Below, piece by piece: positions 1 through 64,000 of a stretch of 64,000 bases of DNA. The stretch is from contig NC_052157.1 of the NCBI RefSeq assembly GCF_902713615.1, positions 75,705,411 through 75,769,410 on the forward strand, written 5' to 3'. A program made the translations under genes and the position numbers. The notes beneath the pieces are model-generated. The model saw only the letters and a list, made by a program, of their open reading frames with translations, made no database searches and was not told where the DNA came from. Position 1 is the stretch's first letter. Each line of letters opens with the position of its first letter. Source of the DNA: Scyliorhinus canicula (lineage: Eukaryota).

Positions 1-350
1 GCTTTGACAGAGTGGACGTGGAGAGGATGTTTCCACTTGTAGGAAAACCTGCAATCAGAGGTCGCCATCTCAGACTAAAGGGACGATTCTTTGAAACACA
101 GATTAGGAGGAATTTCTTCATCCAGAGGGCGGTGATTCTGTGGAACTCCTTGCCGCGGATGATTGTAAAGGCACAATCCCTGAGTGCATTTTAAACAGAG
201 ATCGATCCGTCTTGATTAAGGAGGGTATCAGGAGTTATGGGTAGAAGGCAGGAGAATGGGAATGGGAAAATATCAGCCATGATTGAATGGTGGAGCAGAG
301 TGGATGGGCCAAGTGGCCACATTAAGCTCCTGTGCCTTATGGTCTTATGC
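1..350 (+). mobile_element. CR1 LINE 3' end (ORF2 C-terminus and 3' UTR), degenerate
   Basis: ORF 12..194 (DVERMFPLVG...RGRHLRLKGRFFETQIRRNFFIQRAVILWNSLP) matches the typical CR1 ORF2 C-terminus. It is followed by a CR1-type tail ending in (cttatg)-like repeats. Confidence 0.85.
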
Positions 351-829
351 TCTGATTACAATACAAGGTGCTCTTCAGGTCTCAAGCGAATCTTGCTGAA
401 AGTGCGAGGACGCGTGGAAGGGATCAGCAAAATAAATTATGGGTGTGTATCTGACGCCCTTGTTTACATATTATGGATAAAATACAAAGCTGCCACGTGT
501 ATTTCTGGTTAAGTGAATGAATGTTTGTGCATGGGGTTTCAATGAAACAGGCTGTTCGTTTTTGTCTCGTCTCGATGTTTGTGAGTACTGTTGGAGCTGC
601 ATTCCTTTGGACAGGGGGAGTATACCATCCCACGCATTGCTAGTTATTGACTAGCCTTTGGAGGTCAGAACGAGAATCACTGACAGCAGCACACCGAAAC
701 ACTACTGGCCCGCAGCATGGATACGACCGGTGCATGTAAGTTGCCGGTAAATTGCAACACCCAATTTTCCAACCAACCCAGCAGGGGCATTGCGCTGGAA
801 ACACAAACTGCAAATACAGCCCTGTTGAT

Positions 830-3480
830 TTGCAAATTGCGTCTTCGTAAGATGCGGATTCATGTGCCAGAAATGGGAGAACTGCTTTATAGACTAGTCG
901 AGCAATTACCTGAAATAGTCATAATTGCGAATTCATACCTCACACATAACGTCCCAGACTCCACTCTCATCATTCCTGGCGAGATTGTGTCCCAGCAGCA
1001 AGACGGGCACAACAAAGGTGGCGGCACGGTGGAATAAGTGGGGACCAAATTTCAGTGGGTGTACTGACCATGGAAACTTGAGCCTATGAGGTATAGACGC
1101 TTCAGGCCAAACGTTGGAAGGGCCTGCTTCTGCTGAGACCTACCTACTGCCGGCAATTATCAGCTGATAAATCACAAAAACTCCATATTTAATCACACTT
1201 CAAAGAAGCGCTCAAAGTAAAAAAGCCACGACACATAGTCTACGTACCGGACTTCAATTTCCGTCGCAATAAGTTGCCCACTATCGCCAATACTGACCAA
1301 GCTTGCCGAATCTGAAATGTCACAAATGCTAGGCTGGTTCTGAGAAAAGTGGTGAGGGACCAAAACTATCGGATAAATTAACTTAACGGCATGCTCAACA
1401 ACGTGCCTGCTGTAGCTGTATCTGCCCATAACAGTATCTTTCGGAGTTCCCGCCGCACATCTGTTGTCGGGACGAAGCTCAGTCTTCACATTGAGGTTAC
1501 CCTTCATCGTATTGTGTGCCTCTACCACCGTGCAAAGTCGGATATGTTCAGCAGAGATCAATCCACTCAAGAGTAGACATGCATGAAGTGCAGAGGGACA
1601 TCGGCTCCAACAGAATTGTGCTCAGCCACAATCAGAATCATCTTCTTCGCACGGCATATTCCCACACTCTACCAATGGTCCCAAGACTTGGGATCGATCC
1701 TGGTTCAACCAACTGGACAAGATTGCATTCTCGGAGAATTGACAGTCATACATATACATGAGATGGCAACCTGGTGAAGTTAGAAGATGCGACTATTTGC
1801 ATGGCGAAAAACGTATGTAGCAAATGATAGACAGGATGACGAGATCCCATGGCCAACGGGACAGATATGAGCTCTGACGTCCTGCCACATCCAATCATGA
1901 ATAGGGTCGCAAAAGTCTCCTTAAATATCCCCATCTTCAATGAAGGCGGAGCTAGCAACTGTGTGCACAATATATGTACAAAGCCTTCGCAATTATTATT
2001 CCCCACACATGCTGAGTGGACGATTCCACCTCGAACAACTTCAGTTGTCCTTGCCGCAAATGTCAGACTTCAGCCAATTCCATTGTCCATAAATAGCAAG
2101 AAACTGCATGAGGTATTCCACATGGAAAAGGCTATAGGATCTCATATTGTTCCCGCAATTGTACTGTAAACGTCTGATGCATAACTCGACGCACAACTAG
2201 CAAAGTTGTTCAAGTATTGCTAAAACAACGGCATTTTGCACGCAGTGAGGAAATCGCCGTCGGAATATCTTGCGCACAAGAATGAGCACAAAATCAACCG
2301 GGCCAAATAACGCCCAATCATTCTGCCCTCAATCAGATGTAACGTGATCAAAGCGCTCCACACCAGATCGATCAAATAGTACATACTTAGCAATAATGTG
2401 CCCATTGACGCGAAGTTTGAATTCCGCCAGGTTCCCTCATCTACTGAGTGCAATGCAATCATGGTTCACACATAAACTAAACCGATGAACTCCAGGGGAG
2501 GGAAAGATTGACTGCTGTTGCTATTAAGACCGTATTTGATTCCACATGGTATCATGGGGCCCCCGCGAAACTGATGTCATTAGTTAACCCTGAGAAAACT
2601 CTACACTGATGGGGTTCATACCAAGCGCAAATTAAAATGATTCCAATGATTGGTGGTCTGTTAATCACTGTTGATCCCTTAAGGTGTTCCTCAGGTGGTG
2701 TCATAAGCACAAGAGTCTTCACATGATTGATGAACGACCGTCCTTACAAGATATGGTCCTCTGTCTGGATATACGGTGATAATTTCTTAATATTGAGCAC
2801 CATCGAATCCTCAGTCACTGAATCAGTCCACATGCATCTGCAAAAATACCTGGACAATATTCAGGCTTGGGATAAAGCTAAGAAGTAACATTCCCAACAT
2901 AGGTTTTTGGCAATGACCAACTTCAATTAAAAAGAATCAAGCCACCGCCTCTTGACATTGAATGTCATTACAATCACATAATCTCTTACCATCAACACCC
3001 ATCGGTTGCCATTGACTAGGAACTGAACTGGACAAGCCAACACACCTTCCCGTTTGATGGTAACAGTTCCACAAATCTACACCCCCTCCCCCCCACTCCA
3101 AAACCGATGCTTAGTCGCAGTTATGTTGACACAAGGTACCCTGCAGGAAGTCACCAAACTCCTTAGGGAACACCTTCCAAACCCACGACCATTACCATCT
3201 GGCAGAACAAGGACAGCGGATACATGGGAACACCACCACCAGGCACGGACAATCCAAGTCACTCACCATCCTGATTGCATCAATATTTTCCTACCTTCAC
3301 GTTTATAGGTTAAATCCCTGGAAATACATTACAAAAGCAAAGCGAGTGTACCTGCTCAAACACATGTGGCCTGATGGGGTTCAGGAATGCAGCCCACTGC
3401 TACCATCTCGAGGGAAATTAGTGATGGTGAATAAATGTTATTCTAGCTAAGGAAGCTCAGGTATCGTAAATATGAAATAA
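830..3480 (+). mobile_element. Old degenerate non-LTR retrotransposon (CR1/L2-group, endonuclease + RT relic)
   Basis: APE-endonuclease-like fragments (IVIIANSYL...IPG...QDGHNKGGG). A decayed RT-like region includes 'ggtgttcctcagg' (GVPQG) near 2683. Many stops and frameshifts. Confidence 0.6.
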
Positions 3481-6469
3481 AATAAAGATTGCTGGTGAGC
3501 ATATCTAATGATGGAGCATGTTGGAGATGTTTACTTATTTGTTCCTGTTTTTAAAGTCGCTCGCAATCGTAAACATATTATTTCATACATTGAGCCAAGA
3601 TTTATTTTTCCCTACTTCCTTATCTTCTGGATGTCTATGAAAAGAGCCTCATTCATATATCTTGCGCATGATTTCAAACTGCAGGCATTGTCCCTGATAC
3701 AGCATCCAGCATGTAATGTGTATAATTTGATGAACAGATTTAAAAAAATTACCCAAGTCTTTTTCTTTCAATGTTTTTTCTAAAAGAGGAAGAAGAACAG
3801 CTAATCTGAGCTGCACTATAACAAATAATAATGTCCCGCTGGTGCATTGAATCAGTTTGAAAATCATAACACAACGTATTTAATATGAGCGATGGCTTTC
3901 ATTGATGCACATATATCGATACACGAGAATTGAATAGAATTATTGGGCAAAAGTCTATTTTCGATGCATCTTGGGAAATTGCATATGCAGTACGGTGGGC
4001 AACGCTCGTGACCACGTTCGTTCCTTAGAACGCTCTTGGAATAATGCCCACAATTGTGCTGCCCACATCTCAAATTGTGTTTTGCGAGGAAGGTGTTGAA
4101 GCATTATAAAATAATCATTGCAAAATGAATCTGGTGAAATCACAAGCATGCCAAAGGATTTTAATATTGGAAAACTGATTGAAGAAGTCAGTGCTGTTCC
4201 TGAGTATAAATTGTCTAGTTGAGCTGCCGGAGTTATTTACAATTATGGTTGTATTCGGTATGCTACACTTCGGGAGGTTCTTTCTACTGCAGGGCGACAT
4301 TACAGCTATGGGCATTAGTATGAGAGGCCAAGCAAGGTCAGGTAATGCGTCCGTTTTCCTAATCCAAAGAACAGCAGGAAAACAGGTTGAGTTGAAGCAT
4401 AATCAATATGGATTTCACAGCAAATATCATTGCGACCACTTTCACTTCCATAATTTAGTACTTTATTTGAAATCTCATCGACATGTTAGTCTGGATCATA
4501 ACCCAGCAACATTACCACGTTCAGCACTCCCTCACTAACCATTCTGAATGACATGTTACTCACGGCACTTCACTTTCAGGTCTTCAAACTCTAGATATCG
4601 CATGGAAACTTCGAATTATTCTGCAAGTTGAACTAGTTGAGCATACGAACTATAGCGCCCATTGTTGATTTGCATACTTACTTATGGAAGCAGGTAAATG
4701 GTGTATAGCTGTGGTTGAAAAACGTGAATCCTGCCGTCTTGTTCAGATTATTGATGAAATGTATCATGTTGTCTTTGAAATTGTTAATCCTTCTTGCGAC
4801 TCGCCAAGTAATAGTAGAATCTTCTTCAATGAAACTATGGGCTTAAAAACATACCCCCGGCAATGATTTTGTGTTGGTTAAGATCGCCTTTGGGTCAATA
4901 CATTCAATGAAATTTGAGCATCGTTAACCGCCTCACGTCCACATTTATGGCATGCTGCATCTTGTGTCAGATCACCGTCAGTCATTATTCACTTGCGCGT
5001 CTTCCCAAAACTGCCTTCCGCTCGAGCCTCAACATGGAATTTCCTTCCAGGTCTTCTCGTTACATTGTCCGAACATTATAATCATTGACATTACTCTGAA
5101 TTTTGCGTCCTGCGTTCGGTCTCCGTTGTTTACTCACTTCGTTCGGCTCATTCTAAATATCACTTTATTATACGTATGCGCCCCCCCGCCCCCCCCCCCC
5201 CCCCCGCCACACGCACACACAAAGACACAGGGCAGAATTATACAATGAGCAGATTTATCTTTTTATGCAGCAGACAAAGTTACGTTTTTTCAAATCCTGT
5301 GGATGAGGAAGAAGCATTCATATAGACGATAGTGGTTCTGATGCTGTGGTGGTGCGAGGGATGGGACGGAGGGTTCAGCATTTAACCAATTTCAAGAAGC
5401 GTAAGTCTCGCCCTATATTTGATCACAGAAGTTGTTAGTATTCAAGGTGATCGGTGGGTTAATTGTGGTAGCTTTGAATTGCAGTGAATTTCTCAAAAGC
5501 CTTTCAACAAGTGATCTATGCATTGCGTCTTGAGTGCTTCTATTTCTGGAGCACATAATTCTTACTTAATTATTTTACGGTATTCCGTACCGCCTTGGTC
5601 GCCTGGACTATTGCTTGTACCTGAATAGGTTTGTGAGAAATTCCCAAGGTTTTGGACCACAATTGCTATTAGTTTTGTTTCGTCGTTCCCACATCTTGGT
5701 GAGTCAAAGTCTATCCATGAATTTACTTTGTGTAGATGCGTGAAAACTGCAGAATCACAGCAATGATCACAGGCCGACTTGAGCCTGGCATCTTCGCATT
5801 TCCATTATTACACCAATTAGTACAAATGGTTTTGTTATTTTCCGGTGCTTCCTTTATCCAAATTCAGAGATATCTCTGTCTCAGGTCACTGAAAAATTTG
5901 CCGTGTTTGGATCACACATGTTTCATGTGATGTATGCGTACATGTACACTGGGAAACTGGACCAATTTGTGGTATATATTATATATACAGTGGGTACTTA
6001 CCCATCCTTTTTTGCCGTAAGTGTTCATCTGTTAGAAGAGAAGGACTTTTCAATGCCCAGTGAAAAATCATTGCAGGACAGTGTACTATTGTACTTCTGC
6101 GGTTGACAATATTTTACCCTGTACCTTGTCACTTTTTCAGATGCATCCACTGCTTTCAATTTTCGACACGTCATTTTCTATTAATGTCTGAACTGGTTTC
6201 ATGATTCTGCGATTTGACGTAGCACATCGAAATAACAACAACATTGTATAGGCTATGGAGGCAGAGTTGTGACTGGCAGTATCTTCCCCTGTCTACTTTA
6301 CATTGAAATTCTTAGATTTGGAAGGACTGCAATGAAATTAAAATAATTAAATATTTGCTTGAAGACAACCATTTAAAATCTGTACCTGAAGATTTTAACA
6401 GCACGTCTCCCTTGGTGGCCTTTCTTAGATGTCACCGCCTGATGCCCTCATGTAACAGTAAGGATTTTT

Positions 6470-6700
6470 TCCTATCTAAATTTAGAGTACTCAACTCTAT
6501 TCTTTCCAATTAAGGGGCAATTTAACGGTGTACAATTCAAGTGCCCTACATATATTTATGTGCTGTCGGGGTGCGACCCACGCATACATGGGTAGAATGT
6601 GCAAACTCCACATGTTCAGTAACACGGGGCCGAGTTTAAACCCGGTTCCTCGAAGCCGTGAGACAGTAGTGCTAACGACTGGGCCAGTATGCTATCCCAC
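6470..6700 (-). mobile_element. tRNA-derived shark-type SINE, degenerate
   Basis: Reverse complement of the SINE body recurring in this window (aattaaggggcaattta..., gaatgtgcaaactccaca). Confidence 0.75.
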
Positions 6701-7727
6701 ATGTAGCACTGAGCTATTCTCTGAAACGGCAACCAATGCCATTCATTTGCAATTTTTATTGGACGAGGCCATTCAACCCGTTTGCAAAATGTCTCTTTTC
6801 AGTGAGATTATTGGTAAAGTCCATTCAAGTTGCAATTAGCCACTTTGATTACTTAAGAGCAATTCAAATTTAACTTCATGTCTGGAAATACATATAAAAT
6901 TCATCGTCCAGCCTCATCATGCGAATTGATCCAAAGCAAAATTCATACGCATGTTGAGTGAAGAATTTTTCCTCATGTCATTCTTGAAGCACTTAAATGT
7001 AGATTTAGCATCCCGAATAAGCAATTCTCACGCTCAATTTTGTCAAATTTCGCCAACGTTACGATGGAATCTTCTATTAAAAATGCCCAAGTTTATGTTC
7101 AACACCGAGGCGAAACATTTCAGAGTTATGCAGCTACTACTCCTTATTTGAACCTTCAGTCGGATAATTCTTACTTGCTCTCAACTCAAGGCTTCCTCTG
7201 CTCAATTGCCTGGAGGTGCTCATAATCGTGCCTTACAACCTGGTCTAACAAGAGATTGATAAACATTCTATCTACTCACCTGTGTTCTTGCCTTCATCTA
7301 ACAATGAAAACAGGCCAATATAATTTAAATGAATTCTACACTTTGCACGATAATACTTGTGGGCCATTGCACACATTTAGAAAGATACATTGAAACAATG
7401 GAATACGATTCATTGCCTACCTTTTGCGCAAAGGATTTCCACGGTTAAAAAAGGCAACCCACCGCCACTTTCTGATGGATAACTAGGGATGGGCGATCAA
7501 TACTTCCTTAACCAGCGATGCCCACATCCCGCCAAACAAAAGAATTAGAAAAGTGGTATCTGTGCTATTAGTTTTCACTTGGTCTCTGGTTTATTAAAAA
7601 GAACAAGTAACTTTGATAAGTATGACGTTGGAGTTAAATGTAGGAATTAACTCATCAAAAAGTGCGACATGACGTCAATATCAGGAGTGTGACGGCGCTC
7701 ATGTGGGCTTAAACAATTGTACCTAGT

Positions 7728-7945
7728 GTAGCACAGTGGAGCAGTGGATAGCACTGCTGCCTCACCGCGCCGAAGTCTCAGGTTCGATCCCGTCTCTGGG
7801 TGACTGCCCGTGTGGAGTTTTCACATTCTCCCCAATTTGCGTGGGTTTCGCCTCCACAACCCAAAGATGTGTCGGGTAGGTGTATTGCCCACGCTAAATT
7901 GTCCCTTCATTGGAAACAAACAAATTGGTACGTTAAATTAAAAAT
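7728..7945 (+). mobile_element. tRNA-derived SINE
   Basis: A-box-like gcacagtggagcagtgg, B-box ggttcgatccc, and the shared core 'gtgtggagtttt cacattctccc...gctaaattgtccc'. Confidence 0.8.
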
Positions 7946-8907
7946 AGGAAACATTGTACCTGAGGCCATGGGAGGGGACAATTGCAATGGTTGATTAAGT
8001 GAGTAATTGTTGACGGCATTGTTACAGGAGGACTCCGAATGCCATAGATGTTTGTAGGGTAATACAGAGCTTCAGTTTTCAGAAGCTTAACGCCCGTCAA
8101 ACAATGGTGCAGCGGGGTGGGTGGACGATGCTCTGAAGGTAGGAGAATTATACGATTGCAGCTATCACGGAATGCTGTCTATCTTGCAGTAGTTTCTAAA
8201 CGTAGTGAAGGTGCATCAATATTTTGTATGGAAAGAAATAAGTTGACTTTGAATGAAAAATAAGTACCTTTGTGCCTGGAATTAGTGTAACGCATTCGCA
8301 ACAGCAGCAATAACTGCAACAAGTCTACGTATTTGGCAGCAGTGGTCAGAATATTTCATTAATTTGTAAATCATGGAGATGCTGACAATCTTCAATGAAA
8401 TCAGTTGTAAATGACTTCAAAAAATGCAGAGGTCTGCTGGCATCTATGAAGTATAAAGTAGAACCAGTGCTTCAGCCCGTAAACTCTTCTTCTGAATGTT
8501 TGAGGTATTGAGATGATTTCTAATCGTCAGGCGCGCAGGTATCAAAGGCTTACACGGCCGCTTCAGCGACTGAAGAGCTAATAGACGAAATGGCCAATGG
8601 CACCAAAGTGTAAATTGCCAGTCTGATGTAAAAGTGGCAATGTTACCAGGAAACCAGTTTGGAGTTAAGAGCAAAATAAGTTCACGCTGTGTTTCGTGGT
8701 TGTTTCAACCGCATACATTGGGTGTTGGTATTGCTATTGCGCATGTTTGCATCTGTGCATGTGTGCTCGTTTGTGTTTTATGTGTGAGTGTGTTTGATTG
8801 TGTGGCAGCAGTGTATGTTGGAATAGATGTGATCGTCTGTGGTTGTGTTTGTACGTTCGTGTGTGGCTATTTGTGCGTTAGTGTTGGTCGCTGTGTGCGT
8901 GTGCAGT

Positions 8908-9590
8908 ACAGAACGGTATCCCAGTTGTTAGCACGGTGCTTCACAGCGCCATGGTTCCAGGTTCGATTCTCACCTTATCAAAGAATTTACAGTGCAGAAG
9001 GAGGCCATTCATCCAATCGAGTCTGCACCGGCTCTTGGAAGGAGCACCCTACCCAAGGTCAACACCTCCACCCTATCCCCATATCACACTAACCCCACCC
9101 AACACTAGGGGCAATTTTGGACACTAAGGGCAATTTATCATGGCCAATCCACCTAACCTGCACATCTTTGGACTGTGGGAGGAAACTGAAGCAGCCGGAG
9201 GAAACCCACGCACACACGGGGAGGATGTGCAGACTCCGCACATACATTGACCAACGCCGGAAACGAACCTGGGACCCTGGAGCTGTGAAGTGATTGTGCT
9301 ATCCACAATGCTACCGTGCTTGGTCACTGCCTTGCGTGGTGTTGGCAAGTTCTCCCCATGTCTGTGTGGGTTTCCTCTGGGTACTCCGGTTTCCTACCAC
9401 AGTTCAAATATATGCAAGTTAGGCGGATTCGCCATGCTAAATTTCCCTTAGTGTATAAAAAGGTTCTGTTGGGATACGGGTATGAGTTCTTGTGGGGCTT
9501 AAGTGGGGTGTTCTTTGCAGGCTCTATGGGCCGAATGGCCACGTTCTGCACTGTGAATTTGAATTCTTTGTTCTATATTCTATGTTCTAT
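8908..9590. mobile_element. Nested SINEs: plus-strand SINE (~8908-8973 and ~9320-9590) interrupted by a minus-strand SINE (~8975-9318)
   Basis: A SINE head with B-box (ggttcgattc) stops near 8973. A full reverse-oriented SINE follows (ending ...gctaccgtgct), then the plus-strand body and tail resume. Confidence 0.75.
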
Positions 9591-11019
9591 TATTGTGCGT
9601 GTTGGAATGTTGCTGTGTATAAGTGTGTGTAAACCCACCTATCTAAGTGCGTGTTCGATGTCCGGTGTTGATCTGACGGCAGTGGTGGCGAAAGGGAACT
9701 TCCCCACATATTTCGTTCCTTGACACCGACCCCTCACTCCCTACCCCGACTTCACTAGGTTCTTTGACACTCTGCTTACATGCGTTACTCAAGTGTCACA
9801 TGCTGATCACTTTATGCTTATCACTTATTGTACTACGACTATCAACCTTTTTGAACATACGCATCAGCATTTTCACTCCCTTTATTTTCTGGTTCACGAC
9901 AACCATGACACTGTGTCTCTAACCTCCATCTATCGCCATTTATCTCGCCCTGCTGTTGTGCCCTCCGGCCAGTCGATAATAAAAAATCTCATCCTTTCAC
10001 CAGTATTACAAGCTTTAATGTAGAGTTATCCATCCTCGAAATTCTAGCTTTTATCGCTGAGCACACATGCTCACCGAACTACTGAAATTTACGAGCATTT
10101 TTTATTTTAGTTTCAGATTCTCGCATCCTCAGTAATTTGCTTTCGTCTTGCTGTTGAATTCTCTTCCGTTTCTGTTCCAGAAATGTTAATACAGGGAAAG
10201 TGCGACTCAGGAATTTCGCTCTTTGGTTTTGCCATGTCACCTTCATTACTTTTTAGTTTCCTCCTGGTGTTTGTCAAGTTGTCTACAAAAATTCGATGCG
10301 CTGCCATATTTCTTTCCTAAGCGACTGTCTTCAGATTTGCAGCACTCCACATGAATACCAACCTAATGCCCTACCCTTATCTTTCAAGTCCACCAAAAAT
10401 TACAGGAGAACTAACATGGACAACAGTTCTCGCTGGATGCTAACATCCACGTTCAGTGACATGTACGAATCGATGCAAGCACACAGCATCTCTCGCCAGC
10501 AGCGCCTAAACCACCTAACCCAAAGTTGTCCTTTCTCCCAATGTCATTTCACTCTTTGTCTCATCGGATATATTAATAATGAACCGTTTCTATTTCTTTC
10601 CATTGTTGAGAAACGGAAACTCCAACAATTCATCGATAACACCGCCGATGCAGGCTCTCCGCCCGTTTCGAACTTTCTGTCATCCCTCCTCAGCGCAGCC
10701 TTTGTCGTTTATTACTACAGTATCTAACATTTAATTCTCCGAAGCGTCATATCCATACTTAGCAAAGGATGCAGCGTGATTCCTTACTCCCCGACCTCAA
10801 TGCATGTTTAGCTCGATACATTGCTGAATATATCCTTCGCTAACATTTTTTTAAACCGTGCTCAGCCCTTTGAGCAGGAATACTGCACCGTGCAACAAAT
10901 CTTTTAACCCGCATGCAGGATTCTCCCTTGATCTGGACTGCTCAACTGTGCCTTCCACGACCTTGGTCTTTTCAATCAGAGCTGTCGGAGTTATGTCGCC
11001 TGTCTCGGTTTTCTTGCAA

Positions 11020-12440
11020 CTCTGATTTGAGTTGATTTCATTTGTTTTCGAAGTACAGTGAAAAGTATTTTTCTGTTGCCAAGGGAACGTACACAATGCA
11101 TTCATACTAGACAAAAAGAGAATAATCGACAGAGTGCGTTAACAAATGGTACATCGACAAACAGTTAATGGTTATAATGCGGAACAAGGGGCAAAACAAA
11201 GCAAATACACGAGCAAGAGCAGCATAGCGCGTTGTGAATATTGTTCTGACGGGGATCAGATCAGTCCGAGAGAGAGGCATTGAAAAGTCCAGTAGCTATG
11301 GGAAAGAAGATGTTCATATGTCTGGACGTGCGGGTCTTCAGACTTCTGTAACTTCTGTCTGATGGAATAATCTGGAGGAAGGCAAAGCCTGGGTGGGTGG
11401 AGTCTCTGGTCATGCTGCCTGCCTTCCTTAGGCAGTGGGAAGTGCAGACAAAATCAATGTGAGGGTATAAATATTGTGTGATGCGTTGGGTTGAGTTCTC
11501 CCTCATCTGCGGTTTCTTGGGACGTTGGGCGCAACAGTTGCCATACCAAATTGTGATGCAGTCCGAATGGATACTCTGGATGCTACATCTGGATACGTTG
11601 GCGAGAGTCGATGCAGACATGTCGAATTTCTTTAGCTTTTTTATGCAATAGGGACGTTGCTGAGCTTTCTTGACTGTTGCATCAAAGTGAGTGACCAGGA
11701 CAGAATGTTGGTGATAGTGACCCCTTGGAACCGCAGTCCATCGAGCATCTCGACTTCGGATCTTTTGATGCAGACAGGGGTGTGTTTGTGCTACGAGTTC
11801 TTAAGTCGATTACCAGTTCCACTTTCTTTCCAGCATTTAGGGAGAGGTTGTTTTCGTCACAGCATGCAACCAAGTTATCTATCTCCCGTCTGTATTCCGA
11901 TTTGTCGTTGTTTGAGATACGACCCGCCAGAGAGGTATCATCGGCAAACTTATAGATTGAGTTGGAGTTAAATCTTTCCACACAGTCGTGTGTGCATAGG
12001 GAGTACAGAGGAGGACTAAACACGCATCAGTGAGGGGCCCCGGTTTTGAGGACAATTGTGGAGGTGCTGTCGCCTATCCCGACAAATTGCGGTCTGTTGG
12101 AGAGGATTTCAGGGATCCAACTGCACAGGGAGGTGTCAAGTCCATGATTGCAGAGTTTGGTTATATGTCTTTTCGGGATAATTGTGTTAAAGGCAGAGCT
12201 ATAGCCGATGAACAGCAGTTCCACGTAGGTGACCTTGTTGTCGAGGTGTTCGAGTGTTGATTGTAGAGCTGGGGAGGAAGCATATGCTGTGGATGGACTG
12301 CGGTGATTGGCGAACTGCACTGGATCGAGACCCTCTGGGAGGCTGTCGTTGATCCGTATCATGACTAGCCGCTCGAAGCATTCAAGATAAAATACATCAG
12401 GGCCAATATCACCGTCGGTCCCCTTTCTCCAATGAATTTT
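11020..12440 (-). mobile_element. Rex1/Babar-type LINE, 5'-truncated RT region and 3' end
   Basis: ORFs with LDPVQFA...LFIGYSSAFNTIIP, TGAP, and SPPLYSLCTHDC...KFADDT...LSLNAGKKVELVIDLR, typical of Rex1/Babar RT. Confidence 0.85.
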
Positions 12441-12829
12441 CTGAACTTTGCTGTTTCAAGTCCAATGTTAACTTTTCACCCCCCCCCCCCCGCACAAGCC
12501 CCTGCAACGACAAGTAGGTGGCTGTTGGTGTATTGTGTAGTGGCTTCTACTTCAAAGAGGAATAGTGCCAACTCTCAGATCTTCCTCCTGCGTGTTTCCA
12601 CCTACTTTCTAGGACTGTCACTGATGTCGTCTGTGGATATCGACGTCAACACCTACAAAGCTCATTGTCTCCGAAACACATAAAGTACGTGTCTACTTCC
12701 TCCCCATAATGCGCATAAAGAACTGGCATGGGAGGAACGTCATATCAGCCTGTGCTTACAGCACTAAACTGGTAAATAATGATAATAATAACAAAATAAT
12801 TATATCACTATCTTGAATCCATCCACTCT

Positions 12830-13870
12830 CCTCTTCTCCAGTCACTTCCCGGAAAAAGGTTTCGCTGAGATGCGGTATGTCATATCAGCAGCCCATGCGC
12901 TAGCTGCGTTCTTTTTACAATGGACATCCAATGCTTCGTGCCGCAATGAATAACCAACCCTCGTACCTTAATTTCCCACGAGCATGATCCAAGGTCTCTC
13001 CGTTTCTTCTGCGAAAACTTACCTCAGCAATTCCAATTCACTACCCCTTCGTCCGTCTGGCTGAACATGTCATCTCATGAACAACTTTCCTTTAAATTGT
13101 CTTACTTCCTCCATATAAAGGCTGCCCCTTTGATTCCCAGTTTTGTCGGCGTTGCCTGGGTACGTGAATGGTTCCTTCTTCCAGTTCATTGCCCTCTTCC
13201 ATAGTTATTTGATCAATATATTGACGACTGTTCAGTTAAGGTTCATGCTGTCGCCTGCAAGTGGAAACATTTAGCAACTTGTTTTATAATTTTAGGAACG
13301 TTGGCACATTTAGGTAATATAGCTCCGACACGTGATATATTGCCAAACAGTATAAATTGAATGCCCACCGGCTCTTGTGGCTAGCTGGCCTAAAGCTCTT
13401 CATCCACCACATTTGATAGGGCTAAAGCCTATTGTCCGAGTTAGTGCCATCTCTTTCCGGTTTCAGGGTTGTCCTTTGATACATAACGGACCTTTTATCT
13501 GCCCGAATCCATCCTGATATCTTGATGTGTCACTAACAGCACCCATCTTAGCCAATATCACCGCCATATACAGTCCGTTATGTTTTTGTCCCCGACATCA
13601 CTGTCAATCATCATCCGCTCTCCATCCATCCACTGGCTCTCCCTTTAGATATACGGCTCCAACACCCTCATTTTCCACACACACCTCGCACAACATATGA
13701 ATGTGTCATCATCTGTCCTGTTTCAAGCTGACTTCTCTCTAACTCTGCTGAAGAATAGATCCGACTCGAAGTGTCGCTTGTGTTGTCTCTCTGCAGATTG
13801 TTTCGGAATTTTTGATATTGGCCAGCATGTCTGTTTTTCCTTCAGCTTCCAGAATCCGCAATATTTGTTT
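12830..13870 (+). mobile_element. Possible Penelope-like element relic
   Basis: Decayed coding-like stretch (cgtctggctgaacatgtcatctcatgaacaactttcctttaa, resembling RLAELVL..NNFSF) and a terminal segment resembling 10020-10145 and 51960-52110. Confidence 0.4.
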
Positions 13871-13919
13871 TTAGCTCCAGAAATGAAGATTCGATTGAGC
13901 AAAATGTCATCCTTCTAAG

Positions 13920-15200
13920 ACTGGGCGACTCTACCATTCTCCACTTGGAGAGGTCAGGATTGCTTAACGGTCGTCAGCATGGCTTTGCAGGAGAAAATCG
14001 TGCCTATCAAATTCGATTCCATTGCTTGAGGCGTTGACTACGTACGTAGGAGAGGGCAGTGCAGCTTATGTTGTACACATGCATTTCTGCAGCGTGTTTG
14101 ACAAAGCCCGTCACGTAAGATAGATCAACTAGCTTCTAGCCAATTTGATAAATGCAATTTGGCAAATTACTTCAAAAAATGGCTCGTGACGCGTATCAGG
14201 AAGATTTTGAAATGTGTTTTCTTTGTGTCTGGAATTCTGTATGTCACGATATTCAGCATGACTCGATGATGGGTCTCTTTTTCTTTTCATTGTCAATAGA
14301 TGATCTAGAAGTGAAAGTTGGAGGTGCGATTCATGAGCTCGCAGTTGATCCGGAAATTCCTGCTGTGGTAAATAACGAGGACCAAAGCCTCAGATTGCAA
14401 AAAGAGCGATCAATCAAATACGCGAAGAGTGGCAGATTGTTCTTCAGCCTGAAACGTGTGAGGTGAACTATTTTGGGAGGAGAGATAAGCAAGTAAATGC
14501 ACATTATCGGTCGGATGCCACGAAGTGCAGATGACCAAGGACTCTCGGGGTGGATGTCAAGAGAACCCTGAAGGGAGCATTAAAGTTGGTAATTTATTTA
14601 ATTAGACGTGGTGCATTGTTTAACTTTTTAGCCAAGGTACAGACCATATGTCTAGGGAGCTGGTGACGGTGATTGATAAAATATTTCTTACGGCACAGCT
14701 GGAGTACTGCGTGCCGTTCAGTCTCCACTCCATGGCGATATTTTATTGTACTGAAGGGAAGGCAGAGATGATTCACCTCCTTGAGTGGGCTCGGGATTTC
14801 AGCAGTGAAGAGAGGCTTGTCAAAATTTTGTTGTTTTCCAAAGAACATAAAAGTATGGCATAGTTAAGAAGGCCAGCGATAGTGGAGCAAAGAATAATTT
14901 GCTCCACTTAGATGGGGGTGCTACGACCGATGGGGTCAAATTTACGGGAAGCCCAGGAGAATTACAGGGATCTGAGGAAAACATCTTTACCATGAAGCAT
15001 GTTAGAAATCTATAACTGAATTCCTGAAAGACTAGTAGAGGTGGGAAACTTCACAACACGCAACACGCATTTGGATGGACATTTGAAAATCGATATCATC
15101 CAGAGCCCCGGGCGAAGTTTCGAAGGATGGGATAAGAATTAATGGGAGCTAGATGGCCAGCGCAGATACCATGTGCAGAATGGCCACATTCCGTGCTGAA
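13920..15200 (+). mobile_element. Old CR1 LINE RT/3' fragment
   Basis: Decayed CR1 motifs (IDDLEVKVGG, QLEYCVPFS) and a CR1-like 3' tail (gaatggcc...ccgtgctg). Confidence 0.7.
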
Positions 15201-15254
15201 AAATAATATTGCTCAATTAATATGACTTATTGACGAAACCGCCGCAGCCCTCTG

Positions 15255-16080
15255 GGACAGATGATTTGTCAGATGAGTCTGGTAACAGCCGGGAAGAAGC
15301 TGTTTTTGAGTGTGTTCGTGTGTGTTCTCAGGCTTGCATATCTCCTGCCCGATGGAAGCAGTTGGAAGAGTGAGGTAGCCGGATGGGAGGGGTCTTTTAT
15401 AATGCTGCCCGCTTTCCACAAGCAGCGTACGGTGTAGATGGATACAATGAGTGGCAGGCAGGTTAGTGTAATGGACTGGACAGTGTTTACGACACAACTT
15501 CCAGTCATGGGCCGAGCAGTTGCCATACTAGGGTGTGATGCAGACAGATAAGATGCTTTCTATGGTGCATTTGTAAAAGTTGGTCAGATTTAATGTGGAA
15601 ATGCCGAACTACCTTAGTTTCCTGAGGAATGTCATGCGCCATTGTGCTTTCTTGTTGTTAGCGTCGATGTGGGTGTGCCAGGTCTGAGTTTTAGTGATGT
15701 GCTCCCCTCGGAATACGTTAACCATATGCACCTCTGCCCCGATTATGCTGATAGGCTGTTTACAATAATTTGCTTTCTGAAGTCAATGACCATCTCTTTA
15801 CTTTTTCTGGCATTGATGGATAGAGTTTTGTCGTTGTACCATACCACTAGGTTCTCTATCTAAATCCTGTATTCTGACTCGTCGTTATTCGACATCAGCC
15901 CCACTATTGTCGTGTCTTCAGCAAACTTGTGGATGGAGTTGGAACCGAATTTTGCCACGCAATCGGGTGTGTACAGGAAATATAGTCGGGAGCTCGGTGC
16001 GCAGACTTCCGAGGCCCCGTTATTTAGCACTATTGTGAAGGAAATGTTGTTGCTTATTTTACTGATTGTGGTCTTTCCAC
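15255..16080 (-). mobile_element. Rex1/Babar-type LINE fragment
   Basis: LYTPDCVAKFGSNSIHKFAEDTTIVG and KAGSIIKDPSHP...LLPSGRRY...NSFFPAV, homologous to 11020-12440. Confidence 0.8.
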
Positions 16081-18709
16081 AACACCACCCACGTGTTAAT
16101 GAAGAAATGTCAGCTCGAAATGACCTGTCTTTACTCTGAGACTTCATCCCCTGGTTGTTGAAAACCCAAATACCCCACCGTACCATCCACCCATTCCCAT
16201 CCTGCCCACATCCATGAGAATCAATCCCAGTGAATCTTCCCTGCCGATACTTGTAATAATTCTGTATATCTGAATGAGATAGTCCAGCATTTCTTGAATA
16301 CCAAAACTTAAAGGTCCAGAATATTCTATCATTAATGATGGAAAGAACAGTGTACTTTTGCTTTCCCCGAAAATAAAGTCAACGCTCAATATTGCAAACG
16401 GTTGTTCGCAAAATGCTTTCAAGCAAAACAAAACGTAGCTGCATTTAATATTCGCAACGCGAACAGGGATTGGCAGGGACATTTCAAGTATCTACCTATT
16501 GGTGCATCCTCACAACATTTGTTCAACTTTTTCAAGCATGCATCATTATCTGAAGTTAAAGCAAAACAAGATGCTTCCGTAGTCAGTTATATAATACCTC
16601 AAGTACATAACACAGAAGAAGCAGCACCCACCAGCCTGGCTATTCTGGCGTATTCAAAGGGTTACCTCTCATGAACCACGTAGCCATCGATGAAAAAATA
16701 CATTTTCCCGTCAAATACTAATTCCCCGCTTCTGCCAAATTTTCAATCGGCCTCTGATTTCGGCAATATTCAAGCAGATTAATCTTCTCTATTTTTAACC
16801 ACAATTAGTTCCTTGACCTATTTCCCAATGCTTGAACACAACGATACACGTCCCTATGCCATTCACGTTGTTTGCACGTAGATCGCTTAATTACATTTCT
16901 GACTGAACTCCCCTCGTGGGATACTTAAATGTTTCCACAAAAGGCGCATCATCGCATTTACTTTAAGTTTAACGGCATGGCAGAAGCCTGAGTTCCATCT
17001 CTTACAATGCCGAATCTTCGCAATTCCAAAGTGACCAAATTGATTAAAATAGTAGCAGTGCAGTTTGAGTTGAAATCAGAGGCAAAGGTAACGGCAATAT
17101 TTTCTGTACAAATAATTGAAATGGCTTGTCTAGAGATCTGGAGGACTGGTTTGAATCACATCGCAGAACGTGGTATGTATTTAAATTTAAATTAGGAAAC
17201 AGAAATTAGAACTCGCATCTATGTTGGTAACCGTGAAACCAGCGTTCATTGATGCCCAAGCCAAAAGGTACCCTGCAGGGAAGCACATTTGCCCTTTTTT
17301 CTAATTTGCCCCACACATGGCTCTGTACCAACTTGATGCATTTGATAATATAGTTGTTGATTGACAATAAATTATGACCTTGTCCATGGTCACACACATA
17401 CGCCATTAAATTATGGTCTTTGTATTTTTTTCGATGTCAATGTTGCTGGTGTTCTATGAATCGAAATCCCTCTGATCCCACACCTCGTGGAATTCGTCTA
17501 TAATAATTCAGTCTGTTGTCCCGAGTGTAAATTAATGCAGAATGATATGGGTTTTTGTTCTTAATATTGAGGTTCTACATTTAAATTTAGCAAACAGTGC
17601 CTTGCTGAATATTGTCCTTCCGCTGTGCAGAAGCGTGCCAAACCCTAAGCACCGTGCAGACAACATAATGTATGCAGCCGGCTGCAGATATAATCATCGA
17701 TTCCCCCCTGGCCATGATATCAGCTAACATTATCCCTCAGGTTTTCAGTTGCATACCCATCCATTGAGAGGCCCCCGATTCGGTGTTGATAGGTCGAATA
17801 TATTGATGATTGTCCTCATTGTTCACATAGACATCTGTTTTTGAGCTACGAAAATGGCTAAGATTCTGCCAGACCTGCTGAAATTTTCCACCATTATCAC
17901 TTTTGGGATAAGATTCTGCGGTCTTTAATTCTGGATTACCAACCTGCCTTTCTCAGTCATGTACTTCTTTACCCAGCCACACTACAATACGGCTGGCACG
18001 AAACATGTGTGAGACACATTTTGGGATGTGTTGATCAAACTGTTGATGATTGTTTTCAAACCGGAATTCGTTGGCCTTGACATTCTAAAAGAGGTAGTCT
18101 AAACTTTCTTTCCCGACACAATCGTGGATCTACCACGATGGGCCCTTTATTAGCAACTGATTCGCACTGAAACTGCAATGGTAGAAATAGGCATCACGAC
18201 ACTGTTTTCACTACGTCCCTTAAATAATCTTCCACAAACCAATGACAAGATCTTCCACTACTTGGACTAAACATTTAAATTAATTGGTTCCAGCAGCAAA
18301 TGAGGAGAATTGGAAGTTAATATATGCAGCATGGCAATCACTGCACCGAAACCACCGCACCCCCACCACATCCGCCATCGACAGCTCCCATTTTTAATAT
18401 GAACGCTTACCTTTTCTTTCATTGGCCAGCTTATCCTCTGTTAACGTTGAGGTAAGAGGGAAGATGTTCATCGTCATGTGGATATTTTGGTGTTGCTCCG
18501 CGTTGCACCATTTCTTGTTGCAATCAACACACCTCAATTTTTTATGGCCAAATATATCTATGTGTTCTATATATATATACGAAAGGCTTATGGACACTGA
18601 TGTATCTCTGAATAAACCATGCATTATGTAAAAAGATACATGGTGATATATTGGCCTGAAAGTGCGCATGAGGTTTAACTGAGATTACACATATAAGTTT
18701 TCTTTCAAG

Positions 18710-20906
18710 TAATCTTTATTGACACAAGCAGGCTTACATTAACATTGCAATAAAGTTACTGTTGAAAGCTCCCAGTCGCAAATTCCGGCACCTGTTCGGG
18801 TGCACAGAGGGAAAATTCAGAATGTCTATATTTCCGAAAGCACGTCTTTCTGACTTGATGGAGGAAATCGGAGCAGCCGGAAAATTCCAGCGCAGACATG
18901 AGGAGAACATCCAGATTCCACGCAGACAGTGATCCAAGCCGGGAATCGAACCTGGGAGACTGGAGCTGAGAAGCAACAGAGAAGTCGATTATGAGAGTAA
19001 ACTTGCTCAGAATATGAAAACAGATAGTAAAAGTTTCCACAATATGTAAAATAAAAAAGAGTGGCTAAGGTAAATATTGGTCATTTCGAGGATACGAAGG
19101 GAGACTTTATAATGGCTGATGAGGAAATGGCTGAGGATCTGAACATGTTTTATTGGTCGGACTTCACAGTGGAAGACACGAATAACATACCAGTGACACA
19201 TACAAATGAGACTATGACAGGTGAGGATCTTGAGATGATTTTTATCACCAACGAGGTAGTGACGGGCAAGCTAATTTGGCTAACGGTAGACATGTCTTCT
19301 GGCCCTGATGGAATGCATCCCAGTGTGCTCAAATAGATGGCTAGGGAAATTGAAAATGCACTAGTGATACTTCACCAAAATTCACTAGACTCTGGCGTGG
19401 TACCGGCGGATTGGATATTAGGAAACGTGACACCACTGTTCAAAAAAGGAGGTAGCCAAGAAGTGGGTAATAATAGGCAAGTGAGCTTAACTTCGGTAGT
19501 AGGGAAGATGCTGGAATCTATCATCAAGGAAGAAATTGCGAGGCATCTGGGTGGAAATTGTCCCATTGGGCAGACGCAGCATGGGTTCATAAAGGGCAGA
19601 TCATGCCTAACTAATTTAGAGGAATTTTTTGATGACATTACCAGTGCGGTAGATAACGGGGGGCCAATGGATGTGGTATATCTGGATTTCCAGACAGTCT
19701 TTGACAAGGTGCCACACAAAAGGTTGCTGCATCAGATAAAGATGCCTGGCATGAAGGGTAATGTTGTAGCATGGATAGAAGATAGGTTCATTAAAAAAAG
19801 TAGAGTGGGGATTAATGTGTGTTTCTCCGGTTGGCAATCAGTAGCTACTGGTGTCCCTCAGGGATCAGTGTTGGACCCACAATTGTTCACAATTGACATA
19901 GATGATTTGGAGTTGGCGGCTTAGGGCAATGTGTCCACGTTTGCAGACGACACTAAGATGAGTGGGAAATGAAAAAATGCTGAGGATGCTGGAATTCTTC
20001 AGGATGATTTGGATAGGTAACGTGAATGGTCTGGGGCCTGGGAGATGGAATACAATGTTGACAAAAGTGAGGTTATCCATTTTGGTAGGAATAACAGCAA
20101 AATTAATTAGTATTTAAATGGCAAAATATTAAAACATGCTGCTGTGCAGAGAGACCTGAGTGTGCTAGTGCATGAGTCACAAATATTTGGTTTACAGGGG
20201 CAACAGTGTTTAAGAAGGCAAGTGGAATTTTGGCCTTCATTGCTAGAGGGATGCAGTTTAAGATTAGGGACGTTATTCTGCGATTGTATAAGGTGTTAGT
20301 GAGGCCACACTTACAGTATTGTGTTCAGTTTTGGTCGCCATACCTGAGAAAGGACGTACTGGCGCTGTAGGGTGTACAGAGGAGATTCACGAGATTAATC
20401 CCAGATCTGAAGGAGTCGGATTACGAGGAGAGGTTGCGTAGACTGGGACTTTACTCTTTGAAATTTAGAAGGGTAAGGTGGGAACTTATAGAAACATATA
20501 AAGTTATGAAGGGAATAGATAGGATAAATGCGGGCAGGTTGTTTCCGCTCGTGGGTGAAAGCAGAACTAGGGGGCATAGCCTCAAAATAAGTGGAAGTAG
20601 ATTTAGGACTGAGTTCCGGACGAACTTCTTCACCACACGGTTGCGAATCTATGAAATTCCTTCCCCAGTGAAGCAGTTGAGGCTCCTTGATTAAATGGTT
20701 TTAAGGTAAAGATAGATAGTTTTTTGAAGAATAAAGGGATTGAGGGTTATGGTGTTCGGGCCGCAAAGTGAAGCTGAGTCCACAAAAGTTCAGCTATGAT
20801 CTCATTGAGTGGCGGAGCAGGCTCGAGGGGCCAGATGGCCTACTCCTGCTTCTAATTACTATGTTTTTATGTTCTTAGGATACACACCATGCTGCCGTGC
20901 TGCCCA
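18710..20906 (-). mobile_element. SINE (minus strand) split by the CR1 insertion at ~18980-20878
   Basis: The SINE body runs to 'ggagctgagaagcaaca' at ~18979. The SINE head remnant 'ccatgctgccgtgctgccc' reappears at ~20887-20905. Confidence 0.7.
18980..20878 (+). mobile_element. CR1 LINE, 5'-truncated, ORF2 RT pseudogene
   Basis: GPDGMHP, NVTPLFKKG, QHGFIKGRSCLTNL, VYLDFQTVFDKVPH, GVPQGSVL, FADDTK; 3' tail (tatgttt)n. Confidence 0.92.
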
Positions 20907-23830
20907 CATCAGTATTTTTGACTGATACATTGCGTTTTGTTGTACTTAATGATTGACGCTTAATTTCACATACCAGAGATAGAGAGAGAGAGCTCTGCTG
21001 CAAGCAGAGCTTTTTTCAGATTCGTCATTTCTGGGGGAGCAAAACGAAGCCTTCAGCATTAGTTCCCCTCTGCGGCAATACGTTTCCAATTCTGCCTTTA
21101 ATTGTCTACTTGCAATTTTCTGTCTTCATATTATGAGTTGTGCCGGTGCCATGAGGTTATGTGCATGTGTGTGTGGGTGGGGAGGGGGGGGGGGACGCTG
21201 TGCGATCAGTCATTCAACCTCAGCGCAGGAGAATATATTTGGCACGTTGGCGCAGTGGTCACTGCAGCTGTATCACAGTGCATGGGAACAGCGTTCAATT
21301 TCGGCCTCTGTCAGTGAGGAAGTTTTAGTTTTCCCAATTTTGCGTACATTTGTTCTGGTGCTCGGATTTCCTCCGACAGTTCAAATAGCTGCAAGTGCGG
21401 TCGAGTGGCCATGCGAAATTTATCCTTATTGTGCAAAAATGGTCGATGAGGTTACATACATAATGCTGGGGAAATGGCTTGGGATGTGCCCTATTTCACA
21501 TTGTCGCTCTAGACTGGATGATCAAATTAGTCTCCTACTGCACTGAAGTGATTCTGTTCTATTCAATAATACCAATGAATTGTAAAACAAGTAATCTCCA
21601 CAAATATTGTTGTTTGGGGAGTCACGCCTCCTCTATCTTGCATAAAATTTTGCTCAATTGTTCTTCCTTCAACATGATATGGGAAAATACATGTCTGTCC
21701 CTATTTTAGAATCCTAATTTATTCCAACATTTAAAAAATTGTGATATGTTCTACGTTTAACTCTGCCTTAAAACTCTAACATCAAGTCTTATAACTACAC
21801 TTTTTCGAATTAATGACAAGTTAAGATCGAAGATGACATCTTCAGAGAAATCTTTATTACTCTTTCGCAATTCCTCACTTGCTGACCGATTTGAGTGCAA
21901 TTCTAGGCAACGGTGCCGTCATCCTTTCATTTCAGGAAGCGGTGGGCCATGACCGAGGATCGTCCCACCTCCGTAGCTTCTAACTATGAGGTTTGGGCAG
22001 GGCCGGAGTATGAACCGTTTGCAGTCGGTGGTGTTGAAATTCTGGTTGGCACCAGTGACATCACCCCAAAGCGATGGAAAATGTGGAATTTAGCATGCAA
22101 GTGAATCACCTGTTTTCAGTTCACGGAGTCCCTCATCTGCAAAGTGAGAGGGAGAAGACAAGTGCATCAAGTTCCATTTCCATTGTTTGCAGAAATGAAC
22201 ATAATTTCTGATAATTACTATACCTTTCGATGTCTTTGATGTCTATGCCTGTGTCCATGCGCCTCATGTAGTTCGTCTTCGTTATTCTTTCCTTTATATC
22301 TCAATCATACCTTCATCCAGCTTTATCTGAATTGCATTGATTCTGCACATGACAAGTTTTATTCGTCCATGGGATATGGATGCCGTTACCTTGGAAAGAA
22401 TGTATTTCCCTTCACACAGTTATTTCAGCAGCCTAACAGGGCGCTACCTTCTTTAACGTCCATAATCCGTTTGTTGCACAACAGCACGAGTCTTTTTTGG
22501 GATGGGTTTCCAGAATTTTGACCCTGCGCATTTGAGCCATGGCAACATATTTCTAAGTTATAATGGTGTCTGCATCAATGTGTAAGTTAGTGTACATATG
22601 CAACTTGTGCCCTCACCATTCGAGATGACCCAATTCGCGCTGTCTTCAAAATAACACTTCCTCTTGCAACTGTGGATCGACAGTGCAGGGAGTGGATGTT
22701 GATCATGGTGGATGGAATGCCGATAAACCTGTGTTATCAACTATGAAATACGCTGCAGTATTCAGATTTCTGTTGCATAAAGTTGTGTTTTCCGAACTTC
22801 ACCACTGAAATCAGTTATCTAGCTTGACATCACAGTGTGATTTCAGAAAACTGCGACGAGTGAGCGATAGCGCAAAGGGAATAATGCGATGCTGAAAGGC
22901 GACGTTACAAACATAACAGCTATGTTGGATTTGCAGTTTTACACGTTTAATTTGAAACATCCTCCCGACTGCGTCATGTACACCTCCTGGAAATACTTCG
23001 ACAAAAAACTTAACAATGTCATTGAGCAATTACCGTCGTTAATGGTCCATTCTCGTTTGCGCATTATTTCTGCAATGTGGCCCCTGCTTTCCCTATATTG
23101 TTGTATTACGAATACCTCAAAAGGAATTAGGAAGTTGCAATGTAAGCCTTAATGTCCCTAGAACACGAACAGCGCTGTGAGATTTTTGTCTGGAAGGTCA
23201 CGTGCCTTGGGGCTACATTAATTAGTTGTTGAAATGGGCAGAATTAACATTTCATGCAACGCATTATTTGGTAATTCCGATACTCACCGTCAATCAGACA
23301 CTGAGCTTGCTGCTTCTCTAAAATTAACAATTTTGCAATTATTTACTTTCTGGAAAATATTCAATTGAAACTTAAACACACAACTAATTATCCTAACGTT
23401 AAATTATTAGCATCTACTTACCATTCACTTTTTGTTTTAATTTTGTATCTGTTGAAGGAAAATGAATATCGAGTCAGACCTTTTGACTAAATACCACGCT
23501 GCTGAAGATGAATTTTCAGTGGTTCGCGAAGTAGCTCAAACAGACGAAATCTGTGTGTTTTGCCCACTGATGCAGCACAACTTCTGTTCGCCCCGTTTTT
23601 TTTGTGGTTCAAAGAATTTTACCTTAGTGATCAGGAATTCTTTCTTTCAAACCACCTCTGAACACTAGCATCTGCACCCAAAATCTGGAGTGCTGTTATT
23701 CGTAATAGCCTTAAGGAGTAGCCCACATAAATGACATGTTTGTTCAAAAATTTGAAGGAAATAATTGATTTCCAATCTTCACATAACCTCTTCAGCGTTT
23801 TCAGAACTGTAGTGTAATGGGAAATTATCC

Positions 23831-23836
<6 letters not shown>

Positions 23837-23865
<29 letters not shown>
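23837..23865. repeat. (AT)n microsatellite
   Basis: Direct inspection. Confidence 0.95.
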
Positions 23866-23866
<1 letters not shown>

Positions 23867-26040
23867 CTGTTCCAGTAACATGTATGTTGTCAGAGAATTG
23901 ACGTAGTGCCTCGGTGAACATTGTCTCCATTCGTTTCTGGTGTTTTTGATTTGGTGCAAACCACACAGAGTGCAAAAGTGGGTCCACTGTGCCTAACGTG
24001 GGACCTGACTTGGACCTCGGAAATGTTTCTCATCCCAGACAGCTAACTCGCAGAGTTCAGTCACCCTCTCCACCAGCACCATCCACACACACGCTAGTGT
24101 AGTATTGACGTGTTGGACTAAATGTTTGCAGCAGAAAATAAAATCCAAATAATTTCTCGCCTTGAAACTTGACCGACACGAAACTGAGTGAGCGTCTGCA
24201 TCAGGAAGTGTGAAAAATGGGGGAATTTTGAACCAATTATATCCTATCTTAACTCCGATGAGTAAATACTTTGCTCACTCAGATCATGCAGCATTTGGAC
24301 CAGATTAGCTTCCTCTGCAAATGAAAAAGAAAAGGCCGGTCAATGTGTTTGATTGCAGCAGGTTAACAATGTCAGTGCTTTTTGGGGCGTGTATATTAAC
24401 ATACTATAATTATAGTGCTGTACATGACACAACACCCCAGCGGGAATTTTCCATCAATTTCAGTCAACATCCTGACTTGATAATATGTCGCCGGTCAAGA
24501 CATATTGTTTTTCACATCGCTTGATGTTTGCATGGCAAACGATTGGAATAATTCAGAGACATACACGGGTTACATGCTTTTGGAAAGTGGTGCATTAAAC
24601 ACCAAACCAAGTCACTGACAGGAAATGTTTGCAAGTATGTTGTTCTACCTCAAATAAAGATTCGTCTACTTGTTAGTTTGCAGAGTTTCTAAACGATATC
24701 AAGAATCTGGAGATAGCATGACGATATTAAGCTCAGGTAACAGAATGACACGAACACTTCAATCAACTTGGAAAATTATAGACGCTGTGATTTATTTCAA
24801 TTTAAAAATAAGCTGCATGCGATAAGTAGTTGATGTTGCAACAGAAGCGTGTAGCCCTGAGAACAATAATGGCCGCTTTTTTTTCAAACAAGTTTAGAGT
24901 AGGCAATTATTTTTATTTTTCCAATTAAGGGGCAATTTAGCGTGCCCAATCCACCTAACCTGGGACCTCGGCGCCGTGAGACAGCAGGGCTAAACCACTA
25001 TTCCACCGTGCTGCCCTTTGATGACCATTCATGATAACACTCAATGGCGGAGCAGACTCGAGGATCTGAAGGGCCTAGTACTGCCTATTTCCTGTATCTG
25101 TATTTCATGTAAGACAGCTTATCCAATTGCTTTCGTTTGTTTTATCGCAAGTAGCATGGTGTTTCACACTGTACAATATAATATTCGGTGCTTCCCCTGT
25201 ACGTTCCCCTAGAACGTAAACTGTGATCGCGCAATTGAACGCAGAGGTCACTGTCCAAATTCAATATGCCAGAGCTCACGAAGATGCTGGAAGCTCAGAA
25301 TTGAACACATATAGTGAGAAAACTGCAACCTCTATTTTAGCAGTGCAGAAATAAATGTGAGCTGAGTGATTTATGCAGTTCTGGTCAATGAAAAACGAGT
25401 GAACCCTGAACTATTTCCAATGATGTGAATGTGGAGTGCCGATGGTTTTTGCCAATGCAAAAAGCGCATGCTAACCTCTTTGTGATTGAAACAAGGAGAA
25501 TGATTATAAAACATGGACAGAACTCAGTTGTATTGTTTTTAATGTCGCGTGTCGTTTGTGGTATATGGAACCTAGTGCGCATGGACGAATACAATAGTGA
25601 AATTAGCAGGCATGCTTTTTTAAATTTACAGTATCCAATTATTTCCTTCGGATTAATGGGCAATTTAGTGAGACCAATCCAACCACCCTGCACACCGTGG
25701 CTTGTGGGTGTGAAACCCACGCAGGAACAGTCAGAATTGCAATCTCTACACGCACGGTGACCCGGGGTCGGGATTGAACCCGAGTCCTCAACACCCGTCG
25801 TCAGCACCATACTTGAAGAATAAACTGACCACGTTTTGAAGAACTCACCTTTCGCTTTAAGTTTCAGCTTGGCTTCTGTGTCAAGGCAAGATCGCTATGG
25901 TTACAGTGTGCAGGAATCTTGACTTTCTGTGGACGGGAAGCTGCTTTGTCCGTTTTACTTTCGTGGGTATTTCGATGTGATGCGAATATGTGTTTGTCAG
26001 TCAGTGCGAGTACGTTCATATGAATTAACACTCTGGGAAG

Positions 26041-26906
26041 TGTTTTTTAAATTCACCTATATGTTTTTAGAATTCCCTTTATACCAGCGAACCTTACGGG
26101 CCGATATTCTAAAAACCGCGAACAGGGAACTTCCTCCCTGACTCCAGTACAGGCCTCTGAGAGTGCTAGTCGGGTCAAACTCTCCTTTCAAGTTATCCCC
26201 CGGTATAACTCCTACCTTCACTGAAGAATTTTACTTACTTACCCCTTAATGGCATCGATGTCACGGGTCCTGCGTTCTTAAGGAAGTGAAGTAAGCTAAT
26301 AACCACTTTTTCAGGTTAAATTATTTTATTATTAACATACTCTTTCTATCTCATTAAATTAAAAACATTATTTACTTTTTGATGTTGTCTGGTTGGTTGG
26401 TGAGGCCTTCAGACTCTCTCTCTCTCTCTCTCTTTCACTTTCAAGCCTCCTGGTCTTCTCTCCTGGTGCAGTTTTCTCTTTTCCGGCTGCTGTGGCTCTT
26501 GCTGTCCTTCTTGCGTCTTCGGGTGCCGCTGGTGTTCTGCTCCTGGTGTCTTTGTTCTGCTTCTTGCCTCGTGGGGAGAAAAAGGGGAGGAGTCTGAAGT
26601 CCACGCTGGTTTCTTTGTTTCAGCTGTTCTGATCGGGACCTCTGATAAGGATCGGACTTCGGGTCTTAAAGGGGCAGTCCATCACAATTTTCCAACAACA
26701 CAAAGAGATTTTTTAAAACTTTTTTCTTTTGCCTTTTTCCTGCTGCAGGTTGTAATAACCATTCTGATAGACTGAAATTGCTGCCCACAGTTTCTGTGCC
26801 CTTCAGCTGCCACCAACCTCTTGTGGGATCTTTCCCTGCACTCTCCCCGATCAGATGTTGGCAGACCTCTATGTTTCAAATGACACATTCTGTATTTTCC
26901 AGAACA
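26041..26906 (-). repeat. 3' LTR (866 bp)
   Basis: Matches 30356-31221 (ORF translations identical at offset 4315). AATAAA on the minus strand at 26330-26325. Confidence 0.95.
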
Positions 26907-26915
26907 CCCCGTCTT
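26907..26915 (-). promoter_or_regulatory. Polypurine tract (AAGACGGGG) abutting the 3' LTR
   Basis: Minus strand reads ...tcAAGACGGGG|TGTTCTGG. Confidence 0.6.
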
Positions 26916-28207
26916 GACATTTGAAACATTACTATAATTTGGTTTATTGTCCCCCCATCCAATTGTACTAACCTACATCCCTGATCATTGTCATTTGTAT
27001 GCATATCACCGACCAGTGTCAATACGAGTCTTGTTTTCCGTTCCAGTCCAACTTGTTTTCCATTTCTGATTGGAATGTGGTAATTGTGATATCTTTTACC
27101 CCCCACTGATCCCCTAGTCTTATTAATTTAAAATGTTCAATTGATCCTGCTTGTATTCCTAACTTCCCCATTAATGTCTAACATTGTCGTGAATCATGTA
27201 AGTCTGCCAACCCCTGGTTTACATGAGAGAACATCTTTCTGACAACGTGTATATTTTTCATTTCAGCCTTTACAAAACCGCATTGAACCGTCTCTTTTTT
27301 TCTCTTCCCAAACAAATTCTCCCTATTGTTCTATACATAGTAAAATTTTTATCTTATCTTAACACCTTATTCATTACCTAACCAATAGACTGTGTGTTAC
27401 ACTTTACATATTTTCAACTGTTAACAATTTAATATCAATATCGAAACATCGCTTCTTGGCTTTTGGAACAATCATTATTACATACTAACTAACCCTCTAT
27501 TAAAACATTCACAGTTTAGAAATGCGGATCAAGTTATTTACCGACACACATACCCCCCTTCTCATATATATACAACAGTCCCTATCAATTTACATGAAAA
27601 TAAAAATTTTTTCTTATCAACGATTATAGCTCTTCAATGCAATATTGTTTTGTTGCATTGGTAACAATTTTCCCGCCGTAGTATCAAGCTACTGAAATTC
27701 TTAACCTATTATCATTGATCATATTGGGGTTCCTCGTCAGTCGCTGCTATCTGCTGCCGAGACCTTAATGATTCCACTGCGTAGTACATACCCCATGGAG
27801 ACCACAGATCATCCATCAACTAATGTCCAGTTAGAGATGTCTGACCGGGGGTTTCACTGTCCAGTTATAATTTGATATTCTAATTTGCATTTAATTCCCT
27901 CAAATTTGTAGCCAATTATATCATTAGTTTCCCCCCAATCCTGTCGAACAGATTCTTCTCTGGAGTGTAGTTCTCTTCCTTCTTGCGACCTGGTTTGTTA
28001 TTAATTTTTTCCACCTGAAAAAGCAAATGAACAGATCAAGGGTGGAGAGGGCCCTATTCTTTAATTCGGATTATCCCAGAAGTGCCCTCTCCAGGACTTC
28101 CGGATTCCTTTTGCCATCATTTCTTTTTGAACTGGTTTATATTCCATATCCTTGATGTAGTCAAGCCTCCTTCTGTCATTGCACCCCTGAGTGAGATTCG
28201 AAGAATC

Positions 28208-29875
28208 TCAAACTCCTCTGATGCTCACTGGGTCGTGTGTTTCAAGCGTGACACAATTTCTTTTGCTCCAGACACCATGCTTCTCTAATTCAATTGTATG
28301 TGTACCCAGAATCTGAACAATCTTGTCTTTACATTTTACAGTCTCGCGAATGATTTTCCCCGCAGTCTTAGTTGGTAACTTCACCCAAACTTCGTCTCCT
28401 ACTTGATAATTCCCAGATTCACTTGGGTCTCCTTGTCCCTGGGGGACAGAGGTTCCAAGGTTGCTATTAAGATCAAATACTATTCTTTCAATGTCTTTAT
28501 CCCAGCCTTTATTATTCTGATTCTTTATGATCCAATCCTTTACTTTTCTTACAGACCTCTCAGCCATTCCATTACTCTCAGGTGCATATTTCACGGCCCA
28601 ATTGATTGTTATTCCTCTGTCAGCACAAAAGTTAATAACAGTATTGTTTCTAAAGTGTGGCGCGTTGTCCATTCGGATCGATTCTGGTCTACCTCTGGAG
28701 GTCATCATTTCTGCCAATACCTTTTTGGTTGTGGCTCCATTTGCTTTGCTGGTTGCTCTAAGGTCAATTTCTCCCGTGCAGCTATCAGCTTTGACTAAAA
28801 AATACAAATTACCTTTGCTGCTTCTGGGAAAAAGTGGTCCTGCATAATCTAATGACCATTCCTGCATTGGTTTCTCAGTTTTTATGCTCCCATATGTTTT
28901 ATTTCCTCTCTGTCCTCCACAGGCCATACATCTCTCACATTTTCTCCTTACTGCAGTTAAATGTTGTCTCCAATAGGCTATTTTAAGTCCCAACTTCTTC
29001 AACTCCCTTGAGACTACAACATGACCCCCATGTCCTGTGGCTTCATGTACTTGCTTAATTATCATTTGATGGTCGGCTGCTGAGTTCCCAAGAGTCCCCA
29101 AGATTATTGTCCTAAGTCTGGCTAATTCATCCACTTCCTGATTCCCCTTACACAGTTCCCCAATTCCTCTCTTTGGTTTGACTATTTCCTCATTCTCGGA
29201 TGAGGATGATAATTCTTCCTGTCCCATCACAGGAGGCGCCATAATCCCAACTATGCCTTGTTCCTCTTCACTTTCTTGTGGTTCAACGAAATGATCGATA
29301 AACGCTTCTTTCTTATGTGTGGCAGATTGCTGAGGCCAATTTTCTTCCTGAAACAGACTTGGATCTGGGTATGGAAAATTGTATCCCGTTGGGAAATTTT
29401 CACAGGAGTCCGAATTCTCTCGGCTATCTGATTCTAGGCCTGATTCCTCGTCACTTTCCATTTCTAATGGTTCATTTTTCTGCAGTTGTTTTATATATTT
29501 GCCTACCACTTCAGAGTTAATTTTGTGTTTACTATGGATCTGTATTATTTCTGTCCTGTTTACTCCGTCAATGATTTTAATCAGTTTGGAACACACTTTG
29601 CCCACTTGAGCAGCTGCATGCTTCTGTCTGTGTCCAAATACGATTAGTGATTCAGCTCGCTTTTCAAATGCAAACTGACAAAGTGCTTTAAGGACCCTGA
29701 CTGAATCTGTATATTGCAGGGCTTTTGGCACTCTAACAAAGAGGGAGATATCTCCGTCTGGATACATATCTCCTGTCCAGGATTTCTTTTGCTCTTTTAA
29801 TTTCTTCCATTCCCTTTTCATTTCTACATTTCTCTTGACCGTATCCCAGGGCATGAGAATTACCCTAATTGCCAT
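28208..29875 (-). CDS. 555-aa protein: degenerate RNase H-like N-terminal domain + acidic insert + retroviral integrase (HHCC, D,D(35)E core, SH3-like C-terminus)
   Basis: Open frame 28208..29920. First ATG at 29875 in strong Kozak context (aaaATGg). H-X4-H-X30-C-X2-C (HEATGH...CERC). Core WSLDYAGPL...IRMDNAPHF...ESNGMAER with exactly 35 residues between the second D and E. YQVGDEVWVK C-terminal motif. YTDS and GNQEVDELAR are RNase H-like motifs. Confidence 0.92.
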   Translation of the reverse strand: MAIRVILMPWDTVKRNVEMKREWKKLKEQKKSWTGDMYPDGDISLFVRVPKALQYTDSVRVLKALCQFAFEKRAESLIVFGHRQKHAAAQVGKVCSKLIKIIDGVNRTEIIQIHSKHKINSEVVGKYIKQLQKNEPLEMESDEESGLESDSRENSDSCENFPTGYNFPYPDPSLFQEENWPQQSATHKKEAFIDHFVEPQESEEEQGIVGIMAPPVMGQEELSSSSENEEIVKPKRGIGELCKGNQEVDELARLRTIILGTLGNSAADHQMIIKQVHEATGHGGHVVVSRELKKLGLKIAYWRQHLTAVRRKCERCMACGGQRGNKTYGSIKTEKPMQEWSLDYAGPLFPRSSKGNLYFLVKADSCTGEIDLRATSKANGATTKKVLAEMMTSRGRPESIRMDNAPHFRNNTVINFCADRGITINWAVKYAPESNGMAERSVRKVKDWIIKNQNNKGWDKDIERIVFDLNSNLGTSVPQGQGDPSESGNYQVGDEVWVKLPTKTAGKIIRETVKCKDKIVQILGTHTIELEKHGVWSKRNCVTLETHDPVSIRGV

Positions 29876-30108
29876 TTTCGGATTTTTAGTTCTGTTCCTG
29901 GTTGTCCCTTTCAGGTGCACTCTGAAATTAAGGATAAGTACCCTTTCTGGGCCCTATCCAAGGCTGACCAAGGCACTATCTTCCTGCTCTAGTTAAGGGT
30001 CGATTGATTATTGGTTTCTGAATATAAGCGTCCCTATTTTCCAGAAAATGTCCGCACAATCCGCCTTACTCTGAGGATGATTTATTCTTTAGCCCCTACT
30101 CTGCTTAA

Positions 30109-30336
30109 CTAGAAACTTCTAATATTCTAGCCTCGCTTTACCTAGAAACTTCTAATATTCTAGCCTCGCTTTACCTAGAAACTTCTAATATTCTAGCCTC
30201 GCTTTACCTAGAAACTTCTAATATTCTAGGCTTTTCTTGGGAACTAGAAACTTCTAATATTCTAGCCCCTACTCCGCTTAACTAGAAACTTCTAATATTC
30301 TAGCCTCGCTTTACCTAGAAACTTCTAATATTCTAG
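30109..30336. repeat. Leader array: 7 copies of the 22-bp core CTAGAAACTTCTAATATTCTAG with 11-16-bp spacers
   Basis: Cores start at 30109, 30142, 30175, 30208, 30244, 30282 and 30315. Confidence 0.95.
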
Positions 30337-30337
30337 G

Positions 30338-30355
30338 CCTCCACGCTGGGCGCCA
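30338..30355 (-). promoter_or_regulatory. Primer-binding site, tRNA-Lys(1,2)-like
   Basis: Minus strand TGGCGCCCAGCGTGGAGG directly after the 5' LTR, versus canonical Lys1,2 PBS TGGCGCCCAACGTGGGGC. Confidence 0.85.
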
Positions 30356-31221
30356 TGTTTTTTAAATTCACCTATATGTTTTTAGAATTCCCTTTATACC
30401 AGCGAACCTTACGGGCCGATATTCTAAAAACCGCGAACAGGGAACTTCCTCCCTGACTCCAGTACAGGCCTCTGAGAGTGCTAGTCGGGTCAAACTCTCC
30501 TTTCAAGTTATCCCCCGGTATAACTCCTACCTTCACTGAAGAATTTTACTTACTTACCCCTTAATGGCATCGATGTCACGGGTCCTGCGTTCTTAAGGAA
30601 GTGAAGTAAGCTAATAACCACTTTTTCAGGTTAAATTATTTTATTATTAACATACTCTTTCTATCTCATTAAATTAAAAACATTATTTACTTTTTGATGT
30701 TGTCTGGTTGGTTGGTGAGGCCTTCAGACTCTCTCTCTCTCTCTCTCTTTCACTTTCAAGCCTCCTGGTCTTCTCTCCTGGTGCAGTTTTCTCTTTTCCG
30801 GCTGCTGTGGCTCTTGCTGTCCTTCTTGCGTCTTCGGGTGCCGCTGGTGTTCTGCTCCTGGTGTCTTTGTTCTGCTTCTTGCCTCGTGGGGAGAAAAAGG
30901 GGAGGAGTCTGAAGTCCACGCTGGTTTCTTTGTTTCAGCTGTTCTGATCGGGACCTCTGATAAGGATCGGACTTCGGGTCTTAAAGGGGCAGTCCATCAC
31001 AATTTTCCAACAACACAAAGAGATTTTTTAAAACTTTTTTCTTTTGCCTTTTTCCTGCTGCAGGTTGTAATAACCATTCTGATAGACTGAAATTGCTGCC
31101 CACAGTTTCTGTGCCCTTCAGCTGCCACCAACCTCTTGTGGGATCTTTCCCTGCACTCTCCCCGATCAGATGTTGGCAGACCTCTATGTTTCAAATGACA
31201 CATTCTGTATTTTCCAGAACA
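30356..31221 (-). repeat. 5' LTR (866 bp)
   Basis: Direct repeat of 26041-26906, followed on the minus strand by the PBS. Confidence 0.95.
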
Positions 31222-31449
31222 GAAGGTTCTGATCAAATATTATGTTTAGTGACTGTGATGAGCTGGTAAATTTAGAAATTCCCTATAGTTTCCCAGAAGT
31301 GGCTTTCGCTAGATCAAACGCCATGATGGGAGATTTGTTGAAGTAACGGAATTTTAGGACAAAAGTAAAATAAATGTGGTCAGCGGAATGGAAACATAAC
31401 AGCTGTCCAACCACAAGACCTACCATAGTAAACACGACAATGGTCCCAG

Positions 31450-33480
31450 ATATGCCCGCTTAGTTTGATTAATATTCGTGAACAGATATGGTAGGGAGAT
31501 GGAGTCCTATGTACTGTTCCATAACAGCGGCAATCAAGGACAAGAGATAAAAACAGCAAGGGAAGTGAGGAAAGTGAGCAGCACAGAAGTAACGTGACCG
31601 TGCCGGAAAATTAGGCTTTAAAAAATATTCAGGCCGGAATAAGGTACGTTATAACGACTACCCTTAAGGTTCTGTATGCAAACGGACAGAGTGTTGGAAA
31701 TAAAATTAATGAATTAGTTGGACAGACAGGTGAAAAGTGGTGGAATAGAATTGGGATTGAAGAAAAATGGCTCCAAGGTGACCAAGGATGGGATCTAAAC
31801 ATTGAGGGATGATCAGTTCACTAGGAAGGACAGACATAAACGAAAAGGCGGTGAGTTGCACTAGTGATTAGAGGAGAATTTGATACAATATCGAGGAAAG
31901 ATGTTTGCAAAGATGATATGGAATCTGTCTGGGTCCATTTAAGGATCATGAAGCAAAATAAATATTGGTCGGGGTGGTATCCAGTAGACAATCCCCGTGG
32001 TAAAGTTGGGAATAACAATAGAAAGGAAATCAGAGATATATGTGATAAAAGAACACATGTGATTATGGGTGACTTTATTCTGTATATATATATTGCGTTA
32101 GTAAAATTCGTCACAGTAGAATAGGGCAGGAATTTCCAAAATATTGAGAGGATATTTTTCTGCACCGATGCGGTCAGCAAACAACAACGGACAGGTAATC
32201 ACGACTTGGATATTAGGTAAAGAGAAAGGACTGGTTGGCAGTTTAGTTCTGAGTTATCACTTAGAGATGAGTTGCCAATATATGACAGAATGTTTTTATC
32301 AAGTCAGGCAGTTGATTCTGTGACCTGGGTCCTGAACTTCTATAACAGTAAGTATGAGGGCTTGGGGCATATTATGGATTGCGGGGCATTACTGAAAGTA
32401 AGGACAGTGGATAGGCAATGGCAAAGAGTCAAGAAACGAACAGGTAAACTTCAAACGTTTTTCCTATATGACGCAAGAGTAGAACATGGCTTCCAAGGGA
32501 AAATAGAGATAACATTATATGGAATAACGAGCCACACACATTATTAAGAACAAACCATAGGCATGACGATTGGGCACAGTTTATACCTCAGAAAAGGCGG
32601 CGAACCAAGGGATTGGTGAAGAATGGAACTTACAATCTGAAGATAAGGCAGTGCAGAACATAACATCTGACAGCGAAAGTTTCTATGAGGAAAAGCGGAG
32701 AAAATGTATAACGTATATGGATGCAACATTATCCGCGATGTAGCAAAAATAGTAAGGCAGATTATGAATTAAATTCAGAGAAAAACGATATTCAGCGAGA
32801 CATTGGTGTCATCGTCGATCAGTCGCTAACAGTGGTCGCACAGATACATCAGGAAATAGAGAAGGCAAAGCTTAATATCAATGCGATTTGTGCATAGAAA
32901 TAGGTATGTTCTTCTGCAATTGTGAGGTCACACCTGGATTATTTTATGTAGCTTTGGTGCCCTTATCTGAAGAATGATCTTCTTGCTGTGGATGGAGTTG
33001 ATGGATGGAGTGTCGCGAATATGTACCAGGCTGCCATGTCGGGATTCTCCTATGAAGCAAGATTAAGTCAGTTATGATTATATTCACTGCCGTTTCGAAG
33101 AGTGAGCGGGAATCTCACAGAAACATAGAACAATCTAACAGGGGTGGACAGCGTCAATTCAAAAAGAATGTTCCTAATGGTGGGGGTTTTTGAGGACAAG
33201 GGGTAAACTCTTTGGGACTGAAGTGAGGAGAAACGTATTCGCCCAGAGAGTGGTAAATCTGTGTAATCCACTACCACAGAAAGTACTTGGGCCCAAACGT
33301 TTCACGGCATTTTATGGTGGAGTTCGATATAGGTCTTGGGCTAAAGGGATCAAGTGATACGTGGACAAGGCTGGATAAGGTACTGAACTTGATGATCAAC
33401 CATGGTCATAATGCTGGTGGAGCAGGCTAGCAAGGACGACTGTTCTTCTGCTGCTTCTAGTTTCGATGGCTGTTTCTGTG
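31450..33480 (+). mobile_element. Old, internally deleted CR1 LINE
   Basis: Endonuclease-like residues (MESVWVHLR, VIMGDF) and a CR1 3' end near 33050-33480. Confidence 0.7.
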
Positions 33481-34339
33481 GGTCTAAATTTACAGTTGTC
33501 TCGAGGGAGTATATCAGCATATTTAACTGTTATCGAAGCAGTGTGTTCTTCGATATTATTCCTTTAATGTTAGTATTGTAGTTTCACATTTATTAATAAA
33601 TTAATAATGCCGTTTTAATGCAAGGAAAATATTATGTCTCGCAACTGACATCGGCGGGCACTTGGTCAACGGAGAACTGCCCAAACGCTCTGTTTGCAAT
33701 GTCTAAATTCGTGAAATGCAGAGCTTTGACAATCAGAAAAAATATATATTTCTCAGTAACCACATGTAAAAATGTTACTTTGCGAAAATAAAAACCGTCT
33801 TCCTTCACTAAATGTCACGAAACTTCATTTTCAGCAGTAATCTTGGAATCGCCCTCTCGCTTCTATGAATGATATAGGACCGTGTAAGTACCGCCCACGA
33901 TTCTTAACATCCATAATTTATGATACGCAACAATGACCATTGAAGAGACAAACATTGCCTGGCATTTTGATAAGATTGGTTTTGCAATTTTGTGAAGTTT
34001 GGCAAGACTGTTTCGGTTGGGTTCAACCTTGCGTCGCTGGCAACGATGAGAATCCATTTGTGTGCGGTTGAACGTTCATTGACATTGGGGAACAATGCAA
34101 GTTTGTTGATGCGAAAATAATTTTCAAGAGTTGAATGTGTCATATTTTGGACTTCAAAGGAGAGTGCTAATGTCAACAAACTTAAATGATTAAGGAAAAC
34201 AGTTGAAGAGATACCACGAGTGTAATATATCAGATAAAATGAAACGCAGGATGGGATGTTTCGAAATCAGCATTTTACTGTGTATTATAGGAGGTAAGGG
34301 AAGTGGGATGTTATCGAAAATGATAACGAATGCAAAAAT

Positions 34340-37300
34340 ACACAGATACATTGAAGAAAGGAACAGAAGGAGGCCTTTTAGCCCTATGAGCCTGCTCCCC
34401 ATTGTCCCCCATCATCCAAATCAATAAACTAATCCTACTTTCTCCCCATTGTCTTTGAGCCATTCTCGGCAGGTGTTATATCTAGCCGCCTTTTGAATGT
34501 ATTAAAGGTTTTTGCATGAACTACGTCCTGTGGTAATCAATTCCACAGTCTCACAACTCTTTGTGTGAAGACATGTATCCTTATCTCTGTCCGTAATGGC
34601 TTATCTTGAATCCTCAGACTGTGACCCCTGGTTATGGGGACACCCATCATTGGTAACATATTTCCTGCATCTACCCTGTCTAGTCCCTTTAAAAAATGAT
34701 TAGTTTCTATGAGATCCCTCTCATTCTTCTGAGCTCCAGCGTGAAAAATCCCAACCAAGTCAATCTCTCCTCATATGAAAGTTCCGCAATCCCTTGTATT
34801 CATCTGGTAAACCTTCGCTGCACTCCGTCACTAACAAGAACATACTCCTCAGAGAAGGAGACCACAACTGCACACAAAACTGATCAAGGCACTGTATAAT
34901 TGCAGCAGCACATCCCTGCTTCTATAGATGTGCGGGTTAGGTGGATTGGTGCTAGGTGGATTGGTGCGGGTTAGGTGCTCCAAAGGTGTGCGGGTTAGGT
35001 GGATTGGCCAGGCTAAATTGCCTGTAGTGTCCTAAAAAGTAAGGTTGGGGGGGGGGGGGTGGGAGTTGTTGGGTTACGGGTATAGGGTGGATACGTGGGT
35101 TTGAGTAGGGTGATCATTGCTCGGCACAACATCGAGGGCCAAAGGGCCTGTTCTGTGCTGTACTGTACTATGTTCTATTACCCTTCTTTACCATCTGCTG
35201 CACATGCATGCATCCCTTCAGCGAATGGTGCACAAGGACACCCAACTCTCGCTACACACTCTCCTGTCCCAATTTACAAGCATTCTGGTAACAAACTGCC
35301 TTCCTATTTTTGCTTCCAAAGAGATTCACCCCACACTTATCCAAATTATACTGAATCTGGAATTGATTTGCCCCCTCGCCCAACGTGTCTCAATCATGCT
35401 GTTGGATCCCTGCAACGATGTGACAATTCAACCTCCCGCCAAACCTGGTATCACCTGCAAACGTTGAGTTGTTACATTTTGTTCCCTCATTCAAAATCAT
35501 TAATATATATTGTGAATAGCTGGGGCCACAGAACCGATCCTGGTGGTGCCCGCACTATTTACTGGCAGTGAATATGAAAATGATCCATTCATCCCCACTC
35601 GTTGATTCCTCTGTGCCAACCAGTTTTCTATCCACCTCAATACATTTTCCAAAAAACAATCCGCTTTAATTTTGTACAATAATCTCCCATGCAGGCCATT
35701 GTCAAACGCCTTCTGAAAGTCCAAATACAGCACATCGACTGACACCCCCTTGTATTTAATTATTTTTTAAAGTTAGAGCACCCAACTCATTTTTTTATTT
35801 CAATGAAGGCGCAATTTTTGCGTGGCCAATCCACCTAGCTTGCCCGTTATTTGGGTTGCGGGCGCGAAACCCACGCAATCATGGGCAGAATGTGCAAACT
35901 CCACACGAACAGTAATGCGGGGTCGGGATCGAACCCTGGACCACGGCAGCGTGAGGCAGCAGTGCTAACCCCCTGCGCCAACATGCCGCCCTGGCTCCCC
36001 CTTTTGAACTGTAGTGGTTGCATCTTCAAATAATTCCAACAGATTTTTCAAGCACGATTTTCCGTTCATAAATCCATGCTGACTCTGACTGATCCTGCCA
36101 CGGTTTTCTAAATTGTTCCGCTGTAAAGTCATTGATAATGCATTCAAGCATTTCCCCACTACTGATGCTATGCCTACTGATGTATGAATCCCTGCTTTCG
36201 CTCTACCTCCCTTTGTGTATATCGGGGTGAGGGGAGCTACCTCCGATTTGCAGGCACAGTTTCAGAGTAGCTAGAATTTCGGAAGATGACCACCAAGGCA
36301 TCCAGTTTTTTCAGAGCCACTTCCTAAAGCACTCTGGGGTGCATATTCTCAGGCCCTGGGGATTGATCCGCCTTCAATTCGATCAATATACCCAGTACCA
36401 TTTCTCTACAACTGTTGACGTCCCTCAGTTCTTCCCTCTCACTGAACATTTCATTCTCCAAAATTTCTGGTAGGTGATGTGTGCGCTTTTATGAAGACAG
36501 AACCAAATTATGTATTCAATTGCTCAGCCATAATTTGGTCCCAAATTATGAATTTCCCTGTTTCTGTAGGGGCCCACCATTTCTCTTTACACAGCTCTTT
36601 CTCGTCACCTATTTATAGAAACACGAAGTGTCAGTCTTTGTCTTCCCTGCAAGATTCCTTTCGTACTGTACTTTCCCCTTCTTAATCAATCCATTCGTTG
36701 CTGAGTTCTAAACTGCATCTAACCTTCAGACGTATTATTTTTCTTGGCCTGTCTGTGCGCTTCTTCCTTGGATGGGGTAATATTTCTATTTTCCTTTGTA
36801 ATCCATCGGTGGGCCCTCTTACCCCCTTTGCTTTAGTGTCAGACAGGAATAAACGGTTGCTGTGGATCCCCCATGCGTTCCTTTAATGTTTGCTATTGTC
36901 TATCCACTGCCATCCCTTTACGTAACTCTCCCCATTCCACCAAGTCCAACGGACGCATCGTATCTTCACAGTTACCTTTGTTAAGATTCAGCACCCTAGT
37001 CTCCATATCAACTACTTCACATCTTGATAAAACAATTCTATCATGTTAAGGTCGGTCATCCTCACGGGGTATCGTGCAGCCAGATTGGAAATAATTGCCC
37101 TCTCATTGCACAGTGCCCAGTCTAAGATGGCCTTTTCTCTAATTGGTTCCTCCACATATTCGGCAAATAAACCATCCCGCATGCACTCCAAGAATCCCTC
37201 CTCCACGGCATTGTGGCTAATTTGATTTGCCCAATATATTTGAAGATTACAATCACGCATGATCACCAATATTTACTTCTTACATGCATCTCTAATTTCG

Positions 37301-39050
37301 TGTTTAATTCCATTCCAGCCTCACCACTGCAGCTTGGGGGTCTATATATGACACCAACTGATTTGTTTTGCCCCTTGGTATTTGTCAACTCTATCAATGC
37401 AGATTCCACATTGACGGAGCAAATATCCTTTCTCACAACTGTGTTAATTTCCTCTTTAACCAACAGTTCCGTGCCATTATTTTCTTTTATGCCTGTCCTT
37501 CCTAACCACTGAAATCCTGGCACATTCAGTTCCCATTCCTGGTCACTCTGCAGCCATGTCTCCATAATCCCAATTATATCATACCCATTTATATCTATCT
37601 GCACGACTATGTCATCCACTTTATTGCAAATGCTCGGTACATTAAGGCACAGAGCGTTTAAATTTGCCTTTTTCACAAAGATTTTCAAAATAAAATTAGA
37701 GCACCTAAATCATTTTTCGAATTACGGGGCAATTTAACGTGGCCATTCCACCTACCTTGCACATCTTTGTGCTGTGGGGGCGAAAACTATGCAAACAAGG
37801 GGAGAATGTTCCAACTCCACACAGGCAGTGACTTCGGGCCGGGATCGAAAATTGGAACTCCGCAAAGTGAGCCGACAGGGCTAACAACTGTGCAACCCTG
37901 CTGGCCTCTCACTATCAGAATGTTTGTCTTGCTCGCAATATTTTTCTCTTTTACCCTGTCTGAATTTTGGTTTTGGATTCTCCACCTATCACTTTTTCTT
38001 ATTCACTTTTCTACCTTTTCTTTTTGTCCTTGTTTCCTCTTTTTCATATTCTTTGCATGGGTTCCCATAACCCTGGCATGTTAGTTTAAACCTTCCCCAA
38101 TTGCGCTCGCAAACAACACCGTCAGACCTCAGTTCCAGTCGTACCCGTGTGTAACCCGTACAGTTTGTACAGGTTCCACCTCCCTAGAACCGGTCCTATT
38201 GCCACACGAATCTGATACTATACCCCTGACACCATCTTTTCAGCCACGTATTCCTCCAAAATATCCTGTCATTTCTACTCTGACTAGCACGTGGCACCGG
38301 AAGTAATCCTGAGAACACTACCTTTGAGGTCCGATTACTTAACTTCCTTCCTAACTCCATGTATTCTGCTTTTCAGACCTAATCCTTTTTTTACCTATGT
38401 AGTTTGTACCGATATGTACCACGGCCCCTGGTTGATCACCGCCCCCCCCCCACCCTCCAGAATGCAGAATGTGCTGTACCCGCTCCGAGACATTCTTGAC
38501 CCTAGTACCAGGGAGACAAACATGCCATCCCGGGGCCTGGTTTGCGACCACCGAAACGTCTGTCTATTCCCCTTCCAATTATATACCCTATAATTACTGC
38601 ACTTGCATACATATTACACCTCCGCTCTGCAGCACAACGAACCATAGTCCCACGAGTTTGCCTGTAGCTGTTTTCCCCTGAGAGGCCATTCCCCTTAACA
38701 GCATCCAAAATAGTATATATTTTTTTGCAGGGGAATGGTCATGGGATATTCCTGCACTACCTGCCTAGCTCTCTTGCTCTGTATGGTGGTGACACATTCA
38801 CTTCCTGCCTGCGGAGTCTGAGCTTGAGGAGTGACCATCTCTCTGTACGTGATATACACGATGCTCTCCGACTCGCGGTTCCGACACAGTGATTACAGCC
38901 GCAGCTCCAGCTCAGAAACTGAAGCTTCCAAAGATGTATCTAAATACACTTCCTTCACAAATGTTGAACCTGGGGACTGAAATAGTCCCCAGTCTGCCAC
39001 ATGGAGCAAATGGAGCAAATCACCCCTTGGAGCTCTCCCATGAGTTATTG
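34340..39050 (-). mobile_element. Near-full-length degenerate CR1 LINE (ORF1 esterase-like + ORF2 EN/RT) with SINE insertions at ~34925-35178, ~35760-35990 and ~37690-37905
   Basis: ORF1 motif VCLPGTRVKNVSERV...VVHIGTN (38351-38551). EN motifs LNVPSICNK...IGIMETWL...VIYRPP (37263-37688). RT motifs QHGFMNGKSCL and YLDFQKAFD. CR1 C-terminus at 34537-34758. Confidence 0.9.
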
Positions 39051-39246
39051 CTTTCAAATTAACTTTTTACATTACACTTTTGAAAGATGGTTTTGTGTCA
39101 GATTATATTCAATTTCTCCTATACTGATTAATTAGCTTTTAAAAAAAACTTTATTGATCCCTTTGATCTGAAATCAAATTACAAATAGTATTTAAAACCA
39201 AATTAAGACAGTTATTATATCAACTTGAAAGTAGTAATATAAATTA

Positions 39247-39583
39247 GGACAGCACGGTAGCATTGTGGATAGCACAGTCGCTTCACAGCTCCAGGGTCCC
39301 AGGTTCGATTCTGGCTTGTGTCAATGTCTGTGCGGAGTCTGCACATCCTCCCCGCGTGTGCGTGGATTTCCTCTGGGTGCTGCGGTCTCCTCCCACAGTC
39401 ACAAAGATGTGCAGGTTAGATGGATTGGGCATGATAAATTGCCCTTAGTGTCCAAAATTGCCCTTACTGTTGGGTGGAGTTACTAGGTTATGGGGATAGG
39501 GTGAAGATGTGGACCTTGGGTAGGGTGCTCTTTCCCAGACTCGATGGGCCGAATGGCCTCCTTCTGCACTGTAAATTCTATGA
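39247..39583 (+). mobile_element. Full-length tRNA-derived SINE with CR1-like tail
   Basis: Head ggacagcacggtagcattgtgg, B-box ggttcgattc, tail gggccgaatggcctccttctgcactgtaaattctatg. Confidence 0.9.
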
Positions 39584-40464
39584 ATCAAGTTACAAATAGT
39601 TATTTAAGTCAAATTGAAACTAGTATTTAAATCACTAACTTCATAGATATTAATGTCACTCTACATTGTTTTTTTGAGTTCAGAAACAAACAAACAACTG
39701 TATTACCAGTTCGGTGTGTTGCTTGCTGGCTTGCTGTCCCAGTAGAGGTGTCGGTCGCAGGTCCGGCTGTCTTCGCACTCGGAATGTGAGTGAAGGTCTC
39801 GGATTTGGTGCTGACGTTATCTCCGAGCGCAGAGTGTCCCTCCAGAATCCATGATTGGAACTTAAGTAAGTATTTGCTCGGCCACTTTTATGGACAATTC
39901 AAAATGAACCATTTTCCTATGGGACTGGATTCACATGTGGCCTGACCAGGTAAGGACAACAGATGTTTACGGTTCATACAGTATGGTATTTACATAAAAA
40001 ATGAAAAGTTATTTTTCAATGCAGCATTCTCCGTTGCGAAGTCTCCAACCAACACAGACAACAGGCCAGTAAATCAGCATTATTTTCTCATGGAAAATTG
40101 TTTGTTTCCCCCTGCGATAGTTGGCAGTTTCTGGACGAAGTTTTGCTCAGTGCAATGAAAAAAAACTTCACTACTTCTCACTGAGGCCAGCTGAAGTGAA
40201 GTATGAATCGAGTGTTTCGTGAGCATTGCCTTCAATTCTGCATGATTATATCTCACTTGAATTAATCCATCGAGGCATTTTAGCCATGTCCTGCAGAAGA
40301 ATGTACGCTCTGCTTTGTGCCTTTATAATGTAATTGCAACATTTGTCTTGCCTTCTTTATTGTATTCTGAAACGTCGCCTGACACCATAAATTATCCCAG
40401 TATTAGTCTCCGTGCTGCTTTCCATTAACGCCATGCATCGCCTTTGCATTTGCATCAAATCGCA

Positions 40465-40800
40465 TCATAGAATCCCTAGATTTCAGCAGGGAGTCATTCG
40501 GCCTAATGAGTATGCATCAACCCTTCGAATCAGTAGGCTAGCCATGCTACTCGCCCCTATTCTCGCAACCCCATAATCCAACCTGCACATCCCTGTACAC
40601 GAACGGACAATTTACATTGGACGACTGACCTAACCAGCACGTGTTTGGACAGTGACGTGGAAAGTGTCGCACCCGGAGGAATACCAGGCAGGCTCAAGGA
40701 TTACGTAGTAACTCCACAAACAGTGACTGAAAGCCAGAATTAAACACGGGTCATTGGCACTCTGAAGCAGTAGTGCGAACCATTTTGCCACTGTGATGTT
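40465..40800 (-). mobile_element. Old SINE
   Basis: Decayed reverse copy of the same SINE body. Confidence 0.65.
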
Positions 40801-41109
40801 TCATTTTTCCTTTATTTCATCTATCCATGACACCTTATTGCAATTCATCGTTTTGAATTCATTTGACACAGAAGAGATACGGAACATTATCCAAGGATGA
40901 TATTCCAGTGCTGCAAAAAAGAAGTATTGCATCATGGAACATGCATTTTTCGAGCAGACAGTAGAACCATCCTTCCGCTCCAATAGCAGTAAAGTATCTC
41001 TGATGGAGTCTTTTCAAGACACGCGAAGAAAGTTTTCCCGGTGATTGGTGCCAAACGTATCACATAAAAACACACATTTTCAGCTGGTTGTCAGACAGTT
41101 CAGATCTCT

Positions 41110-44100
41110 CTAAATATTGCCTCATTTTTGGGACATTGGAACCGGTTCTGGGGGTGTTAGAACCATTACAAATCGGATGGTTCACACCTGGACAGGACTG
41201 GAACCAATATCCTGGGGGCTGCTGTTGCTAACACTGTTGGGGAGATTTTAAACTGATGTGGCAGGCGGATGGGGACCAGATTAGGAAGTTAGAGGTCAGT
41301 AAAGAGGTAGCAACTAAAGCCAGTAAGGTACTAGATAATAAACTCAACGTGACTGAAGGCTAGCGTAGACAGGAATGAGATGGTGATCGGAAAGGGACAG
41401 GTGGACTGAGATGCATTTGTTCTAATTCGAGAAGTGTAGCAGGTAGGCAGATGAATTTAGGGATTGGATTAGCACCTGGGAATGTTGTTATTGGTATTAC
41501 TGAGACTTGATTGAGGAATGGTGAAGACTGGCAACTAAATATCCCAGGGTATAGATGCTTCAGGATGGATAGCGAGGGAGGAAAAAGTGTTGGAGGAGTT
41601 GCATTACTGGTCAGAAATGATATGAGTAAATATGGATAGAGCTAAGAAATAGGAAGGGTGGAGTAACATTGTTGGGACTTTACTACAGGCTACCCAAAAG
41701 CGAGCGTGAAGTAGAGGTACTAATATGTAGACAGATTATAGAACAATGTAGGAGCAATAGGGTGGTTGTGATGGGAGATTTTAACTTCCCCAACATTGAA
41801 TGGGACTCATGTAGGGTTTGCGGCGTAGATGGAGCAGAATTTGTAAGGAGCATCCAATATAGTTTTTTTAGAGCAGTATGTAAATAGTCCAACTCGGGAT
41901 TGGGCCATACTGGACCTGGTATTGGGGAATGATCCCGGCCAGGTGGTTGAAGTTTCAGTCGGGTATTACTTTGGGAATAGCGATCACAATTCCGTAAGTT
42001 TGTGGATACTCATGGACAAAGACGAGATTGGTCTTAAAGGAAGAGTGCTAAATCGGGGAACGGCCAAGTATAACAAAATTCTGCTGGAGCTCGGGAAACT
42101 GGATTGGAACAGCAGATTAAGGGTAAATCCACATTTGAAATGTGGGAGTCTTTGAAGGAAATGTTGATTAGAGAGCAGGACAAATATGACCCTTTGAAAA
42201 TCAGAGATAGCAATGGCAAGATTAGCGAACAGTGGATGACGGGTGGAATTGTGAGACTAGCGAAAATGAAAAAGGAAGCATAAATAAGATCGAGGCGATT
42301 CAAAACTGATTAAGCTTTTGAGGAATATCGGGAAAGTAGGCCAAATCTAATCTCAAACGCGCAATAAAGAGGGCTGAAAGGAGTCATGAAATATATTTGG
42401 CTAACAGGGTTAAAGAAAATCCGAAAACTTTTTATTCGTATATAAGGAGCAAGAGGGTAACTAGAGAAAGGATTGACCCACTCAAAGACAAAAGAGGGAA
42501 TTTATGCGTGGAGTCAGAGGAAATGAGAGAGATTCTTAATGAGAACTTTGCATCGCTATTCACCAAGGAGAGGGACATGACGGATGTTGAGGGTAGGGAT
42601 CGATGTTTCAATACTCTAGGTCATGTAGGCATCAGGAAGGGGGAAGTTGTGGGTATTCTAAAAGCATTAAGGTGGAAAGTCGATAGGACCGGATGGGATC
42701 TATTCCAGTTTTCTGAGGGAACGAGGGACGAAATAGCTGGGGTCTTAACAAATATCTTTGCAGCATCCTTGAGCACGGGTGAGGTCCCGGAGGACTGGAA
42801 CATTTCTAATGTTGTCGCTTTTTTTCAGAAGGGTAGCAGGGATAATCCAGGCAATTTTAGACCTGTGAGCTTGACGTCAGTGGTGGACAAACTTTGGAGA
42901 CGATACTGAGGGATAGGATCTATTCACATTTGGAAGAAAATTGACTTATCAGTGATGAGCAGCATGGTTTTTTGCAGGGAAGGTCATGTCTTACAAATCT
43001 AATAGAATTATTTGATGAAGTGACAAAGTTAATTGATGAGGGAAGGGCTGTTGATGTCATATGCATGGACTTCAGTATAGCATTTCATAAAATTTCCCAT
43101 GGATGTTTGGTGGAAAAAGTGAAGTCGTATGGGGTTCAGGGTGCACTAGCTAGATGGATTACGAAGTGGCCGTGTAACAGGCGGTAGAAAGTAGTGGTGG
43201 AAGGGAGTGTCTCAAAATAGAGAAAGGTGACTTGTGGTGTTCCACAGGGATCCGTGCTCGGAACACTGTTGATTGTGATATACATAAATGATCTGGGCGA
43301 AGGTACAAGTGGTCTGATGAGCAGGTTTTCAGATATTAAGATTGGTGGAGTTGCAGATAGTGAGGTGGACTGTCAGAGAACACGGCAAAATAAAGACAGA
43401 TTGGAGAGTTCGGCAGGGAAATGGCAGATGAAGTTCAATCCAGACAAATGGGAGGTGATGCATTTTGGAAGATCTAACTCAAGAGCAGACTATATGGTCA
43501 ATGGAAGTTTCCTGTGGAAAATATATGAACAGACAGATCTGGGAGTCTAGGTCCATTGTACCCTGAAGGTGGCAACGCAGGTCGATAGAGTGGTGAAGAA
43601 GGCATACAGCATGCTTGCCTTCATCGGACGGGGTATTGAGTACAAGAGGCGGCAGGTTATGTTACAGTTGTATAGGACTTTGGTTAGGACACATTTGGAA
43701 TACTACGTGCATTTCTGGTCGCCACATTACCAGAAGGATGTGGATGCTTTAGAGGAGGGGCAGAGGAGGTTCACCAGGATGTTGCCTGGTATGGAGGGTG
43801 CTAGCTATGAAGAAAGATTGGGAAGATTAGGACTGTTTTCGTTGGGAAGTCGTAAGTTGAGGGGGGACCTGAGGAAGGTGTACAAAATTATGAGAGTTAT
43901 GGACTGGGTGGATAGCAACAAGTTTTTTTCCAAGATTGGTGATGTCAATTACAAGGTGTCACGATGTCAACGTGCGAGGGGGAAAGTTTAATGGAGATGT
44001 GCGTGGAAAGCGTTTTATGAAGAGGGTGGTGGGATCCTGGAAAGCTTTGCCTGGGGAAGTGGTAGAGGCGGGCACGATAGGATCATTTCAGATGCATCTG

Positions 44101-44240
44101 GACAGATATATGAACGGGCGGGGAACAGAGAGAGTTAGATCCTTGGAAAATAGGCAACAGGTTTAGATAAAGGATTTGGATTGGCGCAGGCTGGGAGGGC
44201 GAAGGACCTGTTCATGTGCTGTAATTTACTTTGTTCTTTA
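41110..44240 (+). mobile_element. CR1 LINE (ORF1 end + ORF2 pseudogene + 3' tail)
   Basis: LYYRLP...VVMGDFNFPNIEW, KENPKTFYSYI, PGNFRPVSLTS, GRSCLTNL, GVPQGSVLG, HLEYYVHFWSP; multiple frameshifts. Confidence 0.93.
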
Positions 44241-45987
44241 GATCCTGGGTTCCATGATTTAATGAACAATATTAACTGTTTTAAAGATGATTAAGGCCGA
44301 AATTATGCTCACTCTTGTCGTTCAATTATTAATGTGAAAATGTGTCTTCTCCAAAATATCTCATTAAAATATCTACTGTTCGAGAATCTTGAGGCGACAC
44401 ATTCCTCGTTACTCTCCCATGAATTAGTTTAGCAACCAAACGTGTGTTCAAAATAAATAATTTCTTACCTAAAGCTTCTAATTTCGTTTGAAGTGTTTCT
44501 TTTTCTTTACAAATGCAAGCATATCAGCGTGTTAGAAATAAGACAGTGTACGTAGGCACAAGATGGGGCATTATGGTAATTCAATCTTGTTTTGACACTG
44601 CATAGGATCGCGAGTGAGGTACACAAATCAACGCCACTTTCTAGCATTCTACAGATCTCTCGCTTCATATTTGTCCCCCAAATCGTTCCCTTTAAATCAC
44701 AAAAACTATTGGGCATCCATAATATTATGCGGCAGGAAATGCAAATTCATAGTCACCTTTTGGAATATCTGTCTATAATTTCAAGCCCACACCACTGAAT
44801 TCTGCGGAAATCGTCCGATCCCTAGTTCCACGGCTTGAAAGCAGGGGAAACTATTGTTCTGCATCCAGCTCGTCAAAATACCTAAGATTCAACCTGTTCA
44901 GAAGTCTAGATATACAGAGCGTTCACAGCAAACTGGACTAGCAGTTGTTCTGCTGTGCCTATTTCTCGTTCCTCCAAAAATAACAAATCTATATCGTCAG
45001 GTCCAACCGTTGTACGGCACATTGTTGCGCTCAGGTGCCTGTTAAATATGCTTTTGTATGTGACAATTTAATTCGTCTCGCTGACACTAGCAGGTGGGAC
45101 GTTGTACCTCTCTTTCGCCATCGTTCTGTCAGGAGACCTTGGTTACAAAAGGTCTTGTCTACTTTAAGTCAGAGGAAATCTGAGGACATGGCAGAAAGTA
45201 ATGTACAGGCCGTTGCCTGTTTATCCTTTGAAGAATGTTGAGCTGTGAACTATGAATTATGCTTAAAATTATGAGTGATGTTGCAGAGTGGCTGTGGACA
45301 CAGTGATTCCTTTTGCGGACATTTAAACATTAGCGGCTTATAAGCTATTTGACTGGCTGAACAGTATGTGTGTGTATGTGTGTTGAGGGAGTGACGGTAA
45401 GGATATAGATGCAAAACTATAGATTTGTGGCCCTTCTGGTATTGATCGGAGCTAATTCCGACATATTGCATTCGGTTATCCGAAAATTTCTGATCAATAG
45501 TACACTGCTAATGTTAGTGTGACTGAGATAGAAACATGTTTTTTGTGTAGAGCATTGAAGATGATTTGGGTGTGTAATGTACTTGCCGGATGATGTATTT
45601 ATCAAGAACAATTGCATCTTAGACATAAACGATGTATAAACAAAAACTGTGGGTCAAAAATTACAAATAAAGGTGAATAATAGTATAAAAATGCACAAGC
45701 AACCTCTCTCCCAACTCCCGAGTCCGTCTGAGGTCTCCTGACTCGACCATTAGCTTATGTACTAATGAGACTTCTAGCGGTAAAGCAGGTGAAATACAAC
45801 ACAAATTTGATATCAAAACATCCCCTATCATTTGATCGAATAAATTAATACATTATCATTCGGAAATTTACAAGCGATATCATTTGTCTGTGAGTCTAAC
45901 AGCATTAATATTTCCTGATTTAAAGAAAAAAGTGATTTAAAAGCTATATGTTATATATATGTATATATGTGTGTTTGCGTATTTTAC

Positions 45988-46271
45988 ATATAGATAGAGA
46001 AATACAGCACAGGACATGCCCTTCGGCCCACGATGTTGCGCCAAACTTTTGTCGTAGGTTAATCATAGAATTTTGGATAATTTTTCATGGCCAATCCACC
46101 CAACCTGCACATATTTGGACTGTGGGAGGAAACCGGAGTACCCGGAAGAAACCCACGCAGTCACGGGGAGGATGTGGAGATTCCACACATACAGTGACCC
46201 AAGTCGAAATCGAACTTGGGACCCTGGAGCTGTGAAGCAATTGTGCTATCCACAATGCTACCGTGCTGCCC
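45988..46271 (-). mobile_element. SINE directly at the 3' end of the adjacent CR1, same orientation
   Basis: SINE head gggcagcacggtagcattgtgg (minus strand) at 46271; tail toward 45988. Confidence 0.85.
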
Positions 46272-48440
46272 TTAAGAGGTTAACCTACACTCCATTATTC
46301 TACCCTAATCCATATACCTATCCAATACCCGCATGAAGTTCCCTAACGTTTCCGACTCAACTATTTCCACAGGCAGTGCATTCCATGTCCCACTACTCTC
46401 TGGGTAAAGAAACTACCTCTGACATCCCCTCTAGATCTTCTACCATTTATCTTAAATTTATGTCCCCTTGTAATGGTGTGTCCACCGGGGAAAAATCGCT
46501 GACTGTCTACTCTATCTATTCCCCTAATCATCTTATAAACCTCTATCAAGTCGCCCCTCATCCTTCTCCGTTCTAATGAGAAAAGGCCTCGCAGCCTCAA
46601 CCTTTCCTCGTATGACCTACTCTCCATTCCAGGCAACATCCTGGTAAATCTCTTTTGCACCTTTTCTAAAGCTTTGACATTCTTCCTAAAATGAGGCGAC
46701 CAGAACTGCACACAGTACTCCAAATGTGGCCTGACCAAGGTTTTGTACAGCTGCATCATCACCTCTCGGCTCTTAAATTCAATCCCTCTGCTAATGAACG
46801 CTAGCACACCATAGGCCTTCTTCACAGCTCTATCCACTTGAGTGGCAACTTTCAAAGATCTATGAACATAGACGCCAAGATCTGTCTGTTCCTCCACATT
46901 GCCTAGAACCCTACCGTTAACCCTGTATTCCGCATTCATGTGTGTCCTTCCAAAATGGACAACCTCACACTTGTCAGGGTTAAACTCCATCTGCCACTTC
47001 TCAGCCCAGCTCTGCATTCTATCTATGTGTCTTTGAAGCCGACAACAGCCCTCCTCACTATCCACAACTCCACCAATCTTCGTATCATCTGCAAATTTAC
47101 TGACCCACACTTCAACTCCCTCATCCAAGTCGTTAATGAAAATCACAAACAGCAGAGGAGCCAGAAGTGATCCCTGCCTCTACCGAGAGGGGCCTCACGG
47201 TAGCATGGTGGTTAGCATCAATGCTTCACAGCTCCAGGGTCCCAGGTTCGATTGCCGGCTGGGTCACTGTCTGTGTGGAGTCTGCACGTCCTCCCTGTGT
47301 GTGCGTGGGTTCCCTCCGGGTGCTCCGGTTTCCTCCCACAGTCCAAAGATGTGCGGGTTAGGTGGATTGGCCATGCTAAATTGCCCGTAGTGTAAGGTTA
47401 ATGGGGTATACGGGTTACGTGGGTTTAAGTAGGGTGATCATTGCTCGGCACAACATCGAGGGCCGAAGGGCCTGTTCTGTGCTGTACTGTTCTATCTATC
47501 TATGCGGTACGCCACTGATAACTGGGCTCCAGGCTGAATATTTGCCATCCACCACCAATCTCTGTCTTCTATCCGTTAGCCAGTTTGTTATCCAACTGGC
47601 CAAATTTCCCACTATCCCATGCCTCCTTACTTTCTGCACAAGCCTACAATGGGGAACCTTATCAAATGCCTTACTAAAATCCATGTACACTACATCCACT
47701 GCTTTACCTTCATCCACATGCTTGGTCACCTCCTCAAATAAGTCAATAAGACTTGTAAGGCAAGACCTATCCCTCATAAATCCGTGCTGACTATCCCTAA
47801 TAAAGCAGTGCCTTTCCAGATGCTCAGAAATCCTATCCCTCAGTACCCTTTCCCTTACTTTGCCAACCACCGAAGTAAGACTAACTGGCCTGTTATTCCC
47901 AGGGTTATCCCTATTCCCTTTTTTGAACAGGGGCACGGCATTCGCCACTCTCAAATCCTCTGGTACCACCCCTGTTGACAGCGAGGACGAAAAGATCATT
48001 GCCAACGGCTCTGCAAATTCATTTCTTGCTTCCCATAGAATCCTTGGATATATCCCGTCAGGCGCGGGGGACTTGTCTATCCTCAAGTTTTTCAAAACGC
48101 GCAACACATCTTCCTTCCTGACAAGTATCTCCTCGAGCTTATCAGTCTGTTCACACTGTCCTCTCCAACAATATGGCCCCTCTCGTTTGTAAATACTGAA
48201 GGAAAGTACTTGTTCAAGACCACTCCTATCTCTTCATACTCAATACACAATCTCCCGCTACTGTCCTTGATCGGATCTACCCTCGCTCTAGTCATTCTCA
48301 TATTTCTCACATATGTGTAAAAGGCCTTGGGGTTTCCTTGATCCTACCTGCCAAAGATTTTTCATGTCCTCTCTTAGCTCTCCTAATCCCTTTCTTCAGT
48401 TCCCTCCTGGCTATCTTGCATCCCTCAGCGCCCTGTCTGA
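46272..48440 (-). mobile_element. Young 5'-truncated CR1 LINE, RT region largely open, interrupted by a SINE
   Basis: ORFs 47496..48107 (PDGIYP...YMDFSKAFDKVPH...GVP) and 46361..47146 (INDL...KFADDTK...HLEYCVQFWSP). Confidence 0.95.
47178..47502 (+). mobile_element. SINE inserted into the CR1 GVPQGS motif
   Basis: Complete SINE with (tcta)n tail, flanked by tgc (47175-47177 and 47503-47505). Removing it restores the CR1 sequence gatccctgcggtac. Confidence 0.9.
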
Positions 48441-48449
48441 ATCTTGTTT

Positions 48450-50630
48450 CTTCAGCCCTACAATGTATGTTTATGCATATGTATATGACCTGCTGCTCAA
48501 TATTTGTAGTTTCAAGATTCTCCTCCACATTCTCATGCCCAGGACCTGCAGGACCATTTGGCACTGCAGCTGGCATTGAGTTTGACGTAGAATCGCCATC
48601 CATGACGTTAATAGGTAAATCTTCTCTGGTTTTAAGAGTGCATGGCGATTTATTCTTAAAATCAACTCTGCTCTGTCTCTGCATTGTCGAATCGAGGGCT
48701 ACGTCTTCAAGTACAATGACTTTTCTCAACCAATTGCGTGAATCTTCTATTCTCACAATGTAATCACTGCACAGACCTGGGATAGTTATCTACACTCTAT
48801 CATAGAGCTTCTTGCGTTTTGCTTTAATGTTTTGCATTGCCTGCAGTCCCCCTGCATTATTCTCTTTCTTTGTTTATGTGCTGTAAAAATATTTGATGTG
48901 TCCAAAAAAGAATGTGTCATCCACAGTGCTGTTAGATCTGCTGTTGAGCTTTCAGTAACATTTCTGAGGAAAGTGATATTTTTTTCCTTTGCATTTGGAG
49001 CAAAACTTGCCAAACGCTGGGCACTGCATTAATTTGAGCTTTTGACCACATGCCTTACACAGAAAGACTTTCTCCTGAATGTTAACCTGTTTATTGGTGC
49101 GCGAGGAGCTGGAAAAATTTTTCCACTTTCTTTTTAAGTTTCCTGCCTTGATGAAAAAAGGGCGGTAACCTGAGTGCTTTCGTCCAAGAAGATGCCGCCA
49201 TTACTGAGGAAAATTTTTGAATGATGTGCTGCAAGCTTGTGAGCCTAAAATTCTTTCGGCTCACGAGTTGGACAAATTATTTTAAATAGTAGAGTTTGTT
49301 CAAAGCACAGCTCCGATTCTCGCAGAAACCGTTACCTCTTTCATTCAATCCAAACACAATTTCGTCCCGAATCATGGAAATCTCCACCACAGAAAAAATA
49401 CAGCTTTTAGCTTTTAACTTTAAATTAGTGATTAAATTCTCCCCGCGTTCGCTTGTGTTTCGCACTCACAACACAATGATGTGCTGGCTTGGTGGATTGA
49501 CAACGCTAAATTGTCCCTTAATTGTACAAAATGAATTGGGTACTCTTAATTTATAAAAAAACCAAAAAAAAAAAAAAAAGTTAGTGATGAAATAATCTAT
49601 GGACACTTCTGTCTTCGGTACTCATAACCTGAACACATGCCTTTCGTAAATGACATTCTCTCTGGGAGTTCAATGTTCATTAAATCTTCTCAGTACTTAG
49701 TTAATGTGTTTACTATCTTCCTCGTTTGGACATTTCAACGTATTAAGCACAGAAATTCAGAGGGGCTCTGCCACTGTCAGGAATATCGCTACCTTACATG
49801 AATCATATTGATCTCCTAAATTTAGTGTAGTAAAAAAAAGATTAAACTTTTCTTTAAACATACGCCAATTGCTGTCCATTTCACCATGCAATCTGAGACT
49901 CATTGGCGACTTCAGAGACTCCAAGTAGTTTATTTTTGCTGTCAGCAAAATGTTCAAATATCTGTGGACCTCGTTACTATTAACCAATTTTGCTGGTAGG
50001 GATAGCTGGTTTTCAAACATTCGTGCCAGATTGGCTTCAGCAGTCACAGGTTGTGGAATTTTCTGCTCGTTGAAGAGACGGGAGTGGTCACTCTCAGTCT
50101 TGCTTTTTGACTTGCAGAGTTTTTCATTGAAGAGCCTTCACTCGATGATGTGATAGATTTCTCTCAGTGCTTAATAACATCCATTCCTGTTACCATGTCA
50201 TGCTCTTGTCGGATCGCCTGATTTATATCAGGAACACATTTGTCACAAAAGCTACAAACGATTAATTAACATCAACTGTAGGTACAATATATGTGAAGAT
50301 CAGATGGATAACAGTTTGAACATTCACAAGCAACAGGTTGGGTGGATTGGCCATGACAAATTGTCCAAAATTCTATGATTAACCTAGGACAAAAGTTCGG
50401 CGCAACATCGTGGGCCGAAGGGCCTGTTCTGTGCTGTATTTCTCTATTCTCTATAAACATCTGTCCTAGCTCTCTAGTCTGCTGGAGTCACCTGAGCCAA
50501 ACATTCACTTACGTACCAATGAGACTCCAAGTGGTCAGTAAGTGAAATACGAGACAACAATGAGATCACTGCAGGGTCTCTATTCGAAATAATCGATGTA
50601 ATGAGTTAACGCCCTTTTTGGACTCATACA
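48450..50630 (-). mobile_element. Degenerate Ty3/Gypsy element 5' part (LTR from ~50196, Leu-like PBS, gag, start of protease)
   Basis: LRLHGEMDSNWRMFKEKF...KVAIFL and LKLKAKSC...MIRDEIVFG are Gypsy gag motifs. PBS-like TGGTAACAGGAATGG at 50195-50181 follows ...TGACA. A SINE fragment lies inside (~49440-49580). Confidence 0.75.
50336..50455 (+). mobile_element. 120-bp 5'-truncated SINE/CR1-tail insertion, present only in copy A
   Basis: Flanked by AACA (50332-50335 and 50456-50459). Copy B has a single AACA at the empty site (57776-57779). Confidence 0.9.
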
Positions 50631-52879
50631 CGAATATGTTAAGGTAGTAATACACACAATCGTTCTCATTTATACATAAGTCCTTGTGTCTTCACAGCAC
50701 TGAATGTAAAAGGCGAAATTCTTACCCCGTTCTAGTTTCTCCAACTGTTCATCTGTGATGAAACGCGGGCAAAAGTTTTGATTTACGAGCTGCAGATTTT
50801 GGAACCATGCAAAGCTATATTTAAAGATACATAAATGATCTTTATTTTTTCTCATAACTGGAAGAGGGTAAAGGTACAACGCGGGAGATCAAAGGAGTCA
50901 GTAAGCCAAGGATATGCGATGTTGGCATGGGTTCAAATTCTAGAATTCCAGCTGGAGGGTGTTGAATTTAAAAAATGCGAATTTTGAATGGAACTGTAGT
51001 CAGAATAAAGGTGAGCATAATGAGTTAATGGTTTCTTACAAAACAAAACCTCATCGTTCAGCCAATATCCTTTGAGAAAGGAAGATTGCTATCCGGACAG
51101 AGTATGGTACACATGGAACTCCATTAAACGACAATATGGTTGAATCATAACTGCTCCCCGAAAAGACTTAACAGCTATTCAGTGTCAAGGCAATGAATAG
51201 CTTTCTGGTGATAGTTTATATCACCTTTGTTATTTGAAATTAAAACCTGCAGTTGGTGTCCCAGTGGTTGAACGTATGTTTCCAGGCTTCAAATCCAGAG
51301 CTCCTAATTAACAGAACCACTCTTATATATCGTATTTTAGTTACACGCAACAAAATATGTTGCTGTATGTTTTTCGTCATCTAATCCTGCAATCATATTT
51401 CATGTTCTTTCCACTTCCCCTGTACTTCACCAACTTAAATTTCAATGCCTTTGTGACATTCTCTGCAGTAATATTTTTCATGAAATTTCAAGCTTTTTGC
51501 GTATTCTGTGAAAAAAATGTTTCCTTTATTCCCGTGTGGTATTGGTCTAACGTTTCACTGACTCAGTCGTTTCTTGCGAAAACGAACATTCGAAATAAAA
51601 GCGAAAATGTCACTCATTTTCTATCCATCAACTTATATTTCCCTCATTGATCTGTCCCCCCCCCCCACCACTCCACCAATCTATGCTCCTCGAATCGGTT
51701 CGCCACATTTTGGCCATCTGTTTCCTGTTGCTGGTTGTCCTTGAACACACTGTTCACTTTGGTTCTGCCATTCACGCATTCTAATCTCTTCATGTGCCAC
51801 GGTTAACACCCTTCTTAGCCTGATTAACCTCAATTTACATTCCTTTTGTCTTTCTCCCCACATCTTTGTCTATCCCCACCTACCGCTGACCCCATATACT
51901 GCCCCATCTGTGCGCGCCAGCCATACCCACCCCGCAACATGAGGATAAATATGACCTTTTTTTCCACTTCCTCGTTGCTTTTACAAAGTGTCATCGATAC
52001 TCGAAACGTTATCACCCTTCAGTCTCCACAAGTGCTGTCAGACATGTTGTGATTGTGCAGTATTTTGTTTGGTTTCTGACTCCAGCATCCGAAGTAACTT
52101 ACTTTTATTCTAAATAGACGTGTGATTGAAGTATTCCGCGCTGTTCTTGATCACTCAATACTAAAACGATTCAATTATTCCTTTTTTCCAAGTGTGCACC
52201 GATGGGTCGCCCGAATGGTTGTATACTGCGGATCTGTTCAGGCAACGTCTCCAGAGAACATGTAACGAATTCACAGGCATACCTTGTTTTTCTTCTAACA
52301 CCATTTCAATCGGTATCTTTCCAATTGGAGACCACTAATATTCCCATGATCTTGTTCTTACAGTTTTATGTAATTTCCAGCAGACCTGTTCCTCTGCATG
52401 AAGCACTCATTGTCGGAAGTGGGTTGAATAAGGTCAGTGGCGTTGCCGTTTTCTCGTTGACTTAGAAGCAAATACTCTGCGTACTTGTTCTACAAATAAA
52501 GACTTTCCTCTAACACGAGATAATTTTTGCGTCCTTCTCCAGTTCGGAATAGCATTTTTATCAAGGTATGTCTCCACAATACGCTATTTTGTTTTTACCA
52601 CTCCACTAATATTCTTCTACTCTCACCAGCATCACTCCCACCTACCAAAAGGGATTTACATACCTAATCTGCCAAGACTCCTGAAAAAGATGATCTAAAT
52701 ATCACAGTCCCTGTATTTTTTTCTCAGGCATTATTGACATCCCTCATACAATCTTCAGTGTGACTGATAACTTGGATTCTTAACAATAATTTTTCTGAAG
52801 CGCACGCGCCAACAATAACATTTTATCTTCAATTCTAATGCGCACTGACCAGTGTTAGTCTCCCCACAGCTGTTCCGGC

Positions 52880-55140
52880 TGTAAGGAGAATTTGTTAGCC
52901 CAATTTTTGAGGAATTGAACAAACGAAAGTGATATCAAATGGGACAATTAGTTAGAATAATGCAGGGTATAGAGCTCGATGCAAAATGGGCTAATTAGTT
53001 AGAATAATGTAGAGGATAGAGCCGGTCTGATGGCAGTCAGTTACCAGGCAATGAAGAAAGGAATTGAGCGAAGCTTGGCCAAGGAGGGGGGAGGGGTGCC
53101 TCGTGCAGAGGATGGTGAAAAGAATGTTGCATAACAAGAGGCCCCAGGGTTGAGGAATGAGAAGTGAGCCAATCAGGATATATGGCCAGGTCAGGAGGTG
53201 TATAGGATGACCTATGGGAATCGTGTATGTGAAACTTGATGCCACTTGAATGATATGTACACAAGATCTCTTTGTCCTCGTTCTCACTCGGCTCTGGAAG
53301 TTTCAGGAGACTGTATGTGTCCTGCGTCTCTGTAGAGCGGGTCAGCCTTGCAAGTTGTTTAAAAACAAATAATATCATACCTACAGGTCGCTCTCGAGTT
53401 TTATTGAGACCAGATTAAAGGGTAAAGAACTTAATTTGTCATTTAGTGCCGAAACACGGGACGTCTCCAGACAATTACTGGCCAGCTGCGAAATCAGAAT
53501 TAGACTGATGTTGGACAAGGAAAGAGGAATGGGCCCACAATGTGAGTAGCTGGAAAGTGAACATGTTGATTTTCCACTTTGTCATGGTCTGATGAGTCTG
53601 ATCACTCGCGGTTGGTCCGGAAAGATTGTCTCGACGAAACCAAAGGTCAGTCTGGGGACTAGAAAATTAAAAAATTCAGTCGATGTAGGAACGATTGAGG
53701 GTTGAGGAAAACTGATAGGATAGCATAGTCATAGTTCAGTTAAGGGTTGATTAAGGAAACAAGGTAATATCGGAAAGATAGTTCAGTTCCACGTGTGTTT
53801 TGAAACTATAATTAATTAAGCTAAAATTGTATCCTTGGACTGTAGTGGGGAACAACGCAGTCTTGAGGACTAGTCCTAGATTATAGAGAATTGCTTGGAT
53901 AACACGAGTGATCCAAACAATTCATTGCAAATATTATGTGATACTTATCCAGATAAAGCCAGAGATCGTAGAAAAATGTAAGCTACCTTAAGGAAGAAAT
54001 TGGATGATAAATGGCCACTAGGGGGCACAAAAGATATGGAGGTCATTAAGAAAATTCACGCTGAAATATGGAAAAACAACCGAAGTACGAAAGACAAAGA
54101 GTTAATTGGATTATGACGACAATATTGGCAAGAGGAGAGGGATAAGTTCATGTTATCAAATTGGCAAGAAAATGCCCTTAAAATAGGGATTCCAATTAGT
54201 GAAGGGGGGAACCAGAAAACTCTGGAGATACTAAAAAAGGAGTGTGCATTCAAAGAGCGTGTAAGTAAAGAGAGGGAGATACCTAACAGAGCGGGCTCGA
54301 GTAAAAGAAACATGGACTATGTAGTTCACTGGCTGGCCTTGCATATACAGAGGTAGACGATGACCGAGAGAATTGGACCATGTCTGGTAGAGTCCCGACG
54401 GCACGAACTGCATTGCCTGCACTAATTCCAGAACAACCAGGGTATCATAATTTATATCGAGTCGTTGCTTCCCAGATTTAAATCATGCCAGCCTCTGGAG
54501 CCCCTTTAGATTCAGTCTCACAGGGTGCGGCAGTTATACTGCCCCCTATGGCCGTTCACATGTTAGCTGTTAGAGAAGGGGAGCTCCGTTTTCAAGCCCC
54601 GTTTGCTCCAGGACCCGATCTCGAACAATGGGAAAGGGGCCTGATCCTATCCAGAAACAATTACGCGTACTACCTAGATCCCTTAAGGCTAATATGATAG
54701 GACAGAAAATCCTGAGAAGACGGGGTGAGGACGGGAACGGTTCTGAGGAGCCGGAGCCCCCTCCCCCCCCCCCCCCCACTTATCGGAAGAGAAGGACTTC
54801 GAAGTCTTTGAATAGCCAGAGAAATCCGCTAAAGCGCCCCCTAGTGAGACTCTCAGACAGTTGCCGATTAGGAATATACCCAACCCTGATGCTGCTACAG
54901 CAGCAGCCCAGCTCACGATAGACGTTTATTTCCCATGGAGACCCAGTGAGATGATGGCTATTCTGGCTGCAATCCCAGACAGGAAGAAATCTCCTGCTGC
55001 TTTCGTGGACAATCTGCGAACCACCATCTCAGTTTATCAAGCTGATTCTAGGGACCTCTGGGCACTAGTCCAGCAGGTTTTAACCCCAGCAGAGTACCGC
55101 AGTCACCTCAACCACTTTAATTATGCTAGCCGCAGCCTCT
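52880..55140 (+). mobile_element. gag: Class I (gamma/epsilon-like) ERV 5' part: LTR 52880-53441, tRNA-Phe-like PBS 53444-53461, gag pseudogene
   Basis: TG...CA LTR with CCAAT. PBS TAGTGCCGAAACACGGGA resembles TGGTGCCGAAACCCGGGA. Matrix-like KWPLGGT, PPTY late-domain-like motif, capsid-like VYFPWRPSEM...DLWALVQQVLTPAE. Confidence 0.85.
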
Positions 55141-58100
55141 CTTGACCTTCATCCACATGCTTGGTCACCTCCTCAAATAAGTCAATATGACTTGTAAGGC
55201 AAGACCTATCCCTCACAAATCCGTGCTGACTATCCCTAATAAAGCAGTGCCTTTCCAGATGCTCAGAAATCCTATCCCTCAGTACCCTTTCCCTTACTTT
55301 GCTAACCACCGAAGTAAGACTAACTGGCCTGTTATTCCCAGGGTTATCCCTATTCCCTTTTTTGAACAGGGGCACGGCATTCGCCACTCTCAAATCCTCT
55401 GGTACCACCCCTGTTGACAGCGAGGACGAAAAGATCATTGCCAACGGCTCTGCAATTTCATTTCTTGCTTCCTATAGAATCCTTGGACATATCCCGTCAG
55501 GCGCGGGGGACTTGTCTATCCTCAAGTTTTTCAAAACGCGCAACACATCTTCCTTCCTGACAAGTATCTCCTCGAGCTTATCAGTCTGTTCACACTGTCC
55601 TCTCCAACAATATGGCCCCTCTCGTTTGTAAATACTGAAGGAAAGTACTTGTTCAAGACCTCTCCTATCTCTTCATACTCAATACACAATCTCCCGCTAC
55701 TGTCCTTGATCGGATCTACCCTCGCTCTAGTCATTCTCATATTTCTCACATATGTGTAAAAGGCCTTGGGGTTTTCCTTGATCCTACCTGCCAAAGATTT
55801 TTCATGTCCTCTCTTAGCTCTCTTTATCCCTTTCTTCAGTTCCCAACTGGCTATCTTGCATCCCTCAGCGCCCTGTCTGAACCTTGTTTCTTCAGCCTTA
55901 CAATGTATGTTTATGCATATGTATATGACCTGCTGCTCAATATTTGTAGTTTCAAGATTCTCCTCCACATTCTCATGCCCAGGAACTGCAGGACCTTTTG
56001 GCACTGCAGCTGGCATTGAGTTTGACGTAGAATCGCCATCCATGACGTTAATAGGCAAATCGTCTCTGGTTTTAAGAGTGCATGGCGATTTATTCTTAAA
56101 ATCAACTCTGCTCCTGTCTCTGCATTGTCGAATCGAGGGCTACGTCTTCAAGTACGATGACTTTTCTCAACCAATTGCGTGAATCTTCTATTCTCGCAAT
56201 GTAATCACTGCGCCGACCTGGGATAGTTATCTACACTCTATCATAGAGCTTCTTGCGTTTTGCTTTAATGTTTTGCATTGCCTGCAGTCCCCCTGCATTA
56301 TTCTCTTTCTTTGTTTATGTGCTGTAAAAATATTTGATGTGTCCAAAAACGAATGTGTCATCCACAGTGCTGTTAGATCTGCTGTTGAGCTTTCAGTAAC
56401 ATTTCTGAGGAAAGTGATATTTTTTTCCTTTGCATTTGGAGCAAAACTTGCCAAACGCTGGGCACTGCATTAATTTGAGCTTTTGACCACATGCCTTACA
56501 CAGAAAGACTTTCTCCTGAATGTTAACTTGTTTATTGGTGCGCGAGGAGCTGGATAAATTTTTCCACTTTCTTTTTAAGTTTCCTGCCTTGATGAAAAAA
56601 GGGCGGTAACCTGAGTGCTTTCGTCCAAGAAGATGCCGCCATTACTGAGGAAAATTTTTGAATGATGTGCTGCAAGCTTGTGAGCCTAAAATTCTTTAGG
56701 CTCACGAGTTGGACAAATTATTTTAAATAGTAGAGTTTGTTCAAAGCACAGCTCCGATTCTCGCAGAAAAAGTTACCTCTTTCATTCAATCCAAACACAA
56801 TTTCGTCCCGAATCATGGAAATCTCCACCACAGAATAATTACAGCTTTTAGCTTTTAACTTTAAATTAGTGATTAAATTCTCCCCGCGTTCGCTTGTGTT
56901 TCGCACCCACAACACAATGATGTGCTGGCTTGGTGGATTGACAACGCTAAATTGTCCCTTAATTGTACAAAATGAATTGGGTACTCTTAATTTATAAAAA
57001 AACAAAAAAAAACACAAAAAAGAATTAGTGATGAAATAATCTATGGACACTTCTGTCTTCGGTACTCATAACCTGAACACATGCCTTTCGTAAATGACAT
57101 TCTCTCTGGGAGTTCAATGTTCATTAAATCTTCTCAGTACTTAGTTAATGTGTTTACTATCTTCCTCGTTTGGACATTTCAACGTATTAAGCACAGAAAT
57201 TCAGAGGGGCTCTGCCACTGTCAGGAATATCGCTACCTTACATGAATCATATTGATCTCCTAAATTTAGTGTAGTAAAAAAAAGATTAAACTTTTCTTTA
57301 AACATACGCCAATTGCTGTCCATTTCACCATGCAATCTGAGACTCATTGGCGACTTCAGAGACTCCAAGTAGTTTATTTTTGCTGTCAGCAAAATGTTCA
57401 AATATCTGTGGACCTCGTTACTATTAACCAATTTTGCTGGTAGGGATAGCTGGTTTTCAAACATTCGTTCCAGATTGGCTTCAGCAGTCACAGGTTGTGG
57501 AATTTTCTGCTCGTTGAAGAGACGGGAGTGGTCACTCTCAGTCTTGCTTTTTGACTTGCAGAGTTTTTCATTGAAGAGCCTTCACTCGATGATGTGATAG
57601 ATTTCTCTCAGTGCTTAATAACATCCATTCCTGTTACCATGTAATGCTCTTGTCTGATCGCCTGATTTATATCAGAAATACATTTGTCACAAAAACTACA
57701 AACGATTAATTAACATCAACTGTAGGTACAATATATGTGAAGATCAGATGGATAACAGTTTGAACATTCACAAGCAACATCTGTCCTAGCTCTCTAGTCT
57801 GCTGGAGTCACCTGAGCCAAACATTCACTTACGTACCAATGAGACTCCTAGTGGTCAGTAAGTGAAATACGAGACAACAACGAGATCACTGCAGGGTCTC
57901 TGTTCTAAATAATCGATGTAATGAGTTAACGCCCTGTTTGGACTCATACACGAATATGTTAATGTAGTAATACACACAATCGTTCTCATTTATACATAAG
58001 TCCTTGTGTCTTCACAGCACTGAATGTAAAAGGCGAAATTCTTACCCCGTTCTAGTTTCTCCAACTGTTCATCTGTGATGAAACGCGGGCAAAAGTTTTG

Positions 58101-61100
58101 ATTTACGAGCTGCAGATTTTGGAACCATGCAAAGCTATATCTAAAGATACATAAATGATCTTTATTTTTCCTCATAACTGGAAGAGGGTAGAGGTACAAC
58201 GAGGGAGATCAAAGGAGTCAGTAAGCCAAGGATATGCGATGTTGGCATGGGTTAAAATTCTAGAATTCCAGCTGGAGGGTGTTGAATTTAAAAAATGCGA
58301 ATTTTGAATGGAACTGTAGTCAGAATAAAGGTGAGCATAATGAGTTAATGGTTTCTTACAAAACAAAACCTCATCTTTCAGCCAATATCCTTTGAGAAAG
58401 GAAGGTTGCTATCCGGACAGAGTATGGTACACATGGAACTCCATTAAACGACAATATGGTTGAATCATAACTGCTCCCCGAAAAGACTTAACAGCTATTC
58501 AGTGTCAAGGCAATGAATAGCTTTCTGGTGATAGTTTACATCACCTTTGTTATTTGAAATTAAAACCCGCAGTTGGTGTCCCAGTGGTTGAACGTATGTT
58601 TCCAGGCTTCAAATCCAGAGCTCCTAATTAACAGAACCACTCTTATATATCGTATTTTAGTTACACGCAACAAAATATGTTGCTGTATGTTTTCGTCATC
58701 TAATCCTGCAATCATATTTCATGTTCTTTCCACTTCCCCTGTACTTCACCAACTTAAATTTCAATGCCTTTGTGACATACTCTGCAGTAATATTTTTCAT
58801 GAAATTTCAAGCTTTTTGCGTATTCTGTGAAAAAAATGTTTCCTTTATTCCCGTGTGGTATTGGTCTAACGTTTCACTGACTCAGTCGTTTCTTGCGAAA
58901 ACGAACATTCGAAATAAAAGCGAAAATGTCACTCATTTTCTATCCATCAACTTATATTTCCCTCATTGATCTGTCCCCCCCCCCCCCCCCCACCCCGCCA
59001 ATCTATGCTCCTCGAATCGGTTCGCCACATTTTGGCCATCTGTTTCCTGTTGCTGGTTGTCCTTGAACACACTGTTCACTTTGGTTCTGCCATTCACGCA
59101 TTCTAATCTCTTCATGTGCCACGGTCAACACCCTTCTTAGCCTGATTAACCTCAATTTACATTCCTTTTGTCTTTCTCCCCACATCTTTGACTATCCCCA
59201 CCTACCGCTGACCCCATATACTGCCTCATCTGTGCGCGCCAGCCATACCCACCCCGCAACATGAGGATAAATATGACCTTTTTTCCACTTCCTCGTTGCT
59301 TTTACAAAGTGTCATCGATACTCGAAACGTTATCACCCTTCAGTCTCCACAAGTGCTGTCAGACATGTTGTGATTGTGCAGTATTTTGTTTGGTTTCTGA
59401 CTCCAGCATCCGAAGTAACTTACTTTTATTCTAAATAGACGTGTGATTGAAGTATTCCGCGCTGTTCTTGATCACTCAACACTAAAACGATTCAATTATT
59501 CCTTTTTTCCAAGTGTGCACCGATGGGTCGCCCGAATGGTTGTATACTGCGGATCTGTTCAGGCAACGTATCCAGAGAATATGTAACAAATTCACAGGCA
59601 TACCTTGTTTTTCTTCTAACACCATTTCAATCGGTATCTTTCCAATTGGAGACCACTAATATTCCCATGATCTTGTTCTTACAGTTTTATGTAATTTCCA
59701 GCAGACCTGTTCCTCTGCATGAAGCACTCATTGTCGGAAGTGGGTTGAATAAGGTCAGTGGCGTTGCCGTTTTCTCGTTGACTTAGAAGCAAATACTCTG
59801 CGTACTTGTTCTACAAATAAAGACTTTCCTCTAACACGAGATAATTTTTGCGTCCTTCTCCAGTTCGGATTAGCATTTTTATCAAGGTATGTCTCCACAA
59901 TACGCTATTTTGTTTTTGCCACTCCACTAATATTCTTCTACGCTCACCAGCATCACTCCCACCAACCAAAAGGGATTTGCATACCTAATCTGCCAAGACT
60001 CCTGAAAAAGATGATTTAAATATCACAGTCCCTGTATTTTTTTCTCAGGCATTATTGACATCCCTCATACAATCTTCAGTGTGACTGATAACTTGGATTC
60101 TTAACAATAATTTTTCTGAAGCGCACGCGCCAACAATAACATTTTAACTTCAATTCTAATGCGCACTGACCAGTGTCAGTCTCCCCACAGCTGTTCCGGC
60201 TGTAAGGAGAATTTGTTAGCCCAATTTTTGAGGAATTGAACAAACGAAAGTGATATCAAATGGGATAATTAGTTAGAATAATGCAGGGTATAGAGCTCGA
60301 TGCAAAATGGGCTAATTAGTTAGAATAATGTAGAGGATAGAGCCGGTCTGATGGCAGTCAGTTACCAGGCAATGAAGAAAGGAATTGAGCGAAGCTTGGC
60401 CAAGGAGGGGGGAGGGGTGCCTCGTGCAGAGGATGGTGAAGAGAATGTTGCGTAACAAGAGGCCCCAGGGTTGAGGAATGAGAAGTGAGCCAATCAGGAT
60501 ATATGGCCAGGTCAGGAGGTGTATAGGATGACCAATGGAAATCGTGTATGTGAAACTTGATGCCACTTGAATGATATGTACAGAAGATCTCTTTGTCCTC
60601 GTTCTCACTCGGCTCTGGAAGTTTCAGGAGACTGTATGGGTCCTGCGTCTCTGTAGAGCGGTTCAGCCTTGCAAGTTGTTTAAAAATAAATAATATCATA
60701 CCTACAGGTCGCTCTCGAGTTTTATTGAGACCAGATTAAAGGGTAAAGAACTTAATTTGTCATTTAGTGCCGAAACACGGGACGTCTCCAGACAATTACT
60801 GGCCAGCTGCGAAATCAGAATTAGACTGATGTTCGACAAGGAAAGAGGAATGGGCCCACAATGTGAGTAGCTGGAAAGTGAACATGTTGATTTTCCACTT
60901 TGTCATGGTCTGATGAGTCTGATCACTCGCGGTTGGTCCGGAAAGATTGTCTCGACGAAACCAAAGGTCAGTCTGGGGACTATAAAATTAAAAAATTCAG
61001 TCGATGTAGGAACGATTGAGGGTTGAGGAAAACTGATGGGATATAATAGTCATAGTTCAGTTAAGGGTTCATTAAGGAAACGAGGTACTATCGGAAAGAT

Positions 61101-62460
61101 AGTTCAGTTCCACGTGTGTTTTGGAAACTATAATTAATTAAGCTAAAATTGTATCCTTGGGCTGTAGTGGGGAACAACGCAGTCATGAGGACTAGTCCTA
61201 GATTATAGAGAATTGCTTGGATAACACGAGTGATCCAAACAATTCATTGCAAATATTATGTGATACTTATCCAGATAAAGCCAGAGATCGTAGAAAAATG
61301 TAAGCTACCTTAAGGAAGAAATTGGATGATGAATGGCCACTAGGGGGCACAAAAGATCTGGAGGTCATTAAGAAAATTCACGCTGAAATATGGAAAAACA
61401 ACCGAAGTACGAAAGACAAAGAGTTAATTGGATTATGACGACAATATTGGCAAGAGGAGAGGGATAAGTTCATGTTATCAAGTTGGCAAGAAAATGCCCT
61501 TAAAATAGGGATTGCAATTAGTGAAGGGGGGGAACCAGAAAACTCTGGAGATACTAAAAAAGGAGTGTGCATTCAAAGAGCGTGTAAGTAAAGAGAGGGA
61601 GATACCTAACAGAGCGGGCTCGAGTAAAAGAAACATGGACTATGTAGTTCACTGGCTGGCCTTGCATATACAGAGGTAGACGATGACCGAGAGAATTGGA
61701 CCATGTCTGGTAGAGTCCCGACGGCACGAACTGCATTGCCTGCACTAATTCCAGAACAACCAGGGTATCATAATTTATATCGAGTCGTTGCTTCCCAGAT
61801 TTAAATCATGCCAGCCTCTGGAGCCCCTTTAGATTCAGTCTCACAGGTTGCGGCAGTTATACTGCCCCCTATGGCCGGTCACATGTTAGCTGTTAGAGAA
61901 GGGGAGCTCCGTTTTCAAGCCCCGTTTGCTCCAGGACCCGATCTCGAACAATGGGAAAGGGGCCTGATCCTATCCAGAAACAATTACGCGTACTACCTAG
62001 ATCCCTTAAGGCTAATATGATAGGACAGAAAAACCTGAGAAGACGGGGTGAGGACGGGAACGGTTCTGAGGAGCCGGAGCCCCCTCCCCCCCCCCCCACT
62101 TATCGGAAGAGAAGGACTTCGAAGTCTTTGAATAGCCAGAGAAATCCGCTAAAGCACCCCCTAGTGAGACTCTCAGACAGTTGCCGATTAGGAATATACC
62201 CAACCCTGATGCTGCTACAGCAGCAGCCCAGCTCACGATAGACGTTTATTTCCCATGGAGACCCAGTGAGATGATGGCTATTCTGGCTGCAATCCCAGAC
62301 AGGAAGAAATCTCCTGCTGCTTTCGTGGACAATCTGCGAACCACCATCTCAGTTTATCAAGCTGATTCTAGGGACCTCTGGGCACTAGTCCAGCAGGTTT
62401 TAACCCCAGCAGAGTACCGCAGTCACCTCAACCACTTTAATTATGCTAGCCGCAGCCTCT
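55141..62460 (+). repeat. Tandem segmental duplication, copy B (CR1 piece ~55141-55880, Gypsy relic ~55890-57950, ERV from 60201)
   Basis: Near-identical to 47702-55140 but lacking the 120-bp insert. Confidence 0.95.
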
Positions 62461-62997
62461 CTTTATGGCCCGCCGTGTGTACCAACATTAAATTGGAGAA
62501 GTTGATATTTGCCCTGAGGGGATCAGTGCAAGCGTTCTTTAGGCGGTGGCAGCCTTTCCTGGACTTCCTGGCGGAATGGTAGGGAAATAGGCCGGCAGCA
62601 GCATCAACCCGGAGGGGTGGGGAGGGAGGGGGGTGGGGGGGGGGGTTTGGATCGGGGGGAGGGAGAACTGTGTACATGGGTTTGAGGGATGTGCGGCCAT
62701 TGGTCTACTGGGAAAAGAGCATGGGGCAGATATAGAGGGAGCAATGCATGTTTTAATTGTTGTCGGACGGCTCACTGGCATCAGAAATGCCGATTTAGAA
62801 GACAGGAAGCAGGAGGAGACTACCCGACCCAAATGAGGGAGTACCACCGAGGGGAGGACAGTCGAGGTACACAGACTTTTCCCAGACAAACCCTTTCCCA
62901 ACACGAGATTGACTAGCTAATTTAGCCATAAGGACTCTCCAATGGTTCAGGGAACCTATTATCTCTCTGTAGATAGGAGGTCAACATCGCCCATTTG
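60201..62997 (+). mobile_element. gag: Class I ERV: LTR 60201-60762, PBS 60765-60782, gag with internal deletion, NC zinc knuckle, TAG, start of protease
   Basis: Same as copy A, plus CFNCCRTAHWHQKC (CX2CX4HX4C) in 62689..62916. Gag ends GAC-TAG, followed by decayed REPIISL*IGGQHRPF (protease N-terminus). Confidence 0.85.
62486..62696 (+). mobile_element. L1-type fragment inside ERV gag
   Basis: Reverse complement of ~63172-63379. Confidence 0.8.
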
Positions 62998-64000
62998 TTT
63001 TTTTTAATAATTTTTATTGAAATATTTACAAAATATAAACAAATCAACTCTATTAAGAAAACAACCGCGGTAACACGCCAAGAAGAATTCCCACCCAACT
63101 TCAAAAGCAACTACAAACAAAATAAAAAAAAACAAAAGAACACCCAACAACAAAAGGGAAAGAGATAACACCCGCCACATCCCTCAAACCCATGTACACA
63201 GTTATCCCTCCCCCCGATCCAAACCCCCCCCACCCCCCTCCCTCCCCACCCCTCCGGGTTGATGCTGATGCCGGCCTATTTCCCTACCATTCCGCCAGGA
63301 AGTCCAGGAAAGGCTGCCACCGCCTAAAGAACCTTGTCCTGATCCCCTCAGGGCAAATATCAACTTCTCCAATTTAATGAACCCCGCCATATCATTGATC
63401 CAGGCCTCCACACTTGGGGGCCTCGCATCCTTCCATTGGAGCAAGATCCTCCGCCGGGCTACTAGGGACGCAAAGGCCATAACACCTCTTCCGCCTCTTC
63501 CGCCTCCTGCACTCCCGGCTCCAGAGCAACCCCAGAAATTGCGAGTCCCCAGCCTGGCTTGACCCTGGATCCCACCACTCTCGACACCATCCGTGCTACC
63601 CCCTTCCAAAACTCCCCCAACGCTGGGCACGCCCAAAACATATGGGCGTGTTTCGCTGGGCTCCCCGAGAACCTAGCACACCAGTCCTCGCCCCCGAAAA
63701 AACTACTCATCCTCGTCCCAGTCCTGTGGGCCCTATGCAGCACCTTGAACTGTATGAGGCTCAGACTCGCACAGGAAGAGGAGGAATTCACTCTCTCCAG
63801 TGCATTCGCCTACGTCCCCTCCTCAATCTCCTCACCCAGCTCCTCTTCCCATTTACCCGTGAGTTCCTCCACCAAGGCCTCATCTACCTCCTGCATCACC
63901 CGGTATATGTCCGAAATCCTCCCTCACCCAACCCACACCCCCGAGAGCAAACAATCCCGCACCCCTCGTGGGGGCAGCAAGGGGAACCCCTCCACCTGCT
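62998..64000 (-). mobile_element. L1-clade LINE 3' end (ORF2 cysteine-rich C-terminus, 3' UTR, poly-A)
   Basis: LIQFKVLHR...C..F.GSPAKHAHMFWACPALGEFW and ARRRILLQWK. AATAAA and A-tail on the minus strand at ~62998-63018. Confidence 0.9.

What the first reader, a model, noticed from the sequence alone, without database searches (positions are those of the whole stretch)
26041..31221. Freshly inserted LTR retroelement that encodes an integrase but no RT, capsid, protease or env: candidate helper-dependent 'satellite' retrovirus with its own integrase
Seen: 866-bp LTRs with no differences found by eye, perfect GAAG TSD, TGTT/AACA ends, Lys-type PBS, and only 3.45 kb of internal sequence. That interval holds one intact 555-aa ORF with full HHCC and D,D(35)E motifs; no YxDD RT, DTG protease, capsid or env ORF is visible. 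Established: non-autonomous LTR elements usually lose all ORFs or keep gag, and integrase normally enters particles as part of (Gag-)Pol. The HE..GHGG / YG.I...P..W.lDY.GPL pattern resembles class III (ERV-L/spuma-related) integrases, and a Lys1,2 PBS with 4-bp TSD is also foamy-like. Inference: matching LTRs plus a TSD imply recent reverse transcription and integration, probably in this reduced form. It would borrow RT and capsid from a helper while supplying a dedicated integrase for its own ends, or it may be one half of a bipartite element.
Basis: partly seen in the sequence, partly recalled or inferred. Interest (0 to 1): 0.92.

Follow-up and report, generated by a model that had tools for sequence, protein, structure and literature searches.

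The report
Recently inserted, internally deleted foamy-like provirus
This is a very young but defective copy of a foamy-virus-like endogenous retrovirus family of catsharks that lost its protease, reverse transcriptase and most of its gag-like gene through two internal deletions, leaving an open fusion frame that ends in an intact integrase; it is an ordinary kind of defective provirus rather than a new kind of 'satellite' retrovirus.

Summary
There are two 866-bp LTRs with 0 differences, a GAAG target duplication, TG..CA ends, a Lys-type PBS, 3,449 bp of internal sequence, and one open 555-codon frame with an intact integrase (element on the minus strand).

Five related copies from Scyliorhinus canicula and S. 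torazame share the PBS, the leader repeat array, the frame's start and the integrase. Four of them carry the missing genes in between: a gag-like frame and protease-RT-RNase H. The best-preserved copy's Pol matches foamy-virus PR-RT structures at E 6.6e-84.

The window element differs from all four by two internal deletions. One junction has a perfect 9-nt microhomology, the other an imperfect 10-nt patch. Neither has GT..AG. This is the signature of template switching, not splicing.

The 555-aa frame is therefore a fusion of two gag-like pieces and the RNase H tail plus integrase. Against a catshark copy, the integrase part shows dN/dS 0.20 and the other two pieces about 0.9.

No second copy with the same junctions was found, but the host genome could not be searched. 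The closest precedent is the mouse IAP I-delta-1 gag-pol fusion element. Own-integrase satellite: unproven and unlikely.

The parts
26037..26040 (.). Target-site duplication, left copy (GAAG)
   Evidence: Direct reading
26041..26906 (-). 3' LTR of the element (the element reads on the minus strand), 866 bp, TG..CA ends
   Evidence: 0 mismatches to the other LTR
26907..26915 (-). Short purine-rich stretch next to the 3' LTR (weak polypurine tract)
   Evidence: Direct reading. No second copy of it lies inside the integrase region.
26916..28207 (-). Non-coding stretch between the end of the frame and the 3' LTR; no env-sized frame
   Evidence: Longest minus-strand frame here is 76 aa. It aligns to the post-pol stretch of the relatives at 68-90%.
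28208..29875 (-). Open 555-codon fusion frame (plus stop). It joins two pieces of the family's gag-position frames to the RNase H tail and the whole integrase. What remains of the broken gag-like and pol genes is given here as one part.
   Evidence: There are no stops or frameshifts in the retained pieces.
28919..29071 (-). Integrase zinc-binding N-terminal domain (His, His, Cys-x2-Cys present)
   Evidence: Pfam Integrase_H2C2 is weak (E 0.031). The region aligns to the PFV integrase N-terminal domain, and the residues are conserved in L001 and L002.
28580..28876 (-). Integrase catalytic core (D, D-35-E present)
   Evidence: Pfam rve E 1.1e-10, 42.1 bits against a cutoff of 32.6. PFV integrase is the best PDB match, E 7.7e-15.
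29876..30104 (-). Unique part of the 5' leader between the repeat array and the start codon
   Evidence: Aligns at 92% to the leader of the S. canicula copies
30105..30341 (-). Tandem array of 33-nt units (6.9 copies) in the leader. Each unit has a 22-nt core holding a 6-bp inverted repeat.
   Evidence: TRF. The same core occurs in arrays of 5.7 and 4.7 units in L001 and L005. RNA fold z = -5.15.
30338..30355 (-). Primer-binding site, Lys-type
   Evidence: 16 of 18 matches to the foamy-virus tRNA-Lys PBS string in PMC4261875. The identical 18-mer is present in L001.
30356..31221 (-). 5' LTR, 866 bp
31222..31225 (.). Target-site duplication, right copy (GAAG)
   Evidence: Direct reading

Best explanation
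The element is a defective, internally deleted provirus of an env-less, foamy-virus-like endogenous retrovirus family. So far that family has been seen only in Scyliorhinus catsharks. A genomic RNA of the family was reverse-transcribed and integrated recently, which gave two identical LTRs and a 4-bp target duplication.

The polymerase jumped twice between short matching stretches of the template, either in that round of reverse transcription or in that of a recent parent. The jumps removed a macrodomain-like part of the gag-position frame and, separately, the rest of that frame together with protease, RT and most of RNase H.

Both joins happen to keep the reading frame. The result is one 555-aa fusion frame: two gag-like pieces followed by the RNase H tail and a complete integrase. 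The integrase looks intact because the copy is young and descends from replicating parents. There is no evidence that the element needs or uses it.

Shown: the anatomy, the relationship to longer copies, the junction signature and the selection pattern. Inferred: when the deletions happened, and that the proteins for this insertion came from full-length family members.
For: - **Insertion:** identical 866-bp LTRs, TSD and PBS.
- **Relatives:** four full-type copies (L001, L002, L003, L005) share the leader array, the frame's start, the middle piece, the integrase and the post-pol stretch at 84-96%. All four carry extra sequence at the same two points. By L002 the extra stretches are about 0.7 kb and about 3.6 kb.
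- **Missing genes:** L002 has an open 989-aa Pol frame with RT, RNase H and rve. Its best PDB matches are foamy-virus PR-RT-RNase H chains at E 6.6e-84, against 1e-42 for Ty3. The window keeps only the last 320 residues of that frame, at 94% identity.
- **Junctions:** one has a perfect 9-nt microhomology (chance about 4e-6). The other is a 10-nt patch matching at 7 of 10 positions. No crossover point allows GT..AG. Large internal deletions from aberrant strand transfer are a common way proviruses become defective (PMC12657518).
- **Selection:** dS is about 0.10 in all three pieces against L001. dN/dS is 0.20 in the integrase part (p = 6e-6 against neutrality), and 0.88 and 0.95 in the other two pieces.
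- **Age:** zero LTR differences put the insertion under about 3.5 Myr (95% bound) at the rate assumed for S. canicula in PMC10699275. That leaves little time for two large clean deletions after insertion. The LTR pairs of L002 and L005 are 96-98% identical.
Against: - Both junctions keep the frame (1 in 9 by chance), and this is the youngest copy sampled. In mouse IAP elements the same pattern marks a successful non-autonomous subtype (PMC6466679).
- A second RT-less, integrase-retaining derivative exists in S. torazame (L004). It has a different single deletion, also in frame. Retention of the 3' pol region may therefore not be random.
- The LTRs match those of the sampled relatives only at their ends, at 72-87%. 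The direct parent lineage has not been seen.
- The host genome could not be searched, so the copy number of this form is unknown.
Confidence: 0.7

Rival explanations
1. The element belongs to a propagating non-autonomous subfamily. The reduced form is copied repeatedly with capsid and RT borrowed from full-length relatives. Its fusion protein, with a working integrase, helps its own insertion, much as the mouse IAP I-delta-1 gag-pol fusion acts in cis.
For: - The two junctions are in frame and the integrase motifs are intact.
- It is the youngest copy among six sampled.
- An independent RT-less, integrase-retaining derivative exists in S. torazame.
- There is precedent in IAP I-delta-1 (PMC6466679).
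- PBS, leader array and polypurine stretch are kept.
Against: - No second copy with these junctions was found in five relatives, or in protein searches with the whole frame, the integrase part and a junction-spanning piece.
- The gag-derived pieces evolve at dN/dS about 0.9.
- The low dN/dS of the integrase is measured against a full-type copy, so it reflects life inside a full Pol.
- The other derivative (L004) lost the first zinc-binding His and is decayed. That argues against integrase function being the thing retained.
Confidence: 0.18
2. A full-length provirus inserted here and lost the two stretches afterwards, through replication slippage or microhomology-mediated repair in the host chromosome.
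For: Microhomology at deletion junctions is also the signature of chromosomal deletion. A single locus cannot separate the two routes.
Against: Zero differences in 2 x 866 bp of LTR limit the time available. Two independent large deletions, both in frame and with no other damage in 3.4 kb, would have had to occur in that interval.
Confidence: 0.09
3. The provirus was copied from a doubly spliced subgenomic RNA, so the missing stretches are introns.
For: Foamy viruses express Pol from a spliced RNA (PMC5035957). NCBI gene models in S. canicula splice within this family's copies.
Against: No possible crossover at either junction leaves GT..AG or GC..AG in L001, L002, L003 or L005, and one junction has 9 nt of perfect microhomology.
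Confidence: 0.03

Closest known systems
Mouse IAP I-delta-1 proviruses
   Same: An internally deleted provirus whose deletion creates a new in-frame gag-pol fusion frame. It is non-autonomous, yet it accounts for most new insertions, and the fusion protein is reported to act in cis (PMC6466679).
   Different: IAP is class II (betaretrovirus-like) with a single 1.9-kb deletion and many copies. Here the family is foamy-like (class III), there are two deletions, all of RT and protease are gone, only the integrase survives, and only one copy is known.
Foamy-like endogenous retroviruses of fishes and sharks (FLERVs; ERV-Spuma.0-Sca of S. canicula)
   Same: Pol of the family is closest to foamy-virus Pol. 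The PBS is Lys-type, as in most foamy viruses and fish FLERVs (PMC5512871, PMC4261875). Spuma-like ERVs are already reported in S. canicula (PMC10699275).
   Different: No env-sized or accessory frame follows pol in the window element or in L002. The gag-position frame carries a macrodomain-like stretch in the relatives. I could not test whether this family is the published ERV-Spuma.0-Sca.
Defective proviruses with large internal deletions from aberrant strand transfer (best documented for HIV-1)
   Same: [quoted passage not shown]
   Different: Those are somatic proviruses of an exogenous virus. This one is fixed or segregating in a germ line.
ETn/MusD, VL30 and MaLR non-autonomous LTR elements
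   Same: They share LTRs and cis signals with, or depend on, autonomous relatives (PMC6466679).
   Different: Those have no retroviral coding capacity or only traces of it. This element keeps an open integrase-bearing frame.
Foamy-virus cis-acting sequence CAS-II
   Same: In foamy viruses about 1.8 kb of RNA encoding the C-terminal part of Pol is needed in cis for genome and Pol packaging (PMC5035957). That would explain why two independent derivatives keep the 5' end and the integrase-coding region.
   Different: This is an analogy only. No copy of the 3' polypurine tract lies in the integrase region here, and no conserved RNA structure was tested.

Membership tests
Foamy-like (spuma-related, class III) endogenous retrovirus | Pol/integrase closest to foamy-virus Pol | tested here: met
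   For the window integrase, PFV integrase is the best PDB match at E 7.7e-15, with the next genus at 1e-4. For the relative L002's Pol, foamy PR-RT-RNase H chains score E 6.6e-84 against 1e-42 for Ty3 and 1e-28 for gammaretroviral RT. No formal phylogeny was built.
Foamy-like (spuma-related, class III) endogenous retrovirus | tRNA-Lys primer-binding site | tested here: inconclusive
   16 of 18 matches to the foamy-virus Lys PBS string printed in PMC4261875. No shark tRNA-Lys was at hand: ARAGORN found no tRNA in the window.
Foamy-like (spuma-related, class III) endogenous retrovirus | 4-bp target-site duplication | tested here: met
   GAAG on both sides. That foamy-virus integration makes 4-bp duplications is established knowledge, not tested here.
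Foamy-like (spuma-related, class III) endogenous retrovirus | env and accessory genes 3' of pol | tested here: not met
   No frame over 76 aa lies between the integrase stop and the 3' LTR in the window. L002 has none of 100 aa or more on the sense strand there. The family behaves as env-less.
Non-autonomous LTR retroelement mobilised in trans (IAP I-delta-1 / ETn type) | Lacks RT and protease but keeps LTRs, PBS, leader and polypurine tract of an autonomous family | tested here: met
   However, the LTRs align to the sampled full-type copies only at their ends, at 72-87%.
Non-autonomous LTR retroelement mobilised in trans (IAP I-delta-1 / ETn type) | Several copies with the same internal structure at different sites | tested here: inconclusive
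   None of five relatives shares the junctions. No identical or junction-spanning protein is on record. The host genome itself could not be searched.
Non-autonomous LTR retroelement mobilised in trans (IAP I-delta-1 / ETn type) | Coding-competent helper in the same genome | not testable with these tools
   The host species of the window is unknown. L002 in S. canicula has an open Pol frame, but it is an old copy with a LINE nested in its leader.
Provirus derived from spliced RNA | Missing stretches bounded by GT..AG in unspliced relatives | tested here: not met
   No GT..AG or GC..AG is possible at either junction in any reference.
TRIM / LARD type non-coding LTR elements | No protein-coding capacity | tested here: not met
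   An open 555-aa frame with an integrase is present.
Domesticated integrase gene of the host | No LTRs or target duplication; conserved single-copy locus | tested here: not met
   Identical LTRs, TSD and PBS. Orthology across species could not be tested.

The most novel reading that the evidence does not exclude
The reduced form is a successful non-autonomous subtype of a recently active shark foamy-like retroelement. It would be copied many times with borrowed capsid and RT. It would keep the 5' end and the integrase-coding region because that RNA is needed in cis, as CAS-II is in foamy viruses, because the gag-integrase fusion protein favours its own insertion, or for both reasons. That would be a class III counterpart of mouse IAP I-delta-1, in a cartilaginous fish.
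Probability: 0.18. Interest if true: 0.6.

Novelty: new member of a known kind. Interest (0 to 1): 0.33.

Why it matters
As it stands this is an ordinary defective provirus, but it is useful in three ways.
- With no LTR differences, it shows that a foamy-like retroelement family was active in a catshark lineage within roughly the last few million years. Published shark foamy-like ERVs are treated as old relics.
- Together with the independent S. torazame derivative, it suggests that in this family the 5' end and the integrase-coding region tend to survive deletion. That can be tested by simple counting in shark genomes, and it bears on whether the foamy-virus need for a cis element in 3' pol is ancient.
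- Its longer relatives appear to carry a macrodomain-like segment in the gag-position frame. I found no report of this for a retrovirus.

Tried and rejected
- **Spliced-RNA origin:** rejected, with no GT..AG at either junction in four references.
- **Host-gene capture for the N-terminal part:** rejected. The same module opens the first frame right after the leader in all relatives. It occurs only in Scyliorhinus proteins that map to copies of this family.
- **Structure prediction:** the whole frame gave pLDDT 38 and the S. torazame macro-like protein gave pLDDT 33. Both are too poor for a fold search, so none was run.
- **Exact-protein look-ups:** the 555-aa and 570-aa versions are not on record.
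- **Protein searches:** the whole frame, the integrase part and a junction-spanning 151-aa piece found no protein with the same architecture.
- **Central polypurine tract:** no second copy of the 3' tract lies in the integrase region.
- **Rfam scan of the element:** nothing.
- **tRNA scan of the window:** nothing, so the PBS could not be compared with a shark tRNA.
- **Other copies in the window:** no solo LTRs or family fragments. The other RT fragments in the window are unrelated to this family.
- **Host species:** not identified. The element is about as far from the S. canicula copies (about 90-92%) as from the S. torazame copies (about 84-91%).


Full report
**Observation**

The window holds a complete LTR element at 26041-31221. 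The two LTRs (26041-26906 and 30356-31221) are 866 bp each and identical, and the identity stops exactly at both ends. GAAG flanks both sides, and each LTR begins TGTT and ends AACA.

The element reads on the minus strand. In that orientation the order is:
- 5' LTR, 30356-31221.
- An 18-nt primer-binding site, 30338-30355.
- A leader with 6.9 tandem 33-nt units, 30105-30341.
- One open frame, 29875..28208, of 555 aa from its ATG.
- About 1.3 kb without any frame longer than 76 aa.
- A short purine-rich stretch.
- 3' LTR.

The PBS matches 16 of 18 positions of the tRNA-Lys PBS string that PMC4261875 prints for mammalian foamy viruses. Pfam finds the integrase core above its cutoff and a weak zinc-binding domain. 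The zinc-binding His/His/Cys/Cys residues and the D, D-35-E triad can be read directly.

**What the frame is**

Among solved structures, prototype foamy virus integrase is by far the best match (E 7.7e-15, covering the N-terminal and core domains). The next retroviral genus scores 1e-4.

The first ~235 aa have no Pfam family. A full HMMER scan of 1.84 billion representative proteins found only five hits. Four are Scyliorhinus canicula or S. torazame proteins, and the fifth is a low-complexity match.

Fetching the loci of those proteins gave five related elements: L001 and L002 (S. canicula), and L003, L004 and L005 (S. torazame).

**Relatives**

L001, L002, L003 and L005 are full-type copies. 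They share several features with the window element:
- The leader array.
- In L001, the identical PBS 18-mer.
- The start of the first frame, a short acidic middle piece, the integrase, and the stretch between pol and the 3' LTR. Identity is 84-96% in coding parts and lower in non-coding parts.

Between these shared blocks all four carry sequence that the window element lacks.

L002 is the best preserved. It has three frames:
- A 342-aa first frame (N-terminal module plus a weak Macro match).
- A 632-aa frame with no Pfam family.
- An open 989-aa Pol frame with RT, a tether, RNase H and the integrase core.

Its best solved-structure matches are foamy-virus protease-RT-RNase H chains at E 6.6e-84, far ahead of Ty3 (1e-42) and gammaretroviral RT (1e-28). 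No env-sized frame follows pol.

The family is therefore foamy-like by Pol and apparently env-less. Spuma-like ERVs in S. canicula have been published (PMC10699275). I could not test whether this is the same lineage.

**State of the genes (counts only)**

| Copy | Pol | Gag-position frames | Other |
|---|---|---|---|
| Window element | Protease, RT and most of RNase H lost in the second deletion | Part lost in the first deletion, the rest in the second | Two deletions in all; no stops or frameshifts in what remains |
| L001 | 1 frameshift, 1 stop | At least 2 frame changes | One nested hAT transposon |
| L002 | Open | Split over two frames | One LINE nested in the leader |
| L003 | 3 frame changes, 3 stops | Further breaks | Assembly gaps |
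| L005 | 4 frame changes, 5 stops | Further breaks | |
| L004 | 1 stop; one deletion of about 3 kb removed protease, RT and RNase H | 1 stop | |

**How the reduced form arose**

Measured against L002, the window element lacks about 0.7 kb and about 3.6 kb. One junction shows a perfect 9-nt microhomology in both S. canicula references, with a chance probability of about 4e-6. The other is a 10-nt patch with 7 matching positions.

At no possible crossover point would the missing stretch begin GT (or GC) and end AG, in any of the references. This fits polymerase template switching or microhomology-mediated deletion and argues against splicing. Large internal deletions from aberrant strand transfer are a common way for proviruses to become defective (PMC12657518).

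The LTRs have no differences in 866 bp. At the rate assumed for S. canicula in PMC10699275, the insertion is under about 3.5 Myr old (95% bound). Two clean large deletions after insertion within that time are less likely than deletions made during reverse transcription. For comparison, the LTR pairs of L002 and L005 are 96-98% identical.

**Selection**

Against L001, dS is about 0.10 in all three pieces of the frame.

| Piece of the frame | dN/dS | Fisher test against neutrality |
|---|---|---|
| Integrase part | 0.20 | p = 6e-6 |
| N-terminal piece | 0.88 | not different from 1 |
| Middle piece | 0.95 | not different from 1 |

The comparison is with a full-type copy. The constraint on the integrase is therefore what one expects from descent through replicating, Pol-encoding parents. 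It says nothing about selection in the reduced form.

**Does it have its own life?**

Points for:
- Both junctions keep the frame (1 in 9 by chance).
- It is the youngest of the six copies seen.
- L004 is an independent derivative with a different single deletion that also removes RT and also runs in frame into the integrase.
- The mouse IAP I-delta-1 subtype shows that such a fusion form can out-compete its parents (PMC6466679).

Points against:
- No other copy with these junctions turned up in the five loci or in three protein searches, one of them with a junction-spanning piece.
- The exact protein is not on record.
- L004 lost the first zinc-binding His at its junction and is decayed. Integrase function is therefore not what that derivative retains.

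A plausible reason for sparing the 5' end and the integrase-coding region comes from foamy viruses, which need about 1.8 kb of RNA in 3' pol in cis (CAS-II; PMC5035957). This is analogy only. I found no second copy of the polypurine tract in that region.

The host genome could not be searched with the tools at hand, so copy number remains the open point.

**Verdict**

The element is a real, very young, internally deleted provirus of a foamy-like catshark ERV family. It is a new member of a known kind (defective or non-autonomous deleted ERV with a gag-pol fusion frame). The reading as a satellite retrovirus with a dedicated integrase, or as half of a bipartite element, is not supported, although a propagating non-autonomous subtype is not excluded (about 0.18).

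- In my reasoning I briefly recalled a PBS string from memory. No remembered letters went into any tool. The comparison used the string printed in PMC4261875.
- The alignment tool printed consensus lines by itself.

Noticed in passing
L004:732-1241, L001:10764-11282, L002:10091-10558 (absent from the window element): The gag-position frame of the family's longer copies holds a ~150-aa macrodomain-like stretch. Pfam Macro scores E 0.003-0.005, below its cutoff, in four copies. A three-copy profile against the PDB returns almost only macrodomains (bacterial, PARP14, alphavirus nsP3, coronavirus Mac1), with a best E of 7e-4. UniRef names the S. torazame protein 'Macro domain-containing'. The AF2 model was too poor to confirm it. 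One full-text search (macrodomain + endogenous retrovirus + gag) returned no title or abstract about such a case; the papers were not read.
   Followed up: partly
window 30105-30341; L001:9376-9572; L005:4408-4571: A tandem array of 33-34-nt units sits directly 3' of the PBS, with 6.9, 5.7 and 4.7 copies in the three elements. A 22-nt core with a 6-bp inverted repeat is the same in both catshark species, while the spacer varies. The predicted RNA fold has z = -5.15. It may be a packaging, dimerisation or protein-binding signal; this was not tested.
   Followed up: partly
L004 (S. torazame BFAA01026790.1), whole 6.4-kb contig: This is an independent derivative of the same family. It lacks protease, RT and RNase H through one different deletion, is also in frame into the integrase, has lost the first zinc-binding His, and is decayed by stops.
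   Followed up: partly
L002:5420-9360 and L001:~12200-16100: The older relatives carry nested insertions. L002 has an opposite-strand LINE (GDSL-esterase frame plus RT) in its leader. L001 has an opposite-strand hAT transposon (dimerisation domain, DUF4371) in its gag-like region.
   Followed up: partly
window 19337-19924 (+) and 46361-48107 (-): These are RT fragments unrelated to the element's family (Pfam RVT_1; no match to the family's Pol). The second is about 76% identical to the LINE nested in L002.
   Followed up: partly
window 8975-9320 and about 39242-39583: A dispersed repeat of about 345 bp is also present in L002, L003 and L005 at 82-92% identity. It is probably a SINE-like repeat of catshark genomes.
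   Followed up: no
window 30729-30751 and 26414-26436 (inside both LTRs): A (GA)n microsatellite of about 23 nt lies inside each LTR.
   Followed up: no
L001:10001-11562 and L002:10001-15144: NCBI gene models in S. canicula (LOC119967918, LOC119963594) are spliced models laid over copies of this ERV family. They are not ordinary host genes.
   Followed up: partly
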